Assembly (NCBI GenBank): GCA_035626705.1
Contig: DASPNE010000005.1
Span: forward strand, 45,929-109,928
Source: Usitatibacter sp.
GTDB taxonomy: Bacteria; Pseudomonadota; Gammaproteobacteria; Burkholderiales; Usitatibacteraceae
Reading direction: 5' to 3'
DNA length: 64,000 nt
The position numbers and the translations under genes are program-made. Positions 1 through 64,000 of this stretch are shown here, piece after piece. How positions within the stretch are numbered: the stretch's first letter is position 1; each line of letters starts with the position of its first letter. The notes beneath the pieces were generated by a model. The model was not told where the DNA came from and made no database searches. It worked only from the letters and a program-made list of their open reading frames with translations.

Positions 1-145
1 CCGTCTTCACGCCGATCCACGCGCCGAGCACCGTCGGCACCATGGACAGCGCGAGCAGGAGGTAGGTGTTGCGCAGGACCCGGTTCTGGGCCAGTGCCAG
101 CGTGCCGGACGCTTGCTGCGCCATCAACGGGGTTTGCGGTTGCAT
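1..145 (-). CDS. Bax inhibitor-1/YccA family inner-membrane protein, N-terminal part only (gene runs off the left edge)
   Basis: Own translation of the reverse strand from ATG 145-143: MQPQTPLMAQQASGTLALAQNRVLRNTYLLLALSMVPTVLGAWIGVKT. NxVLRNTY followed by TM1 is the typical BI-1/YccA N-terminus. AAGGAG (rc of 154-159) lies 8 nt upstream. Confidence 0.6.
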   Translation of the reverse strand, partial: MQPQTPLMAQQASGTLALAQNRVLRNTYLLLALSMVPTVLGAWIGVKT

Positions 146-310
146 TCGATGGACTCCTTGCGAATATGAGCAGGCCCAAATGGACCCACGGTTAGAGTAT
201 GGGAGGAGGCGGGCAGTTTCAAGCCCTGCAGCAATTATTTCCATTGCCTGCCGCATTATAGCCCATTGATTTTGTTAGAATTTTGCTTGCTGCATGCAGG
301 GTTGGCCGAC

Positions 311-564
311 GGCTGCCGCTTCTGGCCAGCGCGGGGCGCACTAACCTTCAGGTTACGTGCGCACCAAAGCCGGCAGTTGGATTTGCAACGGTGAAGGATG
401 GAGGGTTGGCCGAGCGGTTTAAGGCACCGGTCTTGGCGCTGGCCGCTTCTGGCCAGCGCGGGGCGCACTAACCTTCAGGTTACGTGCGCACCAAAACCGG
501 CAGTTGGATTTGCAACGGCGAAGGATGGAGGGTTGGCCGAGCGGTTTAAGGCACCGGTCTTGAA
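311..564. repeat. Tandem duplication, 2 x 127 bp, each unit ending in the first 36 nt of tRNA-Ser(UGA)
   Basis: Period 127: TCTGGCCAGC at 321 and 448, GGAGGGTTGGCCGAGCGG at 400 and 527. I see only two mismatches in the core (369/496 g/a, 392/519 t/c). Each unit holds an imperfect hairpin GCGCACTAACCT-TC-AGGTTACGTGCGC (336-362 and 463-489). Confidence 0.9.
400..435 (+). pseudogene. Truncated tRNA-Ser fragment (5' 36 nt: acceptor 5' arm, D-arm, 5' anticodon stem)
   Basis: GGAGGGTTGGCCGAGCGGTTTAAGGCACCGGTCTTG is identical to 527-562 of the intact tRNA, but is followed by repeat-unit sequence instead of the anticodon loop. Confidence 0.8.
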
Positions 565-616
565 AACCGGCAGGGGCGCAATCCCCTCGTGAGTTCGAAT
601 CTCACACCCTCCGCCA
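527..616 (+). tRNA. tRNA-Ser (anticodon UGA), class II with long variable arm, CCA encoded
   Basis: Manual fold: acceptor GGAGGGT/ACCCTCC, D-arm GCCG..GGC, anticodon arm CCGGT-CTTGAAA-ACCGG, variable arm AGGGG..CCCCT, T-arm GTGAG-TTCGAAT-CTCAC, then G-CCA. Confidence 0.93.
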
Positions 617-674
617 GGAACTCTCTCTCAGCATTCGCGCAGCATCACGGGTCCTTCCACCAGATTTCCCAGCA

Positions 675-1601
675 ATGCGACGGCGTCTCCCCTCCCTGAA
701 CGCGCTGCGTGCCTTCGAGGCGAGCGCACGTCACGAGAGCTTCACCGCCGCGGCCCTGGAGCTTTTCGTCACGCAGGGCGCGGTGAGCCAGCAGGTCAAG
801 GGTCTCGAGGACGAGCTGGGGCTGCGCCTTTTCAGCCGCGATGGCCGCAAGCTGCGCCTCACCGAAGCCGGCCGCAGCTACCTCGAGGTCGTCCGCGACG
901 CCTTCGACCGGCTTTCGGCGGGCACCGAGCGTTTGCTCCAGCGACAGTCCACGGGCGTGCTCAACGTGAGCACCTCGCCCAACTTCGCGACGAAGTGGCT
1001 CGTGCATCGGTTGGGCCGCTTCTCCGAAGTGCATCCCGAGGTCGAGCTGCGAATAAGCGCCTCCATGCATCACGTCGATTTCGCGAGGGAGGACATCGAC
1101 ATCGCGATCAGGCACGGCGACGGCACCTGGCCCGGGCTGCACGTGGCCAAGCTGTGCGAAGAAGAGATCTTCCCGGTCTGCGCCCCGTCCCTGGCCAGGG
1201 GCCGTCGCGCCCTCAAGGCTCCCGAAGACCTTGCGCACCATCGACTCCTGCACGTGAACGATGCGACGCATTGGAGCCGCTGGCTCGAGCACTTCCGCGT
1301 GAAGGGTGTCGACGGCACGCGAGGAACGGTGCTGAGCCAGGCCAGCATGGCGATCGATGCGGCGATCCAGGGCCAGGGAGTGGCGATGGCGCGCACGGCG
1401 CTTGCCGCCTGGGACATCCTCGGAGGGCGGCTCGTGCGCCCGTTCCACCAGGCCATGGCAGCGCCTTTCGCGATGTGGATCGTGTGCCCCAAGGCCACTG
1501 CGGAGCTGCCCAAGATCGCGATGTTCCGGCAGTGGCTGCTCGCCGAGGCGCGGGCCGATTCGGAGGCTTTGCGGCGCTCGCGGACCAGAAAGCCAAGGTA
1601 A
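675..1601 (+). CDS. LysR-family transcriptional regulator (GcvA/AmpR-like subgroup)
   Basis: 308 aa. N-terminal wHTH LPSLNALRAFEASARHESFTAAALELFVTQGAVSQQVKGLEDELGLRLF is a textbook LysR signature; a substrate-binding-type C-terminal domain follows. Confidence 0.92.
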   Translation: MRRRLPSLNALRAFEASARHESFTAAALELFVTQGAVSQQVKGLEDELGLRLFSRDGRKLRLTEAGRSYLEVVRDAFDRLSAGTERLLQRQSTGVLNVSTSPNFATKWLVHRLGRFSEVHPEVELRISASMHHVDFAREDIDIAIRHGDGTWPGLHVAKLCEEEIFPVCAPSLARGRRALKAPEDLAHHRLLHVNDATHWSRWLEHFRVKGVDGTRGTVLSQASMAIDAAIQGQGVAMARTALAAWDILGGRLVRPFHQAMAAPFAMWIVCPKATAELPKIAMFRQWLLAEARADSEALRRSRTRKPR

Positions 1602-1792
1602 ATGAAGCCGGCTCCGCCGCCGGTTCATTAGCGCAGCTGGGGCAATCCCCAGGAAAAAACGTTTGAAGCGTTGGTCGCCTAGCGGCATGATCCGCGTCAT
1701 TCCACGCCGGGCCATCGCAGACGCCCGGCGAAGCCAAGGCGCGTCGCCCAAGTGCTGCTGAAGGTCCGGAAAGCCGGATCCTGGAGACCGCC

Positions 1793-2743
1793 ATGCGCTA
1801 CCAACTCAAGCAGATCCACTGCCGCCCGTGGACCCTCAGCGGGCTTTCGCTGCCGCTCATCGAGAGCCATTACGAGAACAACTACGGCGGCGCCCTGCGC
1901 AAGCTGAACGCCATCACGGCGCAGCTCGAAGCGCTCGATTTCACGACGGCGCCGGGTTTTGCGCTGGCAGGGCTCAAGCGCGAGCAGCTGGTCGCGCTCA
2001 ACTCCACGCTGCTGCACGAGCTCTATTTCTCGAACCTCGGTGGGGACGGGGTCGCCACTGCGGCGATGCGCGAGGCGCTCGCCCGCGATTTCGGCTCCTA
2101 CGAGCGGTGGCGTGAGGAGTTCCTCGCCATGGGCTATGCGCTGGGCGGCGGATCGGGCTGGGTGCTGCTTGCGTACGTGCCGCGAGACGGGCGCCTCATC
2201 AACCAGTACGCGGGTGAGCACACGCAGGCGGTGGCGAGCGGCGTGCCCATCCTCGCCCTCGACATGTACGAGCACGCCTACCACATGGACTTCGGCGCCA
2301 ACGCCAAGGCGTATGCCGAAACCTTCCTGCGCAACGTGAGCTGGAAGGCGGTGCAGGACCTCTATGAGGACGCCACGCGCGTATCGCCGCCACGCCCGCT
2401 GGTGCAGGAGGAGTTTTCCGACGTGCCTGGAATCGGCGTGGAGGAAGTGAAGGCGCTCGTGGATTCGGGCGCGCCGGTGCAAATCGTGGATGCGCGGCCG
2501 CTCCACTTCGTCTCCCGCACCCATGACATCGCGCAAGGGGCAACGTGGCGCGATCCCGAGCGCGTCCAGCAGTGGATCGGCGAGCTCTCGAAGGAGCAGC
2601 CCGTGGTCGTCTACTGTGCCTATGGGTTCCATGTCGGCTGCCGCACCGCGCGCGTCTTGCGCGAGGCGGGTTTCGACGCCCGCTACATGACGGCAGGCCA
2701 CTCGGGCTGGAAGGCGCTGGGCGCGCCGATCAAGATGACTTAG
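1793..2743 (+). CDS. Fe/Mn superoxide-dismutase-like domain fused to a C-terminal rhodanese domain
   Basis: 316 aa. SOD-like landmarks: ESHYENNYGGALRKLN, LLHELYFSNLGG, LDMYEHAYHMDF (the D-x3-H ligand pair). C-terminal rhodanese: VQIVDARP...VVVYCAYGFHVGCRTARVLREAGF with a loop Cys. GGAGA precedes the ATG. Confidence 0.8.
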   Translation: MRYQLKQIHCRPWTLSGLSLPLIESHYENNYGGALRKLNAITAQLEALDFTTAPGFALAGLKREQLVALNSTLLHELYFSNLGGDGVATAAMREALARDFGSYERWREEFLAMGYALGGGSGWVLLAYVPRDGRLINQYAGEHTQAVASGVPILALDMYEHAYHMDFGANAKAYAETFLRNVSWKAVQDLYEDATRVSPPRPLVQEEFSDVPGIGVEEVKALVDSGAPVQIVDARPLHFVSRTHDIAQGATWRDPERVQQWIGELSKEQPVVVYCAYGFHVGCRTARVLREAGFDARYMTAGHSGWKALGAPIKMT

Positions 2744-3160
2744 TGGACCGAGGTTGCGTGAATTGCGTCGCCGTCACTCGCCGCCCTTTAGCCTGCTTTG
2801 GCTTGCCCAAGCACCTGTAGCGACCGCTCCAACTTGTTGTTAGAAGGCAGAACGGCCACTGTGTCGATGTAGAAGTCAAGGGTCGGTCTCGTACTGGACT
2901 AAAACACCGACCACTGCTTCCTCGTCCGGTAGAAGCCAGACGTGGCGAGCCGTTATCCCTGCCTCGAAGTCGAGAAGCATCCATAGTGGGACTTCCCGCG
3001 AGAAAGTGGAAACCCTGCCTGCGCCGCCTGTCGCAGCGCTCGACCAGGGCGGCCGATCATCAGCCCTGTTGATGAAAATAGCTGCACTGAAGCAGCAATA
3101 AGATTCGTTTTACTTGGCCACTACCGGCGTCCAGCATGGAGCTTCATCAGGAGAACATCC

Positions 3161-3622
3161 ATGCAAACGCCCGCAAGCATTCGTGGCCATCCGGTCCACG
3201 CGATGATGGTGCCGATCGTGATCGGCGGCTTCATCTTCTCCTTCGCCTTCGACATCGTCCGGGTCGCATCGGGCTCCACGACGCCCTGGCTGGCCCTTTC
3301 CTATTACACGATGCTGGCGGGCATCGTGGGAGGCATCGCCGCCGCGCTGCCAGGGCTTATGGACATGCTGTGGCTTCCTGCGGGGCCGGTGAAGAGAACG
3401 GCGCTCGTGCACATGGCGCTCAACTTCGCGATCGTGGGCATGTTTTTCTGGAATCTCACGATACGCCACGAAAACCCGCGGGACCTGACGCTGCCGACGA
3501 CGTTGTCGCTCATCGCGATCCTCCTGCTCGCCGTGTCGGGCTGGCTGGGAGGAAAGATGGTTTTCGAGGCAGGGGTCGGTGTGCGCACTGAGCCCGCGCG
3601 ACAGCCCGGAGCGCTGAAATGA
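3161..3622 (+). CDS. DUF2231-family membrane protein
   Basis: 153 aa, 4 predicted TM helices. HPVHAMMVPIVIGGFIFSFAFD and WLGGKMVFEAGVGV are typical of DUF2231. AGGAGA lies 6 nt upstream. Confidence 0.8.
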   Translation: MQTPASIRGHPVHAMMVPIVIGGFIFSFAFDIVRVASGSTTPWLALSYYTMLAGIVGGIAAALPGLMDMLWLPAGPVKRTALVHMALNFAIVGMFFWNLTIRHENPRDLTLPTTLSLIAILLLAVSGWLGGKMVFEAGVGVRTEPARQPGALK

Positions 3623-3717
3623 AGACGCTCGTCATTGGGTTGCCGGTGGTCATCGCCTGCCTCATCGCATCCGCGCTGGCCGTCGGGTGCGTCGTCCTCG
3701 CCAACGCTGGTCTGTGA
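3619..3717 (+). CDS. Small hydrophobic peptide (32 aa), translationally coupled to the DUF2231 gene
   Basis: Not in the ORF track (<60 aa). Its ATG overlaps the upstream TGA (ATGA at 3619-3622). MKTLVIGLPVVIACLIASALAVGCVVLANAGL is a single TM helix. Supported only by the coupling geometry. Confidence 0.35.
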   Translation: MKTLVIGLPVVIACLIASALAVGCVVLANAGL

Positions 3718-3737
3718 TTTCCTCGAGGAGAACGAAC

Positions 3738-3989
3738 ATGAAATTCCAGGACAGGCCGACCTTCGGCTGCAAGATATGGGCGAATGCCGCCATCGTGGGC
3801 GTCACCTTGGCGTTGGCCTCGTGCGGCGAAATTCCGCAGGACGGTCCGAAGCCCTTCGCGGGCGAGGATGAGATCCGGTCTTACGCGGGAAGCACGTTCA
3901 AAGGCGACCAGGCGCTCTACGAGAAGACTCTGGCCGAGCGCGCCAGGACGCAGGACGAGTACTTGATCACGGGCGATGCGAAGAAGTAG
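3738..3989 (+). CDS. Lipoprotein, unknown function
   Basis: I chose the internal ATG at 3738 (GAGGAGAACGAAC-ATG). MKFQDRPTFGCKIWANAAIVGVTLALASCGE is a signal peptide with the lipobox LASC. Confidence 0.7.
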   Translation: MKFQDRPTFGCKIWANAAIVGVTLALASCGEIPQDGPKPFAGEDEIRSYAGSTFKGDQALYEKTLAERARTQDEYLITGDAKK

Positions 3990-4106
3990 GCGTTACGGCC
4001 GATGATCGAGCTGTAAGTGGGCGCCTACGACGAATCAAGCGTTCGGCCCCTGTCGCTCTTGCCAGGCATTGCGCACACTCCATTCCACTCTCACCCAGGA
4101 GGCAAA

Positions 4107-4316
4107 GTGGAAGAATCGAGCAACTGGCGCCTCATCGACACCGGCGCAAGTGGTGCCCCCGCGCGGATCCAGCTCGAGACGCCGGGCCGCGAAGCCCAGG
4201 CGTTCAACGAGTCGGAGCTTGCGGCGACGATTCGCATCCTTCGCATGCAGTGCCAGGACACGACCGAATACGAGAAGGGATTCCAGGCGCTCATCGCCCG
4301 GGCCGACTCGAAATAG
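4107..4316 (+). CDS. Hypothetical protein (69 aa from GTG 4107; ORF open from 4017)
   Basis: AGGAGG lies 5 nt before GTG 4107. No recognisable motif. Confidence 0.4.
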   Translation: MEESSNWRLIDTGASGAPARIQLETPGREAQAFNESELAATIRILRMQCQDTTEYEKGFQALIARADSK

Positions 4317-4595
4317 CCGGAGCTCGATCCGGCTCAGCGTGAAGCGCCCCTGCGCTTCACCTGGACGTGCAGTCTGCGCGGGGCTTGCGGGAAGTACTTC
4401 AACAGCGCCGAGTAATGCCAGTCCCCGCCCGATTCGCCGCGCCGCCACTCGAGGCGATCTATTCACGTCCTCGGCTGAAAGCGCGCAACCGACGCGAGCC
4501 ACAGGCGGGCTCGCGCGATCCATCGCACGCTTCGACGCGCGATAATTGCGGGTAGGCAAGGCTAAAAGTCGTGGCGATGGAAGCCATCTGACAAA

Positions 4596-4958
4596 ATGCG
4601 CGGACGGCCGACTATCGGAAACGCACAGGGCGCGATCGTCGGAAAAAGCCGACGTCTCGCCATGATCGAGGAAGCGCCCCCGATGCAACGCCCACCACCA
4701 CGCCGTGACCGGTTCACTTTCGACGTCGAGAAGGAACTGGACGAGGTCATCGGCCAGTTCGAGGATCGCCGCGGCTCGCGGCTGCAAAGATGGGGACGGA
4801 TCCTCGGGCGCGTGCTGCTCGGCGCAAGCCTCGCCATGGCCGCCGCGGCGGCAGTCATATATACGTTGCATTCCCACGTGCGGCAGGCGCAGATCGCGCC
4901 GCCCAAGCCGGGTTCGGCCAAGCCCGTGCCGGTGCAGATCATCCCGGAGCGCAAGTAG
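4596..4958 (+). CDS. Hypothetical membrane-anchored protein
   Basis: 120 aa (alternative start MIEEAP at 4662). One TM helix (ILGRVLLGASLAMAAAAAVIYTL) followed by a Pro/Lys tail. I prefer it to the Arg-rich antisense ORF 4035-4970. Confidence 0.4.
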   Translation: MRGRPTIGNAQGAIVGKSRRLAMIEEAPPMQRPPPRRDRFTFDVEKELDEVIGQFEDRRGSRLQRWGRILGRVLLGASLAMAAAAAVIYTLHSHVRQAQIAPPKPGSAKPVPVQIIPERK

Positions 4959-4999
4959 CGCAAAATGCACGCGGAGTTTCCCAACCAGCGGAGGAAAAC

Positions 5000-5179
5000 A
5001 TGGAAAAGCAGGAGAGATTCGCCCTTGCCGTGCAGCTCGCGGCCCCCCACGTCGACTTCAAGGCGTCGGGCAATCCCGCGCTCGGCACCAACAACGCCGC
5101 CTCGCGCATCGTCCAGGCCTACGAGGCGATCCTGAAGGCCGAGCAACTGATCGAGCAGCGCGCCGCCGCGACGGCGTGA
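5000..5179 (+). CDS. Hypothetical small protein (59 aa)
   Basis: GGAGGAAAAC-ATG at 5000. MEKQERFALAVQLAAPHVDFKASGNPALGTNNAASRIVQAYEAILKAEQLIEQRAAATA. No family recognised. Confidence 0.45.
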   Translation: MEKQERFALAVQLAAPHVDFKASGNPALGTNNAASRIVQAYEAILKAEQLIEQRAAATA

Positions 5180-5231
5180 GCCGCTCGCGTGTTAAGTTAA
5201 GCCCCGTGAGTAAAAGGTTCCACGGGAGGCA

Positions 5232-6203
5232 GTGATGGTTCGCGCGATGTTGCTCGCGGCTGCGCTGGCGGCGGCGCTGCCCGCGGCGGCGCAGGATGCG
5301 AAAGCCTGGCTGGAGTCCCAGGGGCTGGAAGCCGCCGCCGAAGTGAAGCCCTTCCAGGACCTGGAGATCGCGGTCGCGAAAGTGAAGGGCGCCACCGATG
5401 CGAAGGCGGCCGAGGAGCGTGTTGTCGTGCTCAAGAACGGCAAGCCGCTGTGGCAGACGACCCCGAAGGAGACCGATCCCGGGTCCAGGTGGACGGTGCA
5501 CTCCATCGGCCGCGACCTGGACGGGGACAAGAATCCCGACCTGCACCTGTCGAGCTTCAGCGGCGGCGCGCACTGCTGTACCACGCACCAGGTGCTGCGG
5601 TTGAAGCCGCAGGTGCGGCGCATCGCGGTGTACTCGGCGGGCAATGTCGGCGGCGGCGAGTTCATCGACGTGCAGGGACGCAAGAACCCGGTGATGATCT
5701 CCGCGGACGATTCTTCGGCCTTCGCCTTCGCCCCCTACGCGAACTCCTATTTCCCGGTTGTGATCCTGGAAGTGGGGCAGAAGGGCCGCCTGCAATTCGC
5801 GCGCGACCTCATGCAGTCGCGGCTCCCGGGCCAGCCGCCGCCCATCTGCACCGCGCCCGAAGGCAGCGCCAACCTGTGGCTGAAGGAGCGCTGCGGCGAG
5901 TACTCGAGCGCTCGCCGCCAGGAACGCACGCGGCAGATCAAGGCACGCCTCGCGGCGGTGAAGTCGAGCCGCTCGGCCGAGAAGCTCAAGTGGGAGGACT
6001 ACTTCGAGAACGGCGTGCTCGCTGCGGTCTCGGCGGAGATGAACCGCTACGCATACACCGGCCACGGCCACGCGGGCATGAACTGGCTGGAAACGGTATG
6101 GCCCGGCAACGACGCGATCAAGGTGCGCTTCGTGAACACCTTGCGGCAGACGCAGGCGAAAAGCGTGTTCGCGGAGGACTTGAAGGGGTTGGCGGCGAAC
6201 TGA
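5232..6203 (+). CDS. Secreted hypothetical protein
   Basis: 323 aa. Signal peptide MMVRAMLLAAALAAALPAAAQDA. A DLDGDKNPD calcium-binding-like loop. Ordinary codon usage. Confidence 0.7.
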   Translation: MMVRAMLLAAALAAALPAAAQDAKAWLESQGLEAAAEVKPFQDLEIAVAKVKGATDAKAAEERVVVLKNGKPLWQTTPKETDPGSRWTVHSIGRDLDGDKNPDLHLSSFSGGAHCCTTHQVLRLKPQVRRIAVYSAGNVGGGEFIDVQGRKNPVMISADDSSAFAFAPYANSYFPVVILEVGQKGRLQFARDLMQSRLPGQPPPICTAPEGSANLWLKERCGEYSSARRQERTRQIKARLAAVKSSRSAEKLKWEDYFENGVLAAVSAEMNRYAYTGHGHAGMNWLETVWPGNDAIKVRFVNTLRQTQAKSVFAEDLKGLAAN

Positions 6204-6226
6204 GAGGCAGGGACGAGGGATGAGGG

Positions 6227-9200
6227 CTAGCTGACGCCCGCTCTCGCCCGCTCCAGGAATTCCCGCGTCGCCGCTGCGGACATCGGGCGCGCCAGCAAGT
6301 AGCCCTGCGCGAGGCGGCAGCCGAGCCGCTCGAGCTCGCGCAGTTGGTGCTCGGTCTCCACACCCTCGGCGACCACCTCCAGGCCCAGGCTGCGTGACAT
6401 CGCCACGATCGCGGTGACGATCGCGGCATCGTCGCGGTTCTGCGTGAGCCCGCTCACGAACGACTGGTCGATCTTCACCGTATCGATCGGCAGGCGCTTG
6501 AGGTACGCGAGGCCCGAGTAGCCGGTGCCGAAGTCGTCGATCGCGATGCCCACGCCCAGGGCTGCGATCTGGTCGAGCGCCGCCCGTGCTTCGCCCGCGC
6601 CCTCGATGATCACGCTCTCGGTGACCTCCAGCTCGATGAGCCCGGGCTCGATCGCCACCTCCTCGATGATGCGGCGCAGGCGCTCGACGAAGTTCTGCCG
6701 CGCGAGCTGGCGCGCCGAGACGTTCACCGCCACGCGCACCGGCCGCCCGAATGCCTGCCAGGTGCGCGCCTGGCGCAGGGCCTCGCGCAGGACCCATTCG
6801 CCGACCGGGACGATCAGGCCGGATTCCTCGGCGGCGGTGATGAACTCCGCCGGCGAGACCATTCCGCGCTCCGGCATGTTCCACCGCAGCAGCGCCTCGA
6901 AGGCCGCGACCGAGCGGTCTCCCAGATCGAAGACCGGCTGGAAATGCAGCTCGAACTCGCTGCGCTCGGCCGCGCGACGCAGCGAGTTCTCCAGCGACAG
7001 GCGCTGCTGGGCCGCCACGTTCATGTGCTCGGTGAAGAACTGGAAATTCGCGCGACCCGAATCCTTGGCGTGGTACATCGCCGTATCGGCGTGCCGCATG
7101 AGCGTCTCGGCGTCGGTGCCATCCGAGGGATAGAGGCTGATGCCGATGGACCCGGCCACGTGCACGTCGTTGCCGTGGAGGTGGAACGCATGCCCCAGGA
7201 CCTCCAGGATCTTGGTCGCGACTACCGAGGCGTCGGAGGCCTGGTCGATGCCGGGGATCACGATCACGAATTCGTCGCCGCCCACGCGCGCTACCGTGTC
7301 GCCCTCGCGCACGCAGACCAGGATGCGGCTCGCGACCGATTGCAGCAGGCGGTCGCCGAACTGGTGTCCCAGCGAATCGTTGATGGTCTTGAAGCGGTCG
7401 AGGTCGATGAAAAGCACCGCGATCTGGCGGCCGGCGCGGTGCGCGTGCGCGATGGCCTGGCCGATGCGATCGCGCAGCAGCACCCGGTTGGGCAGGCCGG
7501 TGAGCGCATCGTGGTGCGCCATGTGCGCGATTCGCTGCTCGGCGAGCTTGCGCTCGGTGATGTCCATGGCGACGCCGATGACGCGTTGGGCGCGCCCGTC
7601 GGACCCTCGATGGACCTGCCCCCGGTTCGCCACCCAGTGCACGGAGCCGTCCGGCCAGACGACGCGGTAATCGAGCATGAAATCGGAGCCTTGTCGCAGG
7701 GCGTGGCGGAAGGTAGCCTGGAATAGCTCGCGGTCCTCGGCGTGCATCGCCTCCTGCAGCACGCGGTAATCGACCGGCGCGGCGTCTCGCGGACGGCCGA
7801 AGAGCGTGCCCAGCCCTTCGGAGTAGTCGAAGCGGTCGGTATCGCACTCCCAGTACCACATGCCGAGTTGTGCCGCCTCCATGGCGAGGCGAAGCTGCGC
7901 CTCGCTCTGGCGCAACGCGGCCTCCGCCTGCTTGCGCCGCGAGATGTCCGCGATCATCACCATGGTGCCTTCGACGGACCCGTCTGCGCCATGCAACGGG
8001 GACATCGTGAGGGAAACATCGAGCAGGCGGCCATCGCGCGCCATGCGCTGGGTCTCCTCGATCCAGATGGTCTCGCCGGCCCTCGCGCGCAGGCGCAGGC
8101 GTTCGGTCTCCTCGCGCAGCGGCTCGGGCACGATGCTCGCCACGGTTCCCAGCACCTCGGATTCCTTCCAGCCGAACATGCGCTCGGCCGAGGGGTTCCA
8201 GATGATCACGCGGCGCTCGCGGTCGCGAGCGACGATGGCGAGCGGCGCGGCCTCGATCACGGCGCGCAGGCGCTCGTTGCTCTCGTGCGTGGCCGCCTCG
8301 AGCTGCTTCCTCTGCGTGATGTCCACGATCACGCCGACCAGCCCGGCCACCGCACCCGAGGGATCGAAGAACGTGGCCTTGTTCACGATCACGTCGCGCG
8401 GCACGCCCTCCCTCGAGGCGAAATGCGCCTCGTAGGCCTGGCTGCCGGGCTTGTCGAAGAGCTGGGCGTCGAACGAGATCGACTTGTTCGCGAGATCGCC
8501 CGGCATGATGTCCATGACCCTGCGCCCGACGATCTGCTCGCGCGCGAGGCCCACGTATTCCTCGAAGGCATGGTTGCAGCCGAGATAGATGCCCTGCGGG
8601 TCCTTGAAGAACACCGGGTTCGGGATCGCCTCGATGAGCTGCTGGGTGAAGGAGAGCTGGGTGCGAAGCTCCCGCGTGGCCACTTCGGCGAGCGCGACGG
8701 CCTCGCTGCGGCGGCTGACGAGGCTTCGCAGGATGCCGTAGAGAAGGAGCGATACCGTGAGCCCTGCCAGCAACACGAGCAGGGGCAGCGGGCGCAGGTG
8801 CGGCGCCATGTCGGGATCGCTCTCGAACTCGAAGCCCCAGTGGCGGCCCGCCACCGGCAAGTCGATCAGCTCGCGCGCGCGCCATTCGAAGCGCCCGGGC
8901 TCGCGATCGTCGAGGAATGGGCCCGGCGTCTGGTACATGCGGGTCTGCTCGGAGAGCGGCTCGATGGCGCGGTCGAGCGCGCCGCGGTCGTGCAGGCGCA
9001 TGCGCAAGCCCTGCACCACCGGATCGGCGAGCATCGCCGCCATCATGTCGTCCACGCGCAGGACCACGTTCACGAAGCCGTTTAGCGCATCGCGCCGTTC
9101 GGAAACCGTGGTCGGGCGTTTCATCCCGTACACCGGAAGGTAGATCACGAGGCCGTAGCTCGCGCGGGGTTCCTGGGCCAGGCGGTAGCGGCCGGTCATG

Positions 9201-9710
9201 ACGGGCGCGCCCGTGTCGCGCGCGCGCTCGGCCGCATCGCGGGCCTGGCGCATGCGGATGTCGAGCCCGAAGGCGGCCTCGTTGCCGGCGAGCGGCTCCA
9301 GGAATTCGATCACCCAATACTCGTCGCGCCGTCCCTCGGGGTGGATATCGAAATCCGGATACCCGTTCGGATCGAGCGTGCGGTCGGCGCGGACCCGTGC
9401 GACGTACGTCCAGCGCCTGCACGCCCGGCTGCCGGCGGCCCACGTCCAGGCCCGCAACGTAGGTATGGAAATCGAGCCGCGAGAGCTGCTGCTCGTGGTT
9501 GGCCATGGCGTCGAGGCCGTACAGCAGGTCGATGTAGCGCTGGATGCGCCGCTCGACAGCCGAGGCGGCGATCTGCGCCTTCGCCTCGAACTCCCGCTGC
9601 AGCTGGCTTTCGACCGCCCTTCCCACCAGGTACCAGGCCGCCAGCGTGGCAGCCACGCCACAGACGAGGGCGACCAGGGCGACGCTCTGTGGCCGGAGGT
9701 GTTCCTTCAT
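6227..9710 (-). pseudogene. CHASE-sensor / PAS / GGDEF / EAL c-di-GMP signalling protein with an apparent frame disruption near 9409-9412
   Basis: Frame A (ATG 9710) gives [30 protein letters not shown]...[19 protein letters not shown], a TM helix and the start of CHASE. Frame B continues with [26 protein letters not shown] (CHASE), a second TM helix (LPLLVLLAGLTVSLLLYGIL), PAS repeats, RVGGDEFVIV and FEALLRW, down to the stop at 6227. The span is 3484 nt = 3n+1. The track ORF 6227-9661 holds the intact C-terminal 1060-odd residues. Confidence 0.75.
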
Positions 9711-9764
9711 TCGGAATCGAGGGTGGGCCGGGATAGAATAGCCGCTTTTGTCCGCAACGAACCC

Positions 9765-11024
9765 GTGTCACTGATCGTCCAGAAGTACGGCGGCACCTCC
9801 ATGGGCAGCCCCGAGCGCATCCGCGAGGTCGCCCGCCGCGTCGCACGCTTCGCCGCCGAGGGCCACCAGCTCGTGATCGTGCCTTCGGCCATGGCCGGCG
9901 AGACCAATCGCCTTCTTGGGCTCGCAAAGGAGCTCAATCCCGAAGCCACGCCGCGCGAGCTGGATGTCGTCGCCTCGACCGGCGAGCAGGTGTCGATCGG
10001 CCTGCTGGCGATCGCGCTGCAGGCGCTGGGCCTGGAAGCGCGCAGCTACACCGGCTGGCAAGTGCCGATCACGACCGACATGGCGTACACCAAGGCGCGC
10101 ATCCTCAAGATCGAGGACCAGCGCATCCGCGCGGACCTCGCCGCGGGCCGCGTCGTGATCGTGGCGGGTTTCCAGGGGATCGACGAGGCCAACAACATCA
10201 CGACGCTTGGGCGCGGCGGCTCCGATACCACCGGTGTCGCGTTGGCCGCGGCGTTGAACGCCGACGAGTGCCAGATCTATACCGACGTGGACGGGGTGTA
10301 CACCACCGACCCGCGCATCGTGCCGGAGGCGCGGCGACTGGACACGGTGACCTTCGAGGAGATGCTCGAGCTGGCTTCGCTCGGCTCGAAGGTGCTGCAG
10401 ATCCGCTCGGTGGAATTCGCCGGCAAGTACAAGGTGAAGCTGAGGGTGCTGTCGTCGTTCACGGACGTGAGCTCGACCGACATGGGCACCCTCATCACGT
10501 TCGAGGAAGACGAAACCATGGAACAGGCCATCATTTCGGGCATCGCGTTCAACCGCGACGAAGCCAAGATCACCGTGCTCGGCGTGCCCGACAAGCCGGG
10601 CATAGCCTTCGGCATCCTCGGGCCCGTGGCCGAGGCGAACATCGACGTGGACATGATCATCCAGAACGCGTCCACGCAGGGTCTCACCGACTTCTCCTTC
10701 ACGGTGCATCGCAACGAATACAAGCGCGCGATGCAGATCCTGGAAACGAAGGTGCAACCCGCCATCTCCGCGCGCGGCATCGTGGGGGACGACCGCATCG
10801 CAAAGGTCTCGCTTGTGGGCATCGGCATGCGCACGCACGCCGGCATCGCCTCGCGCATGTTCAAGGCGCTCGCCGACGAGGGCATCAACATCCAGATGAT
10901 CTCGACTTCCGAGATCAAGACCTCCGTGGTGGTGGACGAGAAGTACATGGAGCTCGCCGTGCGCGTCCTGCACCGCACCTTCGAGCTCGACAAGCCGCCC
11001 ACGCAGGAGAACATGAAGCCATGA
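9765..11024 (+). CDS. lysC: Aspartate kinase
   Basis: GTG 9765. [26 protein letters not shown]...[18 protein letters not shown]...[15 protein letters not shown], followed by two ACT-type regulatory repeats. 419 aa. Confidence 0.95.
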
Positions 11025-13083
11025 GGCGGCTCCTCCTCACCTTGATGATGGCGGCGACGATGGCCCAGGCCCAGGAAGACCCCTACCTCTGGCTCGAGGA
11101 CGTGACCGGCGAGAAATCCATCGCCTGGGTGAAGGCGGAGAACGCGCGCACGCAGCCGGTGCTGGAGGCCACGCCCGAATACAAGGAGCTTTACGACCGA
11201 TTCCTCGCGATCTACACGTCGCGCGAGCGCATTCCCTCGGTCGTGAAGCGCGGCGACTATCTCTACAACTATTGGCAGGACGCGACCTATCCAAGAGGCG
11301 TCATCCGCCGCACCAGCTCGCCGAGTATCGCAAGGCCGAGCCCGCCTGGGAAACGGTGCTCGACATCACCAGGCTCTCGGCCGAGGAGAAGCAGCCCTGG
11401 GTCTACAAGGGCGTGACCTGCCTCTATCCCGAATACCGCCGCTGCCTCGTCTCGCTCTCCCGCGGTGGCGCCGACGCGGTCGAAGTGCGCGAGTTCGACA
11501 ACGTCGCCAAGGCGTTCGTGAAGGACGGCTTCTTCCTGCCCGAGTCGAAGGGTGGCGTGGCGTGGCGCGACGCCGACACGATCTATGTCTCGCGCGACTT
11601 TGGTCCCGGCACGCTCACCAAGTCCGGCTATGCGCGGGTGGTGAAGGAATGGAAGCGCGGCACGGCGCTCGCCGAGGCCAAGACGCTCTTCGAGGCGAAG
11701 GAGGACGACATCGGGGCATGGCCCACGGTTGTGAACGAGCCCGGGCGCAAGTACGAGATCATCTCGCGCGTCATCAGCACCCGCTTCCAGGAGGAGCACA
11801 TCCGCCGCGGTGACCGCTGGGTGATGCTGGAGACGCCGCGCGATGCGGCGGTGGCCACCTTCAACGGCATGCTGGTGGCGCGGCTTCGCAGCGACTGGAA
11901 GCCGGCGGAGCGCACCTTCAAGGCGGGCTCGCTCGTCTCCACCGACCTGGACAAGTTCATCGCCGGCGGGCGCGACTTCGAGGTGGTGTTCGAGCCCTCG
12001 GAGCGCGTGTCCCTGCAGGCATTCACCGTGACCCGCAATTACCTGTTGCTGGACATCCTCGACAACGTGAAGGGGCGCGTGGAGGAGGCGCGGCTGGATG
12101 GCGGCAAGTGGAAGCTGCGGCCCGTGGCCGTGCCGCCGATGGCGTCAATCGGGCTATCCGCCTACGACCGGGAAGTGAACGACGACTATTGGATCACGAT
12201 CACGAGCTTCCTCGAACCTTCCAGCCTGTCGCTCGGGCACGCGGGCCGCGATGAGCGCGAGAAGTTGAAGTCGCTCCCGGCGTTTTTCGACGCCCAGGGG
12301 CTGAAGGTCGAGCAATACGAGGCGACCTCGAAGGACGGCACGCGCATTCCGTATTTCGCCGTCATGCGCGAGAACGCGAAGCTGGACGGCAAGAACCCCA
12401 CCATCGTCTATGGGTATGGCGGCTTCGAGATCTCGCAGTCGCCCTCCTACAGCGCCAACGTTGGCGCGGCCTGGCTCGAGAAGGGCGGCGTCTGGGTGCT
12501 TGCGAACCTTCGCGGCGGCGGGGAGTTCGGCCCGGCGTGGCACCTCACGGCGCGTCGCGAGGGTCGGCACAAGACGCATGACGATTTCATCGCAGTGGCC
12601 GAGGACGTGGTGAAACGCGGCATCAGCTCACCGCGGCACCTGGGTATCTATGGCGGAAGCCAGGGCGGCCTGCTGGTCGGCGCCACCCTCATCCAGCGGC
12701 CCGAGCTCTTCCGCGCGGCGGTCGCGACGGTCCCGCTCTTCGACATGAAGCGATACCACAAGCTGCTCGCGGGCGCCTCCTGGATGGGCGAATACGGCAA
12801 TCCCGACGACCCCAAGGACTGGGAGTTCATCTCGAAGTATTCGCCCTACCAGAACGTCGTGAAGGGCAGGAAGTATCCCAAGCTCTTCATCGCGACCACC
12901 ACGCGCGACGACCGCGTGCACCCGGGGCACGCGCGCAAGATGGTGGCGAAGATGAAGGAGCAGGGCCACGACGTGCTCTATTTCGAGAACATCGAGGGCG
13001 GCCACGGCTCCGGCACCACGCCGGCGCAGCAGGCGCAATTCAACGCGCTGGTCTACAGCTTCTTCCGCAAGGAGCTCTTCTAG
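11021..13083 (+). pseudogene. S9-family prolyl oligopeptidase with an apparent 1-nt deletion near 11316
   Basis: Frame A from ATG 11021 (ATGA overlap with the lysC stop) gives [45 protein letters not shown]...YNYWQDATYPRGVIRRTS. Frame B continues with LAEYRKAEPAWETVLD...GGSQGGLLVG (catalytic Ser)...DDRVHPGHARK (His). The span is 2063 nt = 3n+2. The track ORF 11272-13083 covers the C-terminal 590-odd residues. Confidence 0.75.
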
Positions 13084-13093
13084 CGTGTAACAA

Positions 13094-13777
13094 TCACGCC
13101 GCCTCGAGGCGGCGCCAGGCGCGCCGGGTGGCGAAGCCGACGGCGACCACCATCACGACGACGGCGGCGATCACGAGGCGGTTGATCTGGCGCCCGTCGG
13201 TCATCGCGGCCATCACCTGGTCGCCGATGAGGGTGGTGCCGATGGTGCCGGGAAGGTGGGCGAGGGCGACGCCGGGCAGCAGGTGGCGGTATTTCACCCG
13301 CAGGGCTCCGGCCACGATCATCTCGACCGAGAAGGGCGCCACCGGCAGCAGGCCCACGAGCGTGATCGCCCAGAGCCCCTCCTTCCGCAGCATCTTCTTG
13401 AGCTTCTCGATGCGCGGCCCGGCGATGCGACGTACGGTGGACTCCTTCACGTGGCCGCCCGCCCAGTGCAGCAGGAAGGCGCTCAGCACTACGCCGGTCA
13501 TGGCGAAAGCAAAGCCCTTCAGCGGTCCGAAGACCACCGCCGCGGCGAGCGTGATGAGCGCGCGCGGGAACATGACCAGGCACGCAGGCGTGTAGAGCAA
13601 CACGACCAGCACCGGCGCCCACCATTTGCCCGACACCGCCTCGATCATCCCGGTGATGTTCGCGAGGGTGAGCACGTCGCCCAGGGAGGTGTACTTCCAC
13701 GCGAGCGAAAGGGCGACGGCCAGCGCGATGACCACTGCGCCGGCGATGATCGCTATGCGTTTGCGCTTGGCGTCCAT
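13094..13777 (-). CDS. TVP38/TMEM64 (DedA-related, SNARE-associated) family membrane protein
   Basis: Start chosen at MDAKRKRIAIIAGAVVIALAV (ATG 13777). Multi-TM, with LLPVAPFSVEMIVAGALRVKY typical of the family. Confidence 0.8.
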   Translation of the reverse strand: MDAKRKRIAIIAGAVVIALAVALSLAWKYTSLGDVLTLANITGMIEAVSGKWWAPVLVVLLYTPACLVMFPRALITLAAAVVFGPLKGFAFAMTGVVLSAFLLHWAGGHVKESTVRRIAGPRIEKLKKMLRKEGLWAITLVGLLPVAPFSVEMIVAGALRVKYRHLLPGVALAHLPGTIGTTLIGDQVMAAMTDGRQINRLVIAAVVVMVVAVGFATRRAWRRLEAA

Positions 13778-13853
13778 GGTCCGAGGAATTTCGGACCCCC
13801 GTGCCGTCGATGCGTTCCTTGAAACCGCGCCCACAAAGCCTTGTCCGAGAGCC

Positions 13854-14339
13854 ATGCTCGCCGCCATCCGCGACTTCTTCGAGAAGAACCTCGCCCAGCC
13901 CTCTCCGGGCCCCAAGGAGCACACGCTGGAGCTGGCCGCGGCCACCCTGCTCGCCGAGGTGGCCCGCCTGGACGGGGAGATCACGCCCGCCGAGCGCGAG
14001 GCGGTGCTGGCCGCCATCCGCAGCCGCTTCCACCTTTCCGGGGAGCAGGCCTCCTCGCTCTTCTCCCTCGCCGAGGCCGAAGCGAAGGAGGCGACCGATT
14101 ACTTCCAGTTCACCTCGCTCATCCGCGAGCATTTCGGCCAGGAGGACCGCCAGCACCTCATCGAGCTCATGTGGCGCGCCGCCTACGCCGACGAGGTCCT
14201 GAGCGCCCATGAGCAGCACCTGGTGCGGAAGATCGCCGACCTGCTCTACGTCCCGCACTCGGCCTACATCGCGGCGAAGATGCGGGCCAAGGAACAGGTG
14301 GAAGGGCAAAGGGGCAAGGGGAAGGAAGGGCGGGTATAA
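13854..14339 (+). CDS. TerB-family (tellurite-resistance TerB-like) protein
   Basis: ATG 13854. ELAAATLLAEVARLDGEITPAEREAVLAAI...LIELMWRAAYADEVLSAHEQHLVRKIADLLYV is the paired-helix TerB pattern. Lys/Gly-rich tail. Confidence 0.75.
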   Translation: MLAAIRDFFEKNLAQPSPGPKEHTLELAAATLLAEVARLDGEITPAEREAVLAAIRSRFHLSGEQASSLFSLAEAEAKEATDYFQFTSLIREHFGQEDRQHLIELMWRAAYADEVLSAHEQHLVRKIADLLYVPHSAYIAAKMRAKEQVEGQRGKGKEGRV

Positions 14340-14351
14340 TTTCGCTTCGCC

Positions 14352-14445
14352 GGAGAGATGCCCGAGAGGCCGAAGGGGGCGCCCTGCTAAGGCGTTATAT
14401 GGGCTTAAACCCGTATCGAGGGTTCGAATCCCTCTCTCTCCGCCA
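14352..14445 (+). tRNA. tRNA-Ser (anticodon GCU), CCA encoded
   Basis: Manual fold: acceptor GGAGAGA/TCTCTCC, anticodon loop C-T-GCT-A-A, long variable arm, T-arm GAGGG-TTCGAAT-CCCTC. TATAAT at 14335-14340, 11 nt upstream. Confidence 0.92.
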
Positions 14446-14504
14446 CATCCGAAGCCAAGCCGCAAATGCGCTTGGCTTCTTCATTTGGGCCGTCCGCCGC
14501 GCGC

Positions 14505-16208
14505 CTACCAGCTGAGGATATGCACGATCCCCGGGTTGATCTGCTCGGCGGCGACAGTGCTCCCGCCGACGGTGATGAACTTGTTGGCCGTTGCGATCGC
14601 GCCGAAGCCGTGCGTCGGCACGGGCAGGTTGGGCATCGCTTGCCAACTGCTGGAACCCGCGGCGATCGCCTCCACGCTCGTGAGCACGCTGAAGGGCGGC
14701 GTGAGCAGCTCCCCACCCGCCACGAACAGGAGTTCGCGTGTCGCAGCCGCGGCGAAGCCCGCGCGCGCGACGGCGAGCTGCGGCCCGAGGCGCCACGTCT
14801 CGCTCGCCGGATCGTAGATGTTGACGCGCCCGGTCGCCGGCTGCCGTCCGCCGATCATCCACAGCTCGCCCTGGAAGGCCACGAGCTGGGAATGGTCCCG
14901 CATCCCGGGGCCGGCTGCGGCCGGAATGTTGCGCGTCTTGAGCGTGCGCGGGTCGAACTGCACCAGGTTGCCGAAGATATCGCCGAAATAGGCGAAGCCG
15001 CCGAGCGTCGCAGCACCTGCCTGCTTGACCCCGGGAAGCTGCGGGATGGCTTCCCAGCGATTCTCTGGGATCACGTACCGCCATCCATTGGCGCTGTGGT
15101 CGCCGCCGCCGTTGTGGTTGCCGCCCGTCACGTAGATGCTGTCGCCGATGGTGGTCGCCAGGCCATGGTCGCGCCCGGCAGGCGTCTGCGGCAGCACGGT
15201 CCACTGGTTGGTATCCGCGTCATAACGCTTGAAGGCGCGGGTGGTGGGAATGCCGCCTGCCATGTAGACGGAATTGCCCACGATCGCGTTGGCGCTTTCC
15301 GAAACCGGAGTTGGCTCGGTCGCGCCTTGTGACCAGGTGGGCGACTGCGGCACGGCGGGGGTGCCGTCGAGGCAAGCCGTCCCCGCCAATAGCGTGAGCA
15401 GTTGTGGCCGCAGGGTGCCACTGCCGAAGGCAGTATCGCTCGATTGCCAACTTGCCGTGCCGGGCCCCGCGCAATTCGTGAGCTGCAGCTCGAGCCGGCC
15501 CCACGGCTGCAAGGTAACCTGGCTCGCGTTGAAGCCGGTGCCGAAGCGCGTGCCCACGGGTCGCAGGTTCTGCTCGATGGTCATGCTGTCGCCCGAGGTG
15601 GGAGACATGCCGACGGTCCAGGCCTGCTCGCCGTTGGCGTCGTAGGTGAACCAGTAGACCTGCGAGCTGCCATCGGGCAGCTCCTCCACGTTCCAGCCCT
15701 CGCCGTTGTGCGCGGGATCGAACCAGGCGCCGCTGCGGTTGCCCAGGCCGGCGAGGGTGCGCGCGCCGCTTGCGTGCACGCGCCGCTTGCCGGTGCACTC
15801 CAGCTCGGCCAGCGCCGAAAGGCGCGTCACGTTTCGCGTCCCGGAGCCCCATGCCGCCGGCCCCGTGTACGTGACGTTGCCCGCGTTGCAGGTGGTGAAC
15901 TGGAACTCGATGCGCCCCCAGGGGATGAGCTGCAGCTGGGTGGGGTCGTAAGCGGCGCCGAACCGGGGTCCCCGCGTGGTGATCGCGTTCTCGAACACGA
16001 TGCGGTCGCCATCGATCTGGCCGCCGGACGCGTAGATCCACGCCTGCTGCCCGGCGGCGCCCTCGGGCGGATAGGTGAACCAGATGGCGTGCGCGGTGCC
16101 GTTGTCCAGCACCTGCAGCGTGAAGCCCTCGCCGTTTCGATCCGGCGAGTACCAGGAGCCCGACATGGCAGGCCCGATCCAGAGGGCGGCGAGGAGGACG
16201 GAGAGCAT
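14505..16208 (-). CDS. Secreted protein: two copies of an uncharacterised ~115-aa module + C-terminal Kelch-type beta-propeller
   Basis: 567 aa with a signal peptide (MLSVLLAALWIGPAMSG). The modules start SGSWYSPDRNGEGF.. and SGAWFDPAHNGEGW... The C-terminal half has repeated GG..(x)..Y/W..W blades (VYMAGG, IYVTGG, LWMIGG, LFVAGG, FITVGG). Confidence 0.8.
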   Translation of the reverse strand: MLSVLLAALWIGPAMSGSWYSPDRNGEGFTLQVLDNGTAHAIWFTYPPEGAAGQQAWIYASGGQIDGDRIVFENAITTRGPRFGAAYDPTQLQLIPWGRIEFQFTTCNAGNVTYTGPAAWGSGTRNVTRLSALAELECTGKRRVHASGARTLAGLGNRSGAWFDPAHNGEGWNVEELPDGSSQVYWFTYDANGEQAWTVGMSPTSGDSMTIEQNLRPVGTRFGTGFNASQVTLQPWGRLELQLTNCAGPGTASWQSSDTAFGSGTLRPQLLTLLAGTACLDGTPAVPQSPTWSQGATEPTPVSESANAIVGNSVYMAGGIPTTRAFKRYDADTNQWTVLPQTPAGRDHGLATTIGDSIYVTGGNHNGGGDHSANGWRYVIPENRWEAIPQLPGVKQAGAATLGGFAYFGDIFGNLVQFDPRTLKTRNIPAAAGPGMRDHSQLVAFQGELWMIGGRQPATGRVNIYDPASETWRLGPQLAVARAGFAAAATRELLFVAGGELLTPPFSVLTSVEAIAAGSSSWQAMPNLPVPTHGFGAIATANKFITVGGSTVAAEQINPGIVHILSW

Positions 16209-16332
16209 GCGAAAGGTTAGCCGAGCTGCGCGGCGCCTCGCACACGCGGTAACAATCGGTATCCATCGCGCCGGCGCCCTGGACGTCGGCGCCTATCGTG
16301 TAACCTGCGCCCTTCAGCGCGGGGAGGAAGCC

Positions 16333-16614
16333 ATGTCGGAGAAGGGCAACAGCAGCCAGTGGATCGATGCCGCCAACACGGCAAGCGAGGCGCTCGCCGC
16401 GGCCAAGAGCGCCGCCGCCGTGAACAAGGCGCACATGCACGTCACGATGCTCATGCTGGCCGCGCTCGCCAAGACCGCGCCAAGGGAACACGTGGACCAG
16501 CTGCTCGCCGAGTTCGAGCGGGTGCGTGACCTCACGGGTCCGGCGGGCGCCGCGGCCAACGAGGTCTTCGCCGTGGCGGTCTCGACGCTCGAGCGCTTCG
16601 CCCGCAAGGACTGA
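16333..16614 (+). CDS. Hypothetical protein (93 aa)
   Basis: GGGGAGGAAGCC-ATG at 16333. All-helical, Ala-rich; no family recognised. Confidence 0.5.
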   Translation: MSEKGNSSQWIDAANTASEALAAAKSAAAVNKAHMHVTMLMLAALAKTAPREHVDQLLAEFERVRDLTGPAGAAANEVFAVAVSTLERFARKD

Positions 16615-16626
16615 AGCGCCGCGCGC

Positions 16627-17034
16627 CTACTTTTCCGCGCGCACCACCAGCGTGCCGGCGGCCATGTCGCCAAGGCGCTGCTTGTCCTTCGAGACCCAGA
16701 TCGCGATGGCGCCCACGAGGTAGCCGGCGATCCCGTCGATGATGCGCAGGAGGTTGCGGATGATCGCCGCGCCCCAGCTCATCTGCTCGCCGTCCTTCTT
16801 CACGACCACGAGCCCCATGGCCTTCTTGCCCAGCGTCCCGCCGGAGGTCTTCTCCATCACCACGTAGTAACCGAAGAAGATCAGGAACAGCAGCAGCGCC
16901 GGGGCGCCCTGCAGGTTGAAACCCTGGTCGCTCGTGCTTCCGGTGGCCGCGGCCAGCGCGTAGGCCACGATCATCAAGAGGATGGTATCGATGATCACTG
17001 CGACCGCCCTGCGAAAGACGCCTACGGGTTCCAT
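16627..17034 (-). CDS. RDD-family membrane protein
   Basis: 135 aa. RRAVAVIIDTILLMIV...GGTLGKKAMGLVVVKKDG...NLLRIIDG...RLGDMAAGTLVV is the RDD-domain pattern. Confidence 0.85.
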   Translation of the reverse strand: MEPVGVFRRAVAVIIDTILLMIVAYALAAATGSTSDQGFNLQGAPALLLFLIFFGYYVVMEKTSGGTLGKKAMGLVVVKKDGEQMSWGAAIIRNLLRIIDGIAGYLVGAIAIWVSKDKQRLGDMAAGTLVVRAEK

Positions 17035-17147
17035 GGCTTCCTCCTACCTGGGATGGTGCGGCCATGGTACGCCGGCGTGGTCCGGATGGAGCATTGATCC
17101 GATAGTTGGCACGGCTCGGGGAAACCCGGTTGACCTGCGAAGCTCCC

Positions 17148-19097
17148 ATGGCAAAGCCCGGGAAAACCATGACGCGCCGACGCAAGGTCCTGCTCATCAT
17201 CGCCGTGATCGTCCTGCTGCCCGTGCTGGCAGTGGCAGGGCTGGCGGTGCTCGTGCAGACCGAGTGGGCCGAGCGGCGCATCGAGGCCATGGCGAGCGCG
17301 CGCCTCGATCGCCAGGTCGAGATCGAAGGCATCTCGCTGCGCTGGGGGTGGCCGCCGGGAGTCGTTTTCGCCCGGTTGCGCATCTCCAATCCGCCGTGGG
17401 CGCGCGATCCCGACCTCATCAACGCCCAGGGGCTCTACGCCCGCGTCGCGGTGCCGCCGCTGTTCCGCGGCCTGGTGGTGCTCCCCTACCTCGGCGCACG
17501 GCAGGCCAAGGCCGGCCTGCAAATGGACGGCGAGCGCGCGACCTGGCGCTTCGGCAGGGAATCGGACGAGCCCAGCAAGCTCATCCTCACGCGCATCTAC
17601 CTGGACGACGGCCACATCGCGTTCTTCGACGCCGGCGAGAAGACCGACCTAGCCATCGACGTGAAGGGATCGCTCGGCGAGGAGGGCATGTTGCGGGCCG
17701 ATGCGCGTGGCGCCTTCCGCGGTGAGGCGATGAAGGCCTCGGCGCGGATTCCGGGGCTCGCCACGCAACACGAATCGCCGCTGCGCTTCGAGGGCGAAGC
17801 GACGGCCGGAAAGACGAAGGCCAGGGCGGAAGGCGTGCTCGCCACCGATGGCACCTCGCTCGATTTCGACCTGCAACTGGCCGGTGCGACGCTCAAGGAC
17901 CTGAACAAGCTGACCGGCATCGTGCTGCCCGACTCGCCGCCGTACAACATAAGGGGGCACCTCAAGCACGAAGCGCAGAAGTGGCACTTCACGGGCTTCA
18001 AGGGCAAGGTGGGCGACAGCGACCTGGCCGGCGACGTGATCTATGCCAAGCGCGAACCCCGGCCATTCTTCCAGGCGAACCTGCGCTCGGAGCTGCTCGA
18101 CTTCGACGACCTCGCCCCGCTCATCGGGGCGCCACCCAAGACGGGCGCGGGCGAAACCGCGGCCGCGCACCAGAAGGCCAAGTCGGCGCAGCGCAAGGTC
18201 TCGGACCGCATCCTTCCCGACGACGAGTTCGGCACCCAGGCGTGGGGAAAAATGGACGCCGACGTGAAGCTCGTGGCCAAGCGCGTGCAGCGGCCGAAGC
18301 AGCTGCCACTGGAGGGATTGCAGGCCCACCTCGTCCTCAAGGATTCGGTGTTGCGCCTCAAGCCGCTCAACTTCACGATGGCCAAGGGTCGCGTCACTTC
18401 CGACATCACGCTGGATCCGCGCAAGCAGCCGATGGAGGGCCTCATCAAGGTCGAGGTGCAGGGCCTGCAGCTGCGCCAGCTCTTTCCCGAGTTGCAGTCG
18501 ATGCAGGAGGCGCTCGGCACGCTCTACGGGCGCGCCGACCTCGTGGGCCATGGCCAGTCGGTCGCGGCGCTGCTGGGCAGCAGCGACGGCAAGGCCACCT
18601 TCGCCGTGAACGGCGGGCGCATCAGCGCCCTGCTGGTGGAGCTGCTGGGGCTCGACGTGGCCGAGTCGGTGATGCTGCTCGGGCGCAACCATTCGCAAGT
18701 GGAGCTGCGTTGCGCGGTGACCGGCTTCGAGGTGAAGGACGGCGTGGCCAACACGCGGGATTTCGTGATCGACACGAGCGATACGATCGTCAAGGTCGAC
18801 GGCGCGATCGACCTCAAGCGCGAGCGCCTGGACCTCGAGACCAAGCCCTACCCCAAGGATCCCAGCCCGCTCGCGCTGCGGACGCCTCTTTACATCAAGG
18901 GTCCGATGAAGGATCCCGGCATCCGGCCCAAGGCCGGGCCACTGGTCGCGCGCGCGGCGTTGGGTGCGGCGCTGGGCGCGATCGCACCGCCGCTCGCGGC
19001 ATTGGCGCTCATCGAGACCGGCCCCGGCAAGGACAGCGATTGCGGACAGCTCCTTGCGGAGGCGCGGCAGCACGGAGCGGTGAAAAAGGAGGGGTAG
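17148..19097 (+). CDS. AsmA-family outer-membrane assembly/lipid-transfer protein
   Basis: About 650 aa. N-terminal anchor RRRKVLLIIAVIVLLPVLAVAGLAVL, then a long beta-rich body with the C-terminal AsmA_2-like region (VNGGRISALLVELLGLD...DGAIDLKRERLDLE). The start (17106, 17148 or 17169) is uncertain. Confidence 0.8.
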   Translation: MAKPGKTMTRRRKVLLIIAVIVLLPVLAVAGLAVLVQTEWAERRIEAMASARLDRQVEIEGISLRWGWPPGVVFARLRISNPPWARDPDLINAQGLYARVAVPPLFRGLVVLPYLGARQAKAGLQMDGERATWRFGRESDEPSKLILTRIYLDDGHIAFFDAGEKTDLAIDVKGSLGEEGMLRADARGAFRGEAMKASARIPGLATQHESPLRFEGEATAGKTKARAEGVLATDGTSLDFDLQLAGATLKDLNKLTGIVLPDSPPYNIRGHLKHEAQKWHFTGFKGKVGDSDLAGDVIYAKREPRPFFQANLRSELLDFDDLAPLIGAPPKTGAGETAAAHQKAKSAQRKVSDRILPDDEFGTQAWGKMDADVKLVAKRVQRPKQLPLEGLQAHLVLKDSVLRLKPLNFTMAKGRVTSDITLDPRKQPMEGLIKVEVQGLQLRQLFPELQSMQEALGTLYGRADLVGHGQSVAALLGSSDGKATFAVNGGRISALLVELLGLDVAESVMLLGRNHSQVELRCAVTGFEVKDGVANTRDFVIDTSDTIVKVDGAIDLKRERLDLETKPYPKDPSPLALRTPLYIKGPMKDPGIRPKAGPLVARAALGAALGAIAPPLAALALIETGPGKDSDCGQLLAEARQHGAVKKEG

Positions 19098-19121
19098 ATC
19101 CCTTTCCCCTAGAATTACCGG

Positions 19122-19823
19122 GTGGATTCCATCCGGCGCTTCATCGGCCTGCTCGAGGCCGGCCCCACCGACTGTCCCTGCGTGTTCAATCCCTGGCGCG
19201 ACCATGACGAGCGCGACCTTGCGCCTCGCCGCGATGCGCCGCGCAAGCGTCGCGACAACATGGCGGCGTACCTGGAGATGCGCACGAGCAGTGCCCGCGC
19301 GATGCTGCTGGGCGAGGCGCCCAGCCACCGCGGCTGCCGCTTCAGCGGCATCGCTTTCTGCTCCGAAGTCGAGCTGCGGCAGAAGGCCGACCTGGTCGCG
19401 CGCCGCCCGCTCGCGCTCACGAGCGCCGCTTCCGCGAGCAAGCCCATGCGCGAGCGCAGCGCCGCCGTCGTCTGGGATGAGCTCGACCGCGCGGGCTGCG
19501 CGCACCGGGTAGTCCTCTGGAACGCGTTCCCGTGGCATCCGTACCGGGACGCGGAACGTGCCTCGGCAAGCGACGGACCGTGCGGTCCCTCGAGCAATCG
19601 CAAGCCGCGGCGCACCGAGGTCGAGCAGGGCCGCGATGCGCTCGCCGCGATGCGGGCCTGCTTCACGCACGAGCTACGCATCTACGCCATCGGCAAGGTG
19701 GCCGAAGAAGCGCTCGCGCGCTGGGCCGAGGCGCCCTGCGCCGGATACATCCGCCACCCCGCCCAGGGCGGGGAATCCCGCTTCCGCGAGGGCTTTCGCA
19801 GCGAAGTCCTCGCCCATCTCTGA
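19122..19823 (+). CDS. Uracil-DNA glycosylase superfamily protein
   Basis: 233 aa. VFNPWRD, LLGEAPSHRGCRFSGIAF (a GE-A/G-P motif-A-like stretch) and IRHPAQGG (an HPS-type motif B). Family-level call only. Confidence 0.6.
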   Translation: MDSIRRFIGLLEAGPTDCPCVFNPWRDHDERDLAPRRDAPRKRRDNMAAYLEMRTSSARAMLLGEAPSHRGCRFSGIAFCSEVELRQKADLVARRPLALTSAASASKPMRERSAAVVWDELDRAGCAHRVVLWNAFPWHPYRDAERASASDGPCGPSSNRKPRRTEVEQGRDALAAMRACFTHELRIYAIGKVAEEALARWAEAPCAGYIRHPAQGGESRFREGFRSEVLAHL

Positions 19824-19831
19824 ACGACGCC

Positions 19832-20947
19832 ATGCTCCAGGACATCGATACCCCGGCGCTGCTGCTCGACGAGGCCAAGGTGAAGCGCAACTGCGAGCGC
19901 ATGCGCAGCCGCGTCCAGTCGCAAGGCGCGACGCTGCGGCCGCATGTGAAGACCGCCAAGAACGTCGAGGTGGCGCAACTCGCCCTCGGCGCGGAAACCG
20001 GCCCGATCACCGTATCCACCGTGCGGGAGGCCGAATACTTCTTCGACCATGGCTTTCGCGACATCCTCTACGCCGTCGGCATCGTGCCCGGGAAGGTGCG
20101 GCGGCTCGCGCGGCTCGCGGCCCGCGGCGCGCGCGTGACGGTGATCGTGGACAGCGTCGAGGGCGCCCGTGCCTTGCGCGAGTCGGCCTCGTTGCAGCAG
20201 GCGCCGCTGCGCGCGTTGATCGAGATCGACAGCGACGGGCACCGGGCGGGAATCCGGCCGGGCGAGGGGGCGCTCTTCCAGGTCGCCGAGGTCCTCGGTC
20301 CCGCGCTCGACGGCGTCATGACGCACGCGGGCGATTCGTACAACTGCGCATCGGTCGATGAGATCCGCGAGGTGGCCGAGCGCGAGCGGCGCTCGGTGGT
20401 CGAGAGCGCCGGCGCATTGCGCGCGCGTGGTTTCGCCTCGCCGGTGGTCAGCGTGGGCTCGACGCCGACGGCCACGTTCGCGCTTTCGTTCGCCGGGGTG
20501 AGCGAGGTGCGGGCGGGCGTCCACGTCTTCCACGACCTGGTCATGGCGGGCCTGGGTGTCTGCGCCCTCGACGACATCGCCGTGTCGGTCCTGGCGAGCG
20601 TGATCGGCCACCAGCGCGAGAAGGGCTGGATCCTGACCGACGCCGGCTGGATGGCGCTTTCGCGCGACCGTGGGACTGCGAAGCAGAAAATCGATCAGGG
20701 CTACGGATTGGTGTGCGACGCCGACTGCCGGCCCCTCGAAGAGCTGGTCACGATCGATGCCAACCAGGAGCACGGCATCGTCGCGCGCCGCGACGGCGGC
20801 CCGATCGATTTCGCGCGTTATCCGGTGGGCTCGCTCCTGCGCATCCTGCCCAACCATGCCTGCGCGACTGCCGCCCAGCACGCGGAGTACCACGTGATCC
20901 GCGATGGCGAAATGGTCGCGACGTGGGAGCGCTTCGGCGGCTGGTGA
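19832..20947 (+). CDS. DSD1/D-threonine-aldolase-like PLP enzyme (alanine-racemase N-terminal fold + D-serine-dehydratase-like C domain)
   Basis: ATG 19832. DTPALLLDEAKVKRNCERM...LRPHVKTAK (PLP lysine)...EHGIV...LRILPNHACATAAQH. 371 aa. Confidence 0.8.
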   Translation: MLQDIDTPALLLDEAKVKRNCERMRSRVQSQGATLRPHVKTAKNVEVAQLALGAETGPITVSTVREAEYFFDHGFRDILYAVGIVPGKVRRLARLAARGARVTVIVDSVEGARALRESASLQQAPLRALIEIDSDGHRAGIRPGEGALFQVAEVLGPALDGVMTHAGDSYNCASVDEIREVAERERRSVVESAGALRARGFASPVVSVGSTPTATFALSFAGVSEVRAGVHVFHDLVMAGLGVCALDDIAVSVLASVIGHQREKGWILTDAGWMALSRDRGTAKQKIDQGYGLVCDADCRPLEELVTIDANQEHGIVARRDGGPIDFARYPVGSLLRILPNHACATAAQHAEYHVIRDGEMVATWERFGGW

Positions 20948-21126
20948 TCGCTCGTTGCCGCGCGGGGTGGCGGCGTCAATATTTTCCTCCCGGGCGAAAA
21001 CCTTTCCGTTTCGGCGCGGCTGCGCGAGCTTTGTGTAGGCGCGCGCAGAGCGTGAGCGCTCGCCAATCCCATGGGCACGCACATTGCTGTGCGTCTTGCT
21101 CGTTCCACAACCGAAGGTGAAATCCC

Positions 21127-21621
21127 ATGCCTGAGAAAGCCACGAAGCAACGCGCGCAGCGCGCGAAGCGACAGGGCAAGTCGGCCAGCACGCAGGCGGG
21201 CGAGTTCGTCCGCGAGGAGATGCACCACATCCGCGAAGGCAAGCACGGCGCCAAGAGCGCCAAGCAGGCGATCGCGATCGGGCTCAACAAGGCGCGTCGC
21301 TCGGGCGTCGACCTGAAGGCGAAGGGCAAGTCTGCCGAGAAACCCGCGCGCTCGGCCAAGCGCAAGGCCGCCAGCCGCTCGACCAAGGCTTCCGGCGCCC
21401 GCGCCCCGGCGCGCCGCAGCGCCTCGGCGCGCAGCGGCACCGGCAGCTCCCCACGCCGGGCCGCCGCCGCGAAGCGCGCCCTCAAGCGCCAGCCTCGCCG
21501 CGCCGCCTCGCATCGCGCGCTCTCGCGGCAGGCCCGCTCCGCCGCCGGCAGCCGTACCCGCGCCCAGCGCTCGGCTTCCGCCCGCAAGGCGGCCCGCACG
21601 CGCGCCCGCACGGCTCGCTGA
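21127..21621 (+). CDS. DUF6496-like small basic protein with histone-H1-like Ala/Arg/Lys tail
   Basis: 164 aa. STQAGEFVREEMHHIREGKHGAKSAKQAIAIGLNKARRSG, followed by about 100 residues of A/R/K/S low-complexity sequence. Confidence 0.7.
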   Translation: MPEKATKQRAQRAKRQGKSASTQAGEFVREEMHHIREGKHGAKSAKQAIAIGLNKARRSGVDLKAKGKSAEKPARSAKRKAASRSTKASGARAPARRSASARSGTGSSPRRAAAAKRALKRQPRRAASHRALSRQARSAAGSRTRAQRSASARKAARTRARTAR

Positions 21622-21670
21622 AACCCGGGACGGACCTGGAATTCGCCAATTCCAGGTCCGTCCCGGGTTT
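21621..21670. terminator. Perfect 23-bp-stem hairpin immediately after the DUF6496 stop
   Basis: AAACCCGGGACGGACCTGGAATT-CGCC-AATTCCAGGTCCGTCCCGGGTTT. No clear T-run follows, so its function as an intrinsic terminator is plausible but not certain. Confidence 0.55.
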
Positions 21671-21700
21671 CCAGGTTTCACAAACGTAACCCTCCTCGCC

Positions 21701-23062
21701 TTGCCGCCGGCCGGCTTGCCGGTTAAGTTGGCGGCAAAACAAGGAGGGTTTCCCATTTCAGCGCCGTCTGCATTTTCGGGAGGGCTCGCCCAGCGGTTCG
21801 AGTTCGTGCGTCCCCTCGGCCAGGGCGGGATGGCCGAGGTGTACCTGGTCGTCGATCGGTTCCACCAGCGGCAGGTGGCGCTCAAGGTGGTGCGCACCGC
21901 CGGGGCGCCGAGCGAGGAGCGGGTACAGCTCGAGCACCTCTGGGTGAACGAGATGCGCCTCGCCGGCCGGCTCAAGCATCCGTACATCCTCGAAGTCTAT
22001 GAAGCGGGCACCGACGAGGACCGCAGCTTCCTCGTGATGGAGCTCGTGAGCGGCGGCACGCTCAAGGCGCACACGCGCCAGGGCAACCTGCTCGAGATGC
22101 CGAAGGTGGCCGACGTCGTCTTCAAGGTGTGCCACGCGCTCGAGTACGCGAATACCCAGGGACTGCTGCATCGCGACGTGAAGCCCGACAACGTGCTCCT
22201 GGCCGAGGACGGCACGCCCAAGGTGAGCGACTTCGGCGCCTCCTACCTCACGACCAGCGACGCGACCCAGGTCATCGGGGTGGGCACGCTGCCCTTCATG
22301 CCGCCCGAGCATTTCGAAGGTGCGGAGCCCAACGTGCAGCACGACATCTACGCCACGGGCGTGATGATGTACAACCTGCTCACGGGCGCCTACCCCCACC
22401 GGGGCGATTCTCAGGCGACGATGATCTTCGAGAAGCTGCACGGCGCGCCGGTCCCGCTCGAGTCGCGCCGCCAGAACGTGCCGGCTGCCCTGCGCGATGT
22501 GGTCGAGCTCGCGATGCATCGCGATCCGCGGCAGCGCTTCGCCTCCTGGCAGGCCTTCCGCGATGCCCTTTCGGGGGCGTTCCCCGACCTGGGCGAGACC
22601 GAAGGCGTGGGCGAGAGCGCGCGCTTCGAGATCATGCGGCGCGTGCCTTTCTTCCAGCATTTCTCGGAGACCGAGCTCTGGGAGGCGGTGCGCATCGGCG
22701 TCGTGCACGAGCTCCCCGCGCGACACGAGGTCATCACCGAAGGCACCGAAGACACCACCGTCTTCGTCGTCGAGGCGGGCGAGCTCGAGGTGGTGCGCAA
22801 GGGCGTGCGCATCGGTCGCGTGCCCACCGGCGAGTCTTTCGGCGAGATCGCCTACATCGAGGGCACCGAGCGGCCGCGCTCGGCCAGCGTGCGCACGGTG
22901 ACCCCCGCGGTCGTCACGACCTTCGCACCGGCGGCCTTGCGCGAGGCTTCGCAGTCCCTGCAGGTTGCCTTCGGGCGCGCCATGGTGCGCCAGCTGGTCA
23001 AGCGGCTCTTCGATTCCAACGACCGCCTGGTCGCCGCGATGAAGGTGCGGACCTCGGTGTAG
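21701..23062 (+). CDS. Ser/Thr protein kinase with C-terminal cyclic-nucleotide-binding domain
   Basis: Kinase: LGQGGMAEVY, ALKVV, HRDVKPDNVLL, SDFGAS, MPPEHF. cNMP domain: VPFFQHFSETELWE...GESFGEIAYIEG..RSASVRT. The start is uncertain: TTG 21701, or an in-frame ATT 21755 that sits 6 nt after AAGGAGGG. Confidence 0.85.
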   Translation: MPPAGLPVKLAAKQGGFPISAPSAFSGGLAQRFEFVRPLGQGGMAEVYLVVDRFHQRQVALKVVRTAGAPSEERVQLEHLWVNEMRLAGRLKHPYILEVYEAGTDEDRSFLVMELVSGGTLKAHTRQGNLLEMPKVADVVFKVCHALEYANTQGLLHRDVKPDNVLLAEDGTPKVSDFGASYLTTSDATQVIGVGTLPFMPPEHFEGAEPNVQHDIYATGVMMYNLLTGAYPHRGDSQATMIFEKLHGAPVPLESRRQNVPAALRDVVELAMHRDPRQRFASWQAFRDALSGAFPDLGETEGVGESARFEIMRRVPFFQHFSETELWEAVRIGVVHELPARHEVITEGTEDTTVFVVEAGELEVVRKGVRIGRVPTGESFGEIAYIEGTERPRSASVRTVTPAVVTTFAPAALREASQSLQVAFGRAMVRQLVKRLFDSNDRLVAAMKVRTSV

Positions 23063-23080
23063 GCAAGGCGGGTGCCCAAT

Positions 23081-24037
23081 CTAGTCCTGCTTGATCCCCG
23101 CCGCCTTCACCACCTCGCCGTACTTGCGCAAGTCGGTGGTGATCTGGGCGGCGAGCTCCTCGGGCGTTCCGGGCGTGGCGACGATTCCCAGCGAGGCGAG
23201 CTTCTCCACGATCGCGGGCTCGCGCAGCACGGCGTTGAGCTCCTTGTTGAGCTTCTCGACCACAGCGCGTGGTGTCTTCGCCGGCGCGAGGATCGCCACC
23301 CACGAGCTTGCGGCGAGGTCGGGAATGCCGGCTTCCATGAACGTAGGCACTTCGGGCAGCGAGGGCGTGCGCTTCTCGGAGGACACCGCGATCGGCACGA
23401 GCCGACCTGCCTTGATGTGCGACATGGCGCCCGCCACCGCCGTGAACACCAGCGGAATGTTGCCGCCGAGCGCATCGGTCATCGCCTGCCCGCCGCCCTT
23501 GTACGGCACGTGCGTGAGATTGGCGCCCGTCTTCTGCCGCAGCAACTCGCCCACGATATGCGGCGTGCCGCCCACGCCGGAGCTGCCGTAGGAAACACCT
23601 CCAGGCTGCGTCTTCGAGTGCGCGATCAGCTGCGGCAGGGACTTGGCGGGAAAGGAGGGGTGCGCCACGACGATCAGCGTGGCATCGCCGATCTTGCCCA
23701 CGGGCGCCAGGTCCTTCTGCACGTCGATGGGGAAGTTCTTGAACACGTGCGGGTTGATGACGAGCGTGCCATCGAAGCCCAGCACGAGCGTGTAGCCGTC
23801 TGGCGCCGCGCCGGCCACCTGTTGCGTGCCGATGTTGCCCGAGGCGCCCGCCTTGTTCTCCACCACGATGGACTGGCGCAGCCGGCGCGCAAGCGCCTCG
23901 GCGACCACGCGCCCGCTCGTGTCGGTCACGCCCCCGGGCGCAAACGGCACCACGAGCCGGATCGGCTTCTCGGGATATTCGGCGCGCGCCGCAAGCGCGA
24001 GAACGAACAGCAGGGCAGTGGCGAGCAGCTTCTTCAT
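23081..24037 (-). CDS. Bug-family (TctC-like) tripartite tricarboxylate transporter substrate-binding protein
   Basis: Start at MKKLLATALLFVLALAARA (ATG 24037). EYPEKPIRLVVPFAPGGVTDTSGRVVAEAL...VENKAGASGNIG...PDGYTL is the Bug-family signature. Confidence 0.9.
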   Translation of the reverse strand: MKKLLATALLFVLALAARAEYPEKPIRLVVPFAPGGVTDTSGRVVAEALARRLRQSIVVENKAGASGNIGTQQVAGAAPDGYTLVLGFDGTLVINPHVFKNFPIDVQKDLAPVGKIGDATLIVVAHPSFPAKSLPQLIAHSKTQPGGVSYGSSGVGGTPHIVGELLRQKTGANLTHVPYKGGGQAMTDALGGNIPLVFTAVAGAMSHIKAGRLVPIAVSSEKRTPSLPEVPTFMEAGIPDLAASSWVAILAPAKTPRAVVEKLNKELNAVLREPAIVEKLASLGIVATPGTPEELAAQITTDLRKYGEVVKAAGIKQD

Positions 24038-24166
24038 GGCTTCTTCCTCTTGTGATCGTGGCGGGCCTACGCTGTACGCAGCGAGCATCGCCGCCTGCGC
24101 GACTTCGCGCAAGCCCCTCCGGAGCGTCGCGATAAGAGGGAAAAACCGTTATAATTCCTGTTCTTC

Positions 24167-24243
24167 GCGCCCGTAGCTCAGTTGGATAGAGTACCTGGCT
24201 ACGAACCAGGGGGTCGTGGGTTCAAATCCTGCCGGGCGCGCCA
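24167..24243 (+). tRNA. tRNA-Arg (anticodon ACG), CCA encoded; integration target of the island
   Basis: Manual fold: acceptor GCGCCCG/CGGGCGC, D-arm GCTC..GAGT, anticodon arm CCTGG-CTACGAA-CCAGG, T-arm GTGGG-TTCAAAT-CCTGC (two G-U pairs). TATAAT at 24150-24155. Confidence 0.92.
24199..24243 (+). repeat. attL core: 3' 45 nt of tRNA-Arg (anticodon loop to CCA)
   Basis: CTACGAACCAGGGGGTCGTGGGTTCAAATCCTGCCGGGCGCGCCA, identical to 37346-37390. Confidence 0.9.
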
Positions 24244-24254
24244 AATTCAAATAG

Positions 24255-24279
24255 TTAAGGCCAGCTTCGCTGGCCTTAA
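24255..24279. terminator. Hairpin between tRNA-Arg and the integrase 3' end
   Basis: TTAAGGCCAGC-TTC-GCTGGCCTTAA. On the minus strand it is followed by a T-rich tract (CTATTTGAATTT), so it probably terminates int. Confidence 0.5.
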
Positions 24280-24325
24280 TCGCTTCTGCGGGACCCTTGC
24301 GGGACCCGTTGTCCACAGCGCCCAG

Positions 24326-25441
24326 TCAAGCATTCGCCACCCGTAGAACGGTACACGTTCCCGGGCGCCTCAAGACGAGGTTCGCCTGCGAGATCAGTCG
24401 CCCGATATCGGCGCTCGCGTAGTGACCCGCCATCGAGCGGCTTGCGTGGCCGAGCAACACTTCCCGGTCCTCCCTAGAGACCCCTGCGGCGCGCAGCCGC
24501 GCTCCAAATGTGTGTCTCAGATCGTGAACTCGCACCCGCGAAAAATCTCGAGGCGCATCGAGTCCGAATTCGCCTTTCCAGGCGGCGGCTGCCACTTTGC
24601 GGGCATTCTTCCATGCGGTGTTGTTCATCTTCCCGACGGGCTTTCCTCGATACGGAAAGACCCAAACCTTGTCCTTGTCGCGCTGGGCCTGGACGATCGA
24701 CCAAGCGACGTCGTTTAGGACCGCGACATGCGCGCGCTTGGTCTTGTAAGCCTCCGCTGGAATCACGAATACGCTGCGGCCTACTTCCGGCACGAACACT
24801 TCCCAACTCCATCGGAGGGAGCAGACATTGCCCGCGCGTAAGCCCGTGTTGACAGCGAAGAGGGCCATCCGCGCCAGATGAGCCGGAAGTCGGGGGAACA
24901 AGCGGTCCTGTTCTTCCCATGTGATCGGGTAGGGTGGCCGACGGCTTTCGGGAAGGAGGGTTATTTGCGGTGGCACACAGTCGAGCCATGGCTTGCCTTC
25001 GTCATCGCGATAGACGCGCGCCGCCCGGTTGAGGATGGTCCGGACGACCTTCAATCCGTGGTTGATGGTTGTGGGGCTTACGCCTACGGACAGCCGGTCC
25101 GCTACGAACGCTCGGAGCGTACCGTCGTGGACCAGCCTGGGTTCGAGCGTCCCGACGTAGGAGAGTAGTTGCCGCACGTGCCTCGCACTGTCCGAGACTC
25201 TTCGCTTCCCACGGGAGTCGAAAAGGTATTGAGCTGCGCAATCCGAAAACCGTGGGCGTCTATTTGCCTTTTCGTAAAGCTCAGCCTCGACCCTAGCGAT
25301 CTCCTGATGCAGCCGGTCCTCCGCTTCTTGATCGCTAACGGCGCCGAGACGCGCAAAGATTCGAACACCTCGATGCTCCTTGTCGATGATCCGGTGACCG
25401 GCCGAGTTGAGAGTGATACCGGGGGTTCGTGTGGCGGTCAT
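24326..25441 (-). CDS. int: Tyrosine-type site-specific integrase
   Basis: 371 aa. The catalytic region has ...TGLRAGNVCSLRW..., HDLRHTFGARLRAAGVS, LLGHASRSMAGHYA (R..HxxR..H..Y). Sits adjacent to the tRNA att site. Confidence 0.93.
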   Translation of the reverse strand: MTATRTPGITLNSAGHRIIDKEHRGVRIFARLGAVSDQEAEDRLHQEIARVEAELYEKANRRPRFSDCAAQYLFDSRGKRRVSDSARHVRQLLSYVGTLEPRLVHDGTLRAFVADRLSVGVSPTTINHGLKVVRTILNRAARVYRDDEGKPWLDCVPPQITLLPESRRPPYPITWEEQDRLFPRLPAHLARMALFAVNTGLRAGNVCSLRWSWEVFVPEVGRSVFVIPAEAYKTKRAHVAVLNDVAWSIVQAQRDKDKVWVFPYRGKPVGKMNNTAWKNARKVAAAAWKGEFGLDAPRDFSRVRVHDLRHTFGARLRAAGVSREDREVLLGHASRSMAGHYASADIGRLISQANLVLRRPGTCTVLRVANA

Positions 25442-25468
25442 GCTCTAGCCCTCTACGAAGAAGAAGCC

Positions 25469-25497
25469 TTGAGAGTATGTATAAAATTTGATACAAT
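25469..25497 (+). promoter_or_regulatory. Near-consensus sigma70-type promoter for the toxin-antitoxin pair
   Basis: TTGAGA (25469-25474), 17 nt, TACAAT (25492-25497). The toxin ATG at 25506 is only 8 nt after the -10, which implies a leaderless or near-leaderless mRNA. Confidence 0.55.
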
Positions 25498-25505
25498 GAC
25501 GGCAG

Positions 25506-25844
25506 ATGGATAAGCCAATCGACTGGCGAGGTTCGTCACTCGATGATCTGCGCGAGTTTCCCGAAGAGGCTCGTAAGCAGGCGGGTCATGACCTTCGGAA
25601 GCTGCAGCGCGGCCAGGCTCCAGATGACTGGCGGTCGTTTCCCGAGGTCGGGCCTGGTGCGAACGAGATCCGCATCGATTGCGCGGATGGCTGGTTCAGG
25701 GTCATGTACGTGGCAAAGTTTGAAGAGGCCATTTACGTCCTTCACAGCTTTCAGAAGGCGACACGAAAGACGAGCAAGAAGGACGTTCAGATTGCAGAAA
25801 CCCGCTATCGCGCGGTTCTGCGTGAAAGGAAGGAGCGGAAATGA
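25506..25844 (+). CDS. RelE/ParE-superfamily toxin, phage Gp49/HigB-like
   Basis: 112 aa. WRGSSLDDLREFPEEARKQAGHDLRKLQRGQAPDDWRSFPEVGPGANEIRI..FRVMYVAKFEEAIYVLHSFQKATRKTSKKDVQIAETRY matches the Gp49-type toxin pattern. Overlaps the next gene by 4 nt. Confidence 0.85.
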   Translation: MDKPIDWRGSSLDDLREFPEEARKQAGHDLRKLQRGQAPDDWRSFPEVGPGANEIRIDCADGWFRVMYVAKFEEAIYVLHSFQKATRKTSKKDVQIAETRYRAVLRERKERK

Positions 25845-26173
25845 CGATTGATACGAAATCCCGTCATCGGACGAAGGCCGACGGGAATGTCTTTTTGGAT
25901 CTTGGATTTACGCCGAAAGAGGCGAAGCGCCTCCTTAAGGAGGCTGATGCCCAGATCGACGAGTCGATTCGCCTAAAGCAGCAGCTGATGGACGAAATCG
26001 CCGTGTGGATGAAGGAAACGAGCGTGACTCAGGCAGTGGCAGCTCGAGTGCTGCAGGTGACTCGTCCTCGAGTCTCCGACGTGGTCAATCATAAGGTCGA
26101 AAAGTTTACGATCGACGCACTGGTAGGAATGTTGTCGAAGATTGGCAAGCAGGTGCGCCTTGCTGTCCAGTGA
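25841..26173 (+). CDS. XRE-family HTH antitoxin (HigA-like)
   Basis: 110 aa. ETSVTQAVAARVLQVTRPRVSDVVNHKVEKFTIDALVGMLSKIG is an HTH followed by the typical C-terminus of this antitoxin class. ATGA overlap with the toxin gene. Confidence 0.85.
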   Translation: MTIDTKSRHRTKADGNVFLDLGFTPKEAKRLLKEADAQIDESIRLKQQLMDEIAVWMKETSVTQAVAARVLQVTRPRVSDVVNHKVEKFTIDALVGMLSKIGKQVRLAVQ

Positions 26174-26208
26174 ATTGCGGCCGTGCGGCGCCTCGTGACT
26201 AGCCCCTT

Positions 26209-27090
26209 GTGCTGCTCGAACATGAGCCGTCGAACCGCGAACTTGGCGTGCTTGTAGATACCTTGGCCCCTTGGGCGGTCGGGGCAAAAGGTACGCTGCC
26301 GGAGCGCCTGACAAGTGAAGCAACAGCAGCCGGGGAGCCGGCTGCCCACGCCGCCGAACTTGTTCACCTTCTTCGTGCCCCCCTAAGCGCCGCCGAGTGC
26401 TTTCTCGACAACCTCACTGGTCTGTGGCGGTATGAATTTGGGGAGCCATTTGAAGTTGGAGCCGAGCAGGTTGTCGGCACTAACATCTGGCTCCCCGTGA
26501 ATCACTTGCTTCAAGCGCTTCAAACTGTGCATCAGCGAGTGCACGGCAATCAGCGAGAGGCTTTCCTCAATCGCTTGGCCGTAGCAGCGATGCATCGAAT
26601 AGCCCTGGCTGAGATGATTCCGGGCCGACGCACCGCCTCCGACGTACCAATGGACTTTGAGGTTGTAGGAATGGGAGCGGGAAACACCACAATCGATTGG
26701 CATGTCCGGCCAGTTGGGCAGCGTCCCGTTCTCTTGGATGTCAAGCGTAGAACTACTGATTTTCTTCAACAGATGGAGATGCATCAAGGCGGACCCGAGG
26801 TGCAACCGCCTGCGCACGACGCGGCGCTCATGTTTCGAAGTGTTGAACAGAAGTTTCGTCCAGCAGACCCAGATCAGATACTCCAGGGCGCTTGGATCGT
26901 GACCGATATCAAGCAACAAGAAGGGCGGCTCAATGACGCCTTTGCCGCACTAGATTCCGCGAAGGTACATTTCGCTGTGCTCGGCGACTGGGAGCCAGAC
27001 GGTTGCTTGCTCGTGAAACGACAGCTGGACCGCGAATACCTGTCCGCACTGTTGCGCATCGAAGCGTCAGCGCGGTTCACCTTCTCGTAG
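26209..27090 (+). CDS. Hypothetical protein (island cargo); possible PD-(D/E)xK-like motif
   Basis: 293 aa from GTG 26209 (start uncertain). No family recognised. DFEVVG...TTIDWHV-x11-VLLDVKRR (D163, D177, K179) fits a beta-strand D / (D/E)xK arrangement. Confidence 0.55.
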   Translation: MLLEHEPSNRELGVLVDTLAPWAVGAKGTLPERLTSEATAAGEPAAHAAELVHLLRAPLSAAECFLDNLTGLWRYEFGEPFEVGAEQVVGTNIWLPVNHLLQALQTVHQRVHGNQREAFLNRLAVAAMHRIALAEMIPGRRTASDVPMDFEVVGMGAGNTTIDWHVRPVGQRPVLLDVKRRTTDFLQQMEMHQGGPEVQPPAHDAALMFRSVEQKFRPADPDQILQGAWIVTDIKQQEGRLNDAFAALDSAKVHFAVLGDWEPDGCLLVKRQLDREYLSALLRIEASARFTFS

Positions 27091-27118
27091 GAAACTGTCG
27101 GGTTTGGCCTGGACTGGA

Positions 27119-27940
27119 CTAGAGAAAGCTATCGCTGCGAAGCTTGGCTACGTACGCCAAGAAATAGCGCTTGTAGACCGGAAACGTCCTGAGCGCCAGC
27201 ACGCCGGCGTCTCGTGTTCCAGCCTTTGAAAGGGCCTTCTGGAGATCCTCATCCACGAGTCGGTGCGATATCTCGTACCCGACAAACGTCTTCAACGGAA
27301 ACCAGAAGTCGCCAGCAGATTGGGGCCTGCCCGATCGCTTCGGAATTCCCATCCCAGACGTGATGATCCGCCGAGCAAAGGGACGCTCGACGAAAGACGT
27401 GCCTTTGATGATTCCATAGGGCGAGTTCCGATGGCGCTCCGTACGATGATGGCCGCTTCCCGGGAACATCCGCTCGACGGCTTCGCGTGGGTAGACGCCA
27501 ATCTCGACGGTATCCAAGAGCAGCGGCATTTGATGAAACGTCGCGCGACGTATGGCCTTTAGCGCTTCGGTTTGTGGCGTCCATCCAGAAAACAGCCGGG
27601 CCGCCCACGGCTTTCCCGTGTTCCGCTTGTATTCGACCCGCATGACTTCGGTGAGCTGTTGGGTCTTACCAACGTACTCCTCGAACGAACGTCGATACTT
27701 GGCCGGCTGGCGTCTAGAACGAAGTAACTCGCGATAGGCGCGCTCCAGCTCGAGATAGACAATTTCCGAATCGTGGGGGTCACATCGGATTCGATCCAAC
27801 AGGCGCGCCATGGCCCATTGTCCATCACTCTTCGTAGAGTGGTCTAACGCGCTCGCCTTCGGCACGCCAGACAACACCGCCACCGGGTGCCGGTAGCTCA
27901 CCTGATGAGCTTGGAGCAGTATACGCTCAGTGGCAGCCAA
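27119..27940 (-). CDS. Hypothetical protein (island cargo)
   Basis: The ORF is open from TTG 27940. ATG 27811 (MARLLDRIRCDPHD..) is a more conventional start and would leave a 150-bp divergent promoter region. No family recognised. Confidence 0.5.
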   Translation of the reverse strand: MAATERILLQAHQVSYRHPVAVLSGVPKASALDHSTKSDGQWAMARLLDRIRCDPHDSEIVYLELERAYRELLRSRRQPAKYRRSFEEYVGKTQQLTEVMRVEYKRNTGKPWAARLFSGWTPQTEALKAIRRATFHQMPLLLDTVEIGVYPREAVERMFPGSGHHRTERHRNSPYGIIKGTSFVERPFARRIITSGMGIPKRSGRPQSAGDFWFPLKTFVGYEISHRLVDEDLQKALSKAGTRDAGVLALRTFPVYKRYFLAYVAKLRSDSFL

Positions 27941-27961
27941 CTGAGGAAAGGCGAGATCGAG

Positions 27962-28225
27962 ATGAAACGCAAGCGGCGGGATGAGGACTCCGAGATCGCG
28001 GAGATTCTTGGGCCATTTCGCCGAGCTGCGGCCACGGCGTCGCTCGGACTAGTGCTGGGCCTGGGATGGGTCGTCTGTGCCATCGTGGGGGCCGCGGAGG
28101 CAGGGGTGGCGGCGCCAGTCGTCCGGCTGTTCACCACGGTCTTTGGCTGGGGTGCGCTCGGACTGCTGAGCCTGAGTATTGTCCGGTTCAGCTGGGCATA
28201 TCTGAGACTGAGGTTTCCAGGTTAG
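27962..28225 (+). CDS. Small two-TM membrane protein (cassette gene A1)
   Basis: ATG 27962 after AGGAAAGG. MKRKRRDEDSEIAEILGPFRRAAATASLGLVLGLGWVVCAIVGA...FGWGALGLLSLSIVRFSW. The ORF is open from 27887. Confidence 0.55.
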   Translation: MKRKRRDEDSEIAEILGPFRRAAATASLGLVLGLGWVVCAIVGAAEAGVAAPVVRLFTTVFGWGALGLLSLSIVRFSWAYLRLRFPG

Positions 28226-28261
28226 TTCGGACGAGTTGCGCGGCGGAGGAGGGCGCAGGGC

Positions 28262-29074
28262 ATGGAATTGATCGTCGGCGTCTTTGTGATCGTCGTCTTG
28301 TGGCTTGGTGTGAAAGCGCTTGCCACTCTCGGGTCGGAGCCGAAGAGCGACGCCTCTAGAGGAGGGGCCAAGCGGGTCGAAGCCACGAGCAAGCAATCGG
28401 TCCTTGACTCAAATATCGGATGGTTGCGTGAGCGATGGGTAGAGGCTGAAACGGCGAAAGCGGCGGGCGCCTTGAGTTACTTCCCGAAATGGTTCTTTGA
28501 TCCGGCGACGGATAAGCAATTGACCCGGTTGCAGAGGATGGGTGTTCGCCTGTCGGGAGGGGAGCTTACGAAGGGCGCAGCCTCCGACATCATCGGCCTG
28601 TTTGAGGATCCGGAGAGCTCCGATATGGATGTTCTAAAGTTCTTCAAGATGAAGTTGTCGCCGGAGCAGAAGAACGAGACGCGAGTCCGTCACGAGATCA
28701 GCAAGCTCTTCCAAGACCCGGAGAAGCTCACTGCATGGCGCGGCCGCCCTGCAGATGGGATGCAGAAGGAGTTCTATCGGTTCTTTTCACTCAAGATCCC
28801 GTCTGGGCTGACATACGAAGAAGCAGAGACGACGATTCGAGAAGCAGACATACCGGACGCCGAATTTGATGCTTGGCGGGATTTCGAGAATGTGTGTGAC
28901 GAGCTTGCGGATAGAAGCACGCTCGAGGACTACGGTCTACGCAAGCCCTCCTTGCCGGTCATCCGCGCTGCCTACGATGACCTACGAAAGACGGCACCTA
29001 AGGACGCCAACGACCCAATGTCGGTTGCAGAAAAGATACTGCAATTGAAGCCAGAGCTCGCGCGGGAGAGGTAG
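28262..29074 (+). CDS. N-terminally membrane-anchored hypothetical protein (cassette gene A2)
   Basis: 270 aa. GGAGGG lies 8 nt upstream. TM helix MELIVGVFVIVVLWLGVKALATL, then a soluble region with loosely repeated ~35-aa segments (..DKQLTRLQRMGVRLSGGELTKGAASDII.. and ..QKEFYRFFSLKIPSGLTYEEAETTI..). Confidence 0.65.
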   Translation: MELIVGVFVIVVLWLGVKALATLGSEPKSDASRGGAKRVEATSKQSVLDSNIGWLRERWVEAETAKAAGALSYFPKWFFDPATDKQLTRLQRMGVRLSGGELTKGAASDIIGLFEDPESSDMDVLKFFKMKLSPEQKNETRVRHEISKLFQDPEKLTAWRGRPADGMQKEFYRFFSLKIPSGLTYEEAETTIREADIPDAEFDAWRDFENVCDELADRSTLEDYGLRKPSLPVIRAAYDDLRKTAPKDANDPMSVAEKILQLKPELARER

Positions 29075-29076
29075 GG

Positions 29077-29730
29077 ATGCCCAACTGGCTGCTAAAGACG
29101 ATGGATCACCCTCTGTGGCGTGGTCTAGAGGGGGTCCACACGCTCGTCTGGGTCTATAGCACCTTAACCACCGGCGCCGTAGCTCGCGTTGGGTACCTGC
29201 AGGGGATGCCCACGATATGGATCGTCGTTGGAGCAATCGTTCTCTTTGTTCTGCTCATATCGATCGGATACGCAATCTACCTATACACGGGCTTCTACTC
29301 TCTGCATGAGGCATCGATCAAGGCTTACAACGAGCTGCGGCATTTGGGTCTCGGCGCACTCTCCAAGGGCTACTCGAACGTAGCTGGAAGTGACGCAGAC
29401 GGCGATGGTGTTTTGGACGAAGTGGGAACGCACTTGAGCCAAGTGGTGACGATCTACGGACGAGACCCTCCCGCGACAGTTCTTGACCCTCTGCCACTGT
29501 GGCTTTTCCCCCAAGGAAACATTTCCCAAGGCGCAAGAGAGTTTCGCCGATACGGTGAGACGACGGCGTTTTACAAGGACCTGGCGATTCGTCGAAGCGA
29601 TTTGCGCGTTGCCATCAAAGCCATTCGAGGGTACTTCGAGCACGAGGAGGCCGTACGCGAGGGGCGGGCTAAGGCGAAGGCAGCAGAGGCCGTAGCAGCC
29701 GGAGAATCGGATCCGGATGCGGCTTCATAG
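29077..29730 (+). CDS. Membrane protein, unknown function (cassette gene A3)
   Basis: 217 aa. Starts 2 nt after the A2 stop. Central TM helix TIWIVVGAIVLFVLLISIGYAIYLY and an acidic/Ala-rich tail. Confidence 0.65.
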   Translation: MPNWLLKTMDHPLWRGLEGVHTLVWVYSTLTTGAVARVGYLQGMPTIWIVVGAIVLFVLLISIGYAIYLYTGFYSLHEASIKAYNELRHLGLGALSKGYSNVAGSDADGDGVLDEVGTHLSQVVTIYGRDPPATVLDPLPLWLFPQGNISQGAREFRRYGETTAFYKDLAIRRSDLRVAIKAIRGYFEHEEAVREGRAKAKAAEAVAAGESDPDAAS

Positions 29731-29776
29731 CCCGCCGGCAACAGAAAATTCTAGGTGAGGTAGTGCGGGCGCCCTG

Positions 29777-30427
29777 ATGGCTTCTCGAAACGTCAAGCAG
29801 CGTCTTCTCGAAGATATGCGAGACGGGCTCCGACAATCGGTTGAGTACTTCAGCTCGAGCAACAAAGGCGAGCGAGAGCGCTGGTGTTGCCAGGAGTTTG
29901 TGCGGAACCTCAATGTTCGGCCCTGGAGTAGATCCTTTGTTTCACCCGATGAGGATCCGCCCGACGTCATCTATCGCGATGCGCGGTTCGAGGTAAAGGA
30001 GGTACTTGATGCTGGAAGGCGGCGTCACCACGAGTACCGTCAAGCGCTAGAAGAGGCGCTGGGCGCCAAGGACCCGGCGGAATTGATGAAAGAGTACAGT
30101 CCCAAAGACATCACGCCCCTCCAAGTCGGCGAACTCGTGCAGTCGCAAGTTCACAAATTGCGGCGGAAGTACGACCCCAAGCTCCAGCGGTCGCTAGACT
30201 TGCTGGTGTATGTAAACCTCTTGGAGACCTTGCTGGGCAGGGGTGCAATGCCCAATCCCGCGGCGTTTGAGAATTCCGGGTGGCGCTCAGTCTCAGCGCT
30301 CTTCGGGTGGAATTCGCTAGTCTTTTATGCGGAGCGGTCTGCTCCGAAGCTGATTCGGGATTCGGCAGGGGCAGTCGTGCTAAGAGCAAGAAAGCTGGTT
30401 GAGAGCCAGCCCAATCGAAAAAAGTAG
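29777..30427 (+). CDS. PD-(D/E)xK nuclease-like protein (cassette gene A4)
   Basis: 216 aa. ..ERERWCCQEFVRNL...DEDPPDVIYRDARFEVKEVLDAGRRRH.. gives helix-E, PD (D63) and ExK (E71, K73) in canonical order. It resembles what I recall of the DUF1780 putative endonuclease family (unverified). Confidence 0.6.
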   Translation: MASRNVKQRLLEDMRDGLRQSVEYFSSSNKGERERWCCQEFVRNLNVRPWSRSFVSPDEDPPDVIYRDARFEVKEVLDAGRRRHHEYRQALEEALGAKDPAELMKEYSPKDITPLQVGELVQSQVHKLRRKYDPKLQRSLDLLVYVNLLETLLGRGAMPNPAAFENSGWRSVSALFGWNSLVFYAERSAPKLIRDSAGAVVLRARKLVESQPNRKK

Positions 30428-30435
30428 GAACGGAG

Positions 30436-31026
30436 ATGCTGCCCGAGTTTTCAGAGACTAAGAGGATGTTTGCCCGGTTCTTCCAGACATACGCCCGGCG
30501 GCGTGCGCGGGCGGTGTCTCCGCTTGCTGAAGTTCAAGTTCGTTTTCTGCACGAGGGCAGAGGCATGAGGGTTGCGCGCGCTGATCAATCTCAATCGAGC
30601 AGTGCCGTCCAGCTCCTCTCCAGCACGATGGAAATCAAGTTCGATGAAATACCTGAACTGACCCTCCAGAAGACGATGGCCAAGTTCGACGAGATGATTC
30701 TGGATATGGTGCGCCAGCAGACGGGGTTCGCCTTGGAGCGGATCGGCGAGGAGATTCCAGACAGTCAGAGTGTCGATGCCAAGGGCAAGACGCTCGACGC
30801 CGAGCTCATGCTTCAGGTTCTAGAGACGCTTCAGATGGAGTTCCACTCCGATGGTCAACCCCACCAACTCCATGTCTTCGGGGGGCTCTTCACTGCCGAG
30901 CGGCAAAAGGCAATAGACGAGCAGTTTCAGAACGATCCCGACTTGCAGATACGGCTTGATGAGGTGATCGCAAAGAAGAGAGAAGAATGGCGTGCTAGAG
31001 AGGCTTGTCGAAAACTGGTTGGATAG
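30436..31026 (+). CDS. Hypothetical protein (cassette gene A5)
   Basis: 196 aa. AGGAACGGAG precedes the ATG, 8 nt after the A4 stop. No motif recognised. Confidence 0.6.
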   Translation: MLPEFSETKRMFARFFQTYARRRARAVSPLAEVQVRFLHEGRGMRVARADQSQSSSAVQLLSSTMEIKFDEIPELTLQKTMAKFDEMILDMVRQQTGFALERIGEEIPDSQSVDAKGKTLDAELMLQVLETLQMEFHSDGQPHQLHVFGGLFTAERQKAIDEQFQNDPDLQIRLDEVIAKKREEWRAREACRKLVG

Positions 31027-32617
31027 CGCCAGCGAGCGGAGCTATCAACGCTGCTTCTGCCAGATGCTGACCGGGCAGGGGTTTCACATCGTGCACAGCA
31101 CTGAGCACACGCCGCTTGAGTTCGGCAAGGATGTTATTGCGGTTTCTCCTGATGGCAAGCTCGTTGGCTATCAACTCAAGGGGCATCCTGACGGAACGCT
31201 TAAACCGCGGGACTTCGATAGCATTCGGGGCCAGCTGGAACAGCTTGCGACGCTGGCCGTAGCGATCGCGGGCTTTGAGGGAAGGGTTCCAGAAGAGTGC
31301 TACCTGGTTACCAACGGCGATATCGATGAGGCCGTCTATCACCAAATTCAGCTTCTCAACGCGAGCCTCGTTCAGCGCGGCCATCCTCCAGGAAAGATAA
31401 GAACAATTACGCGCGGGCAGCTGTTGGACTGGGCGCAGTCGCTTGGGCTGTCCCTATGGCCTTCCGAGATGCAGGACTTCGGAAATCTCGTAAAGCTGCT
31501 CAATTGCAGCGGAGATGAGATGTTCCCAGTCCAGATTTTTGATCCTCTTCTGCGCAATACGCTGAACTTCGAGGGCGAGCTCAAGAGCGCGGAATTGAGT
31601 CGCCGGGTGACGAGTGCGGGCGTAATGACTGCCGTAGCGCTTCATTCGTTCTCGCGTCAGAGGAACCATGTCGCGGAGATCACTGCGTGGACCATGTTTG
31701 CTACCTACTCGATTGCCGCTTGCGAGAAGAATGGCATCGACTATTCGAAGCATTGCAGTGAGGCCGTGCTTTCGGCACGAGATAGCATCTACGATCTCCT
31801 TGGACTGCTCTGCGAGGAAGCATCTGAGCGGAGAGTCATGTTCGAGGGTGATCCGTACAGTGAATTTGCTTTCTATCGGCCGCGGTTGCTTCTGATCTCC
31901 GCCCTCATGGCGGTCTACTGGATTTGGTCACAGGGAAGCACATGGACGCGGCCTCACCACAAGGCCCTCGTCGAGAAGCTCATTCCCCAAGCTCTCCCTC
32001 CTAGGTGGCTTTGGGGTGAAGGGGCGATCCCGAGTTTCTTGACTTACATTTGGTTTCGCAAAATGGTCGCGCCATCAGATGGCAACGACATGATCGTCGC
32101 GAAAGTTCTGGCGGCCCTGCTGCGCAACAAGTTAGGTGATGACGGAGAGCCGCTGGCATCCCCGTATTACGACGCGGAGGAGGTGGCGCAGCATCAATAC
32201 CGCGAGCTTCTTGGTTGTCCCGACCCATTCGAAGGTGACAGCTTCGAAGGTCATAGCTACTCATGCGAAAGCCTGTTGATGTGTCTCGTTCGGTCAGACT
32301 TGAAGATGGTTTGCCAGGAGCTCTGGCCGGATTTCACAAAGATCGGGCATGAGCGCGTTGTGCCGGATCAGGCCTGGCAGTTCGGCCTCTACCGTACGGG
32401 GGATGCAGCGACGAATGAGACGAAGATGTATCCGCCGATGATGCGATGGAGCGAGCTTCAGGAAATCTGTCAGGAATCCATGGCGATAGACGTTCCCGCA
32501 GCGTTGAAGGCCGACCCTGGTCTACTGCTGCTCTTTGTCAACCTCTTCCCGTTTCGCGCCACTTTCTCCGCAGTGAGGTTTTTGCACCGAGAGTTTGACG
32601 AAAAGACCGCTGTCTGA
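30992..32617 (+). CDS. Large hypothetical protein with Mrr-like N-terminal nuclease motif (cassette gene A6)
   Basis: 541 aa from GTG 30992, overlapping A5 by 35 nt (start uncertain). The N-terminus ..SERSYQRCFCQMLTGQGFHIVHSTEHTPLEFGKDVIAVSPDGKLVGYQLKG.. gives E..D47..Q61-x-K63, as in Mrr-type restriction folds. The remaining ~430 aa are helix-rich and unassigned. Confidence 0.6.
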   Translation: MLERLVENWLDSASERSYQRCFCQMLTGQGFHIVHSTEHTPLEFGKDVIAVSPDGKLVGYQLKGHPDGTLKPRDFDSIRGQLEQLATLAVAIAGFEGRVPEECYLVTNGDIDEAVYHQIQLLNASLVQRGHPPGKIRTITRGQLLDWAQSLGLSLWPSEMQDFGNLVKLLNCSGDEMFPVQIFDPLLRNTLNFEGELKSAELSRRVTSAGVMTAVALHSFSRQRNHVAEITAWTMFATYSIAACEKNGIDYSKHCSEAVLSARDSIYDLLGLLCEEASERRVMFEGDPYSEFAFYRPRLLLISALMAVYWIWSQGSTWTRPHHKALVEKLIPQALPPRWLWGEGAIPSFLTYIWFRKMVAPSDGNDMIVAKVLAALLRNKLGDDGEPLASPYYDAEEVAQHQYRELLGCPDPFEGDSFEGHSYSCESLLMCLVRSDLKMVCQELWPDFTKIGHERVVPDQAWQFGLYRTGDAATNETKMYPPMMRWSELQEICQESMAIDVPAALKADPGLLLLFVNLFPFRATFSAVRFLHREFDEKTAV

Positions 32618-32690
32618 CGGTGGGTACGATGCCGGTATGTTCGCGATCTCGGCCAAAGTCGTCGCGCGAAATTGAAGGAGATGGATAAGG

Positions 32691-33671
32691 CTAAGGCTGG
32701 GCCGTCGCGAATGCTTGTTCGATCTCCGCTAGCAGCTCTTTCCTCGTCGTCGCGGGAATCTCTGCATCAGGAATGTAAGTATCGAAGCTCGAGGTGCGCA
32801 CGCTGATCGAGTCGTCCAGCAAAGCGGGGAGATCCTCGACCCCTTCCAGTCTGTGGAACTGAATCTTGTGCGGCTGGGCACCGTTAGCGATCCGGATGAA
32901 GGCGACGATGTTGCGGATCGAGACGTCAATGAGCTGCAGCCCGCGGATCATCGGCTCGGGTTCCCAGTTCACAGTGTGCCGGCGCGATCGCTTGCTGCGC
33001 GTGCCTGGCACGTCGGGCCCGGCTCTCTCGATCGCGTAGAAGGTAGAGCCCGTGTCTGAGCCGCCGAGGTACTTCATCTCCTCAGGGGGCGGCGCAACTC
33101 CGAACTGGTGCTCCAAGCCGAATGCGATCTTGACCCCCGAGGATCGGATGCGAAACCCGTGTTTGAGGCTGTTGTACTCGGCCTGGCTCATCTCGTTGAG
33201 GAACTCGCCGGCGAAGATGCTCCAAAGCCGCCCGAACGACTCGGCCGTCTTCGGCCAGCCGTTCTCCTGCGTGCAATGCGCGAACACCCGCTGGGCCAGG
33301 CCCGCCCAGGTCCGATTCCACTGGGTGATCTCGCTGTGGAGCGTGGGATCGCCCTTCGAAATGCGCTCGATCACCCCGCGCAGCAGATCAGTCTTGGCGA
33401 GTGCGACCCATGCGTAGGGCGCCTGCGGCGCCTGCACCGCAGCGGCAGCGAGGGTCATCAGCGTCTCGATGCCGTGCAGGTAGGCCATGCGCGTAGCGGT
33501 GGCCACACGGCGCTTATGCTCGGCCGAGTCGAGCTTCTCTGCGTGCGCCTCGGCAAGGTAGCTGAAGAAGGCGGGATCGATCGAGTCCAGGAACTCTGTG
33601 GTCCTCGTCGCGGGATCAGGATCCCAGAGGCTGTACGGCTCGTCGTTGACGATGAACGAGAAATGATTCAT
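32691..33671 (-). CDS. Hypothetical protein (island operon B, distal gene)
   Basis: 326 aa, ATG 33671. No family recognised; no TM helix or signal peptide. Confidence 0.6.
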   Translation of the reverse strand: MNHFSFIVNDEPYSLWDPDPATRTTEFLDSIDPAFFSYLAEAHAEKLDSAEHKRRVATATRMAYLHGIETLMTLAAAAVQAPQAPYAWVALAKTDLLRGVIERISKGDPTLHSEITQWNRTWAGLAQRVFAHCTQENGWPKTAESFGRLWSIFAGEFLNEMSQAEYNSLKHGFRIRSSGVKIAFGLEHQFGVAPPPEEMKYLGGSDTGSTFYAIERAGPDVPGTRSKRSRRHTVNWEPEPMIRGLQLIDVSIRNIVAFIRIANGAQPHKIQFHRLEGVEDLPALLDDSISVRTSSFDTYIPDAEIPATTRKELLAEIEQAFATAQP

Positions 33672-33857
33672 TGCAAGCTCGATTTACCAGCTAGTTCGCC
33701 ATTCTCGCACCGACAAGCTCAGGTTCTTGGATCGTGTTCGCGGCTGTCATCGATTGCGACCAGGCGCAGATGGGCATGCCATCTCTCCCGGCCGCAAAGT
33801 AAGGCGAGTGAGGGGTGGGTATCTTGCGGAGCCCTCATGCAGCGCTATGCGCCCGAT

Positions 33858-35939
33858 CTAACCCCAGTCGACATCGGGATAGGCCGGATTCAATGACTTG
33901 ATCTCAGCGTGGATCTGCTGAAGGGCCGACTTTGTGTACTCGCGGGCCGTCATATCGACATTTCTAAATTCACCAAAGAGCATTCGAAGATCTGTTACGT
34001 GACAACCAAGGAAGGCAATGGTCTTGAGGGTTTTGGCGACCCGGATCAATCGCTTCGGATCCCGGTGCAAGAGGGGATACACGTGTTCGCCTCCGCTAAC
34101 CCAATGCGTTCCGTTGTTTTCCGCGGCATTGGCAAGCTTGTCAGCCAATCGATCGATCATCAGCTCGAAGAGGATGATGGTCGCATCAGGCGCCTTGCGG
34201 GAGGTTTGCTCATAGAGGAGTCCGAACATCGACGCGGCGCCATCGTCATATCGCGATTCCCAGAAGAGGGGCAAGTATTCCTCAATCTCCGCAAAGTGAA
34301 TGGCGTCCTGCTCCAGAACCTTCCAAAAGTGCCACGCCAGGGAAGATCGAATCGAATTCGAGCCGCGTCGAATTTGCTGTTGTAACAGGTTCTCGAAGGG
34401 GGTTGGATCGAAATCTCCTAAGTCCTCGTAATGATGCTTGCGGAAGAAGGCGAAGTACATGAGGAGGGCGGCGAGCTCGCGATCAAGGTAGTCGGCATTA
34501 GCATCGAGTAGTACAGAGAGAACCTCGAAGGCTTCTTGGGCCGTCAAGTCCCGGTAGTTGCCAAATACCTGGGCAAGGGCTCGCAAAACGCGGGGGAACT
34601 CGCGATTCGCTTGCAGCGCCTCAAACGCGAGCCGCCCAACCCGCTGCTGCTCTGCAGGTGCCCAGTCGAATGCTGAGCCATCGGAGTTTTTGGTGCACCT
34701 ACGCCTTTGCACGAAGCACTGCAGAACGTGTATTGCCTGTATGCGGATGTACAGATTCGGTTCGCGTAAGTATCGCTCGATGATATCGACGATCTCGCCA
34801 TAGAGATCAGGGCGGTTGAGTTCGACGATTCTCATCATGAGCCAGCAAAGATGCCCGCGAACCGTGGTGATGAGGCCAACATCCTCCCCCCGAAGGGTCT
34901 GTAGGTGGTAGTTGAATCGTCCCTCGGAATCGCTGGGGTCGTTTTCGCCAGAAGGATCGGGATCGGGGTCGTTACACAGGGCTCGCAGAATCCAGACTCC
35001 ATCCTCAATTGCGCCGTCCTTGACGAACTGCTGCGCGATACGAGCGAGGTTCTCACGCGCGTGTCTGTCTGCGAGCCAGTCCGTGCCGCCAACCGCGACT
35101 GTCCTGCGCTTCACGTACTCGAAAGCCCGCCTGTCGTTGTCTCCGAGCTGGCAACTCAGGGTCTCGACCAACAGAGGCGATACGTCGCCGTCGACGGACA
35201 CACTACGTATGGCGTCGTAGATCGTCCGTTCGAAGATCTTGCGGAAATGCCCTTGACCCGAGGTGAAGTAGACGAGATCGATATTCTCGAGTTTGCCGAA
35301 GTCGAGTTGCGTTAGAGCATGAATCGCATCGTTGCCTTCAACGAAGAATGCCCAGTTCTGTACAAGGATGATTCTCTCGTGCCCGCTCGTCGCCAGCTGG
35401 AGGTTCTTGGTTGGCAGGAGATCCAAGAAGGCTCGAAGCGAAGTCCCCTTTGAATCAACCCAACGCGCTTCAGCGGTGCCGCTGAAAGTGACGGTCTTCA
35501 GGCTGGGGATTCGACGATATTGAAAGCCGTCGGCCTCAAAATCGTCAGAGGTCGGGTTCGACGCGATGGTCGCCTCGAGACGATCAGCCAAGTCGATTGA
35601 GAAGGTACGAAGGTCTGCCTTCTTGAGCGTGAAGTACGGCGTGGAGATCAGGAAGCCCTCAATGCCTCGCCGAGTGAGCTCGTCTTTGAGAACTCCGACC
35701 ACCTCGCTCCACACTTTCTCTTTGGCAAGAGCCTTTCCGTCCTCCACAAGCCTGAAAATCTCGACGGCGACCTTTCTCCCTCCGGCATCCTCGAGTTGGT
35801 AGTCGAAGTCCTTCTTCGACGAAGGGTTGGGGCGGACGTCGCGACCGGTGATGGCGTACGAGGTTTGACGCACATCGCCGAGATGGCGCATGAATCTCTC
35901 TATCGCTTCCTCTTCCCACTGTTCTTTCGACGCAGTCAT
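33858..35939 (-). CDS. Large hypothetical protein, helical-repeat C-terminal region (island operon B, proximal gene)
   Basis: 693 aa, ATG 35939. The N-terminal ~230 aa are mixed alpha/beta (..KKDFDYQLEDAGGRKVAVEIFRL..). The C-terminal ~400 aa look like HEAT/ARM-style helical repeats. No NTPase motif seen. Confidence 0.65.
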   Translation of the reverse strand: MTASKEQWEEEAIERFMRHLGDVRQTSYAITGRDVRPNPSSKKDFDYQLEDAGGRKVAVEIFRLVEDGKALAKEKVWSEVVGVLKDELTRRGIEGFLISTPYFTLKKADLRTFSIDLADRLEATIASNPTSDDFEADGFQYRRIPSLKTVTFSGTAEARWVDSKGTSLRAFLDLLPTKNLQLATSGHERIILVQNWAFFVEGNDAIHALTQLDFGKLENIDLVYFTSGQGHFRKIFERTIYDAIRSVSVDGDVSPLLVETLSCQLGDNDRRAFEYVKRRTVAVGGTDWLADRHARENLARIAQQFVKDGAIEDGVWILRALCNDPDPDPSGENDPSDSEGRFNYHLQTLRGEDVGLITTVRGHLCWLMMRIVELNRPDLYGEIVDIIERYLREPNLYIRIQAIHVLQCFVQRRRCTKNSDGSAFDWAPAEQQRVGRLAFEALQANREFPRVLRALAQVFGNYRDLTAQEAFEVLSVLLDANADYLDRELAALLMYFAFFRKHHYEDLGDFDPTPFENLLQQQIRRGSNSIRSSLAWHFWKVLEQDAIHFAEIEEYLPLFWESRYDDGAASMFGLLYEQTSRKAPDATIILFELMIDRLADKLANAAENNGTHWVSGGEHVYPLLHRDPKRLIRVAKTLKTIAFLGCHVTDLRMLFGEFRNVDMTAREYTKSALQQIHAEIKSLNPAYPDVDWG

Positions 35940-36265
35940 GTCGCGAAGCTGGGTGCTCTGTCGGTCATGTGGTGCGGTCCTTATTCTGCCGGCCTAGTCG
36001 CGCCAGTTACACCTTCGCTAGCACCGCCATAGTGTGACTTTGCGAGTTACGGGTTTCGCCGTTGATTCCCTTGCCAGCTTGCTTGAAACTTGACCGCCCG
36101 TTTTGCGGCGGGTTCGCGCTGCAGCACGTTCCGCGTATACCCATATCTCCTGTGGTCCGCTCCTGCTAGTTGCGTGGACTCAATTAGAGCGAAAATGAGC
36201 GGGTTCCTGAACAGCTGCCCTAGCGCTTGCTCACGGACAGTCGACTATGAAGAGGCGGCATTGCC

Positions 36266-37087
36266 ATGACTCTCCTTGTGTGTTGGGCTGGCATTGACCC
36301 TCATGGGACATCCTCCCTTTATATTGCAAGTGACAGCCGACTTTCCTGGGACAAGTCGACCGTCTTCGACTCGGGTCGCAAGGTCTTTGCATTTTCTGGA
36401 TGGCCTGACATTCTTGGCTATTGCGGGGACGTTCTCTTCCCGTCGCTGGCACTCAATCAGATCGTCAACTTGGCGGACGCCGGTCTCCTGTTTGCCCCGA
36501 ATTTCTCTCCGAAGCAGAAGTTTCAAGCGATTGTCGACAAGCTTAACGACCTCGTCGCGGACTACCCAGCCGCGCGCGCGGGTTTGGCGGTGAACAAGCT
36601 GACGATCGTTCATGGATCGCGCGATCCTCATGCAAAGGGCGTCTTCTTCTGCCATTCGATCTCTTGGGCGAATGGAAAATGGGGAGGGGAGGAGAAGCAG
36701 ATGCCCGCTGCGTCGGATGTCCTATTTGTGGAGGGGACCGGCGCACGCGCTTTCAATGAAAACCTTGTTCGGTATCGAGATGGACCAAACAGGAGGACCA
36801 GTCGTGCGGTTTTTCATTGCTTCTGTGATGCCCTCGCACATCCGGTGGATTACACGGTGGGAGGACCTCCCCAACTCGTTGGATTAATTCGGAATCCAGA
36901 CTCTGCCGCGCTCACGTTTGGAGTCGTTTATGAGGGAAAGCGGACATTTTTGGGGGCTCATGTCGACAACCTGAGAAGCTTTGATAAAGTGCAGTGGCGG
37001 AACGCCAACTTTGAGCTCTGCGACGGCCGCACTTTGAAGAAGCTTCCAAATGCACAACCACAGCCTGACCCCTTGCGCAGGTTGTGA
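36266..37087 (+). CDS. Hypothetical protein; candidate N-terminal-nucleophile (proteasome/HslV-like) hydrolase
   Basis: 273 aa. MTLLVCWAGIDPHGTSSLYIASDSRLSWDKSTVFDSGRKVFAF has Thr directly after Met, a beta-strand, A-x-D-S-R, and a Lys 16 residues after the Asp. This is the same D-to-K spacing as proteasome beta D17/K33. Confidence 0.6.
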   Translation: MTLLVCWAGIDPHGTSSLYIASDSRLSWDKSTVFDSGRKVFAFSGWPDILGYCGDVLFPSLALNQIVNLADAGLLFAPNFSPKQKFQAIVDKLNDLVADYPAARAGLAVNKLTIVHGSRDPHAKGVFFCHSISWANGKWGGEEKQMPAASDVLFVEGTGARAFNENLVRYRDGPNRRTSRAVFHCFCDALAHPVDYTVGGPPQLVGLIRNPDSAALTFGVVYEGKRTFLGAHVDNLRSFDKVQWRNANFELCDGRTLKKLPNAQPQPDPLRRL

Positions 37088-37137
37088 AAGAGCAACTCCC
37101 TGGACTCCGGAAACGGAGGGCGAGGTGCTGTCGGGAG

Positions 37138-37155
37138 CAGATGCCTAGGCATCTG
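37138..37155. repeat. Perfect 18-bp palindrome near the right island end
   Basis: CAGATGCCTAGGCATCTG reads identically on both strands. It lies 50 bp after the last island gene and 190 bp before attR. Confidence 0.7.
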
Positions 37156-37345
37156 TTCCCTACTCAGGGTTAGCGAGCGCTCTAGGCAGCGGAAGTTGCC
37201 CGCGGATGGTGAGGGCTCGGGACGGATTGGCTAGCAAGACTTCTGCAAGGCCTTGTGGAACACTGTCGATCGCTGTAGAGCAGAACTGATGCAACGGGCA
37301 GCTCTGCGAGGGTTGTGAATCAATGACTTACCCTTGGTTCAAACC

Positions 37346-37390
37346 CTACGAACCAGGGGGTCGTGGGTTCAAATCCTGCCGGGCGCGCCA
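37346..37390 (+). repeat. attR core: duplicate of the 3' 45 nt of tRNA-Arg
   Basis: Identical to 24199-24243. The preceding sequence (..GGTTCAAACC) does not continue the tRNA, so this is a remnant and not a second tRNA gene. Confidence 0.9.
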
Positions 37391-37397
37391 GAATTGC

Positions 37398-37433
37398 AAG
37401 GGCTTGGTTTCGAAAACCAAGCCCTTTTTTGTT
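37398..37433 (+). terminator. Intrinsic terminator (the presumed original tRNA-Arg terminator)
   Basis: AAGGGCTTGGTTT-CGA-AAACCAAGCCCTT (13-bp stem) followed by TTTTGTT. Confidence 0.85.
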
Positions 37434-37554
37434 CGCGCCGGGCGTGCGAGCACGGTCATGCCGGTGGATAGGAGTGCAAGGAGGTGTGGGACCGCCACCT
37501 CATGCGCTCGCGCGTTTAGGCTAGACTCGCCCTTCTTCCCACCGGAGGCCACCC

Positions 37555-37821
37555 ATGGACGTGAGCACCGACAAGCTGGTACAGGACTTGCGCACCGTCG
37601 TCGCCGATGCCGAGGAGCTCCTCAAGGCCACGGCCGAGAACACCGGCGAATCCGTCATGCGCGCGCGGGCGCGGGCCGAAGAGTCGTTGCGCTCCGCGCG
37701 CGTCACGCTGCAGAACGCTGGCGTGCGCATCGAGGACGAGGTCCGAAAGCATCCGTGGCAATCCCTGGGTGTCGCCGCGTGCGCGGGGCTCATCCTCGGC
37801 GTGCTGATCGCGCGCAAGTAG
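37555..37821 (+). CDS. yqjD: YqjD/ElaB-family (DUF883) membrane-anchored stress protein
   Basis: 88 aa. DKLVQDLRTVVADAEELLKATAENTGE...VRKHPWQSLGVAACAGLILGVLIARK is the typical DUF883 layout with a C-terminal TM helix. Confidence 0.88.
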   Translation: MDVSTDKLVQDLRTVVADAEELLKATAENTGESVMRARARAEESLRSARVTLQNAGVRIEDEVRKHPWQSLGVAACAGLILGVLIARK

Positions 37822-37827
37822 CCTGCC

Positions 37828-38187
37828 ATGCGGTTGCTGCAATCGGCGCAGGCCCTCCTTGCCGATGCGTTGGCCCTCGGCCGCACGCGGCTCGAGCTCT
37901 TCAGCACGGAGATGCAGCTCGAGCTGGCGCGACTCTTCTTCGCGCTCCTCGCCGGCATGGCGGTCCTGCTGCTGGTGGTGGGTGCCGTGGCTTTCGCCGG
38001 CATTTCGCTCATCGTCTCGCTGGCGCCCGAGAACCGCGCGTTCGCCGCCGGCCTGATCGCGCTCGGCTTTTTCGTCCTGGCCGCCGCGGGGGCGTACTTC
38101 GTCCGCAAGCTCGCGAAAGCGCGGGCCCGGCCGTTCGATGCGAGCCTCAAGGAGCTCGAGCGCGACCTGCACGCGCTCAAGCCATGA
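37828..38187 (+). CDS. yqjE: YqjE-like (DUF1469, phage-holin-family) membrane protein
   Basis: 119 aa with two TM helices. LGRTRLELFSTEMQLELARL is the family's N-terminal motif. Conserved position after yqjD. Confidence 0.8.
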   Translation: MRLLQSAQALLADALALGRTRLELFSTEMQLELARLFFALLAGMAVLLLVVGAVAFAGISLIVSLAPENRAFAAGLIALGFFVLAAAGAYFVRKLAKARARPFDASLKELERDLHALKP

Positions 38188-38444
38188 TGGGAAAACTGCG
38201 CAACCTGGAGCAGCGCCGCGACATCCTGGTCCGGCGTTCCATCGCGCAGCGGGCGCTCGTTTCGCTACGCGTCCAGCCTGCGGCGAAAGGCCTCGGCGCG
38301 GTGGATCGCGCCATCGCCTTTGCGCGCGCGCATCCCGTTTTGACAGGCGCAGCCGCGGCAGGCCTTGTCCTCATCGGTCCCCGCTTCATCGCGCGCTGGC
38401 TACTTCGCGCGGCGCCGCTCTATTCGCTGATCCGTCGCCTGTAG
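38184..38444 (+). CDS. yqjK: YqjK-like protein
   Basis: 86 aa. ATGA overlap with the yqjE stop. MMGKLRNLEQRRDILVRRSIAQRALV... completes the yqjD-E-K order known from E. coli. Confidence 0.7.
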   Translation: MMGKLRNLEQRRDILVRRSIAQRALVSLRVQPAAKGLGAVDRAIAFARAHPVLTGAAAAGLVLIGPRFIARWLLRAAPLYSLIRRL

Positions 38445-38467
38445 CAGGCCCTTCCGGAGAGACTCTC

Positions 38468-39274
38468 GTGTCGCCAAATATCAACAACATCGTCCTGGCC
38501 GCCGTGACGGCCCTGGCCCTGGCCGGCTGCGCCACCCGCAGCATCCACAGCGCCGGGCCGGGCAACTATCCCGAGCGCAACGAAGTGCCCATCGCCGCCA
38601 ATTTCCCCACCTCCAACCAGCTCAAGCTGCAGGCCGCCGAGCACTGGCGCCGCGTGGCGCAGGAGTCGGCCGAGGCGCTGGTGAAGGGCCTGCCGCGCGG
38701 AGGCCTGCTGCATCTTCGCCGCAGCTGCAACGCGAGCGGCTGCGCGCCGAGGGCGTGCGAGACCACGTTCACGCGCGTGTTCCACAACGATTTCCTGACC
38801 GCGCTGGTAGGCCTGGGCTACCAGGTGACCGAAGCGCCGGCCGCGAACGCGCTGATCGTGGATGTCGATGCACAGGCCGTGGCCTTCGCCCCGAACCGGC
38901 CGCAGTATCGTTACGCGGGCCGCGCGGTCCAACTGGGGCCGGGCCTGTGGGCGTTGGGAGATACCAGCTCGCTGATCGACCCGCAAGGCGCGGAGGCGCG
39001 ACGCACCGCCGGGTGGGACACGAACTGGTTTCGCACCGAGTTCGCGGCCGGGCCCACGCCACGCAACGAGCTCGTGGTCACGGTATCGGCGATGACCCCG
39101 GCCCAGGCGTACGTCGCACGCAGCACGCGCGTCTACTACACCGCCGATGCCGACGCAGGGCACTATTTCTGTGGCGGGCAGGATCCCGCGCGCGCGCGGA
39201 CGTGGACCATTCCCGTGGTGGGCGAATGCTCGCCGGGCCGGTGCGTCGAGGCGGCCCCGGGAAGGCGACAGTGA
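38468..39274 (+). CDS. Lipoprotein, unknown function
   Basis: GTG 38468 after GGAGAG. VSPNINNIVLAAVTALALAGCAT is a signal peptide with the lipobox LAGC. 268 aa. Confidence 0.7.
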   Translation: MSPNINNIVLAAVTALALAGCATRSIHSAGPGNYPERNEVPIAANFPTSNQLKLQAAEHWRRVAQESAEALVKGLPRGGLLHLRRSCNASGCAPRACETTFTRVFHNDFLTALVGLGYQVTEAPAANALIVDVDAQAVAFAPNRPQYRYAGRAVQLGPGLWALGDTSSLIDPQGAEARRTAGWDTNWFRTEFAAGPTPRNELVVTVSAMTPAQAYVARSTRVYYTADADAGHYFCGGQDPARARTWTIPVVGECSPGRCVEAAPGRRQ

Positions 39275-39816
39275 TGCGCCTGCCCCTTCTCGCCGCCGCG
39301 ACTTTGGTCGCCGGCTGCGCCACCTGGGCGCCGGAAGGCGAAGCGGTTCCGGCCTCCGTCTTCGGCGCCAACTACCTCGCGGCGGACGCGCTCGTGGCAG
39401 GCGGCCGAGCGCAGCTCGATCCCACTCGCCCGATCATCGTCGCCACGGTAGTGGACATCGACGACCTCGAGCGATCGTCCACGCTCGGGCGTTTCCTTTC
39501 GGAAAGCGTTTCGGCGCGCTTCACGCAGAACGGCTTCCGCATGGTGGAGATGAAGTTCCAGAACGCGGTGTACATGAAGCGCCAGGAGGGCGAGCTCATG
39601 CTCGCGCGCGAGTTGCGCGAGATAGCCACCTCCCACCAGGCGCAGGCGGTGGTCGTGGGAACCTACAGCCGTGCGGCCTCGGCCGTGTTCGTGAACCTCA
39701 AGGTGGTCCGGCCCGAGAGCAATGTCGTGATTGCCGCCCAGGAGTACTCGCTGCCCATGGGGCGCGACATCTGCGTCATGATCGGCCGGCGCGATTGCGA
39801 CGACTACTACCGATAG
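39274..39816 (+). CDS. FlgO-like outer-membrane lipoprotein
   Basis: ATG 39274 overlaps the upstream TGA. MRLPLLAAATLVAGCAT (lipobox). IIVATVVDIDDLERSSTLGRFLSESVSARFTQNGFRMVE resembles the FlgO/TolB-N-like family. Confidence 0.65.
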   Translation: MRLPLLAAATLVAGCATWAPEGEAVPASVFGANYLAADALVAGGRAQLDPTRPIIVATVVDIDDLERSSTLGRFLSESVSARFTQNGFRMVEMKFQNAVYMKRQEGELMLARELREIATSHQAQAVVVGTYSRAASAVFVNLKVVRPESNVVIAAQEYSLPMGRDICVMIGRRDCDDYYR

Positions 39817-39829
39817 CGGCGCACGCGCC

Positions 39830-41116
39830 TCACAGCAGCTCGTTCCACAAATAAAAGAAGTGCTCCTTCACGCGCGGCACCCAGCCGCGCTTCTCCCATT
39901 CCTTCGCATCGACTTCCGTGCAGACCTTCGCGTCGCGCTCGAAGATGGCCTCCATCTTCTTCGCGAACGGCTCGCCGACGATGCCCAGGGTGATCTCGTC
40001 GTTGATCTCGAAGGCGCGGTCGTCGAAGTTGGTGCTGCCCACGGCGCTCCACGCCCCGTCCACGACCATGGTCTTCTGGTGCAATAGCGTGGTCGGGTAC
40101 TCGAAGATGCGAACGCCTGCCGCCAGCAGCCGCGAAAAGTTGCGATGCGCCGCGATCTGCACCAGCGGCATGTCGGAGGCTTCCTTGGTCGGCACCATCA
40201 CGCGCACGTCCACGCCGCGCCCGACCGCCCTGCGCATCGCGTCGATGGCGTCGGGCTCCGGAAGGAAATAGGGGTTCTGGATCCACAGGCGCTTCTTCGC
40301 CGTGGCGATCGCCATGTGGTGCAGGATCTTCACCGCCGGCGCCGAGCCTTCGGGCTTGACCCGCGCGACGTGCACGTTGAGGTCGCCGCAGGGCTGCATC
40401 TTCGGGAAGTAATCCTCGCCCGCGAAAAGCTCGCCCGTGACCTCGACCCAGTTCTCGCTGAAGGCCGATTGCACCTGGTGCACGGCGGGGCCACAAAGGC
40501 GCACGGAGATGTCGTGGTAGGGCTTGCTGCCGTAGCCCGAGCCGCCCCATTCGTCGACCACGCAATGCCCGCCAACGAAGGCGATGCGGCCGTCGATCAC
40601 GAGGATCTTGCGATGGTCGCGCTCGTTCATCACGCCGATGTTGCGCAGCTTCCAGGGATGGAAGCGCGCGAACTTCACCCCGGCGCCCACGAGCTTTTCG
40701 CAGGCGCTGTCGCCCATGCCCTTGCACCCGTTGGCATCGACGACGACGCGCACGGTGACGCCCTGCCTCGCCTTCGCGCACAGCCTCTCGACGAGTTTTT
40801 CGCCCAGCTTGCCTTCCTTCCAGAGGAAGACCTCGAGGTGCACGCTTCTTTCGGCGTTGTCGATGGCCTGCATGATCGCCTCGAAGAAGTCGCCGTCCTC
40901 GAGGATGTCCACGGAGTTGCCCTCGGCCTCCATGCCATGGGTGAGGCCGGCCAGCGAGGGGACGAGGTCCTGGATCGGGGCATCGCAATCGACGTGGATG
41001 CGCGGGTCGCGGTGGCGCTTGATCGACCAGATGAAGGTGACCAGCACCGCGGTAAGCAGCACCAGGAAGGCGCAGGCGATCGCGAGCGTCGCCTGCGAAG
41101 GCAGCCAGTCGATCAC
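39830..41116 (-). CDS. cls: Phospholipase D-family cardiolipin synthase
   Basis: 428 aa. N-terminal TM helix and two HKD motifs (HRKILVIDGRIAFVGG and LHQKTMVVDGAWSAVGSTNFD). The GTG start overlaps the upstream stop (GTGA). Confidence 0.9.
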   Translation of the reverse strand: MIDWLPSQATLAIACAFLVLLTAVLVTFIWSIKRHRDPRIHVDCDAPIQDLVPSLAGLTHGMEAEGNSVDILEDGDFFEAIMQAIDNAERSVHLEVFLWKEGKLGEKLVERLCAKARQGVTVRVVVDANGCKGMGDSACEKLVGAGVKFARFHPWKLRNIGVMNERDHRKILVIDGRIAFVGGHCVVDEWGGSGYGSKPYHDISVRLCGPAVHQVQSAFSENWVEVTGELFAGEDYFPKMQPCGDLNVHVARVKPEGSAPAVKILHHMAIATAKKRLWIQNPYFLPEPDAIDAMRRAVGRGVDVRVMVPTKEASDMPLVQIAAHRNFSRLLAAGVRIFEYPTTLLHQKTMVVDGAWSAVGSTNFDDRAFEINDEITLGIVGEPFAKKMEAIFERDAKVCTEVDAKEWEKRGWVPRVKEHFFYLWNELL

Positions 41117-41703
41117 TTTTCGAGCTTCTCGTCTTCGCTCTTGGCCTGCGCCATGGCCTCGGGCTCGAGCTCCTCGGCCGAGCGGTTCAGCCGCACGAAC
41201 ACCCCCCAGCCCGCGAGGAGCAGGCCGACGGCGGCGACCAGGCTCGCCGCAAACGGCAACTGCGATGGGTCCTCGCGCAAGGCCTTTACCGTGGCGATCA
41301 GGGCTTCCACCGAAAGCGCCACCACGATGACGACCAGGAAGCGGGAAAGAAAGCGGCGCACGCGGGTGGGCCCGCTCACGTGGGCCTCACGGATCACCTC
41401 CTCCTCGGCGACCGTCTGCGCTATCTGCAGGGCGACCACCGCCACGGCCGCAATGCCCATCATCTGGATCACCTCCAGGGCGGCATTTTCGTCGAGGCCG
41501 TGCGCGATCACCCGTATCGCCATCCGGACCGTGACGACGATGAGCACGACCGAGGCCAGCACGAAAAGAATCGCAAGGAGCGCGTGCACGGCGGCGAAAC
41601 CGCGCAGCACCGCGCGGGTCAAAAGGCTGGCACCCCCCTCGTCGTCGTGGCGGACGACTCGCCTGGGAGGCGGGTCGCGGGGACCTTCGGGTTTGCGCGG
41701 CAT
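41113..41703 (-). CDS. Membrane protein, unknown function (4 TM; possibly PsiE-like)
   Basis: 196 aa with four hydrophobic helices and an acidic C-terminal tail. Translationally coupled to cls. The family assignment is tentative. Confidence 0.6.
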   Translation of the reverse strand: MPRKPEGPRDPPPRRVVRHDDEGGASLLTRAVLRGFAAVHALLAILFVLASVVLIVVTVRMAIRVIAHGLDENAALEVIQMMGIAAVAVVALQIAQTVAEEEVIREAHVSGPTRVRRFLSRFLVVIVVALSVEALIATVKALREDPSQLPFAASLVAAVGLLLAGWGVFVRLNRSAEELEPEAMAQAKSEDEKLEK

Positions 41704-41751
41704 GCGCCTTCGAGCCGCACGGGGGCGAAAAATTCACTCGAGGAGACGGTA

Positions 41752-42333
41752 ATGGCGCAGAAACGCAAGGTCGCAGTCATCGTGGGCAGCATCCGCAAGG
41801 GCTCCTTCAGCCGCATGGTGGCGAAGGCGATGTGCGGGCTCGCGCCCGGCCTGGAATGCGAGATCGTCGAGATCGCGCAGCTTTCGATGTACAACCAGGA
41901 CCTGGACGAGAACCCCCCGGCGGAGTGGGTCGCGTTCAAGGACCGGATCAAGGCGGCCGACGCCGTGCTCTTCGTGACGCCGGAATACAACCGTTCCATG
42001 CCCGGCGTGCTCAAGAACGCGATCGACGTGGCCTCGCGTCCCTATGGCAAGAGCGCCTGGGCGAAGAAGCCCTGCGCCGTGGTGAGCGTGACGCCGGGCG
42101 CCCTCGGGGCCTTCGGCGCCAACCACCATTTGCGCCAATCGCTCGTGTTCCTCGACATGCCGGCGATGCAGCAACCCGAGGCGTACGTGAGCAACATCTC
42201 CAGGTCACTGGACGACAAGGGCTCGCTCTCCAGCGACGAAACGCGCGAGTTCCTGCGCAAGTTCATGGAGGCGTTCTCGAGCTGGATCGAAGCCAACACC
42301 GCGCCCGCGCCCGGCGCGGCCAAGGCGGCCTGA
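41752..42333 (+). CDS. NADPH-dependent FMN reductase (ChrR/YieF-like)
   Basis: ATG 41752 after GGAGACGG. KVAVIVGSIRKGSFSR...ADAVLFVTPEYNRSMPGVLKNAIDVASRP is the flavodoxin-like FMN-reductase signature. Confidence 0.88.
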   Translation: MAQKRKVAVIVGSIRKGSFSRMVAKAMCGLAPGLECEIVEIAQLSMYNQDLDENPPAEWVAFKDRIKAADAVLFVTPEYNRSMPGVLKNAIDVASRPYGKSAWAKKPCAVVSVTPGALGAFGANHHLRQSLVFLDMPAMQQPEAYVSNISRSLDDKGSLSSDETREFLRKFMEAFSSWIEANTAPAPGAAKAA

Positions 42334-42337
42334 GCTT

Positions 42338-43840
42338 TCAGCGGCAAACGGTAGCCGGCGTCGCGTACACCTGGCGCGTTATCGCCTTGGATTGCGTCAC
42401 GCCGCCTACCGTGTAGGTGAAGGTCCCGTTGTCGGCCCCCGAAAAAGTGAAGGTCGCGGTGCCGACGGCCGTGGCGACCACCCCGGAAGACATCCACGGC
42501 GAAGTGTTGAAGGCGGGGCCTGTCGTGCGATAGAGCTCGCCCGAGTAGGTGCCGGGGGCCGTGCGTGCGCCTCCGGACATCACGAGCCACATCCCTCGCC
42601 CGTCCGTGTCGTAGGTGAACCAGGTCGCGAAGAGGATTTCGCCCTGGTGCGTGATGTTCACTCCCCAACCCGACTCCGCTCCGGAGGGCGATGCCCACCA
42701 CAGCGCCTGGTAATTCGGGGTGGCGCCGGCGCTGGTGGAAGTCGAGCATTCCGGCACGGGCGAAGCGTAAACCTGCCGCGTGATCGGCTTCGATTGCGAG
42801 ATCCCGTTCACCGTATACGCGAAGGTGCCGTTGCTCGTGTCGGTGAAGGTGAAGCTGCCGGTCCCGACCTCGGTGACGCCCACCTGTGCCGGGTTGAAAG
42901 GCGTCGCGCTGAAGGCGGGCCCTGTCGTGCGATAGAGCTTGCCGGAGTAGGCGCCGGGCGCGGTGCGGGTGCCCGCCGACATGACGAGCCACATTCCCCG
43001 GCCGTCGGTGTCGTAGGTGAACCAGGTTGCGAAGAGCGTATCGGACTGGTGCGTGATGTTCACGCCCCACCCGGACTCGGAGCCCGCGGGTGACCGCCAC
43101 CAGAGACCCTGGTAATTCGGCTGCGCGATCGCGGTCGCCGCGTTATGGCGATCGATGAAGCTCACGACCGCCGCGGAGAAGGCGCTTTCCTGGCCGTTGA
43201 AGAGGTGGAAGCCGCAGCCTGCATCGGTGCCGCCAGACAGCGACAGCCGTTCGCGCACGGGCGCCGCGGTGAGCGCGTTGTAGACCTGGTTGCCGAATTG
43301 TCCGGAGTCGCCCGAGTGGTAGACCACGAACGCCGGGCGGCGGATCTGCGCGAACGCCGAGCTGAAGGGTTGCGACGTCGAGTAGAACACCACCCCCACG
43401 GGAATGGATTCCGGCAGGGTGGCGGCCGCGAAGGCCACTGCAGCAGTCGAGGCGCTGCCGCCGATGATCCACACCGGCACGTCGTGGCGCGCGCGCACGT
43501 AGCGGACTACCTCGAGGATATCGGCGTACTCGCGCACCGAGCCGCTGCTGTGGGCATCGACGAACGCGATGCCGATGCCGGCGGCCGCGAACGCCTGGCG
43601 TTGGTGGTTCACCGGGCTGCAGGTGGCAGTCATGGTGCCCATGGAGCCGTCGGCCTGGATGCCGAAGACGCCGTCGCCGCCGGGCACGTGGACGAGGAAC
43701 GCGCGCGGCGCGTCGGGAACCACGTAGAGGATGCGCTGGCTGCCGCCGCGGCTGGGAATGTCGACGACGGATGTCGTGGTCGCGGCCAGCGCCGGGGAGG
43801 CCAAGGCCAGGAGGAGCGCTGCCAGATTCCTGATATCCAT
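42338..43840 (-). CDS. Secreted protein: alpha/beta-hydrolase-like N-domain + two copies of the same ~115-aa module as in 14505-16208
   Basis: Start at MDIRNLAALLLALASPALA (ATG 43840). The N-domain has ..VWIIGGSASTAAV... The two modules start YQGLWWRSPAGSESGWG.. and YQALWWASPSGAESGWG.., and their DNA (about 42350-42720 and 42760-43130) is visibly similar. Confidence 0.8.
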   Translation of the reverse strand: MDIRNLAALLLALASPALAATTTSVVDIPSRGGSQRILYVVPDAPRAFLVHVPGGDGVFGIQADGSMGTMTATCSPVNHQRQAFAAAGIGIAFVDAHSSGSVREYADILEVVRYVRARHDVPVWIIGGSASTAAVAFAAATLPESIPVGVVFYSTSQPFSSAFAQIRRPAFVVYHSGDSGQFGNQVYNALTAAPVRERLSLSGGTDAGCGFHLFNGQESAFSAAVVSFIDRHNAATAIAQPNYQGLWWRSPAGSESGWGVNITHQSDTLFATWFTYDTDGRGMWLVMSAGTRTAPGAYSGKLYRTTGPAFSATPFNPAQVGVTEVGTGSFTFTDTSNGTFAYTVNGISQSKPITRQVYASPVPECSTSTSAGATPNYQALWWASPSGAESGWGVNITHQGEILFATWFTYDTDGRGMWLVMSGGARTAPGTYSGELYRTTGPAFNTSPWMSSGVVATAVGTATFTFSGADNGTFTYTVGGVTQSKAITRQVYATPATVCR

Positions 43841-43888
43841 GGGCCGAGGTATAAAGGGATCCCGCAACCCTGGCAAGAGGAGCGTCCC

Positions 43889-44278
43889 TTGATTCGTCCC
43901 GCCTGCATCGCCTCCGCCCTCCTGGCCGCCAGCTCCCTGCACGCCCAGACGCTTGCCGACATTCGCGTTTCCGACGCCAAGGGTGGCGCGCAGAAGTCCG
44001 TTTTCAAGCCCGATACGCCGAAGGTGTTCGCGTCCGCCAAGGTGGCGGGCATCGCCCCGGGCAAGCCCCTGCGCTGCGACTGGATCGCGGTGAAAGTCGA
44101 GGGGGTTGCGCCCAACTACAAGATCGATTCCTGGGAAGGCAAGGGCGGGCCCGGCCAGAAGGACCTCACCTGCTCGTTCAGCAAGCCCACCGCCGGCTGG
44201 CCGGTCGGGGATTACCGCGTCGGTTTCTTCGTCGATGGCAAGGATGCCGGAAAGGCCACCTTCAGGGTGGTCAAATGA
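43889..44278 (+). CDS. Secreted hypothetical protein (129 aa)
   Basis: TTG 43889 after AAGAGGAG. Signal peptide (M)IRPACIASALLAASSLHAQT. Beta-rich. Confidence 0.55.
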   Translation: MIRPACIASALLAASSLHAQTLADIRVSDAKGGAQKSVFKPDTPKVFASAKVAGIAPGKPLRCDWIAVKVEGVAPNYKIDSWEGKGGPGQKDLTCSFSKPTAGWPVGDYRVGFFVDGKDAGKATFRVVK

Positions 44279-44307
44279 GGGCGGGCCGCTGCTAGAATCG
44301 TCGGGCA

Positions 44308-45261
44308 ATGGCACGTCTCGAAGACCTCTCGGTCGAGGAAATCCGCAAGCGTTTCGTCGACAACCCCGCCCCCGTCTCGGCCCAGACCCTCAACCGGCTG
44401 CAGAAGGACTCGCGCCTGGGCGTGCGCAAGCTGCACGCGGCGCTCAGGAAGCGCTTCGAGCGCGAGCAGAAGGAGCGCGTGCGCCTCGATGCCATGCGCC
44501 ACTTCGAGCTGGTGCTGTGGAAATCGGGCGTGACGGATATCGCGGGCGTGGACGAGGCGGGCGTGGCCCCGCTGGCGGGCCCCGTCGTCGCGGCGGCGGT
44601 GATGTTCGCGCCCAACACCGACATCGAGGGCATCGACGACTCCAAGCGCCTGGACGCGCCGACGCGCGAGCGGCTGGCGGCCGAGATCCGCGCCAAGGCC
44701 TCGGGCGTGAGCGTGGGCATCGCCACCGTCGAGGAAATCGACGCGATCAACATCTACCATGCGTCGCTGCTCGCGATGCGCCGCGCGGTCGAAGGGTTGC
44801 CGCGTATCCCGCAGCACGTGCTGGTGGATGCGCGCACCGTCCCCGGGATCACCGCCCCGCAGAATTCCTTCAACAAGGGCGACGGCATCAACTTCAGCAT
44901 CGCCGCCGCCTCGATCATCGCCAAGACCTCGCGCGACGCGATGATGGAAGCGCTCGATCGCGAATATCCGGGCTACGGCTTCGCCGGCCACAAGGGCTAC
45001 CCGACCCCCGAGCATCGCGAGGCGTTCCTGGAGCTCGGCCCCTGCAAGGCGCACCGCATGTCCTTCCCGGTCATCCACGAGATGCTGGGCGAGTACAGCG
45101 CGCTCTTCTACGAGATGAAGCAGGCGCTTTTCGCCGCGCAGTCGCGCAGCGCGCTCGAGGACTACGAGACAGCGCTCAAGGCGTGCATGGAGCGGCTCTC
45201 GGAGCAGGAGTGCAAGAAGCTGCGCCTGCTGCTCGCAAGGCGCTGGAAGCTCGCAGCCTAG
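44308..45261 (+). CDS. rnhB: Ribonuclease HII with N- and C-terminal extensions
   Basis: 317 aa. IAGVDEAGVAPLAGPVVAAAV (the DEAG catalytic motif), DDSKRL, ASIIAKTSRD, GYGFAGHKGYPTPEH. A ~75-aa N-terminal extension as in Bacillus-type RNase HII, plus a ~60-aa C-terminal tail. Confidence 0.9.
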   Translation: MARLEDLSVEEIRKRFVDNPAPVSAQTLNRLQKDSRLGVRKLHAALRKRFEREQKERVRLDAMRHFELVLWKSGVTDIAGVDEAGVAPLAGPVVAAAVMFAPNTDIEGIDDSKRLDAPTRERLAAEIRAKASGVSVGIATVEEIDAINIYHASLLAMRRAVEGLPRIPQHVLVDARTVPGITAPQNSFNKGDGINFSIAAASIIAKTSRDAMMEALDREYPGYGFAGHKGYPTPEHREAFLELGPCKAHRMSFPVIHEMLGEYSALFYEMKQALFAAQSRSALEDYETALKACMERLSEQECKKLRLLLARRWKLAA

Positions 45262-45270
45262 TGGCGGCGG

Positions 45271-45948
45271 CTACCTGGCGACGGGCTGCTCTGCCAACCG
45301 CGCCCGCAAACGCTCGTTCTCGCGATTGAGCCGATCGTTGGCGCGTGTGAGCTCCTCGCGCGCTTCCAGGGACTGGGCCAGGGTTGCGCGCACGAGATAG
45401 GCAGCGGCGGCGAAGTTAGCCAAGCGTTGCATGACCCGCAGGTGCTCGGCGGCGAATTTCACGGACGGGTCGTGGGAGACCACCCAAACGGTGCCGACGG
45501 TCTCGCCGAGCACATCGAACGGCACGAGCAGCGCCTCCTCGGCGAGGGGCTCGGCCTTGTTCATCTCGGGGAAGTAGAGCTCGGGGTTGGCCATCAGCTG
45601 CGGCGCATGGCGGTCGACGACGACGCCGCACGGGCTCGCCTTGCGCGGCATGAACCCCATCAGGTATCCCGACCACCGCCCGGCGACGGCGTGCCAGCGA
45701 AAGATCGAGGCGCCATTGTCGAGCTCGATGAGGCTGATGCCGGCGCTCTGCGCGCCGCACAGGGACAGGGCCGCATCGGCCAGGCGCTGCAGCACCTCAC
45801 GCTCGCCGCGAGCGAGGGCCTCGGCGAGCGAATCCAGGGTGCGATCCTCGAGCCCGCGGTCGATCGCGCCAAGGGGGCGAGTCGCGAGCACCCTCTGGGC
45901 GCACGCGTCTTCCGGCCAGGCCTGGGGGCTCGAGCTCATGGCCCGCAT
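45271..45948 (-). CDS. GAF-domain protein with C-terminal coiled coil
   Basis: 225 aa. ..LQRLADAALSLCGAQSAGISLIE...FRWHAVAGRW...SPCGVVVDR...LLVPF..GETVGTVWVVSHD.. is the GAF pattern. Starts 1 nt after the PhyH stop. Confidence 0.75.
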   Translation of the reverse strand: MRAMSSSPQAWPEDACAQRVLATRPLGAIDRGLEDRTLDSLAEALARGEREVLQRLADAALSLCGAQSAGISLIELDNGASIFRWHAVAGRWSGYLMGFMPRKASPCGVVVDRHAPQLMANPELYFPEMNKAEPLAEEALLVPFDVLGETVGTVWVVSHDPSVKFAAEHLRVMQRLANFAAAAYLVRATLAQSLEAREELTRANDRLNRENERLRARLAEQPVAR

Positions 45949-45949
45949 T

Positions 45950-46861
45950 CTACATCTTCATCCCGGCCATCTCGCGGGTGTCCTTCTGCTGCAGGTCGAA
46001 GATCGAGGTGTAGCCCCCCGACCAGTCCGGCGGCATGAGGCAGGGGCGCGGATCGTGGTGGGCGAACTGGGCGCGCTTTCCGCGGATGATCGCCTGGTCC
46101 TTCGACGAGCGGATGGGGTTCACGGTGTAGGGGAAGGCGTCCGCCGAGGAAAGCGTGTATAGCAGCAACGGGCGGCCAAGGTCGGAGCTGTTCTTAGGCG
46201 AGCCGTGGATCGTGCGGCAGTTGTGCAGCGTGAGCGAGCCCGCGGGCCCGGTGAGGTACACCGCCTTCTTCACGTCGATCTTCGCCACGTCCTCGGGCGA
46301 GAGGCACCCCACCCATTTCCCGGTGTCGTCGTACTGCGTGAACATCGTGTCGCCCAGGTGGCTGCCCGGGATGATACCGACCGGGCCCATCTCCATCGTC
46401 GTGTCGTAGATGTAGGTCCCGACCGTGAGCGGCGAATAGTTGGTGTGCGGCCAGAAGGAGATGTCGTAATGCCACTTCACCTCCTCGCCGCCCTTGGCCC
46501 ACTTGAAGTTGAGCTTCGAGTGATGGAACTTCACGTCCGGACCGACGAGGTCGGCCACCACATCCCCCACGATCGACTTCGAGACGTAGTCCCAGTACAC
46601 GGGGTGCTGGTCGACCGGCGCGGAAACCCGGCGCAGGCGCGGCGCATCGGGTGAGTGGTCGGGTTCGAGGTCCCACACCGCATCGGACTTCGTGACCTTG
46701 CGGCTCCTCTCGACCAGCTCGTCGGTGGCATCGCGCAACTTCTTCAGCCAGTCGTCGCCGATGATGCGCTCGAGGAGGATGTAGCCCTCGGTGAAGTAGG
46801 ACTCGCGCTGCGATTGCGTGAGCACGCGCGGGGGAATGGCCAGGATCTGCTCGGGGGTCAT
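45950..46861 (-). CDS. Phytanoyl-CoA dioxygenase (PhyH) family Fe(II)/2-oxoglutarate oxygenase
   Basis: Start at MTPEQILAIPPRV (ATG 46861). FTEGYILLERII, KWHYDISFW (HxD) and LTLHNCRTIHGS (distal His). Confidence 0.85.
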   Translation of the reverse strand: MTPEQILAIPPRVLTQSQRESYFTEGYILLERIIGDDWLKKLRDATDELVERSRKVTKSDAVWDLEPDHSPDAPRLRRVSAPVDQHPVYWDYVSKSIVGDVVADLVGPDVKFHHSKLNFKWAKGGEEVKWHYDISFWPHTNYSPLTVGTYIYDTTMEMGPVGIIPGSHLGDTMFTQYDDTGKWVGCLSPEDVAKIDVKKAVYLTGPAGSLTLHNCRTIHGSPKNSSDLGRPLLLYTLSSADAFPYTVNPIRSSKDQAIIRGKRAQFAHHDPRPCLMPPDWSGGYTSIFDLQQKDTREMAGMKM

Positions 46862-46872
46862 TGGAATGCTCC

Positions 46873-48192
46873 TTACTTGGACGTGAGCATCATGGTGGGC
46901 AGCCAGGTGACCAGCTTGGGAAACGCCATCGTGACGACGAGGACTACGATCTGCAGCGCGATGAAGGGCACGACGCCGCGATACATGTCGCGAATGGTGA
47001 TCGAGGGCGGGGCGACCGCGCGCAGGTAGAAGATCGCCGGCGCCATCGGGGGCGTGAGGTAGCTCGTCTGGATCATTATCAGGAAGAGGATGCAGAACCA
47101 CACCGGGTCGAAGCCCGCCGCCTTGACGAGCGGCGTGAAGAGCGGCACGAATATGAGGACGATCGAGATCCAGTCGAGGAAGAAGCCGGCGATGAAGATG
47201 ATCAGCATCATCAGGCCCAGCAGCATCCACGGCGTGAGCTGCAGCTTCTGGATGAGGAGGTTGGCGGTGTTGATGCCGCCGCCGCCCACGAAGACGCCGG
47301 TGAAAAGCGTGCCGGCGAGCAGCACCGTCATGATCATCGTGGTGATCTTCACCGTCTTCACCAGCGCGTCGTAGAAACCCGGCCCGGTAAAGCGCCCGTA
47401 GAGGGCGGTGAGGATCACCGAGGCGATGGCGCCGATGGCGGCAGCCTCCGTGGGCGAGGCCCAGCCCAGCATGATCGAGCCCAGAACGGCGAAGATCATG
47501 AAGAGCGGCGGCACCAGGTTGCGCGTGGTAATCCACAGCTTCTCGCTGAAGGTGGGGTCCCCGGGCTCGGGCGGGATGCGCGGTCCGTTAAGGGGCGCCA
47601 CCGTGCACAGGACGAGGATGTACACGAGGTAGAGCCCGCCCATGAGCAGTCCGGGGAAGACCATGCCGTAGAAGAGGTCCCCCACGGACACGTCGGCGAG
47701 CGGGCCGATCACGATCGCCACCACCGAAGGCGGGATGATGGTGCCGAGCGAGCCGCCGGCGCAGATCGTCCCCGAGATGAGCCCCTTGTCGTAGCCGTAG
47801 CGCAGCATTATCGGGATGGTGAGCAGGCCCACCACCGATTCGGTCGCGCCGATAACGCCCGACGAGGCCGCGAAGATGATGCACATCGAGATGGTGGCCA
47901 GCGCGAGGCCGCCGGGCAGGCGCCGCGTCCAGATGTGGATCGCCTCGAAGAGCTTGTCGGCGATGCCGGACTTCTCCAGCATCGCGCCCATGAAGACGAA
48001 GAGAGGCACGGCGGCGAAGACGAAGTTGGAGGAGATGTCCTCCACCTTGTCGACGAACTGGAACACCACGCGGTTGCCGAAGATGACGAGGCCGAAGAGC
48101 ACCGCGGTGATCATCATCGCGAAGGCGACCTGGACGCCCAGGAACATGAGCAGGAAGGCCACCGGCAGCATCACGAACGGCAAGTACTCCAA
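46873..48192 (-). CDS. dctM: TRAP transporter large permease
   Basis: 439 aa, about 12 TM helices. Typical DctM sequence (..GGLALATISMCIIFAASSGVIGATE..). TTG start directly after the dctQ stop. Confidence 0.92.
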   Translation of the reverse strand: MEYLPFVMLPVAFLLMFLGVQVAFAMMITAVLFGLVIFGNRVVFQFVDKVEDISSNFVFAAVPLFVFMGAMLEKSGIADKLFEAIHIWTRRLPGGLALATISMCIIFAASSGVIGATESVVGLLTIPIMLRYGYDKGLISGTICAGGSLGTIIPPSVVAIVIGPLADVSVGDLFYGMVFPGLLMGGLYLVYILVLCTVAPLNGPRIPPEPGDPTFSEKLWITTRNLVPPLFMIFAVLGSIMLGWASPTEAAAIGAIASVILTALYGRFTGPGFYDALVKTVKITTMIMTVLLAGTLFTGVFVGGGGINTANLLIQKLQLTPWMLLGLMMLIIFIAGFFLDWISIVLIFVPLFTPLVKAAGFDPVWFCILFLIMIQTSYLTPPMAPAIFYLRAVAPPSITIRDMYRGVVPFIALQIVVLVVTMAFPKLVTWLPTMMLTSK

Positions 48193-48708
48193 CTAGGTGC
48201 TCCCCGTGGCGGGCCCGCCCTTGCGGAAGCGCCGCACCGACTTGACCACCTCGGCCAGGATCTGCAGCGCGAGCAGCACGAAGGCCACGAGGAAGATCAC
48301 CCGGAAGGGCCACACCGGCAGGTTCATCGCCGACTGGCCGCTCCTTTCATTTCTCGCGTAGCCCTGGGCGAGGTGCAGCCACAGGGCCCACGAGATCCAG
48401 CTCATCAGCGGCAGCAGCACGGCGTAGGCCGCGAGGTCGATCGCGGCGCGCGTGCGCTGCGAGAAATGGCCGCTGAAGATGTCGATGCGGATGTGCTCGT
48501 CGGTCCTCAGCGCGAAGGCCATGGCGAGCAGGAAGTGGGCGCCGGTGAGGATGTAGCCGATCTCGTAGGCCCAGATGGTGGGCGCGCCGAAGATGTAGCG
48601 GGCGAAGACTTCGTAGCAGGTGGCCAGCACCAGCGGCACCAGGGCGAAGGACGCCATGACGCCGATGGAGCTGGTGACCCTCTCGATATTGCGGACCAGG
48701 AAATCCAC
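48193..48708 (-). CDS. dctQ: TRAP transporter small permease
   Basis: 171 aa from GTG 48708, sharing 1 nt with the dctP TAG. 4 TM helices. YEVFARYIFGAPTIWAYEIGYIL is typical of DctQ. Confidence 0.85.
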   Translation of the reverse strand: MDFLVRNIERVTSSIGVMASFALVPLVLATCYEVFARYIFGAPTIWAYEIGYILTGAHFLLAMAFALRTDEHIRIDIFSGHFSQRTRAAIDLAAYAVLLPLMSWISWALWLHLAQGYARNERSGQSAMNLPVWPFRVIFLVAFVLLALQILAEVVKSVRRFRKGGPATGST

Positions 48709-49772
48709 TACTCCTTCACCTTCACCGTCCGCCAGCGGTCGGCGCCCTTCCACATCGTGTCGAACTGCTTCTGGCTCGCGTGCACGCGGGCGAACCAGGG
48801 GTACTTGTTCTCCTTCGACGTCTTGTCGGCCCAGGTGAGGCCGATCTCGCGGGCCTTGTACTGCACCTCGGCATCCAGCTCGGTGATGATGTTGCCGGCC
48901 TTCTTGTAGAAGTCGAGCGCCTTGGCGTCCTCCTGGCCGATCTTGAGCCAGCTCTCGAAGGTGACGAGCTTCGCCACCGTCTCGATGAGCTTCTTGTCGG
49001 CCGCGGAGAGCTTGTTCCACGCTTCCTTGTTGATGCACAGCTCGAAGGGCGCCGTGGGCTGGTGCACGCCGGGATAAGAGAGGTGCTTGGCGACCTTGTA
49101 GAAGCCCGGGGTGATGTTCTCCCACAACGTGCCCCACTCGGTGGCGTCGATGGCGCCGCGCTCGAGCATCGGGTAGACCTCCCCGCCGGCAGTGGTCACG
49201 GGAGCCGCGCCCAGGTCGCGCGCCATCTCCAGCCACGCGCCGGCGGTGCGCAGCTTGAGGCCCTTGAGGTCGGCGAGCGTCTTCACCGGCTTGCGCGAGT
49301 GGAGGAACACTTCGGCGGTGCGGATGAAGAGCGGCATCGAGATGATGCCCTCGGTCTCGTCGCGGAACTTCTGCTGCATCTCGAGGCCGCCGCCCTCGTA
49401 GATCCAGTGCAGCATGCGCTCGGTGTCGAAGGATCCCGCGTAGCCGCCGAAGAGCACGGTGGTCGGGTCCTTGCCCCAGTCGTAGCCCATCCAGGTGTGG
49501 CCCATCTCCGCCACGCCGTTCTTCACGGTCTCGGGCACCTTGAGCGCGTTGCCGAGCGCGCCGCCCGGGAACACCTGCACCTTGAAGCGCCCGCCGGACA
49601 TCTGGTCGAGGCGCTCGGCGAAGAGCTTGGCGCCCACGTCCATCAGCGGGCCGCTCGCCCAGCCGGTGGCCATCTTCCAGTTGTAGGTGCCGCCCGCCTG
49701 AGCGTGGGCGACCGCCGGGACCGCCATCGCGCTCGCGACGGCGCCGGCCTTCAGGAAATCGCGTTTCTTCAT
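48708..49772 (-). CDS. dctP: TRAP transporter substrate-binding protein (DctP family)
   Basis: Start at MKKRDFLKAGAVASAMAVPAVAHA (ATG 49772) after AAGGAGGAGGAG. A Tat-like leader. 354 aa. Confidence 0.9.
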   Translation of the reverse strand: MKKRDFLKAGAVASAMAVPAVAHAQAGGTYNWKMATGWASGPLMDVGAKLFAERLDQMSGGRFKVQVFPGGALGNALKVPETVKNGVAEMGHTWMGYDWGKDPTTVLFGGYAGSFDTERMLHWIYEGGGLEMQQKFRDETEGIISMPLFIRTAEVFLHSRKPVKTLADLKGLKLRTAGAWLEMARDLGAAPVTTAGGEVYPMLERGAIDATEWGTLWENITPGFYKVAKHLSYPGVHQPTAPFELCINKEAWNKLSAADKKLIETVAKLVTFESWLKIGQEDAKALDFYKKAGNIITELDAEVQYKAREIGLTWADKTSKENKYPWFARVHASQKQFDTMWKGADRWRTVKVKE

Positions 49773-49831
49773 TTGCTCTCCTCCTCCTTGGTTGAGCTTC
49801 CAGGCCTCGCCCCGGGAAGCGGGGCGCAGTT

Positions 49832-50506
49832 TCAAACGTCGGTGCTTACTGTGTCGCGGGTGAATTTCTCGACCGAGTCGATGAGCCGGTCGGTCGCCCT
49901 GGCCGCCCCTTCCTCGTCGCCTTCGGCGATGGCGCGGGCGATGTCGGCGTGAAGTTGCGCGGTCATCGGCATGTCGGCCGCCTGCTTGTAGTGGATGTAC
50001 CAGAAGCGCCGCGAGAGCGAATGCATGAGGCCCATGGCGCCCGCGGCGAACTCGTTGTGGGCGGCCGCCGAGCAGAGCTCGTTGAACTGCCGGTCGGCGC
50101 GCATGAAGGCCACGTCGTCGTCGGTGCGGGCGGACTTCTCGAACCGGCGCACCAGGTCGCGGAAGCCCTCGCGCTCGGCCTCGGTCGCGCGGCGCGCGGC
50201 GCTGCGCGCGATCAACCGCTCGAGCTCGCGGCGCACCTCGAGCAGGCGCAGCTGGCTCTTCACGTCGATGGCGGAGACGACGATGCCACGGCGAGGCAGG
50301 ATGGAGACCAGGCGTTCGCGGGCGAGGCGTTGCAGCGCCTCGCGGATCGGCGTGCGGCCGATGCCGGTAGCAGTGGAGAGCTCGGCTTCCGAGACGACCT
50401 GGCCGGGAGCGAGCTTCAGCGTGACGATCATCTCCTCGAGGTGCAGGTAGGCGAGGTCGGTCAGGCTGTTGGCCGCGGGAGGGGGCAGCTTGCCGCGGCG
50501 GTCCAT
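49832..50506 (-). CDS. GntR-family (FadR/FCD subfamily) transcriptional regulator
   Basis: 224 aa. LKLAPGQVVSEAELSTATGIGRTPIREALQRLARERLVSILPRRG (wHTH) plus a helical FCD-type C domain. Confidence 0.9.
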   Translation of the reverse strand: MDRRGKLPPPAANSLTDLAYLHLEEMIVTLKLAPGQVVSEAELSTATGIGRTPIREALQRLARERLVSILPRRGIVVSAIDVKSQLRLLEVRRELERLIARSAARRATEAEREGFRDLVRRFEKSARTDDDVAFMRADRQFNELCSAAAHNEFAAGAMGLMHSLSRRFWYIHYKQAADMPMTAQLHADIARAIAEGDEEGAARATDRLIDSVEKFTRDTVSTDV

Positions 50507-50507
50507 C

Positions 50508-51407
50508 TCAGTGCTGCTTCCGCTTTTCCACCAGGCCGAGGAATTTCTCGTACTCCTTCTCGTCGACGCCGTAGCTGTGGTCGTCGTCGGGGAAGGTGCC
50601 GGCCTTCACTTCCGAGATGTACTGTGTGATGCCCTTCACCGCGACCTCGGTCAGGTTGGCGAAGCGCTTGGTGAACTTGGGCTTGAAGTCGGTGAAGACC
50701 CCGAGGAGGTCGTGGCAGAGCAGGATCTGGCCATCGGTGCCGGCGCCCGCGCCGATGCCGATGGTCGGAATCTCGAGCTGCCTCGAGATCACCGCGGCGA
50801 TCTTCGCCGGCACGGCCTCGAATTCCAGCATGAAGCAGCCCGCGTCCTGGATGGCCAGCGCGTCCTCGAGGATCTTCATCGCCGCCTCGGCCGTGCGCCC
50901 CTGGATCTTGAAGCCGCCCATCATCGCGATGGTGTGCGGCGTGAGCCCGATGTGGGAGGCGGTCGGGATGCCGGAGTCCACGAGGGCCTTGAGGATGTGG
51001 GCCTGCGACTTGCCCCCCTGGGGCTTGACCGCGTCGCACGCCGCTTCCTGCATGAAGCGCGTGGCGTTGACCAGGGCGCGCTCGACGGTGTTGTAGCTCT
51101 GGTAGGGCATGCACCCGAGCACGAAGGTGTTCGGCGCGCCGCGGCGGATCGCCTGCGAGTGCATGACCATCATGTCCATCGTCGCCGGGATGGTGTTCGG
51201 ATGGCCGTGGGCGATCATCGCGAGGCTGTCGCCCACGACGGCCACGTCCACGCCCGCCATCTCGGCCCAGCGCGCGGCGGTGTACTCGGGCACCGACATG
51301 TACACCATCTTCTCGCCGGTGTGCTTCGAGTCGCGGATCTCCTGGATGGTGCGCTTCTTCCGCTCGGGCTTGGCCGATGCGGCACCGGCGGGTGGCGTTG
51401 CGGACAC
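50508..51407 (-). CDS. panB: 3-methyl-2-oxobutanoate hydroxymethyltransferase (PanB) family protein, probably a paralogue
   Basis: ..VVGDSLAMIAHGHPNTIPATMDMMVMHSQAIRRG...ASHIGLTPH...EFEAVPAKIAAVISRQLEIPTIGIGAG..DGQILLCHDLLG... I prefer GTG 51407 (AGGAGA 4 nt upstream) over TTG 51431. Confidence 0.85.
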   Translation of the reverse strand: MSATPPAGAASAKPERKKRTIQEIRDSKHTGEKMVYMSVPEYTAARWAEMAGVDVAVVGDSLAMIAHGHPNTIPATMDMMVMHSQAIRRGAPNTFVLGCMPYQSYNTVERALVNATRFMQEAACDAVKPQGGKSQAHILKALVDSGIPTASHIGLTPHTIAMMGGFKIQGRTAEAAMKILEDALAIQDAGCFMLEFEAVPAKIAAVISRQLEIPTIGIGAGAGTDGQILLCHDLLGVFTDFKPKFTKRFANLTEVAVKGITQYISEVKAGTFPDDDHSYGVDEKEYEKFLGLVEKRKQH

Positions 51408-51424
51408 GCTTTCTCCTGGTGTTA

Positions 51425-51454
51425 TTGACAACCCGGCTGATCGACAACTAATAT
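51425..51454 (+). promoter_or_regulatory. Candidate sigma70 promoter in the divergent panB-like / hydroxylase intergenic region
   Basis: TTGACA (51425-51430), 18 nt, TAATAT (51449-51454). The spacer holds a direct repeat GACAAC..N10..GACAAC that could be a regulator site. Confidence 0.45.
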
Positions 51455-51500
51455 ATCAGCGGGCGTCCAGCGCAGCAACCCCACGCATCGAGAGGTTCCC

Positions 51501-52328
51501 ATGATGACCGAACGGCAGCGAAAATTCCGCGAGAAGTACCTCTCCGAGGTGAGCCCCTGGTACAACGGCCTGCTGCACGTGGCCGTCACGTTCGGCGTCG
51601 GCGGCGCGGCCATCTGGTGGTGCGTCTCGCGCATGCAGGATGCCCGCTGGGAATGGCTGCTGGTGATCCCGGTGGCGATCGCCGGCAATTTCATCGAGTG
51701 GGGCATGCACCAGCACGTCATGCACCGCCTCAAGGACGTCTGGGCGATCCGCGCGATCTACGACCGCCACACGCGCCAGCACCACCAGTACTTCACCGAC
51801 AACGACCACATCATCCATTCGGTGAAGGAATTCCGCATCGTCTTCTTCCCGTGGCGCCTGCTGGTGGTGCTGGGTACCGCCGGCGCGCTCCTCGGCTGGC
51901 TCACCTCCCTCGCCTGGAACGCCAATGCCGGCTACGTGGTTTTCATCACGATGATGGGCCACTACCTGGTCTACGAGTTCTTCCACTTCTGCTGCCACGT
52001 GCCGGAGAACTGGTTCGTGCGCAACGCGCCCTTCATCAACACGATCCGCCGCCACCACACGGCGCACCACAACATGGGGATCATGATGCACGTGAACATG
52101 AACCTCACGTTTCCCGTGGCGGACTGGGCGCTGGGCACGAGCGACCTCAAGCGCGGCCTGCTTGGCCACCTCTTCAACGGCTACAGCGAGGCGCACGTGA
52201 AGGAGGAGCTCAAGCCCATCATGGCCCGCTTCCGCACCGCCGAGACCCAGGACAGCCGCTGCACGCTGGAAGGCCCTCGCCTCGAGGCCGAGGAGCTGCG
52301 CGTCCTGGCCCGTTCGGGCGCCGACTGA
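51501..52328 (+). CDS. Fatty-acid hydroxylase / sterol-desaturase superfamily membrane enzyme
   Basis: 275 aa. Histidine boxes HQHVMH, HTRQHH and HHTAHH, plus several TM helices. Confidence 0.85.
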   Translation: MMTERQRKFREKYLSEVSPWYNGLLHVAVTFGVGGAAIWWCVSRMQDARWEWLLVIPVAIAGNFIEWGMHQHVMHRLKDVWAIRAIYDRHTRQHHQYFTDNDHIIHSVKEFRIVFFPWRLLVVLGTAGALLGWLTSLAWNANAGYVVFITMMGHYLVYEFFHFCCHVPENWFVRNAPFINTIRRHHTAHHNMGIMMHVNMNLTFPVADWALGTSDLKRGLLGHLFNGYSEAHVKEELKPIMARFRTAETQDSRCTLEGPRLEAEELRVLARSGAD

Positions 52329-52595
52329 GTCGTCCGGCAGGACGGCGGGGCGGCGCGCCTGCCGGCCCGCAGGCGCCGGCACGGAAAAGGCGGCAGCAGC
52401 ACTCCCGTCTTGCGACCGATACGTGATCCCTTGTCGTTTCGTTGCGTGATCCGGGCCTCGCCGGGCCGTGCGCGTCGAGGACAGCAGGAATGTGCTCTTC
52501 ACCGTTAGAACTTTTGCGGTTCCCGGCGGTAGTTGCATTAGGGCCCGCGCGCCTTGCGCGGCGCCGGGACGATCGATACAACGAGGAGGTGGCCA

Positions 52596-53063
52596 GTGGA
52601 ACGCATCGAGCATCGCCAATCACCCGGCGCGGGGCTTCGCGCATACCAGCTGCAACAGGTGCTGGACATCATCGACGCGCGTCTCGCCGAGCCGATCCAG
52701 GTTGCCGAGCTCGCCGCGGCGGCGCACCTGAGCCCGTTTCATTTCTCCCGCATGTTCAAGAAGTCCACCGGGCACGCGCCGCACGCGTACATCACCACGA
52801 GGCGCATGGAGCTCGCCCGCAGGCTGCTCGCTTCCAACGACTTCTCACTCGCCGAGATCGCGACGCGCGTCGGCTACCAGACCCAGGCCCACTTCACCGA
52901 TGTCTTCCGCAAGCACGTGGGAGCGACCCCCGGCGCATACCGGCGCAACGGCCGCGAGCGCCTGCGCTCGAGCGCCCTGCATGCGGTCGCGCAGGTAAGC
53001 AACGTAGCGCCCACCGCGCCTTCCAGCCCTTCACCGGAAACCCTGCAGCCGGCTAACCCGTAA
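52596..53063 (+). CDS. AraC-family transcriptional regulator (short, HTH domain only)
   Basis: GTG 52596 after AGGAGG. VAELAAAAHLSPFHFSRMFKKSTGHAPHAYITTRRMELARRLL..SLAEIATRVGYQTQAHFTDVFRKHVGATPGAYRR. Confidence 0.85.
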   Translation: MERIEHRQSPGAGLRAYQLQQVLDIIDARLAEPIQVAELAAAAHLSPFHFSRMFKKSTGHAPHAYITTRRMELARRLLASNDFSLAEIATRVGYQTQAHFTDVFRKHVGATPGAYRRNGRERLRSSALHAVAQVSNVAPTAPSSPSPETLQPANP

Positions 53064-53067
53064 TCCG

Positions 53068-54129
53068 CTAGGAGGCGAACTCGCGCACTTCCGCCGCGGC
53101 CCGCACCCTCGGCAAGTGCTGCGGGTACTCGCGCTGGAGGAAATCGAGCAGGCCTTCGCGCAGCCGGCACCGAAGGTCCCAGTTGCGGCCGGCGTCGGCC
53201 GAGGAGGCAATGCCGCGCAACTGCACCGCGCGGTCGGTGATCTCGGTCGCCTGCAGTGAGGCGACGCGCCCGTCCCACTCGGGCGCTTCCCTGCACAGGC
53301 GCAGGAATTCCTCGCGCACCGGCTGGATCGGCATCGCGTAGTCGACCCAGAGGTACAGGGTCCCGATGATCTGCGCCGAGGACCGTGTCCAGTTCTGGAA
53401 CGGCTTCTCGATGAAGTGCTGCAGCGGGACCACGAGGCGGCGCTCGTCCCAGACCTTCACCACGACGAACGCGGCGCCGATCTCCTCGATCACGCCCCAC
53501 TCGTTCTCCACGATGACGACGTCGCCGATGCGGATGGGCTGCGTGAAGCCCAGCTGCAGGCCGGCAAACAGGTTGCCGAGAACAGGCCTCGCCGCCAGGC
53601 CGGCGATGATGCCCGCCACGCCGGCCGAGGCCAGCAGGGTGGCGCCGAATTGGCGCACGCCGGGAAAGGTGATGAGGGCGGCGGCGATGCCGAGGATGAT
53701 CGCCAGGACCTGGAGCGTGCGCCCGAGCACGCGCGCCTGCGTGGCCACGCGGCGAGCCTGCAGGTTGTCCGCGGTGTCGATCGGGTGCAGCGCCACGATC
53801 GCCTCGGTGAGCGCGTCCACCGCGCACACCGCCAGCCAGGAAGAAACGCCGATGATGGCCAAGGTAAGTCCGTGGATTGCCGCCGCGCGATGCACGAGCT
53901 CCGGGGAAGTCGCCTGCAACACGAGCTGGAACCCCAGCAGCACCACGAGCCAGCGCGAAGGCACCCGCAGGTGGCGCAGGAACCGCGTGGCGGTCGGCCG
54001 AGAGCGCAGGATGCGGCGCAGCAGGACCACTGCGACAGCGTGCGCGCAGAGCGCCACGATGGCGGCAGCGGCGAGGGCGACAAGGGTGTCCAGCCAGGCG
54101 GACCCGGTGAGGGCAGGGATGATGTCCAT
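53068..54129 (-). CDS. Mechanosensitive ion channel (MscS family)
   Basis: 353 aa with 4-5 TM helices. LFAGLQLGFTQPIRIGDVVIVENEWGVIEEIGAAFVVVKVWDERRLVVP is the MscS beta-domain signature. Confidence 0.9.
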   Translation of the reverse strand: MDIIPALTGSAWLDTLVALAAAAIVALCAHAVAVVLLRRILRSRPTATRFLRHLRVPSRWLVVLLGFQLVLQATSPELVHRAAAIHGLTLAIIGVSSWLAVCAVDALTEAIVALHPIDTADNLQARRVATQARVLGRTLQVLAIILGIAAALITFPGVRQFGATLLASAGVAGIIAGLAARPVLGNLFAGLQLGFTQPIRIGDVVIVENEWGVIEEIGAAFVVVKVWDERRLVVPLQHFIEKPFQNWTRSSAQIIGTLYLWVDYAMPIQPVREEFLRLCREAPEWDGRVASLQATEITDRAVQLRGIASSADAGRNWDLRCRLREGLLDFLQREYPQHLPRVRAAAEVREFAS

Positions 54130-54239
54130 GGGCGTCCGACCACGTTTCGTCGCATGGATTCAACATGCGCAAAGCGCATATATGCAACAAGTTGGAAACC
54201 GTGCGAGTATCCGCGCGTTGCGTACATTACTGGCCAAAG

Positions 54240-55499
54240 ATGCCCGACCAGCAAGCCGTGCTCCGGGAGGCGATGCGGCGCCTCGACCTCACGCGGGATG
54301 CCTTCGCGGCAAGGCTCGGCGTGACGCGCCGGGCGCTCGATACATGGCTCCTCCCGGCGGGTTCCCGGCAGCGACGCGCGATGCCCGAAGTGGTCGCGCG
54401 GATGGTGGCCTCCGTCCTCGGGCCCTCAGCCGAAGCCGGCCAGTCCCTCAGGCCCCGCCTCACTCGCTCCGGCAGGCCGCACCTGCTTTCGGTGGACGTC
54501 TTCGATCGCGAGCTCGCGGAGGAGGTGATGCGCGTGGCCGAGGCGATGGAGCCCATCGCGCGGCGGCAAAAGGTCACGCGCGTGCTCGAGGGCGCCGTGT
54601 TGGGCAACCTCTTCTTCGAGCCCAGCACGCGCACGCGGGTGAGCTTCGGCGCGGCCTTCTGCCGCCTGGGCGGGGCGGTGTGCGATACCACCGGCTTCAC
54701 CTTCTCGTCGATGGCCAAGGGCGAGTCGATCGCCGATACCAGCCGCGTCATCAGCGGTTATGTCGATGCAGTCGTGGTGCGCCATCCCGAGCAGGGCTCG
54801 GTGGCGAAATTCGCGGCGGCGACCCACGTCCCGGTCATCAACGGCGGTGACGGGCCGGGCGAGCACCCGACCCAGGCGCTGCTCGACCTCTATACCGTTC
54901 GCCAGGAGTTCGCGCGGCTGGGCAAGAAGCTGGACGGCGCGCATGTGGCGATGGTGGGCGACCTTCGCCACGGCCGGACGGTGCATTCGCTCATCCGCCT
55001 GCTCTCGCTCTATCGAGGCATGCGGTTCTCGCTGGTGGCGCCGGCGGGCCTCGAGATGCCGCCGGAGCTGGCAGGGCTCGCTCGCGATCGTGGACATCGC
55101 GTGCGCGAAAGCGCCACGCCCGCCGAGGGCGTGCGCAACCCCGACATCCTCTACGCCACCCGCATCCAGAAGGAGCGCATGGCGGGCGAGGGCCTGGAGG
55201 CCTATCCCGCCAGCTTCCGCATCGACCGCGCCGCCGTGAAGGCGCTGTGCGCCGCTGACACCGTGATCCTGCACCCGCTGCCGCGGGATTCGACCCCGGG
55301 CGCCAACGACCTGGCCGACGACCTCGACCGCGACCCGCGCCTCGCGATCTTTCGCCAGGCCGACAACGGCATCCCCGTGCGCATGGCGATCTTCGCCATC
55401 CTCCTCGGCGTGGAACATCTGGTCGCACGCACCCTGCGGGACGCCCCTTGGGTCTCCCCCGCGCGACTGCGCCCGTACGATCGGGGTCAGGCCACCTAG
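54240..55499 (+). CDS. Aspartate/ornithine carbamoyltransferase-family protein (ATCase-like) with ~100-aa N-terminal HTH-like extension
   Basis: ATG 54240. The core has FFEPSTRTRVSF, GEHPTQALLD and ILHPLPR. The N-terminus MPDQQAVLREAMRRLDLTRDAFAARLGVTRRALDTWLLP looks like an XRE-type HTH. 419 aa versus about 310 for a plain PyrB. Confidence 0.8.
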   Translation: MPDQQAVLREAMRRLDLTRDAFAARLGVTRRALDTWLLPAGSRQRRAMPEVVARMVASVLGPSAEAGQSLRPRLTRSGRPHLLSVDVFDRELAEEVMRVAEAMEPIARRQKVTRVLEGAVLGNLFFEPSTRTRVSFGAAFCRLGGAVCDTTGFTFSSMAKGESIADTSRVISGYVDAVVVRHPEQGSVAKFAAATHVPVINGGDGPGEHPTQALLDLYTVRQEFARLGKKLDGAHVAMVGDLRHGRTVHSLIRLLSLYRGMRFSLVAPAGLEMPPELAGLARDRGHRVRESATPAEGVRNPDILYATRIQKERMAGEGLEAYPASFRIDRAAVKALCAADTVILHPLPRDSTPGANDLADDLDRDPRLAIFRQADNGIPVRMAIFAILLGVEHLVARTLRDAPWVSPARLRPYDRGQAT

Positions 55500-55549
55500 C
55501 GCGCCACCGCCCTATACTTGTCCCCGCCACCGCTTCCTGGGGAGGGGAA

Positions 55550-57490
55550 GTGTCGGAGCAAGCCGCCGAGCGCTCGTCGAGAAAGGTGAAATGCCCGTCA
55601 TGCGGGGCGCCGGTGCGCTTCCGTGGCGCGACCTCGATCGTTTCGGTGTGCGCATTCTGCAAGTCGACGTTGGTGCGCGACGGCGTCGAGATCGAGAACA
55701 TCGGCAAGCAGGCCGAGCTGCTGCAGGACATTTCCCCGATCCGCGTCGGCACCGAGGGCCACCATCGCAGCGAAGGCTTCGCCGTCGTCGGCCGCATCCA
55801 GTATCGCTACGAATCGGGCGTGTGGAACGAATGGCACGTGCTCTTCCCGCGGGCGCGCAGCGCCTGGCTCTCCGATGCGAGCGGCGATTACACGATCGCC
55901 TACCTCATCCCGCCGCAGCCCCTGCCGGGCTTCGCCGAGCTGGAGCCTGGCCGCCAGGTCGAGATCAAGGGCGAGAAATGGTACGCGGGCCATTACACGG
56001 TGATGAACCTCGAGCAGGCCGAGGTCGTTGCCGGCGAAGGCGAGCTTCCCTTCCGTTTCGGAGCCGGCTGGAAGGCCGACGTGGCCGATTTGCGTGGAGA
56101 CGGCGCTCGCTTCGCGACCATCGACTACTCGGAAACTCCGCCGCATCTCTACGTGGGGGAGAAGCTGCCGTTCGACACCTTCCGCTTCTCGGGGCTGCGC
56201 GATCCGGACCAGCCCGGCTTCACCAGGGGCACGGGGCTCGCCTTCAAGTGCGGCGGCTGCGGCGCCCCGATCGAGAAGCACCTCACCACCACGGAGGTCG
56301 TCGCCTGCGGCTCCTGCGGCACCGTGACCGACGTGAAGAGCAACGTGGGCCAGGTGGTGCAGAAGAACGAGCTCAACATGTCCGCGGTGCGCCCGCTCGT
56401 GCCGCTGGGGTCAACCGGCAAGTGGAAGGGCGCGGCCTACGAGGTCGTGGGCTTCATGCGGCGCGGCCTCACCGTGGAAGGCATCGAGTACCAGTGGTCC
56501 GAGTACTTGCTGCACAACACCGAGCAGGGCTACGCCTGGCTCACCGAGTACGACGGCCACTTCAACTGGGTGCACAACGCGGCCGAGGTGCCCAAGCGCG
56601 GCGCCCACGGCACGCAGCCGACGATGAAGTACCTGGGCCGCACGTTCCGCCACTTCCAGCGCGCCACGGCCCTCGTGCGCCACGTGCAGGGCGAGTTCTA
56701 CTGGCGGGTGAAGGTGGGCGAGTCCAACCTCTGCGACGACTACGTCGATCCGCCGCTGCTGCTCTCGAGCGAGAAGAGCGGCAAGGAGATCACCTGGTCG
56801 GTGGGCGAATACCTCGAGCCCGCGCAGGTCTGGCAGATCTTCAACCTGAAGGGCAAGCCGCCCACGCCGGTCGGCGTGGCCCCGAACCAGCCATCGCCGC
56901 ACAAGGGAAGGGTCGGCCGATACTGGCTCGCCTTCCTGGCGTTCCTGGTGCTCGGCCTGCTGCTGCAGGCGATCTTCTCCTTCGTTGTCGCGCCGCGCAG
57001 CGCACCGCCTCTCACCTTCGTCGCCGGGGCCGGAGAGCCCGCGCGAGCCGTGAGCGCGCCGTTCAAGCTGGGCGGCTGGGCGGGCGCGCCGGTCACCGTG
57101 CGCACCGACAGCAACGCCGCGAGCGACTGGATCGACCTGTCGATGCAGCTCACCAACGTCGATATGGGCAAGGCCTACTTCGTCCGGCGTGGCGTCGGCT
57201 ACCGGATGCTGGGCGGAAGGCTCGACGGCAGCAACGACGACGTGGCCGAGGTGAGCGGCATCCCGCCGGGCACCTACACGCTCGCGGTCGAGGCGCGCAG
57301 CGCGCGCGAGTTGCGCGGCACGGTGCAGGTGTACCGCTCGGGCATCGGCTGGTCGAACTTCTGGCTCTTCGCGGGCTTCCTGTTCCTCTGGCCACTCGTG
57401 GCGACGGTGCAGGCCGCCTCCTTCGAGGGCAAGCGCTGGTCCGAGAGCGACTACGCCTCGTCCGGCCACGACGACGATGACGACGAATAG
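55550..57490 (+). CDS. Tandem zinc-ribbon + DUF4178 protein with C-terminal TM segments
   Basis: GTG 55550 after GGAGGGGAA. Two modules: KCPSCGAPVRF..CAFCKSTL + ..GRIQYRYESGVWNEWHVLF.., and FKCGGCGAPIE..CGSCGTV + ..WKGAAYEVVGFMRR..YQWSEYLLHN... TM helices near the C-terminus and an acidic tail. Confidence 0.8.
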   Translation: MSEQAAERSSRKVKCPSCGAPVRFRGATSIVSVCAFCKSTLVRDGVEIENIGKQAELLQDISPIRVGTEGHHRSEGFAVVGRIQYRYESGVWNEWHVLFPRARSAWLSDASGDYTIAYLIPPQPLPGFAELEPGRQVEIKGEKWYAGHYTVMNLEQAEVVAGEGELPFRFGAGWKADVADLRGDGARFATIDYSETPPHLYVGEKLPFDTFRFSGLRDPDQPGFTRGTGLAFKCGGCGAPIEKHLTTTEVVACGSCGTVTDVKSNVGQVVQKNELNMSAVRPLVPLGSTGKWKGAAYEVVGFMRRGLTVEGIEYQWSEYLLHNTEQGYAWLTEYDGHFNWVHNAAEVPKRGAHGTQPTMKYLGRTFRHFQRATALVRHVQGEFYWRVKVGESNLCDDYVDPPLLLSSEKSGKEITWSVGEYLEPAQVWQIFNLKGKPPTPVGVAPNQPSPHKGRVGRYWLAFLAFLVLGLLLQAIFSFVVAPRSAPPLTFVAGAGEPARAVSAPFKLGGWAGAPVTVRTDSNAASDWIDLSMQLTNVDMGKAYFVRRGVGYRMLGGRLDGSNDDVAEVSGIPPGTYTLAVEARSARELRGTVQVYRSGIGWSNFWLFAGFLFLWPLVATVQAASFEGKRWSESDYASSGHDDDDDE

Positions 57491-57499
57491 GGAGACGAC

Positions 57500-57667
57500 A
57501 TGTTCAAGGCCTACCTGGCAGCCGCGTTCCTGAGCTTCGGGCTCTTCGGCTACTCGCAGTACAAGGGCTGGTCGATCCTGCCCTCGGAGGCCCAGGAGTG
57601 GGCGGATCGGCGCACCTATGGCTCTTCCACGGGCGGCAGCCGCTCAGGCTCCGGTGGACACAAGTAG
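57500..57667 (+). CDS. Small membrane protein (55 aa), unannotated in the ORF track
   Basis: GGAGACGAC-ATG at 57500, 9 nt after the upstream stop. MFKAYLAAAFLSFGLFGYSQYKGWSILPSEAQEWADRRTYGSSTGGSRSGSGGHK is one TM helix with a Gly/Ser tail. Confidence 0.5.
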   Translation: MFKAYLAAAFLSFGLFGYSQYKGWSILPSEAQEWADRRTYGSSTGGSRSGSGGHK

Positions 57668-57686
57668 CACAACCAAGGAGAACGTC

Positions 57687-57902
57687 ATGATCGAGTACCT
57701 GAAACCCGCGGCCCTCATCGGATCGATCGTCTATTCGGTGATCGGCATCGTGCTGGTGGCGCTGTTCTTCGTCATCGTCGACAAGATCACCCCCTACGAC
57801 CTGTGGAAGGAGCTGATCGAGAACCGCAACCAGCCGCTCGCCACCGTGGTGGCCGCGTTCTGCCTCGCGATCGCGATCATCGTGGCGGCGGCAATACATT
57901 GA
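57687..57902 (+). CDS. DUF350 (YjfL-like) membrane protein
   Basis: ATG 57687 after AAGGAGAACGTC. MIEYLKPAALIGSIVYSVIGIVLVALFFVIVDKITPYDLWKELIENRNQPLATVVAAFCLAIAIIVAAAIH is typical of DUF350. Confidence 0.8.
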   Translation: MIEYLKPAALIGSIVYSVIGIVLVALFFVIVDKITPYDLWKELIENRNQPLATVVAAFCLAIAIIVAAAIH

Positions 57903-57931
57903 AGGCATGGACAGGGGATGAGGGATGAGGC

Positions 57932-59503
57932 GTGACTGAGCATTCCGTCGATCCGGCCGCGGCCCCGCCGGCGCATCCGCCGGTGCAGCGCAGCGAGGTG
58001 CTCACGCGCGCGCTGCTGGCGTCGGTGTTCGTCATCGCCGCCTGCGGGCTGGTCTACGAGCTCATCGCCGCGGCCGCGTCCACGTACCTGCTGGGCGACT
58101 CGATCACCCAGTTCTCGGTGGTGATCGGCGTCTACCTCGCCTCGATGGGCGTGGGCTCGTACCTGTCGCAGTACGTGACGCGTGGCATCGTGGTGAAGTT
58201 CATCGACGTCGAGCTGATGATCGCGGTGCTGGGCGGCTTCTCCGCCGCGCTCATGTTCCTCTCCTTCGCCTATGCGGGGCCCGGCTTTCGCGTGCTGCTG
58301 TACCTGCTGGTGGTCCTGGTGGGCGTCCTCGTGGGCCTCGAGATCCCGCTGGTGATGCGCATCCTCAAGGAGCGCCTGGGCTTCAAGGACCTGGTGGCGC
58401 AGGTGCTGTCGTTCGACTACCTCGGCGCGCTCGGCGTCTCCATCGCCTTCCCGCTCCTGCTTGCGCCGCGGCTGGGCCTCATCCGCACGGCCTTCCTCTT
58501 CGGCCTCATGAATGCGCTCGTCGCGGCGTGGGCGGTGTGGCTCTTCCGCGACCGACTCGCCCGTCCGCTCGCCATCGCCTCGCGTTGCGCGGTCGTGACG
58601 CTCGCCCTGGGCGCGGGCTTCATCTACTCGGAGGAGCTCACGCGCCTGTCGGAAGACCGCCTCTACACGGACCAGATCGTGCACGCCGAGTCGAGCAAGG
58701 CGCAGCGCATCGTGGTCACCCGCTGGCGCGAGGACCTGCGCCTCTACCTCAACGGCAACCTGCAGTTCAGCTCGCTCGACGAGTACCGCTACCACGAGGC
58801 GATGGTGCACCCGCTGCTCGCATCGATGCCGCACGCGCGCCGCGCTTTGGTGCTGGGCGGGGGCGATGGCCTGGCCCTGCGCGAGATCCTCAAGTACCCG
58901 CAGATCGAGTCGGTCACGCTGGTCGACCTCGATCCCGCGATGACGCGCCTCTTCACGGAAGCGCCGCCGCTGCGCAAGCTGAACGCCGGGGCGCTTTCCT
59001 CGCCGCGCGTGAAGGTGGTGAACGCCGACGCCTTCGTGTGGCTGGAGCAGTCGCGCGATGCCTTCGACTTCGTAGCCATCGACTTCCCGGACCCGAGCAA
59101 CCACGCGCTCGGCAAGCTCTACACGACCTCGTTCTATTCCATGCTCAAGCGGCGCCTCTCGGCGCGCGGCGCGGCGGTGATCCAGTCCACCTCGCCGCTG
59201 TACGCGCGCAGGTCCTTCTGGTGCGTGGTCACCACGCTCGAGGAAGCGGGATTCGAGGCCACGCCCTACCATGCGCTGGTGCCCTCGTTCGGCGAGTGGG
59301 GCTTCATCATCGCCTCGCAGGCACCCTACGAGCCTCCGGCCAGCTACCCCATGCCCCTCAAGTTCGTGGCGCCCGAGATGCATCCCGCGCTCTTCGCCTT
59401 TCCACGCGACATGGCGCGCGTGCCTACCGAGGTCAACCGGCTGAACAGCCCGGCCCTGGTGCGCTACTTCGAGTCGGAGTGGCGCCGCAGTCCCTCGCAG
59501 TGA
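57932..59503 (+). CDS. Membrane-embedded spermidine-synthase-like polyamine aminopropyltransferase
   Basis: 523 aa. About 7 N-terminal TM helices, then YHEAMVHPLL...VLGGGDGLALREILKY..VTLVDLDPAM...DFPDP.. (the SpeE fold motifs). Confidence 0.85.
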   Translation: MTEHSVDPAAAPPAHPPVQRSEVLTRALLASVFVIAACGLVYELIAAAASTYLLGDSITQFSVVIGVYLASMGVGSYLSQYVTRGIVVKFIDVELMIAVLGGFSAALMFLSFAYAGPGFRVLLYLLVVLVGVLVGLEIPLVMRILKERLGFKDLVAQVLSFDYLGALGVSIAFPLLLAPRLGLIRTAFLFGLMNALVAAWAVWLFRDRLARPLAIASRCAVVTLALGAGFIYSEELTRLSEDRLYTDQIVHAESSKAQRIVVTRWREDLRLYLNGNLQFSSLDEYRYHEAMVHPLLASMPHARRALVLGGGDGLALREILKYPQIESVTLVDLDPAMTRLFTEAPPLRKLNAGALSSPRVKVVNADAFVWLEQSRDAFDFVAIDFPDPSNHALGKLYTTSFYSMLKRRLSARGAAVIQSTSPLYARRSFWCVVTTLEEAGFEATPYHALVPSFGEWGFIIASQAPYEPPASYPMPLKFVAPEMHPALFAFPRDMARVPTEVNRLNSPALVRYFESEWRRSPSQ

Positions 59504-61125
59504 CCGGCCGGCGGAGCTTTCTCGGCGCCGGAGCGGCGTTGCTCGCCGCGGCATGCACGCGCGGCGCACCCCCGCTTCCGCCCGGAGAGCTGCTGGCTAC
59601 CGACTACCGGCTGGGTCATCGGCTGCGCGACGGCGGGCTGCCTTCCGCGCGCGAGGTGCGCAAGGCGCGCGTGGTCATCGTGGGCGGCGGCATCGGCGGC
59701 CTCTCCGCTGCGTGGCGGCTGCAGCGCGCCGGCATGGCCGACATCGAGCTGCTCGAGCTCGAGGCGAGTCCGGGGGGCAATGCACGTTGGGGGGAAAGCG
59801 CGGTGTGCGCCTATCCGTGGGGCGCGCATTACGTGCCGCTGCCTACGCAGGAAGCCCGCGCCACGCGCTGGCTGCTGTCGGACCTGGGCGTGCTGCTGGG
59901 CGATCCCGATGCCGCCGAGCCGCGCTACGAGGAGCGCGCGCTGGTGCATGCCCCGCAGGAGCGTCACTACCGCCATGGCACCTGGAGCGAGGGGCTCGTC
60001 GGGCTGGAGGGCCGCACGCAACAGGAAAAGGACGAGTGGCAGCGCTTCCAGGCGCGCATGCAGCAGCTGCGCAACGCGCGTGGACGCGACGGGCGACGCG
60101 CCTTCGCCATCCCGCTCGAGCACTCGACGCAGGATCCCGAGCTGCTGGCGCTCGACCGAATCACTTTCGAGGCGTGGCTTCGCCGTGAAGGCTTCGTTTC
60201 CGAGCCCGTGCACTGGATGGCCAACTACGCGTGCCGCGACGACTACGGCTGCGACTACCGGCAGGCCTCGGCCTGGGCCGGCGTGCACTACTTCGCCTGC
60301 CGCTCGGGCGTTGCGCGCCACGCCGAGCAGGACAGCGTCCTTACCTGGCCGGAGGGCAACGGCTGGCTCGTTCGCCGGCTCATGGAGCGCGCTGCGTTCA
60401 CCATGACGCCGGGCGCGCTCGTCTTTCGCATCGAGGAGCGGCCAAGGCACGTGCGCATCGAGGCGTGGCTTGCACGCGAGCAGCGTTCGATCGCGATCGA
60501 GGCAGAGCACGTGGTGTGGGCCGCGCCGTTCGCCTTCGCTGCGCACGCGCTTGCGGGAACCGCGCTCGCCGAGCCGATGCGCGCCTACCAGTACACGCCC
60601 TGGGTCACCGCGAACCTCACGCTCTCGGAGCTGCCGCACGAACGGCACGGCGCGCCGCTCTCATGGGACAACGTGCTGCACGAGGCCGCCTCCCTGGGTT
60701 ACATCGTGGCGACGCACCAAAGCGTGGCGGTGCAGCCCGGCGCGACCGTGCTCACCTGGTACCTGCCGCTTGCGCACGAGTCCCCCTCGGCGGCGCGCCA
60801 GCGGCTGCTTGCCACCGGGCGCGAGCATTGGGCAGGAATGGCCCTGGCCGAGCTGTCGCGCCCGCATCCCGAGATCCGAAGCATCACGCGACGCGTGGAC
60901 GTCATGGCCCATGGGCATGCGATGGTCCTGCCGCACCCCGGCCTCGTCTGGGGCGCCGCGCGGCAACGCATCAACGCGCATCGCGGGCGGCTGCATTTCG
61001 CGCACGCCGACGCGAGCGGGCTGTCGCTCTTCGAGGAGGCGAACGATCGCGGCGTCGCCGCGGCCGAGACGATCCTGGCCGCGATGGGCTCGAGGCAGCC
61101 GTCGTTGCGCTACGAGCGCGGCTGA
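59500..61125 (+). CDS. FAD-dependent (amine-oxidase-like) oxidoreductase with Tat-type leader
   Basis: GTG 59500 overlaps the upstream TGA. (M)TGRRSFLGAGAALLAAACTRG is a twin-arginine leader with a possible lipobox. VVIVGGGIGGLSAAWRLQRAG..ELLELEASPGGN is a dinucleotide-binding motif. Confidence 0.8.
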   Translation: MTGRRSFLGAGAALLAAACTRGAPPLPPGELLATDYRLGHRLRDGGLPSAREVRKARVVIVGGGIGGLSAAWRLQRAGMADIELLELEASPGGNARWGESAVCAYPWGAHYVPLPTQEARATRWLLSDLGVLLGDPDAAEPRYEERALVHAPQERHYRHGTWSEGLVGLEGRTQQEKDEWQRFQARMQQLRNARGRDGRRAFAIPLEHSTQDPELLALDRITFEAWLRREGFVSEPVHWMANYACRDDYGCDYRQASAWAGVHYFACRSGVARHAEQDSVLTWPEGNGWLVRRLMERAAFTMTPGALVFRIEERPRHVRIEAWLAREQRSIAIEAEHVVWAAPFAFAAHALAGTALAEPMRAYQYTPWVTANLTLSELPHERHGAPLSWDNVLHEAASLGYIVATHQSVAVQPGATVLTWYLPLAHESPSAARQRLLATGREHWAGMALAELSRPHPEIRSITRRVDVMAHGHAMVLPHPGLVWGAARQRINAHRGRLHFAHADASGLSLFEEANDRGVAAAETILAAMGSRQPSLRYERG

Positions 61126-61129
61126 CCCT

Positions 61130-61363
61130 TCAGGCGCGGTCGCGCAGCTCCTTCACGCCCATCTTCTCCGCGCAGTGGTCGCAGCAGAAGTAGCGGCCGT
61201 CCTTCTCCAGGCCGTGCCCGATGATCCGGCACTTGCAGTGCGCGCAGGTGGGCGCGAGCATGTGGATGGCGCATTCGAAGCTGTCGAAGGTATGGCTCTT
61301 GCCGCCCATCGTCACCTGGAAGGCCTTGTCGTAATCGTTGCCACAGTGCTCGCATTTCGCCAT
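61130..61363 (-). CDS. Small Cys/His-rich (probable metal-binding) protein
   Basis: 77 aa. MAKCEHCGNDYDKAFQVTMGGKSHTFDSFECAIHMLAPTCAHCKCRIIGHGLEKDGRYFCCDHCAEK has 9 Cys and several His in CxxC-type pairs. Confidence 0.65.
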   Translation of the reverse strand: MAKCEHCGNDYDKAFQVTMGGKSHTFDSFECAIHMLAPTCAHCKCRIIGHGLEKDGRYFCCDHCAEKMGVKELRDRA

Positions 61364-61409
61364 GGATGTTCCTTTCGGGCGGGGTGTATCGAAGGTTGCG
61401 GGCGCGTCG

Positions 61410-62639
61410 TCAGCAGGCGCGCGCCACCAATACCGCGTTGGTTCCCCCGAAGGCGAACGAGTTCGACATGGCCGCCGCCATTCCCCGCGATCGGCGCGAG
61501 GCGTTGGGCACGTAATCCAGGTCGCATTCGGGATCGGGGTGGCGCAGGTTCATCGTCGGCGGGATCATGCCCTCGCGCAACGCGAGCAGCGCGGCCACGA
61601 ATTCGAGCGCGCCGGCCGCGCCAAGCAGGTGGCCATGCATCGACTTGGTGGAGCTGACCGCCAGGTTCGATGCGTGGGCTCCGAACACCTCGCGGATCGC
61701 AGCCGTTTCCACCGCGTCGTTGGCCTGCGTCCCCGTTCCGTGCGCGTTCACATAGCCGATTTCGGCGGGCGCCATCTTCGCCGAGCGCAGTGCCAGGCGC
61801 ATCGCGCGCGCCTGGCCCTCCACCGACGGCCGCGTGATATGCGTGGCATCGCTCGCGAGGCCGTAGCCGCACAGCTCGGCGACCGGCGTGACGCCCCGGG
61901 CGAGCGCCCGTTCGCGCTCCTCCAGCACCACCATGGCGGCGCCCTCGCCCAGCACCAGCCCGCTGCGGTCGCGCGCGAAGGGCTTGCACGAGGCGGCGGG
62001 ATCCTCCGCATCCTCGCTCGCCAGCGTCTTGAGCGCTTCCCACGCCTTGAGCGTGCCGAAGGTGAGCGGCGCCTCGGCGCCGCCGGCCACCATGACTTCG
62101 GCCTCGCCGCCCGCGATGCGCCGCGCCGCTTCGCCGATGGCGACCGCCGAAGACGAGCAAGCCGTCGAGTAGGTGAGGTTCGGCCCGCGCATGCCGTGCT
62201 CGAGCCCGATCCAGGAGGACGCCGCATTGGTCATCGCCATCAGCACGCTGAAGGGCTTGAGGCGATCGCAGCCCTCGTCGTACAACCGGCGATAGCCTTC
62301 GTCGGTGGTGGCCGAGCCACCCATGCCCGTGCCGACGAAGACGCCGGCCTCCTCGGGGTCTACGCCACCCAGCGCATCGCCCGCCTGCGTGAGCGCCTCC
62401 GCGGCGGCGACGAGCGCCAGTTGGCTCACTCGATCCAGCATGCGCAGCTTCGGCGCCGGGAAATGCGACGGGGCATCCAGTTCTGCGGTGGCCGCGATGC
62501 GGGTAGCCAGGCGAGGCGTGAACGGGGCCTCGAGCCGCCTCACACCCGAGCGGCCGGCCTCGAGCGCGGCTAGGAAAGCCGCGACGCCGTTGCCGATGGG
62601 CGAGACCACGCCCATGCCGGTGACCACGACGCGCCGCAC
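61410..62639 (-). CDS. Beta-ketoacyl-ACP synthase (KAS I/II, FabF-like)
   Basis: GTG 62639, 2 nt after the ACP stop. RRVVVTGMGVVSPIGNG..., TACSSSAVAIG (active-site Cys), NAHGTGTQANDAVE and STKSMHGHLLGAAG (the two His). Confidence 0.9.
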   Translation of the reverse strand: MRRVVVTGMGVVSPIGNGVAAFLAALEAGRSGVRRLEAPFTPRLATRIAATAELDAPSHFPAPKLRMLDRVSQLALVAAAEALTQAGDALGGVDPEEAGVFVGTGMGGSATTDEGYRRLYDEGCDRLKPFSVLMAMTNAASSWIGLEHGMRGPNLTYSTACSSSAVAIGEAARRIAGGEAEVMVAGGAEAPLTFGTLKAWEALKTLASEDAEDPAASCKPFARDRSGLVLGEGAAMVVLEERERALARGVTPVAELCGYGLASDATHITRPSVEGQARAMRLALRSAKMAPAEIGYVNAHGTGTQANDAVETAAIREVFGAHASNLAVSSTKSMHGHLLGAAGALEFVAALLALREGMIPPTMNLRHPDPECDLDYVPNASRRSRGMAAAMSNSFAFGGTNAVLVARAC

Positions 62640-62640
62640 G

Positions 62641-62940
62641 TCAGTCGCTCGTCGCGCCGGCCGCCGGTGGCGGCACGGCCAGGGCGGCAACCTTGCCGGC
62701 GCCCTGCGCGACTTCGTCGATGTAGGCCGCCAGGTCTCCCAGCGTGGTGATGCGCCCGCGCAGCTCACCCGGCTCGCCGGGCACCTGCACGCCCAGCTCG
62801 TCCTCGATGCAGAAGAAGATCTCGATCAGGCGCAGCGAATCGATCTCGAGGCTCTCCAGCGTGGCGCCGGGTTGCAGCGCATCGGGCGGGATGTCGAAGT
62901 CGCGTTGGAGAAGGTGCGCGATGCGATCGAGCGTGCTCAT
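62641..62940 (-). CDS. Acyl carrier protein
   Basis: ATG 62940 (ATGA overlap with the upstream gene). LESLEIDSLRLIEIFFCIEDELG contains the DSL phosphopantetheine site. 99 aa. Confidence 0.85.
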   Translation of the reverse strand: MSTLDRIAHLLQRDFDIPPDALQPGATLESLEIDSLRLIEIFFCIEDELGVQVPGEPGELRGRITTLGDLAAYIDEVAQGAGKVAALAVPPPAAGATSD

Positions 62941-64000
62941 GAAGCCTCCGGGCAGATGAGGTGGGCCTTGCCGCTCCAGAGCGCGCCCAGCGTGAGCAGG
63001 GCAGGGACCACGCGAAGCAGAGCCACGCTTGCGGCGGCGGTGGCGGGGAACGTCGTGAGCCCGGCGAAGGCGCTCGAGGCGCGGACGCGAAAAGCGAGAT
63101 GCGCGCGCCATTCGCTTTGGTACCGGCGCGCCGCGGCGAGCGTATCGCGTTCGCTGCCGAGCGCCTCGGCGAGCAGCCATGCGGATTGGACCGCCATCGA
63201 GACGCCCTCGGCGATGAGCGGATGCGCCTCGCCGGCCGCGTTGCCGATGCGAAAGACGCTCGCTTCGAGGTCGCCTTCGTGCAGCAGGCGGATGCCGGGC
63301 CGGATGGGGCCGGCCGCCAGCCAGGGCGCCTCCAGGCGTGCGCCATCGAGCGCTTCGCGCACGCCGCGGCAGTGGCGCGTGATATGGGCGAGCAATGCGT
63401 CGCCCGCGCCGCGATGGCTCGCCCGCGCCGCGCGCAAGGCGCCGCGCCGGATGCAGCACGAAAGGCTCACGGTCCCCGAATCGCTCTGCACCAGCCCTCC
63501 ATAGCCGCCCGGGAAGAGCACCAGCGGCATCAGCCCGGGCGAAAGGCTTGCGCCGAGGAAGCGCGCCTTGAAGGCGAGGAGATCGCGCTCCCCCGGGCGC
63601 GTGCGACCCACGTCGAGGGGCGAGCGCTCCCAGGAGCCGTGGGCGTCGACGAGGAGGCGCCCCTGCAATTCCTCGACCCCGGAGCGCGAGTCGATGCGGA
63701 TGCGCCATGCTTGCGGCTCGCGCACGGCATGCGTGACCGATCCCGGCTGGCGCACCGCGACTCCGGCCCTGCGCGCGCGCTCGAGGAGCGCCTCGTCCAG
63801 CACATGCCGACCGATCGCCCGGCCCCAGCGCGCGCCGGCGCGAGGCGCAGGCATGGGCGCCTCGGCGACCCCCTCGCCCGCGAAGAGGCCCACCCGCGTG
63901 ACGGCCGGCCCCGCTTTGCGCTCGAGCTTCGTGGCGACGCCCAGCGCCCCGAGAAGCGGCCATGTCGCGGCCGATACGAATTCGCCGCAGACCTTCCGCC
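62937..64000 (-). CDS. FAD-dependent oxidoreductase/monooxygenase-like protein, C-terminal part (gene continues past the right edge)
   Basis: The frame is open to position 64000 (..RKVCGEFVSAATWPLLGALGVATKLERKAGPAVTRVGLFAGEG..), so the listed start at 63893 is not the real one. ..FRIGNAAGEAHPLIAEGVSMA.. is the conserved GD/GxA-type FAD motif of geranylgeranyl-reductase-like flavoproteins. Confidence 0.75.
   Translation of the reverse strand, partial: RKVCGEFVSAATWPLLGALGVATKLERKAGPAVTRVGLFAGEGVAEAPMPAPRAGARWGRAIGRHVLDEALLERARRAGVAVRQPGSVTHAVREPQAWRIRIDSRSGVEELQGRLLVDAHGSWERSPLDVGRTRPGERDLLAFKARFLGASLSPGLMPLVLFPGGYGGLVQSDSGTVSLSCCIRRGALRAARASHRGAGDALLAHITRHCRGVREALDGARLEAPWLAAGPIRPGIRLLHEGDLEASVFRIGNAAGEAHPLIAEGVSMAVQSAWLLAEALGSERDTLAAARRYQSEWRAHLAFRVRASSAFAGLTTFPATAAASVALLRVVPALLTLGALWSGKAHLICPEAS

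Follow-up and report, generated by a model that had tools for sequence, protein, structure and literature searches.

An integrase-bearing genomic island in tRNA-Arg(ACG) of an uncultured Usitatibacter, with likely anti-phage or anti-mobile-DNA cargo

Introduction

Islands integrated into tRNA genes are recognised by Islander from a tRNA gene and a cognate fragment in the same orientation, a 3' fragment lying downstream, with a PF00589 integrase of other than Xer or integron type inside and a length of 2-200 kb. In the Islander catalogue a 3' fragment is found in 3760 of 3919 islands and an anticodon-centred attP in 2083 (PMC4383910). For phage satellites, too, a tRNA gene is a frequent location, and defence hotspots are a frequent part of their cargo (PMC9122126, PMC10121019). 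Defence elements in tRNA hotspots, among them the mobile elements of E. coli hotspots, P4-like satellites and Pseudomonas genomic islands, are small non-self-transmissible tRNA integrase elements in which a toxin-antitoxin pair accompanies variable modules with defence-island relatives (PMC10121019, PMC9122126, PMC12629846).

Here we describe a locus of this kind in a 64,000-nt stretch of Usitatibacter sp. DNA (the window). The host is an uncultured soil-type Burkholderiales. Taken as a whole, positions 24244-37390 are best explained, with good confidence, as a 13.1-kb integrative genomic island with likely anti-phage or anti-mobile-DNA cargo. With the tDNA islands of Islander it shares the regenerated tRNA, the same-orientation 3' fragment, the tRNA-adjacent tyrosine integrase and an identity block that extends from anticodon loop to CCA (PMC4383910); there is no structural difference, and what sets it apart is an uncultured high-GC Burkholderiales host and cargo that is nearly all unannotated. 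It resembles the tRNA-hotspot defence elements in all the traits listed above and differs from them in that only its toxin-antitoxin pair matches a known system (PADLOC) and in having no satellite or IME hallmark genes.

Results

Boundaries and integrase

The boundaries of the island and the elements next to them are as follows.

24167-24243, + strand: intact tRNA-Arg(ACG) with CCA encoded, the regenerated target gene at attL (ARAGORN, sequence)
24199-24243, + strand: attL identity block, 45 nt, anticodon loop to CCA (exact repeat, repeat family D1)
24255-24279, no strand assigned: hairpin with an 11-bp stem, TTAAGGCCAGC-TTC-GCTGGCCTTAA, just within the island (read from sequence)
24326-25441, − strand: tyrosine integrase, 371 aa, reading towards the tRNA (PF00589 at 2.5e-17)
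37346-37390, + strand: attR, the displaced 45-nt tRNA-Arg 3' fragment (exact repeat)
37398-37433, + strand: intrinsic terminator, 13-bp stem and T-run (terminator scan, sequence)

The original prediction of an integrase island in tRNA-Arg, bounded by a perfect 45-bp direct repeat, is borne out in all its structural elements. The 45-mer CTACGAACC...GCGCGCCA has exactly two occurrences and is the longest direct repeat of the region; identity between the copies ends sharply, with G at 24198 against C at 37345, and dinucleotide-preserving shuffles returned no match even when 3 mismatches were tolerated. The strong terminator reported after the distal copy is also there: a hairpin of 13 pairs with a 3-nt loop at 37398-37426, then TTTTTGTT. 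It ranks first among the terminator-like sites of the region and presumably served the tRNA gene originally. The hairpin at 24255-24279, not called by the consensus terminator scan, is a possible terminator of the − strand integrase gene.

The integrase was expected about 80 bp from the tRNA and pointing towards it; the gene has this direction, and 82 bp separate its stop codon from the 3' end of the tRNA. Its catalytic signature is intact, with LRAGN, YKTKR, HDLRH, LLGH and GHY visible in the translation, and it is not of the Xer type, scoring 23 against a 220-bit cut-off with the XerA equivalog model and 16 against 335 with that of XerC. Two IMG/VR viral contigs, of 45 kb and 61 kb, have terminally placed integrases with which it shares 47% identity. 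Neither an excisionase nor a recombination directionality factor could be recognised in the island. Every feature on which Islander filters is present, and the island belongs to the commonest class of standard tDNA genomic islands, with a 3' fragment and a crossover in the anticodon loop.

Composition, assembly support and mobility

The G+C content of the island averages 57.6% (54.6%-65.8% in 500-bp windows) against 67.2% and 68.1% in the two flanks, so that the predicted drop inside the island is real but smaller than the 48-58% versus about 70% first put forward. GC3 is 0.59-0.82 in island genes and 0.88-0.91 in the flanks, and the tetranucleotide distance is 0.40-0.47 in the island and 0.12-0.21 in the rest of the window. 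All three shifts are confined to 24.2-37.4 kb and switch exactly at the repeats, the outcome of the windowed G+C and codon-usage check that had been proposed. These shifts argue for a foreign origin, and since G+C and GC3 have not drifted to host values, they argue for a recent arrival as well.

An independent 19-kb ENA metagenome contig reproduces window positions 23952-42913 at 100% identity, both junctions included, and both junctions recur at 100% identity in ENA MEGAHIT-style k141, JGI and Logan assemblies. In a further contig, L095, the tRNA and the island end (24163-24949, 100% identical) are joined to an unrelated chromosomal flank; this is a possible second insertion context, or else a chimera that assembly may have built by way of the 77-nt tRNA. 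A rival reading makes the whole locus an artefact, in which the tRNA fragment arose by chance or duplication or metagenome assembly fused foreign DNA to the chromosome at a tRNA repeat. The window is apparently a metagenome assembly, the cargo gene orf541 (see below) is on record only in a 120-kb JGI contig, tRNA sequences are shared repeats and L095 shows that alternative joins exist. Against this stand the absence of chance matches in the shuffles, the independent assemblies that give both junctions, one of whose contigs covers the whole island, and composition boundaries that fall on the repeats. We regard the artefact as effectively refuted.

The assemblies contain no attB or attP junction: metagenome contigs show only attL-type and attR-type junctions and viral contigs show neither, the att junction pattern being absent from IMG/VR. 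Nor was an empty site found, the closest genome in the collection having only 73% amino acid identity in a flanking protein and being non-syntenic. Given that neither an empty site nor attB or attP was found, we infer mobility, past or present, rather than observe it. One might accordingly picture an old, fixed insertion in which the integrase and the repeats persist, excision has been lost and the DNA behaves as ordinary chromosome, a reading consistent with the missing attB and attP junctions, with sampled metagenome copies that are all 100% identical and all occupied, and with the lack of a recognisable excisionase. We consider it unlikely, as the two repeats have kept 45 of 45 nt identical, neither the integrase nor the cargo genes are truncated, G+C and GC3 show no drift to host values, and a second insertion context is suggested by L095.

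Toxin-antitoxin pair

Next to the integrase lies a putative HigBA-like type II toxin-antitoxin pair (25506-26173).

25469-25497, + strand: promoter-like site upstream of higB, TTGAGA, 17-nt spacer, TACAAT (consensus scan)
25506-25844, + strand: HigB-like toxin, Gp49/RelE fold, 112 aa (PF05973 at 1.5e-25)
25841-26173, + strand: HigA-like HTH antitoxin, 110 aa (PF13744 HTH_37 at 1.3e-15)

The pair named in the original prediction scores above the gathering cut-offs of both families (89.5 bits against 23.9 for PF05973 and 57.4 against 27 for PF13744). In its sequence features it shares with HigBA type II modules the toxin gene in first position, the Gp49/RelE-fold toxin, the 4-bp gene overlap and the HTH antitoxin, and it differs in that it scores under the cut-offs of the NCBIfam HigA and RelE/ParE equivalog models. 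The promoter-like site has 10 of 12 consensus matches and a TG, in a region where such sites are no more numerous than in shuffled sequence.

Other cargo genes

Besides this pair the island carries 11 further cargo ORFs, the number claimed, in agreement with independent gene calls on metagenome copies.

26209-27090, + strand: orf293 (gene call on metagenome copies)
27119-27811, − strand: orf230, extendable to 27940 (gene calls on contigs L001 and L008)
27905-28225, + strand: orf106, small membrane protein (gene call; hydrophobic segment)
28262-29074, + strand: orf270, with an N-terminal membrane anchor (hydropathy)
29077-29730, + strand: orf217, membrane protein (hydropathy)
29777-30427, + strand: DUF1780 protein, PD-(D/E)xK superfamily (PF08682 at 1e-26)
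30436-31026, + strand: orf196, small partner of orf541 (106 homologues; no match in Pfam scans)
30992-32617, + strand: orf541, PD-(D/E)xK nuclease-fold N-terminus and all-alpha C-terminal domain (homologues, AF2, Foldseek)
32691-33671, − strand: orf326 (composition)
33858-35939, − strand: orf693, N-terminal alpha/beta domain of restriction-endonuclease-like topology and C-terminal HEAT/ARM solenoid (AF2, Foldseek)
36266-37087, + strand: orf273b, candidate proteasome-beta/HslV-like Ntn hydrolase (residue conservation, profile alignments)

The statement that none of the 11 belongs to a recognised family needs one correction, the gene at 29777-30427, whose family DUF1780 is listed in a survey of the PD-(D/E)xK superfamily (PMC3424549). 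Proteins orf293, orf230, orf270 and orf217 have no match in Pfam, NCBIfam, PADLOC or PHROGs; a search for a plasmid homologue of orf293 found none, and orf270 has no IMG/VR relative. The gene for orf106 is the first of six consecutive genes that share a strand. With a GC3 of 0.82, orf326 is unlike the other island genes, and its single plasmid homologue, from Deinococcus (30% identity), adjoins an MmeI-type methyltransferase gene. None of the 11 cargo proteins matches a system model in PADLOC-DB v2.0.0, the toxin-antitoxin pair apart; PADLOC matches (PDC-S11, LmuA-like, SIR2, AriA/PtuA-like) occur only among the neighbours of homologues in other genomes.

From their homologues and gene neighbourhoods, the pair orf196+orf541, orf693 and orf273b are not orphans: they are widespread, conserved and uncharacterised, with relatives in defence-island contexts. 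No Pfam, NCBIfam or PADLOC model matched them, and all four proteins align with their homologues over the full length.

The 3' end of orf196 overlaps orf541 by 35 nt, and the two genes occur together with the identical overlap in 8 of 8 contexts (the window and 7 others). In Geobacter the pair sits between hsdS and hsdM, with PDC-S11 (2e-139) and a protein with an LmuA-like N-terminus; elsewhere it adjoins a SIR2-like gene, is flanked by an AAA_15 ATPase (AriA/PtuA/HEC-01A-like) and HEPN_AbiU2, or lies at the end of a PM2-like prophage or in integrase islands. At least 181 homologues of orf541 were found, none with a Pfam domain, and E43, K46, D47 and Q61-x-K63 (Q61-L-K63 in orf541) are invariant. 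The AF2 model (pLDDT 87.9) has a nuclease-fold domain at about residues 1-140, with helices at 2-28, strands at 32-36, 48-51 and 57-63, a helix at 72-87 and a strand at 102-107; as modelled, the N-terminus has the alpha-beta-beta-beta-alpha-beta core and the D...(D/E/Q)xK motif that define the PD-(D/E)xK superfamily. The best local Foldseek matches are NucS/EndoMS, Card1, Hjc and Mrr-type nucleases, those to NucS, Card1 and Hjc having probabilities of 0.94-1.0 but E-values of 0.1-0.8. With these effectors orf541 shares the core fold and D47...Q61-x-K63, whereas they are without its 390-aa all-alpha C-terminal domain and its obligate 196-aa partner. CARF, SAVED and other known sensor domains are absent from orf541.

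For orf693 there are 52 homologues, CPR bacteria being in the majority. Its AF2 model (pLDDT 88.9) matches importins and transportins in Foldseek at E 2e-4, and because the motif of the nuclease-like domain is D...ExxR and not D...ExK, this domain may be catalytically inactive. Genes adjoining orf693 relatives encode an MmeI-type methyltransferase and a SNF2/PLD helicase, MutH and a methyltransferase, or AbiEi/AbiEii and E2-ThiF-JAB; in contig L101 the neighbour is a homologue of orf273b.

Bacterial proteasome-like Ntn hydrolases include HslV, Anbu and BPH, and the conserved residues of orf273b suggest that it is possibly one too. Its family comprises 764 clusters at 50% identity and conserves T2, D23, K39 and G157-S-G159. 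Met1-Thr2, an Asp about 21 residues later, a Lys 16 further on and the G-S-G align to Thr1, Glu/Asp17, Lys33 and Ser129 of proteasome beta subunits and HslV, from which orf273b differs in length (about 270 aa against about 175-200 aa for proteasome-like Ntn hydrolases). Profile searches of the PDB matched nothing but proteasome beta subunits (E about 1), and hhalign brings the catalytic residues into register with those of HslV at E 0.0085 but with a probability of 4.7%. Among 40 family members none matched the Pfam Proteasome model.

Class of element

Scans of cargo ORFs with Pfam, PHROGs and NCBIfam revealed no domain of a capsid, terminase, replication, relaxase or T4SS protein, as had been anticipated, and with no such domain detected the description "neither a recognisable prophage nor an ICE" stands. 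As to the individual classes, capsid, portal, terminase, tail and lysis genes of a prophage were not matched in the scanned cargo ORFs (Pfam, PHROGs), and no relaxase, T4CP or T4SS domain of an ICE or IME was detected (Pfam, NCBIfam). From the definition of a phage satellite (PICI, P4-like or cfPICI) the integrase alone is present, the AlpA/Stl regulator, the primase-replicase and packaging-redirection genes being unmatched (Pfam, PHROGs).

The uncharacterised ORFs might still be highly diverged replication, regulation or capsid-redirecting genes of a decayed prophage or of a helper-packaged satellite (PICI/P4-like). Such an origin would suit the size of 13 kb, typical of satellites, the 47% identity of the integrase to those at the ends of two viral contigs, and the combination of a tRNA location with defence hotspots that is common in satellites (PMC9122126, PMC10121019). 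We nevertheless hold it to be improbable: none of 10 cargo proteins (orf106 was left out) matches any of 38,880 PHROGs families, Pfam gives no primase, helicase, AlpA, terminase, capsid or portal match, and IMG/VR pattern scans recovered neither relatives of orf541, orf693 or orf270 nor the att junction pattern.

Discussion

As an integrative genomic island, the locus would have arisen from a circular form whose attP duplicated the last 45 nt of tRNA-Arg(ACG). Its own tyrosine integrase would have recombined this attP with the chromosomal tRNA gene, the crossover lying at or near the anticodon loop. The tRNA gene would thereby have been split, the island-borne copy now completing a functional tRNA at attL, and the original 3' fragment, with the terminator still behind it, would have been pushed 13 kb downstream to attR. 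The integration, splitting and displacement can be read directly from the anatomy of the locus. The island itself carries neither transfer nor packaging genes; movement between cells would have to rely on a helper element, on transduction or on transformation.

The HigBA-like pair beside the integrase probably stabilises the island. The remaining cargo would be a mosaic of accessory modules, most likely directed against phages or mobile DNA: orf196+orf541, where a small partner accompanies a putative PD-(D/E)xK nuclease effector bearing a helical domain; orf693, with its nuclease-like domain and HEAT solenoid, together with orf273b and possibly orf326; and the DUF1780 nuclease-fold protein, which may form a module with the three small membrane proteins that precede it. 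That the cargo holds candidate new defence systems is suggested by guilt by association, in 8 contexts for orf541, in 4 for orf693 (the window and contigs L099-L101) and in 3 annotated plasmid contexts and L101 for orf273b, as well as by fold similarity, the nuclease domain at E 0.1-0.8.

It is conceivable, though we put it forward tentatively, that orf196+orf541 is an undescribed, widespread two-gene anti-phage or anti-MGE system, with orf693+orf273b perhaps a second. A PD-(D/E)xK effector would then be fused to a new all-alpha sensor domain and controlled by the small partner, and the cassette would move between tRNA islands, prophages and type I R-M operons. The second system, orf693 with the proteasome-like orf273b, may be common to Burkholderiales and CPR bacteria.

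Since thousands of tRNA-integrated integrase islands have been catalogued, the island is conceptually nothing new. Its value is that of a pointer, for it brings at least three conserved families matched by no Pfam, NCBIfam or PADLOC model together in one compact, cleanly bounded element. These are short modules, open to direct testing by cloning and phage challenge, and their relatives in unrelated phyla recur in R-M operons, in prophages and beside Abi, SIR2 and ATPase genes, a signature that has earlier yielded new defence systems.

The 45-nt repeat, the integrase and the distal terminator

The main features of the island, which was inserted at tRNA-Arg(ACG), are as follows (window coordinates; orfN denotes a cargo ORF of N amino acids).

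24167–24243, + strand: tRNA-Arg(ACG), called by ARAGORN
24199–24243 and 37346–37390: the two copies of the 45-mer, CTACGAACCAGGGGGTCGTGGGTTCAAATCCTGCCGGGCGCGCCA, at attL and attR
24326–25441, − strand: tyrosine recombinase (integrase) ORF, PF00589, 2.5e-17
29777–30427: DUF1780 ORF, match 1e-26
30436–31026, + strand: orf196
30992–32617, + strand: orf541
32691–33671, − strand: orf326
33858–35939, − strand: orf693
36266–37087, + strand: orf273b
37398–37426: hairpin with a 13-bp stem

The 45-mer is much longer than any other direct repeat of the region, occurs exactly twice and found no match in 100 dinucleotide-preserving shuffles with three mismatches tolerated. Identity between the copies is lost exactly at their 5' edge, where position 24198 is G and 37345 is C, so the shared block extends from the anticodon loop through the encoded CCA. 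The integrase gene is oriented towards the tRNA, from which its stop codon is separated by 82 bp, and its translation carries the catalytic motifs LRAGN, YKTKR, HDLRH, LLGH and GHY. The 37398–37426 hairpin, seven bases past the distal repeat and followed by TTTTTGTT, ranks first among the terminator-like sites over a scanned 13.7 kb. The exact repeat, the integrase pointing at the tRNA and the strong terminator behind the distal repeat, all part of the original prediction, are thereby borne out.

A perfect 11-bp-stem hairpin (24255–24279) is found inside the island, 12 nt past the regenerated tRNA; it may be the terminator of the convergent integrase gene and may also stand in for the displaced tRNA terminator. 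The right flank opens with a yqjD (DUF883)–yqjE (Phage_holin_3_6 family)–yqjK cluster (37555–39274), past which lie genes for a 268-aa protein without assigned function, a FlgO-domain protein and a PLD-family protein. All of these, from yqjD to PLD, are ordinary chromosomal genes, and their GC3 resembles that of the host.

Composition and assembly support

Shifts in composition begin and end at the two repeats. The G+C content of the island is 57.6% (54.6–65.8% in 500-bp windows), against 67.2% in the left flank and 68.1% in the right, and GC3 is 0.59–0.73 in its genes (0.82 in orf326), against 0.88–0.91 in five flanking genes. Measured in 4-kb blocks against the window background, tetranucleotide distance is 0.40–0.47 in the island and 0.12–0.21 in blocks wholly outside, with 0.22 for the block that straddles attR. 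No second stretch of island-like composition is found elsewhere in the 64-kb window. The lower G+C anticipated for the island thus holds in direction but not in size, the contrast having been put at 48–58% versus about 70%.

Exact look-ups with the flanking YqjD-family protein and the integrase recovered the same locus in several independent ENA, JGI and Logan assemblies, all copies being 100% identical to the window. One ENA contig, ERZ27257325 k141_895936 (18,962 bp), corresponds to window 23952–42913 and runs from the left flank across the entire island into the right one. The arrangement is not an assembly artefact. These look-ups reached the same clonal population only, and every junction recovered was occupied.

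The island finding is real, and the interpretation first given to it, which we consider very probably correct, is supported. As its anatomy shows, the element entered the 3' part of tRNA-Arg by integrase-type insertion that regenerated the gene, the old tRNA 3' end being displaced along with its terminator.

Search for unoccupied and excised junctions

A scan of the genome collection with the flanking PLD gene returned 80 loci; the nearest genome by PLD protein is a Burkholderiales MAG (73% amino-acid identity, the best value); Polaromonas, Ramlibacter and Caenimonas come next at ~55%. A syntenic tRNA-Arg near the PLD gene is absent from all 80 loci, and nucleotide similarity does not extend beyond the PLD gene. 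The predicted attB junction would consist of sequence ending in GAGTACCTGG, then the 45-mer, then GAATTGCAAGGGCTTGG, and the predicted attP junction of sequence ending in TTGGTTCAAACC, then the 45-mer, then AATTCAAATAGTTAAGG. A degenerate pattern covering attL, attR, attB and attP found no match in viral contigs and a single attL-type match in metagenome contigs, a weak negative since that collection evidently lacks short contigs known to carry junctions.

The attL-type match lies in JGI contig Ga0196976_1004270 (1–4760, corresponding to window 24150–24949). The tRNA and the 706 bp of island that it contains match window 24163–24949 at 100% identity; its 3.96-kb upstream flank (69% G+C), encoding a chromate transporter and an amidohydrolase, shows no similarity to the window. 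The contig represents either a further insertion of this island, at another tRNA-Arg locus or in another strain, or a chimera joined through the 77-nt tRNA.

Type of element

Among the scanned cargo ORFs (Pfam, NCBIfam, PHROGs), neither capsid, portal, terminase, tail or lysis domains nor primase/replicase, relaxase, coupling-protein or T4SS domains were found. The island thus cannot be recognised as a prophage, satellite, ICE or IME, in keeping with its earlier description as neither prophage nor ICE. The Islander catalogue of tDNA islands records a 3' fragment in 3760 of 3919 islands and an anticodon-centred attP in 2083 of 3919, and the island in the window belongs to this commonest class (PMC4383910). 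As an element, it is a further example of a very well-known kind.

The integrase is of phage-like lineage: integrases located terminally on two IMG/VR contigs share 47% identity with it. The small ORFs include no recognisable excisionase, and the island search for internal repeats or arm sites gave nothing convincing. Transfer of the island would rely on helper elements.

Toxin–antitoxin pair, DUF1780 protein and orf326

The genes for a HigB-like toxin (PF05973, 1.5e-25) and an HTH_37 antitoxin (1.3e-15) adjoin the integrase, overlap by 4 bp and are preceded by a promoter-like site; the HigBA-like pair, as originally named, would stabilise the island. The accompanying statement that no other cargo family was recognisable fails on the DUF1780 ORF, upstream of which three small membrane proteins are encoded. 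A literature search on DUF1780 led to a survey of the PD-(D/E)xK superfamily (PMC3424549). Scanning the cargo with PADLOC, NCBIfam and PHROGs found nothing; orf293, orf230, orf106, orf270 and orf217 are without family assignment, and orf293 has no match among plasmids.

The GC3 of orf326 (0.82, with G+C 0.63, versus 0.59–0.73 and ~0.56 in the other island genes) suggests a separate origin for this gene, and the island cargo is itself a mosaic. The single plasmid homologue of orf326 adjoins an MmeI-type methyltransferase gene. Sequence and profile searches of orf326 and orf196 against the PDB gave nothing significant.

The orf196–orf541 pair

At least 181 full-length homologues of orf541 were found, spread over Geobacter and the Alpha-, Beta- and Gammaproteobacteria; every one is annotated as a hypothetical protein and lacks a Pfam domain. 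For orf196 there are 106 homologues. The 35-nt overlap between orf196 and orf541 is seen in the window and again in 7/7 other contexts, and the pair are the sole island genes common to those seven. The six-gene run from orf106 to orf541 was considered as one conserved system and rejected, as only orf196 and orf541 recur elsewhere. Contigs carrying the pair are as follows.

L092, Geobacter pelophilus JAHCVJ010000001.1, 5201–18002: pair between hsdR–hsdS and hsdM, in a type I R-M operon split by six genes (orf196 homologue, orf541 homologue, 282-aa unknown, PDC-S11 with match 2e-139, PDC-S11-like, 559-aa protein with LmuA-like N-terminus); locus adjoins Tn7-like tniB and rve
L093, Roseomonas: pair alone, H-NS gene and tuf nearby
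L094: pair within an integrase/RecT island
L096, GCA_028280715.1, ~1–11653: pair as terminal accessory genes of a PM2-like prophage
L097: pair adjoining AddAB-like genes
L098: pair directly behind a SIR2-like gene, integrase alongside
L107: pair flanked by an AAA_15 ATPase (HEC-01A/AriA/PtuA-like, 1e-26) and HEPN_AbiU2

The small prophage-like block of L096 encodes a rolling-circle Rep-like protein and a PM2-type double-jelly-roll capsid protein (P2_N/P2_C).

Against the PDB, orf541 had no significant sequence or profile hit, and it has no match among plasmids or phages. Its AlphaFold model (42-sequence alignment, pLDDT 87.9) comprises an N-terminal alpha-beta-beta-beta-alpha-beta domain and a 390-residue all-alpha domain. 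The best PDB structural matches of the N-terminal domain are NucS/EndoMS, Card1 and Hjc (probability 0.94–1.0 but E 0.1–0.8), and those in BFVD are Mrr-type and VRR-NUC nucleases; E43, K46, D47 and Q61-x-K63 are invariant. The pair may constitute a nuclease-based defence or exclusion module in which the helical domain of orf541 and its small partner orf196 would act as sensor and regulator.

orf693 and orf273b

Homologues of orf693 number 52 (31–51% identity), and the named ones (40–44%) come from CPR/Patescibacteria MAGs (Taylor-, Jorgensen-, Brenner- and Gracilibacteria), a distribution that points to gene exchange across a wide phylogenetic distance. Three kinds of neighbourhood were seen for its relatives: one with an MmeI-type methyltransferase, an SNF2/PLD helicase and an integrase, one with MutH and a LexA-fused methyltransferase, and one with AbiEi/AbiEii and an E2-ThiF-JAB cluster. 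The model (pLDDT 88.9) has a C-terminal, importin-like HEAT/ARM solenoid (E 2e-4) and an N-terminal alpha/beta domain of restriction-endonuclease-like topology, whose conserved motif is D46...E60-x-x-R63 in place of the canonical ExK. Sequence and profile searches of orf693 against the PDB were not significant, and no plasmid match was found. A role for orf326 as its conserved partner is unsupported, the genes downstream of orf693 homologues being unrelated to orf326.

The orf273b family comprises 764 clusters at 50% identity, has no model in Pfam, NCBIfam, PHROGs or PADLOC, and orf273b has no match among phages. Its conserved residues in alignment A3 are Met1-Thr2, D23, K39 and G157-S-G159. 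The PDB profile search returned only archaeal proteasome beta subunits, at a non-significant E of ~1, with D23/K39 falling on Glu17/Lys33; hhalign with E. coli HslV (sequence verified against the PDB) aligned Thr, Asp and Lys alike, with E 0.0085 but a probability of 4.7%. The conserved Met-Thr N-terminus, Asp, Lys and Gly-Ser-Gly thus line up with the catalytic set of proteasome-beta/HslV, a lead to a possible proteasome-like protein and not a demonstration. A literature search for proteasome-like defence proteins gave nothing relevant.

In contig L101 an orf273b homologue adjoins an orf693 homologue. Plasmid homologues of orf273b lie downstream of variable larger genes (directly in 2/3), in integrase or toxin–antitoxin neighbourhoods. 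orf693 and orf273b could form a second module.

Significance of the cargo

We regard a defence function for at least one of the unassigned modules as possible, at slightly less than an even chance, which is in line with published screens, where candidates chosen by defence-island association have reportedly validated at roughly 35–60%. The interest of the island lies in its cargo: three compact, testable candidate systems that are missing from current family and defence libraries.

Follow-up and report, generated by a model that had tools for sequence, protein, structure and literature searches.

Six + strand genes, A1 to A6, lie in a 64,000-nucleotide stretch of DNA (the window) from a Usitatibacter sp. 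MAG. We think it probable that they are a composite of three unrelated parts: the small membrane proteins A1-A3, which have no detectable relatives, a stand-alone A4, and a self-contained A5-A6 pair that forms an autonomous, translationally coupled nuclease module, likely used in anti-MGE defence, a function that we infer. Because A5 and A6 are found together in at least eight bacterial phyla, with anti-phage genes often close by, the pair is a plausible undescribed defence module.

A6 (30992-32617, + strand, 541 aa) is a predicted nuclease, and A5 (30436-31026, + strand; 196 aa, acidic and mostly helical) is its upstream partner. Our survey covered 61 A6 loci, with 26-77% identity to the A6 of the window and from at least eight phyla. 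In 56 of these loci the DNA reached far enough upstream of A6, and every one had an A5-type gene there, recognised by tblastn in 53 cases, as a divergent ORF with the same overlap in two, and as a frameshifted gene in one. The two genes are inherited together and in the same order across these phyla, and their identities to the window proteins correlate (r = 0.93). The sequence-only reading had left A5 unassigned, as a protein without a motif; it is instead the one obligate partner of A6. A5 and A6 share a dual-coding overlap of 35 nt (30992-31026, + strand), A6 beginning out-of-frame at a GTG within A5; the sequence of this segment, GAAAAYTGGTTGGATAG, hardly varies. Across phyla, A6 starts within A5, mostly with GTG or TTG, and the A5 stop falls 35 nt past that start in all but one (56/57) of the sequences aligned. 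The alignment also shows an invariant A5 C-terminus, K-x-E-x-W-R-A-R-E-A-x-R-x-L-V. A5 had no family match in Pfam, PADLOC, NCBIfam or PHROGs and no fold match for its AF2 model; as this model is of moderate quality (pLDDT 71.6) and its fold unrecognisable, any role given to A5 is a guess. The A6 family comprises 1302 clusters at 50% identity, all of ~540 aa and matching end to end, with zero matches in Pfam, NCBIfam, PHROGs and PADLOC. It is absent from PLSDB (72,556 plasmids) and from INPHARED phages, a somewhat surprising result if it is a highly mobile defence gene.

Locally, the six genes look like one operon, and the sequence-only reading took them as a single system: A1-A3, the membrane proteins, would sense a signal and activate the nucleases A4 and A6. 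Much of its description was accurate. The rechecked coordinates give the same six co-directional ORFs, with gaps of 36, 2, 46 and 8 bp from A1 to A5 and a 35-bp overlap between A5 and A6, and the GC3 of each gene (0.64-0.72) is consistent with genuine coding sequence. The reported TM segments are borne out by hydrophobic segments: two in A1 (27962-28225, + strand; 87 aa, basic), one forming an N-terminal anchor in A2 (28262-29074, + strand; 270 aa, residues 1-26), and one central in A3 (29077-29730, + strand; 217 aa, residues 38-74). The Walker-A pattern [AG]xxxxGK[ST] was found in none of A1-A6, as had been noted. That the six genes match no named system also held, with zero matches in NCBIfam, PHROGs and PADLOC (PADLOC-DB v2.0.0 of 2023, which covers systems described up to that time), and DUF1780 for A4 as the sole match in Pfam. 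The ~35-aa repeats described in A2 stood up weakly, as one short recurrence (I..LF.DPE, z = 4.8) was seen and the rest was not.

The setting of the genes was likewise read correctly, as a mobile island of lower G+C with a toxin-antitoxin pair. A1-A6 sit in a 13.1-kb tRNA-Arg integrative island with a G+C of ~0.57, against ~0.68 in its flanks. It is bounded by a 45-nt att direct repeat (100% identity), of which the left copy (24199-24243) is the last 45 nt of a tRNA-Arg(ACG) gene (24167-24243, + strand; ARAGORN; Rfam tRNA 63.6 bits). The right copy (37346-37390, + strand; direct repeat D1, seen with the G+C profile), identical to this tRNA-Arg 3' end, sets the island length at 13,147 bp. The island encodes a tyrosine integrase (24326-25441, - strand; Pfam Phage_integrase, E 2.5e-17) and a toxin-antitoxin pair (25506-26173, + strand) of a Gp49/HigB-like toxin (25506-25844; Pfam Gp49 1.5e-25) and an HTH_37 antitoxin (25841-26173, + strand; Pfam HTH_37 1.3e-15).

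Synteny in other genomes came out against a single system. Within 10 kb of the 61 A6 homologues, some of them as close as 61-77% identity, no homologue of A1-A4 was seen, and A1-A4 co-occurred with A5-A6 in neither the 61 A6 loci nor the 7 A4 loci. When A1-A6 and five other island proteins were compared by tblastn with 59-66 loci, A5 and A6 alone matched. No recurrent third gene family was found beside the pair, about one third of 45 A5-A6 loci had no co-directional gene within 150 nt on either side, and contexts varied even among relatives at 74-77% identity. Membrane proteins are rare beside A5-A6 elsewhere, so that membrane sensing, which had been suggested as the module coupled to the nucleases, is not a general feature. 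A1 is unlinked to A5-A6 in other genomes, with no relatives detected in family searches or by tblastn over 66 loci. Family searches with A2 and A3 were also empty; metagenome contigs and plasmids yielded no relative of A2, whose 90%-identity cluster is a singleton, A3 had none in the collections scanned, and neither cluster holds an independent full-length member. A one-system operon would account for the tight co-directional packing (2-46 bp between genes, with one overlap), for the company of three TM proteins with two nuclease folds, and for the lack of an internal terminator on the + strand in a promoter/terminator scan, itself uninformative; given the absence of shared loci, we consider it very unlikely. 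Unrelated systems are usually packed tightly together in defence islands. A1-A4 may be co-transcribed with A5-A6 in this genome, which would fit the close spacing, but they lie outside the conserved module.

A4 (29777-30427, + strand) had been put forward as a PD-(D/E)xK candidate, and profile searches agree, placing it in DUF1780 (Pfam PF08682, 1e-26; 94.3 bits, cutoff 27) and matching PDB 1Y0K (PA4535) at 4.7e-25. P61-P62-D63 and E72-x-K74 are invariant in an alignment of 19 homologues; the E71/K73 given earlier was therefore off by one. The closest A4 homologues (62%, 49%, 47% and 42% identity) adjoin neither A1-A3 nor A5-A6. A4 is a solitary member of DUF1780, a PD-(D/E)xK family, and may be an independent nuclease gene merely sharing the island. 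The DUF1780 family has been placed in the PD-(D/E)xK superfamily, with PA4535 showing a migrated lysine (PD-EXX-K), and was described as Pseudomonadales-restricted and without HGT (PMC3424549). A4 is a full-length member, yet its clade retains the canonical E72-x-K74, A4 itself is on an integrative island, and in metagenomes the clade occurs on islands beside AbiTii, CcdAB and other toxin-antitoxin genes.

The Mrr-like D..QxK nuclease signature recognised earlier in A6 is supported by structure prediction, which had been suggested for this protein. The AF2 model of A6 (pLDDT 85.8, pTM 0.82) has two domains, and the N-terminal one (~aa 1-160; 30992-31471, + strand) is predicted to adopt a NucS/Mrr-like PD-(D/E)xK nuclease fold. 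Foldseek matched it to NucS (2vld, probability 0.99) and EndoMS (5gke, 0.96), then to EcoO109I (0.57), Can2 (0.41) and XPF (0.10), and in the BFVD viral library to Mrr, MmcB-like and VRR-NUC proteins (0.9-1.0). A6 does carry the motif E43-G45-K46-D47 ... Q61-L62-K63-G64, which is invariant; E15, H39, E43, D47, Q61, K63, N108, G109 and E113 are invariant in a 35-sequence alignment reaching down to 26% identity. The C-terminal domain (~aa 161-541; 31472-32617, + strand) is mainly alpha-helical with two short beta-strands and has conserved residues of its own (W341-G-E343, P391-Y-Y393, R204, S208, N225, E276, E285). For this domain no convincing structural or sequence match was found; the PDB profile search was empty, and Foldseek gave weak hits to GH76 (alpha/alpha)6 toroids (probability 0.3-0.6, TM ~0.3) and TPR proteins. 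A6 is also strongly acidic (net charge -19, pI 5.2), which is unusual for a DNA-binding enzyme and counts against the defence reading.

With a repair enzyme, NucS/EndoMS, as its top structural match, the nuclease domain could be taken to mean that A5-A6 is a housekeeping or DNA-repair factor, such as a NucS-like endonuclease acting on mismatches or damage together with an accessory subunit, unrelated to mobile-element conflict, and several loci do have housekeeping neighbours alone. However, the match covers a minimal nuclease core without the N-terminal DNA-binding domain of NucS, and the PCNA motif of NucS is likewise missing. The pair is also patchy across distant phyla, with contexts that differ between close relatives, and in the window it is carried by an integrase island whose G+C is foreign. 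We find a repair role extremely improbable.

Overall, A5-A6 is found near type I, ISP and BREX systems, Abi genes, toxin-antitoxin pairs, integrases and IS elements. In Geobacter pelophilus, A5-A6 separates hsdS from hsdM within a type I R-M operon, and at other loci its neighbours are an AAA_15/21 ATPase with HEPN_AbiU2, ParDE, or integrases, prophage and IS elements. Among the 201 ORFs nearest to the pair are type ISP/IIG R-M (8), PglZ, BrxL, PtuA/AriA/GajA-like ATPases, PDC-S11, PDC-S47/Abi_alpha, HEC-06, AbiGi, AbiLi, SLFN_AlbA_2 and ApeA. Many loci have ordinary metabolic neighbours, and the defence-neighbour signal is uncorrected for phylogeny, with most type ISP neighbours coming from one lineage, Poribacteria.

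This company, together with the Mrr/NucS-like fold, would suit a two-protein modification-dependent (type IV-like) restriction enzyme, in which A6 cuts modified invader DNA and its helical domain or A5 reads the bases; the pair would then complement neighbouring R-M systems that target unmodified DNA. The hsd-mrr-mcrBC neighbourhood of E. coli is one precedent. Another is TgvAB, a two-protein type IV restriction system of the GmrSD family, whose two genes sit within the type I R-M cluster of Vibrio cholerae VPI-2 (PMC11411939). More speculatively, the weak resemblance of the A6 C-terminal domain to toroids that bind carbohydrate could suit glycosylated bases. Against this, family searches matched neither Mrr_cat, GmrSD and SRA nor other known modification-reader families, A6 is very acidic, and the R-M adjacency is mostly that of one lineage; we regard a type IV-like enzyme as possible but rather unlikely. 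A toxin-antitoxin or addiction module, with A6 as nuclease toxin and A5 as co-translated antitoxin, would mainly stabilise its carrier mobile elements rather than act against phage. The strictly conserved overlap of an upstream partner gene with the effector gene, the autonomy of the pair, and its occurrence in islands, close to IS elements and alongside further toxin-antitoxin pairs are all in keeping with such a module. Yet no toxin-antitoxin family was matched, no DNA-binding or known antitoxin fold was detected in A5, and the family is missing from the plasmid collection, plasmids being a common home of addiction modules, so that we hold this to be unlikely.

In the defence module that we favour, the 35-nt overlap would couple translation, and A5 and A6 would be made together and form a complex. 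The A6 nuclease domain would be the effector, which the A6 helical domain and A5 might keep inactive or direct. The nuclease would cut DNA when foreign DNA, of a phage or plasmid, enters the cell. TgvAB is a precedent for this reading too. With coupling, effector and cutting as proposed, A5-A6 would act as an anti-MGE defence unit independent of an NTPase, and the outcome may be either direct restriction of invader DNA or death of the infected cell.

Several known systems resemble this module in part. The A6 N-terminal domain shares the alpha-beta-beta-beta-alpha-beta core of NucS/EndoMS and Mrr and their acidic ... D ... QxK catalytic-type pattern. In contrast to them, A6 hits none of the Pfam nuclease profiles at E <= 1, its nuclease is followed by a ~400-aa helical domain that NucS and Mrr lack, and it has an obligate partner of 196 aa. 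Type II toxin-antitoxin systems are similar in their upstream partner gene, translational overlap and autonomous mobile two-gene form, but at 196 and 541 aa A5 and A6 are far larger than their typical components. Like A5-A6, TgvAB is a two-gene module without an NTPase partner, and each interrupts type I R-M genes, A5-A6 doing so in Geobacter pelophilus. A5 and A6, in contrast, match neither GmrSD-type (DUF262/DUF1524) nor other families. Shedu, one of the nuclease-based defence systems that have no NTPase partner, combines a PD-(D/E)xK effector with a non-enzymatic regulatory region, without an ATPase or helicase gene, and A5-A6 is similar. However, A6 matches neither the Shedu nor the other PADLOC v2 models, its nuclease lies at the N-terminus, and A5 is an additional gene that it requires.

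The six genes sit in an integrative island of 13,147 bp, as judged from perfect 45-nt direct repeats at both ends. The repeated unit is the 3′ end of a tRNA-Arg(ACG) gene, which lies at the left end of the island (24167–24243), and its two copies are found at 24199–24243 and 37346–37390. G+C is ~0.57 in the island and ~0.68 in the flanks, and the drop coincides with the direct-repeat ends. Together with a tyrosine integrase and a Gp49/HTH_37 toxin–antitoxin (TA) pair, this bears out the low-G+C integrase-island setting that had been described from the sequence alone. The island content consists almost throughout of unknown genes. Of the five other island ORFs, those of 293 aa (26209–27090, + strand), 326 aa (32691–33671, − strand), 693 aa (33858–35939, − strand), and 273 aa (36266–37087, + strand) have no significant match in Pfam, NCBIfam, PHROGs, or PADLOC, and a second 273-aa ORF (27119–27940, − strand) has none in Pfam, the sole library scanned. 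At the A6 and A4 loci, no homologues of these five turned up in the neighborhood. A scan with Rfam matched tRNA alone, and a promoter and terminator scan gave signal no higher than shuffled expectation.

Between 27962 and 32617, six + strand ORFs had been proposed to form a single operon and a single membrane-coupled system: A1 (27962–28225), A2 (28262–29074), A3 (29077–29730), A4 (29777–30427), A5 (30436–31026), and A6 (30992–32617). The coordinates, the gaps of 36, 2, 46, and 8 bp, and the 35-bp A5/A6 overlap all proved correct, and because GC3 is 0.64–0.72 in every one of them, we consider all six genuine coding sequence. The hydrophobic segments (two in A1, one N-terminal in A2, one central in A3) were also found as described, and none of A1–A6 has a Walker-A pattern. 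In the deposited annotation, all are hypothetical proteins except A4, which is named DUF1780 domain-containing.

We find that what is conserved across genomes is the A5–A6 pair. We assembled 61 distinct loci with A6 homologues (26–77% identity) from a species-level genome collection and contig look-ups, and these span Pseudomonadota, Poribacteria, Thermodesulfobacteriota, Bacteroidota, Actinomycetota, Chloroflexota, Planctomycetota, Acidobacteriota, and Lentisphaeria. When all island proteins were searched against these loci by tblastn, A5 and A6 alone were found; A1–A4 and five other island proteins gave no match below E = 0.3, and no A1–A4 homologue lay within 10 kb of an A6 homologue at any of the 61. 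An A5-type gene stands directly upstream of A6 in all 56 loci that include upstream DNA (53 recognized by tblastn, two divergent, and one frameshifted). The two divergent ORFs in the A5 position are 219–225 codons long from stop to stop and share both the overlap and the C-terminal motif; in the frameshifted case, the A5 frame is interrupted within a poly-A run. In addition, A5 and A6 co-diverge: measured against the window proteins, their identities correlate at r = 0.93. The sequence-only reading had itself named synteny of homologues in other genomes as a check on a six-gene system, and the single membrane-coupled system fails it because only A5 and A6 recur together: A1–A4 are absent from the A6 loci, and neither A1–A3 nor A5–A6 accompanies A4 at the seven loci with A4 homologues. 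We are highly confident that the cassette is a composite in which A5–A6 is the conserved unit. A1–A4 may share a transcript with A5–A6 (gaps 8–46 bp), and they are outside the conserved module. Under comparative synteny the "six-gene system" came apart into three pieces that are unrelated to one another, a reminder that close packing within an island is poor evidence for one system.

The two genes of the pair overlap out of frame by 35 nt (30992–31026, + strand), and this dual-coding overlap is also seen in the A6 homologue loci L001–L059. Of 57 aligned sequences (the window and 56 loci), 56 have the A5 stop exactly 35 nt past the A6 start, and most use GTG or TTG as the A6 start codon. The core of the overlap, GAAAAYTGGTTGGATAG, is nearly invariant in DNA, because it encodes both the A5 end, RKLVG-stop, and the ENWLDS of A6. 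Few dual-coding stretches would be expected to be conserved so strictly among members from distant phyla. The arrangement would fit a coupled translation of the two genes at a fixed A5:A6 ratio, and with its invariant length the overlap is a good natural system in which to study how dual coding and translational coupling set subunit stoichiometry. We also considered an A5–A6 fusion made by programmed frameshift and dropped it: by eye, the overlap has no canonical slippery heptamer, and the alignment of A6 homologues begins at the start codon of A6 itself. As a separate observation, at one locus in Martelella lutilitoris (L037, NZ_VCLB01000007.1, 9420–10035) a poly-A run breaks the A5 frame just before the overlap, and the A5 C-terminal KKKKEEWRARESNRTLVG is read in a different frame. 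A sequencing error, a pseudogene, or a slippage site could each account for the break.

A6 (541 aa) belongs to a large family. A word search returned 181 relatives, all unnamed, and when 1.84 billion representative proteins were searched with a profile, 1302 clusters scored at E ≤ 1e-3, 618 of them at E ≤ 1e-30. Clustered at 50% identity, the family thus numbers at least 1302, and it occurs in at least eight phyla. Among the 150 best matches listed, full-length members are ~540 aa and align end to end. The AlphaFold2 (AF2) model of A6 is good (pLDDT 85.8, pTM 0.82) and has a restriction-endonuclease-like alpha-beta-beta-beta-alpha-beta core in residues 1 to ~160. For this N-terminal domain, the best PDB matches by Foldseek are NucS (2vld, probability 0.99) and EndoMS (5gke, 0.96), followed by EcoO109I (0.57), Can2 (0.41), and XPF (0.10), and the best matches in the BFVD viral library are Mrr-domain, MmcB-like, and VRR-NUC proteins. 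Whole-protein E-values are weak (0.004–0.6) because only ~130 of the 541 residues align. Across 35 sequences, down to 26% identity, E15, H39, E43, D47, Q61, K63, N108, G109, and E113 are invariant, and E15, E43, D47, Q61, and K63 map in the model to helix 1 and to strands 48–51 and 57–63. The suspicion that A6 is an Mrr-like nuclease candidate was thus well placed, given the NucS/EndoMS-type predicted fold and the invariant E15, D47, Q61, and K63, and the invariance of these residues across the 35 sequences makes A6 a likely active nuclease. In predicted fold and motif it resembles PD-(D/E)xK nucleases.

By sequence, A6 belongs to no curated nuclease family and to no PADLOC v2 system. Its N-terminal domain has no match at E ≤ 1 in Pfam, NCBIfam, PHROGs, or PADLOC, including Mrr_cat and NucS; a PDB sequence-profile search with the full-length protein was empty, and one with the N-terminal domain gave kinase and WD40 matches, all spurious. 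A kinship between this domain and DUF1780 was also tried and rejected (hhalign probability 0.3). Residues ~161–541 are modelled as chiefly helical and have their own conserved positions: W-G-E (341–343), P-Y-Y (391–393), R204, S208, N225, E276, and E285. This domain is weakly like the (alpha/alpha)6 toroids of GH76 and TPR proteins (probability ≤ 0.6, TM ~0.3).

The partner A5 is an acidic protein of 196 aa, with a mainly helical AF2 model (pLDDT 71.6) for which Foldseek found no fold match. Pfam scans of ten diverse A5 homologues gave noise only, no toxin or antitoxin family was matched in 11 diverse homologues, and a precomputed PF25209 tag on one homologue (P0279) was not reproduced by Pfam scan. 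Invariant positions include M1-L2-P3, R21, E40-G41, R48, and K116-G117, as well as the C-terminal K-x-E-x-W-R-A-R-E-A-x-R-x-L-V. Gene callers often start A5 at an internal Met near residue 44, giving 150–153-aa products (for example the homologues P0176 and P0240–P0266); because the N-terminal M-L-P, R21, and E40-G41 are invariant, we take the 196-aa protein as the real form. A literature search by locus tag and accession returned nothing on A5 or A6. One could read the pair as a TA or addiction module, second in weight among the three alternatives that we considered, and its operon layout agrees with this. However, the protein sizes disagree, A5 has neither a toxin or antitoxin family match nor a model with a fold match, and the pair is absent from plasmids: A6 found no tblastn match in PLSDB. 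A search of INPHARED phages with A6 was likewise empty.

A4 was the sole curated-family match among A1–A6 and four further island proteins (Pfam, NCBIfam, PHROGs, PADLOC). It matches Pfam DUF1780 (PF08682) at E 1e-26 and 94.3 bits (cutoff 27) over profile positions 14–201 of 208, and the structural-genomics protein PA4535 (PDB 1Y0K) at 4.7e-25. DUF1780 was assigned to the PD-(D/E)xK superfamily by Steczkiewicz et al. 2012 (PMC3424549). In A4, P61-P62-D63 and E72-x-K74 are invariant across 19 homologues, and these PD...ExK-type residues with the two matches uphold its earlier designation as a PD-(D/E)xK nuclease candidate. A4 is a plain DUF1780 member and is best read, from its sequence, as a predicted nuclease gene independent of the others in the window. 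Its closest homologues (62, 49, 47, and 42% identity) do not adjoin A1–A3 or A5–A6, nor is either set nearby at any of the seven A4 homologue loci. At L065 (an SRR10034633 contig) and L060, DUF1780 relatives of A4 lie among AbiTii, DUF6602, CcdAB, and an Unstab_antitox gene. Because of these neighbors, the A4 clade seems to be mobile or carried on islands. By contrast, the 2012 survey of the superfamily described DUF1780 as restricted to Pseudomonadales and without horizontal transfer (PMC3424549).

A1–A3 are best read as membrane proteins without known relatives. Metagenome-contig scans, which are sensitive to close relatives only, found none for A2 or A3, and tblastn of both against plasmids gave no match. 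At 90% identity, the A2 cluster is a singleton and that of A3 holds itself and one 62-aa fragment. The repeats described in A2 are weak; one 10-residue recurrence, I..LF.DPE, stands out (z = 4.8), and with this single significant recurrence we dropped the idea of a repeat protein. A1 has an alternative GTG start at 27887 (span 27887–28225, 112 aa) besides the ATG at 27962 (87 aa), which is preceded by a Shine-Dalgarno-like GAGGAAAGG. The deposited A1 probably starts elsewhere, because the 87-aa form is absent from the protein collection.

The surroundings of A5–A6 vary. All-against-all clustering of 541 neighbor ORFs found no third gene family recurring beside the pair, and yielded only a lineage-specific type ISP restriction-modification (R-M) gene, seen at Poribacteria-type loci, and an unannotated ~300-aa family. 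A5–A6 can be its own transcription unit, since about one third of 45 loci have no co-directional gene within 150 nt on either side, and transmembrane proteins are rare among its neighbors. Even among relatives of 74–77% identity the context differs: one adjoins an AAA_15/AAA_21 ATPase and HEPN_AbiU2, and another lies amid IS elements with a TrwC relaxase gene nearby. Other loci include a prophage/integrase island, one with an integrase next downstream, one immediately after ParDE in an otherwise metabolic region, and one with HEPN_AbiU2 and ParE nearby. In Roseomonas, the pair stands alone near an H-NS-family (Histone_HNS) gene. That A5–A6 might be a housekeeping repair factor is unlikely, and last in weight of the three alternatives, because its distribution is patchy and island-borne.

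Pooling the two nearest ORFs per side (201 ORFs, raw family matches), we find type ISP/IIG R-M (8), type I R-M, PglZ, and BrxL; ATPases of the PtuA/AriA/GajA/Old-like kind; other defence families (PDC-S11, PDC-S47/Abi_alpha, HEC-06, AbiGi, AbiLi, SLFN_AlbA_2, ApeA); integrases and transposases; and many housekeeping genes. The type ISP cases cluster in Poribacteria-type genomes. In six such MAGs (L024, L027, L029, L039, L055, L057), A5–A6 is downstream of the R-M gene on the same strand; its product is 1000–1770 aa with Mrr_cat_2, ResIII, ISP_coupler, N6_Mtase, and Type_ISP_C, and at some of these or related Poribacteria loci (e.g., L013, L015, L023, L027) an 800–1170-aa protein then follows. 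Either synteny peculiar to this lineage or a functional link between the two may lie behind the arrangement. In Geobacter pelophilus, A5–A6 lies within a type I R-M operon, between hsdS and hsdM, beside a Tn7-like transposon. At this locus (L001, JAHCVJ010000001.1, 11686–16518), four unannotated genes (282, 352, 366, and 559 aa) follow A5–A6, also between hsdS and hsdM, the 282-aa product having about six hydrophobic segments, and a Tn7-like TniB/rve pair is just upstream of the operon.

What is firmly observed is that A5 and A6 overlap, are inherited together, and keep a nuclease-type active site. We suggest that A5 and A6 would be produced together and joined in a complex, with the A6 nuclease as its effector; A5 and the helical part of A6 would hold the nuclease back or target it, and the whole would be directed at invading DNA. 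We give even chances to A5–A6 being a defence module. The fuller proposal, of a widespread and hitherto undescribed NTPase-free anti-phage or anti-plasmid system in which the N-terminal NucS/Mrr-like nuclease is gated by a helical, toroid-like sensor and by a stoichiometric partner made via the overlap, is tentative and rather doubtful. If defence is the role, a large, broad family without a curated Pfam, NCBIfam, PHROGs, or PADLOC model would extend the known immunity of environmental bacteria, among them Poribacteria, Thermodesulfobacteriota, and many Proteobacteria. It would be a nuclease system of a mere 2.2 kb, both of whose regulatory parts (A5 and the helical domain of A6) are uncharacterised.

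As the sequence-only reading had held, the genes correspond to no named system: PADLOC-DB v2.0.0, NCBIfam, and PHROGs match none of A1–A6, and Pfam matches A4 only, as DUF1780. The PADLOC-DB v2.0.0 (2023) search gave no match at E ≤ 1 for A1–A6 and four other island proteins, and because the comparison rests on catalogues to 2023, an earlier description under another name may exist. A modification-dependent, type IV-like variant is attractive, and the weightiest of the three alternatives, because of the adjacency to R-M genes and the precedent of TgvAB, a two-gene type IV system embedded in the type I R-M cluster of Vibrio cholerae VPI-2 (PMC11411939), although Pfam and PADLOC recognize no reader or GmrSD, Mrr, or McrBC domain in A5–A6, and a generic nuclease fold alone is held in common. 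The description that suits A5–A6 best is that of a two-gene conflict module built on a nuclease and lacking an NTPase.

Follow-up and report, generated by a model that had tools for sequence, protein, structure and literature searches.

Olokun and AbiJ-NTD4 are among the described systems closest to the locus analysed here. Olokun, as outlined in the preprint, consists of an adaptin-like protein (OloA) and a PD-(D/E)XK protein (OloB) that form a 2:2 complex (bioRxiv 10.1101/2025.07.10.664194). Anantharaman et al. (2013, PMC3710099) describe AbiJ-NTD4 as an alpha+beta N-terminal domain with either a HEPN domain or HEAT repeats fused to it. The present locus follows the same logic as the HEAT form, with an alpha/beta domain joined to HEAT repeats and a putative HEPN-type gene nearby; a search of the whole genome for AbiJ_NTD4 (PF18863) gave no match at E<=1. 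The architecture of Olokun is the closest to that of the 693-aa protein encoded here, the likeness being a HEAT/adaptin-type solenoid joined with a module that in the 693-aa protein is putatively PD-(D/E)XK-type. However, Olokun in its outlined form is made of two proteins with the OloB nuclease as partner, whereas the 693-aa protein carries both modules in a single chain, the nuclease-like one first, its N-domain lacks the canonical Lys, and its family is usually partnered by a ~357-aa protein with an R-x4-H-G motif.

In the window (the whole 64,000-nt stretch of DNA that was analysed), the gene of the 693-aa protein (P0001, family A) is followed immediately downstream on the same strand by that of a 326-aa protein (P0002, family B), and both are convergent with a plus-strand cassette that ends at 32617. 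The earlier note had described these two minus-strand ORFs with coordinates that agree with ours and had read them as one operon of a large scaffold protein and a small partner. We favour a different reading, to which we give a probability of about 0.5: the two are separate cargo genes of an island in a tRNA-Arg gene and independent candidate defence genes, not a co-evolving pair. The features concerned are as follows.

24167-24243, plus strand: tRNA-Arg(ACG), the integration target (ARAGORN)
24199-24243, plus strand: left copy of the 45-nt direct repeat, the final 45 nt of tRNA-Arg(ACG) (repeat search)
24326-25441, minus strand: tyrosine integrase of the island (PF00589, E 2.5e-17)
32606-32621, minus strand: terminator-like hairpin with T-run, 70 bp past the stop codon of the 326-aa gene (consensus scan, weak)
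32691-33671, minus strand: gene of the 326-aa protein (ORF, ATG start)
33150-33179, minus strand: codons for the signature E165-Y-N-S-L-K-H171-G-F-R174 (family B alignments)
33672-33857, minus strand: intergenic spacer of 186 bp, holding a near-palindrome
33858-35939, minus strand: gene of the 693-aa protein (ORF, ATG start)
33861-35219, minus strand: HEAT/ARM-like alpha-solenoid of P0001, residues 241-693
35220-35939, minus strand: N-terminal alpha/beta domain of P0001, residues 1-240, with an inserted subdomain
37346-37390, plus strand: right copy of the 45-nt direct repeat, the island right end (100% identical to 24199-24243)

The tRNA-Arg gene is the integration site of a 13.1-kb genomic island with 13 genes, in which the target, the repeat of the tRNA 3' end, the adjacent integrase and a deviant composition were all found. 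The GC content is 0.57-0.60 in the island versus 0.65-0.70 in the flanks, and it rises from 0.595 to 0.685 past the right repeat copy. The tRNA-Arg target, the 45-nt repeat and the adjoining tyrosine integrase are shared with other tRNA-gene integrative islands, as are the low GC and a toxin-antitoxin pair, and nothing in this build is unusual. An empty-site comparison revealed that the right flank of the island was not conserved in three genomes of the same genus. Two other soil metagenome runs, possibly from one population, showed the two-gene arrangement without any change; in run X3, one contig covered 33404-34541 with 0 differences.

Judged by its relatives, the 693-aa ORF is a genuine gene and not a chance ORF, because 51 non-self relatives (31-51% identity, 74-100% of length) align with it end to end. 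The two nearest relatives, P0004 and P0005, were 51% and 49% identical; one 390-aa fragment with 57% identity was also among the matches. The 693-aa start was favoured over the 677-aa form of the database since K5, Q7, W8, E9 and E10 are conserved in the relatives. The AlphaFold2 model (pLDDT 89, pTM 0.76) is alpha/beta up to about residue 240 and an all-helical solenoid thereafter, which bears out the alpha/beta N-terminal part and the HEAT/ARM-like repeats that had been proposed from the sequence. In the model, residues 241-693 are a HEAT/ARM alpha-solenoid of stacked helical hairpins, and structure comparison matched them with PP2A-A, importins and IntS4. An acidic loop and helix of the solenoid were strongly conserved (W316, D324, P327, N333, D337, G340, N343, H345, V360-R361 and L364-C365-W366-L367).

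The N-domain core appears to be alpha-beta-beta-beta-alpha-beta in the model, with D46 on strand 2 and E60 on strand 3, suggesting a nuclease-like domain with a putative restriction-endonuclease-like (PD-(D/E)XK-type) fold. The N-terminal pattern quoted in the earlier note, KKDFDYQLEDAGGRKVAVEIFRL, was recovered at residues 42-64 of the translation. D46 and E60 were invariant, whereas 90% or more of 41 family A sequences had Phe (F62) at the Lys position of (D/E)xK, and the catalytic D...(D/E)-x-K on strands 2/3 was thus not found in the N-domain. K178 was invariant in the family, outside the canonical Lys position; the domain may be inactive, or it may use another Lys such as K178. A Pfam search with the 41 members at E<=5 retrieved no nuclease model and only scattered chance matches among the best 25 of 40 families. 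The small PD-(D/E)XK proteins of the XisH and AF2093 type gave no sequence-profile match to P0001; they carry D...(D/E)-x-K where P0001 has D...E-x-F, and the P0001 N-domain is ~100 residues larger and fused to the solenoid. DUF1780 was rejected as a name for the N-domain, as the ESM Atlas match (0.82) was below the lead threshold. The ESM Atlas otherwise gave only unnamed clusters, and hhalign of family A against the DUF1780 protein of the island gave a probability of 0.09.

P0001 was not recognised as an Olokun member: the PADLOC models of Olokun gave no OloA or OloB match at E<=0.1, and the architecture is fused. Two of the four other family A members tested showed weak partial OloA matches in the solenoid (E 6.6e-4 and 2.8e-3) and none to OloB. 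These matches point to a generic HEAT likeness, since a search of 301 genomes of the order with the OloA model gave equally weak partial matches in six of them (G205 counted).

The 326-aa ORF is likewise a genuine gene because it has 71 non-self relatives (best 87% identity) and family B comprises 1117 cluster representatives (50% identity clusters) at E<=0.001. Its AlphaFold2 model (pLDDT 91.9, pTM 0.88) shows an N-terminal beta-hairpin, a helical core and a four-strand beta insertion with a basic loop (SKRSRR, 226-231), and its best structural matches were HEPN proteins. E165, Y166, N167, K170, H171 and R174 were invariant across 38 family B sequences. In a set of 113 diverse sequences, E69, H171 and R174 remained invariant, and R61, E165, Y166, N167, K170 and G172 were at least 90% conserved. 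However, the protein differs from the HEPN toxins and Abi proteins (MNT-HEPN, AbiV/AbiD/AbiJ, ApeA, Csm6, LsoA) in several respects. The Pfam HEPN models matched 0 of the 38 members at E<=5; the HEPN motif R-x4-6-H was not found at H171, which is preceded by Y166-N167 and not by R-N, so that the family B signature E-Y-N-x-x-K-H-G-x-R has Tyr where HEPN proteins have Arg; and the four-strand insertion and the N-terminal hairpin are additional. R61-x4-H66 is not a conserved HEPN motif either, position 66 being H, N or Q. One family B relative matched the CARF_HEPN model of PADLOC at E 0.0088, outside the motif. The member-wise Pfam scan of the 38 sequences gave only scattered chance matches, and the family B profile retrieved only an endoglycoceramidase (E 2) from the PDB sequences. 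For both the 693-aa and the 326-aa protein, Pfam, NCBIfam, PHROG and PADLOC gave no significant match, in line, for the 326-aa protein, with the earlier remark that no motif could be named in it.

The two families did not recur as neighbours. By tblastn, none of the 14 family A loci contained family B, and family A was absent from all 80 family B loci, 25 of which carry at least 2.3 kb upstream of B; a profile HMM search of the loci detected no weaker copies of either family. Lack of conservation of the pair was what the earlier note had named as counting against its proposal, and the one-operon reading is not supported on this and on three further points: family A has another usual partner (family C, below), GC3 differs between the genes (0.674 versus 0.823), and the cassette genes do not occur in the loci of either family (below). 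Among 400 other genomes of the order, family A was found in none and family B in one (G278), which has no family A. The nearest relatives also diverge unequally (51% identity for the 693-aa protein versus 87% for the 326-aa protein). The 693-aa gene (GC 0.559) resembles the remainder of the island in GC and GC3, and the 326-aa gene has a GC of 0.628. A search around the 326-aa gene for flanking repeats as the mark of a separate insertion gave only short, chance-like matches. Furthermore, none of the island cassette genes (27887-32617) occurred in any of the 94 loci of both families.

The usual partner of family A elsewhere is a ~357-aa protein with an R-x4-H-G motif (family C), whose gene, in L001, L002 and L003, either directly adjoins the family A stop codon or runs across it. 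In the canonical A-C pairs the genes overlap by up to 17 nt or stand up to 15 nt apart, versus the 186-bp gap between A and B here. Fourteen of the 50 family A clusters with a contig size sit on contigs identical in size to that of a listed family C cluster, and members with a family C partner fall on either side of the midpoint root of family A. Together with this ~357-aa protein, family A appears to form a two-gene system that has not been described. A search of the present genome for family C gave no match at E<=1. Among the 13 family A loci with at least 1 kb of downstream DNA, 10 have no family C, and two of these 10 have another R-x4-H-G protein, which brings the loci with such a protein in the downstream slot to five. 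Three mutually unrelated R-[NS]-x3-H-[GS] proteins fill this slot: family C (L001-L003), a 328-aa protein (L004) and a 223-aa protein (L009). Pfam and PADLOC searches with the family C, L004 and L009 partners gave nothing except Abi_2 for L009 (E 0.066). In the present locus, the 326-aa gene occupies the downstream slot held elsewhere by R-x4-H-G proteins, which counts toward a functional link.

Both families are uncharacterised and are found in defence islands and mobile elements, recurring among restriction-modification, toxin-antitoxin, CBASS/Thoeris-like, Abi and recombinase genes, which upholds the defence-island setting proposed in the earlier note. The family A context, drawn from 14 loci (other than those of P0004 and P0005) with 108 neighbouring ORFs, included type I RM (L002, L009), PLD-SNF2 with an Eco57I-type methylase (L003), Cas1 (L012), ParE, BrnA and a TIR-kinase-AAA_35 protein, together with serine recombinases (L004, L005, L009), a resolvase (L011) and an integrase (L010). 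Family B was found beside MmeI, Eco57I and Type ISP enzymes, CAP12-TIR, SMODS, ThsA-Macro, AbiV, Abi_alpha, AbiEii, KAP NTPase, AAA_15/21, MazF, HipA and integrases, and in some loci conjugation genes and integrases adjoin it; no neighbour recurred. It often stands last in operons of varied defence genes. Examples are L059, where it shares 49 nt with a SMODS gene, L080, where a ThsA-Macro gene precedes it by 67 bp, and L036, L019 and L052, where it comes after MmeI, Eco57I or Type ISP enzymes. Both families are sparse and patchy across phyla, family A ranging from candidate-phyla-radiation bacteria to Proteobacteria and Acidobacteriota. Neither was found in phages by a pattern scan of IMG/VR or by tblastn of INPHARED; among plasmids there was a single occurrence of family B and none of family A. 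From these neighbours we infer, by guilt by association, a defence role for both genes.

If the two genes are independent as we prefer, the solenoid of the 693-aa protein would bind a protein or nucleic acid of phage or cellular origin and would control the nuclease-like N-domain. Most relatives of the protein are probably translationally coupled to their family C partner; the protein here would work alone or with something other than family C, because family C was not found in the genome. The 326-aa protein would be a self-contained module whose helical core is HEPN-like and whose E69/H171/R174 set lies beside the basic loop. It would act by itself as a nuclease of the abortive-infection type, probably on RNA.

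It is possible, though we consider it rather doubtful, that the two genes cooperate, the 326-aa protein having replaced family C as effector in a modular system of sensor and RNase whose second gene is exchanged. The position of the 326-aa gene directly downstream on the same strand, the three unrelated motif proteins in this slot elsewhere, the scarcity of their motif (20 of 521 ORFs of at least 150 aa in all fetched loci, five of the 20 being these partners), the weak Abi_2 match of the L009 partner, the HEPN proteins as best structural matches of the 326-aa model, the habit of family B of ending varied defence operons and the unchanged arrangement in two other metagenome runs, perhaps of one population, would all fit. 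However, the families never co-occur elsewhere, the gap is outside the canonical A-C spacing, the genes are unlike in composition and their nearest relatives have diverged to different degrees, and adjacency inside a 13-gene island is weak evidence. Moreover, family B is without the motif arginine, and hhalign links it neither to family C (probability 0.1) nor to the single L004 and L009 partner sequences (probability <=0.2). Less likely still, a modular defence system that has not been described would be built around family A, in which a fused Olokun-like nuclease-solenoid works with an exchangeable RNase-type effector and the 326-aa protein takes the effector slot here. If so, at least three unrelated R-x4-H-G proteins would serve this slot elsewhere, and family B would provide an independent effector module, able to join operons of the SMODS, ThsA-Macro and RM types as well.

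That neither gene is defensive, and that they serve a host process or the island itself (by maintaining it or keeping competing elements out), seems improbable. PADLOC models match neither protein, recombinases are often beside family A and integrases and conjugation genes beside family B, and neither family is in the phage records; however, the neighbours are mostly classical defence genes that vary by locus as is typical of defence-island cargo, and the distribution is patchy. Very unlikely, in our judgement, is that the 693-aa gene was orphaned by the loss of its usual partner and is now non-functional or encodes a non-catalytic scaffold, with the 326-aa gene as the sole active one. A-C pairing is widespread and family C is unmatched in this genome, the canonical catalytic Lys is missing family-wide, and the terminal branch of P0001 is the longest in its three-member clade (0.71 versus 0.37 and 0.62). 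Against this, the 693-aa ORF is intact and retains every column invariant across the 41 sequences, the loss of the Lys is a family trait and not decay of this copy, and standing without family C is common because most family A loci have none (10 of 13).

Families A and B are recurrent among known immune genes, and neither has a Pfam, NCBIfam, PHROG or PADLOC model. Family A appears to unite in one chain two modules that Olokun keeps apart, and the large family B with its sharply conserved E/H/R set is a testable single-gene candidate. For annotation, adjacency in this island is not to be read as an operon.

The spacer between the genes contains the near-palindrome CAGATGGGCATGCCATCT at 33767-33784, as the earlier note reported when it suggested that the genes may be separately regulated. 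Separate regulation fits the lack of pairing, but the palindrome offered as its basis was rejected as a regulatory site: its class, counted as 17-mers that turn into a perfect 16-nt palindrome after one-base deletion, occurs 17 times in the window versus a mean of 13.45 in 20 shuffles, which is chance level. A consensus scan of the 186-bp spacer found no terminator-like or promoter-like site. The terminator-like hairpin past the 326-aa stop codon is among three such sites found in the region, versus 3.7 expected.

Two minus-strand ORFs, both with ATG starts, were present where the earlier note had placed them:

32691..33671, minus strand, 326-aa ORF (family B)
33858..35939, minus strand, 693-aa ORF (P0001, family A)

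They run convergent to the plus-strand cassette, which ends at 32617; the peptide quoted in the note occurs in the translations, and the 186-bp spacer between the genes contains the near-palindrome at 33767-33784. The palindrome was unremarkable, however: 20 shuffles gave on average 13.45 sites of this kind, and the window itself has 17. Judged from sequence, both ORFs are real genes: the 693-aa protein has 51 non-self relatives aligning end to end at 31-51% identity and the 326-aa protein has 71, and when the family B profile was run against a library of 1.84 billion proteins, 1117 cluster representatives passed E<=0.001. Conservation of residues 5-10 among relatives supports the start of the 693-aa form.

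Both genes lie on a 13.1-kb integrative island between two repeats, where GC is 0.57-0.60 vs 0.65-0.70 outside:

24167-24243, tRNA-Arg(ACG)
24326-25441, tyrosine integrase
37346-37390, direct repeat, exact copy of the last 45 nt of tRNA-Arg(ACG)

The island's further cargo comprises a toxin-antitoxin pair and the cassette. The pair (25506-26173) adjoins the integrase and consists of two overlapping genes, one for a Gp49/HigB-like toxin (PF05973, E 1.5e-25) and one that is HTH_37 antitoxin-like (PF13744). In the cassette (27887-32617, plus strand), one of six ORFs has a named domain, a DUF1780 putative endonuclease (29777-30427, E 1e-26). In an empty-site comparison the right flank of the island was not conserved in three same-genus genomes. 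Two more soil metagenome runs (X2, X3) showed the identical arrangement with 0 differences in their contigs, one contig from the added runs reaching across gene, spacer and gene; these runs and the source may represent the same population. Upstream of the 693-aa gene (36245-37087), two ORFs of 136 aa (minus) and 273 aa (plus) overlap on opposite strands; neither had a family match, and codon-position GC did not decide between them. A 373-aa ORF (37323-38444) crosses the right attachment repeat; its GC by codon position (0.786/0.663/0.572) reverses the host pattern, so this reading frame is unlikely to be a gene.

The earlier note had read the two genes as an operon of scaffold plus partner. 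Its observation and its domain guess stood, but the operon was unsupported, as the pair is not conserved. In tblastn searches with all family members, none of 14 family A loci (one genome per species) contained family B, and family A was likewise missing from all 80 family B loci examined (the best 80 of 257, from metagenomes; at least 2.3 kb of DNA upstream of family B in 25 of them). Unfiltered profile HMM searches of these loci brought up no weaker copies of either family. No cassette gene occurred in any of the 94 loci. Family A was not found in any of 400 further genomes from this order, and family B was found in one, which has no family A gene; this sole other member (L098, G278:C7:1391-2341) has one in-frame TGA. 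The nearest relative of the family A protein shares 51% identity vs 87% for the family B protein. The 326-aa gene has a GC of 0.628 and a GC3 of 0.823, the 693-aa gene 0.559 and 0.674, and all other island genes have a GC3 of 0.59-0.73. By these measures the two genes have different histories. We therefore favour, with a probability of roughly 0.5, the reading that they are independent candidate defence genes, neighbours by chance on a small island.

The usual partner of family A is another protein, family C. In three loci (L001:925-4102, L002:9944-13187 and L003:9914-13178) a family C ORF of ~357-360 aa begins 1 nt past the family A stop or overlaps it by 17 nt. Family C has 230 relatives, and at least 14 of 50 family A clusters (those with known contig size) agree exactly in that size with a listed family C cluster, a lower bound with 120 of the 230 relatives listed; the shared contig sizes are 4460, 6844, 7056, 139945, 39234, 24682, 17051, 13673, 32419, 13548, 6422, 13899, 32163 and 4724. 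In a quick tree of family A (41 rows, 12 labelled), C-partnered members fell to either side of the midpoint root, and P0001 grouped with its nearest relatives P0004 and P0005 (support 97). The coupling of family A to family C is tight. In family C, R258-S-x-F-V-H263-G is almost invariant and W-Q-R-E invariant (alignment A3), and no Pfam or PADLOC model matched. Families A and C look like an undescribed two-gene system that is common in candidate-phyla-radiation bacteria.

If the 693-aa and 326-aa proteins function as a pair, family B would stand in place of family C in the slot after family A. In L004 and L009 this slot is filled by two other, unrelated proteins with the motifs L-R-N-Q-L-A-H-S-G and I-R-N-Q-A-V-H-G-E, respectively, the latter protein with a weak Abi_2 match (E 0.066). 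Of the 521 ORFs of >=150 aa in the whole set of loci, 20 carried the pattern R-[NSHDQ]-x3-H-[GS], five of these being slot partners. Downstream DNA of >=1 kb was available for 13 family A loci; an R-x4-H-G gene occupied the slot in 5 of them and not in the other 8. Family B has its own signature, E165-Y-N-x-x-K-H171-G-x-R174, which is similar to the HEPN motif R-N-x3-H but not equal to it, as it has Tyr in place of the expected Arg; only E69, H171 and R174 are invariant in 113 diverse members, and Pfam HEPN models matched 0 of 38. The 326-aa model (pLDDT 91.9, pTM 0.88) has an N-terminal hairpin, a long-helix bundle and a four-strand insertion with a basic loop, and Foldseek found nothing in PDB or BFVD; we treat a HEPN-like fold as a lead and not as an established result. 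Family C had no match at E<=1 in the source genome, and the family C and B profiles showed no similarity (hhalign probability 0.1). We consider such a substitution less likely than two independent genes.

For the 693-aa protein the earlier guess of an alpha/beta N-terminal part followed by a helical-repeat region was good. In the AlphaFold2 model (41-sequence alignment, pLDDT 89, pTM 0.76) residues 241-693 form an alpha-solenoid, which Foldseek matched to PP2A-A, AP-2 and importins (E 3e-4 to 3e-3), a likeness of fold class and not a family assignment; no Pfam HEAT model gave a match. Residues 1-240 open with a helix, three strands, a helix and a strand. D46 (strand 2) and E60 (strand 3) are invariant in 41/41 sequences and E9/E10 of helix 1 nearly so; F62 stands where the canonical lysine would be, and K178, N179 and Q181 are invariant at other positions. 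We read this part as a predicted restriction-endonuclease-like domain with a non-canonical site; XisH has been placed in the PD-(D/E)XK superfamily (PMC3424549). Searches of P0001 against Pfam, NCBIfam, PHROG and PADLOC models gave no match. An AbiJ_NTD4-type domain is recorded as fused to HEAT repeats (PMC3710099), which made it a lead, but the Pfam AbiJ_NTD4 model had no match in the genome.

By architecture, the nearest described system is Olokun, in which adaptin-like OloA forms a 2:2 complex with OloB, a PD-(D/E)XK nuclease (bioRxiv 10.1101/2025.07.10.664194), and family A may work as a fused version of it. OloA matched weakly in the solenoid of two family A members (E 6.6e-4 and 2.8e-3), and P0001 did not match the OloA model. 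Among 301 genomes from the order, 6 (including the unpublished G205) had partial matches that were just as weak; we therefore treat the likeness as generic, and membership of family A in Olokun was rejected.

The contexts of both families are those of defence-island cargo. Among 108 ORFs within 6 kb of family A were type I restriction-modification genes (abutting in L002, divergent in L009), a PLD-SNF2 helicase and Eco57I-type methylase overlapping the family A start (L003), BrnA with a TIR-kinase-AAA_35 protein (L007), a LexA-like repressor with SocA (L001), ParE (L014), large serine recombinases (L004, L005, L009), a resolvase (L011) and an integrase (L010). Directly upstream of a distant family A member in an Acidobacteriota locus (L012:8402-12001) lies a co-directional 510-aa Cas1 homologue (PF01867, E 9e-40), 60 bp away. 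Neither family was found in phage collections. Around family B we surveyed 104 immediate and 42 further ORFs and one plasmid. They included MmeI, Eco57I and Type ISP enzymes and Vsr with Dcm; CAP12-type TIR, SMODS, ThsA-Macro and a TIR/SEFIR protein; AbiV, Abi_alpha and AbiEii; KAP NTPase and AAA_15/21; MazF, HipA and RES-Xre; and integrases and IS66. No neighbour cluster recurred among them, and by its contexts family B behaves as a stand-alone module. In L059:1-3698 the family B gene starts inside the end of a SMODS (cyclic-nucleotide synthase-like) gene, with an overlap of 49 nt, and on the same strand these are preceded by an unknown ORF and a gene for a type I S subunit; family B could here hold the effector position of a CBASS-like operon. 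The sole plasmid copy (L116, Deinococcus radiophilus pRadio3, 45613-46617, 30% identity) comes after a gene for an MmeI-type enzyme and an unknown ORF, and a RES-Xre pair lies close by.
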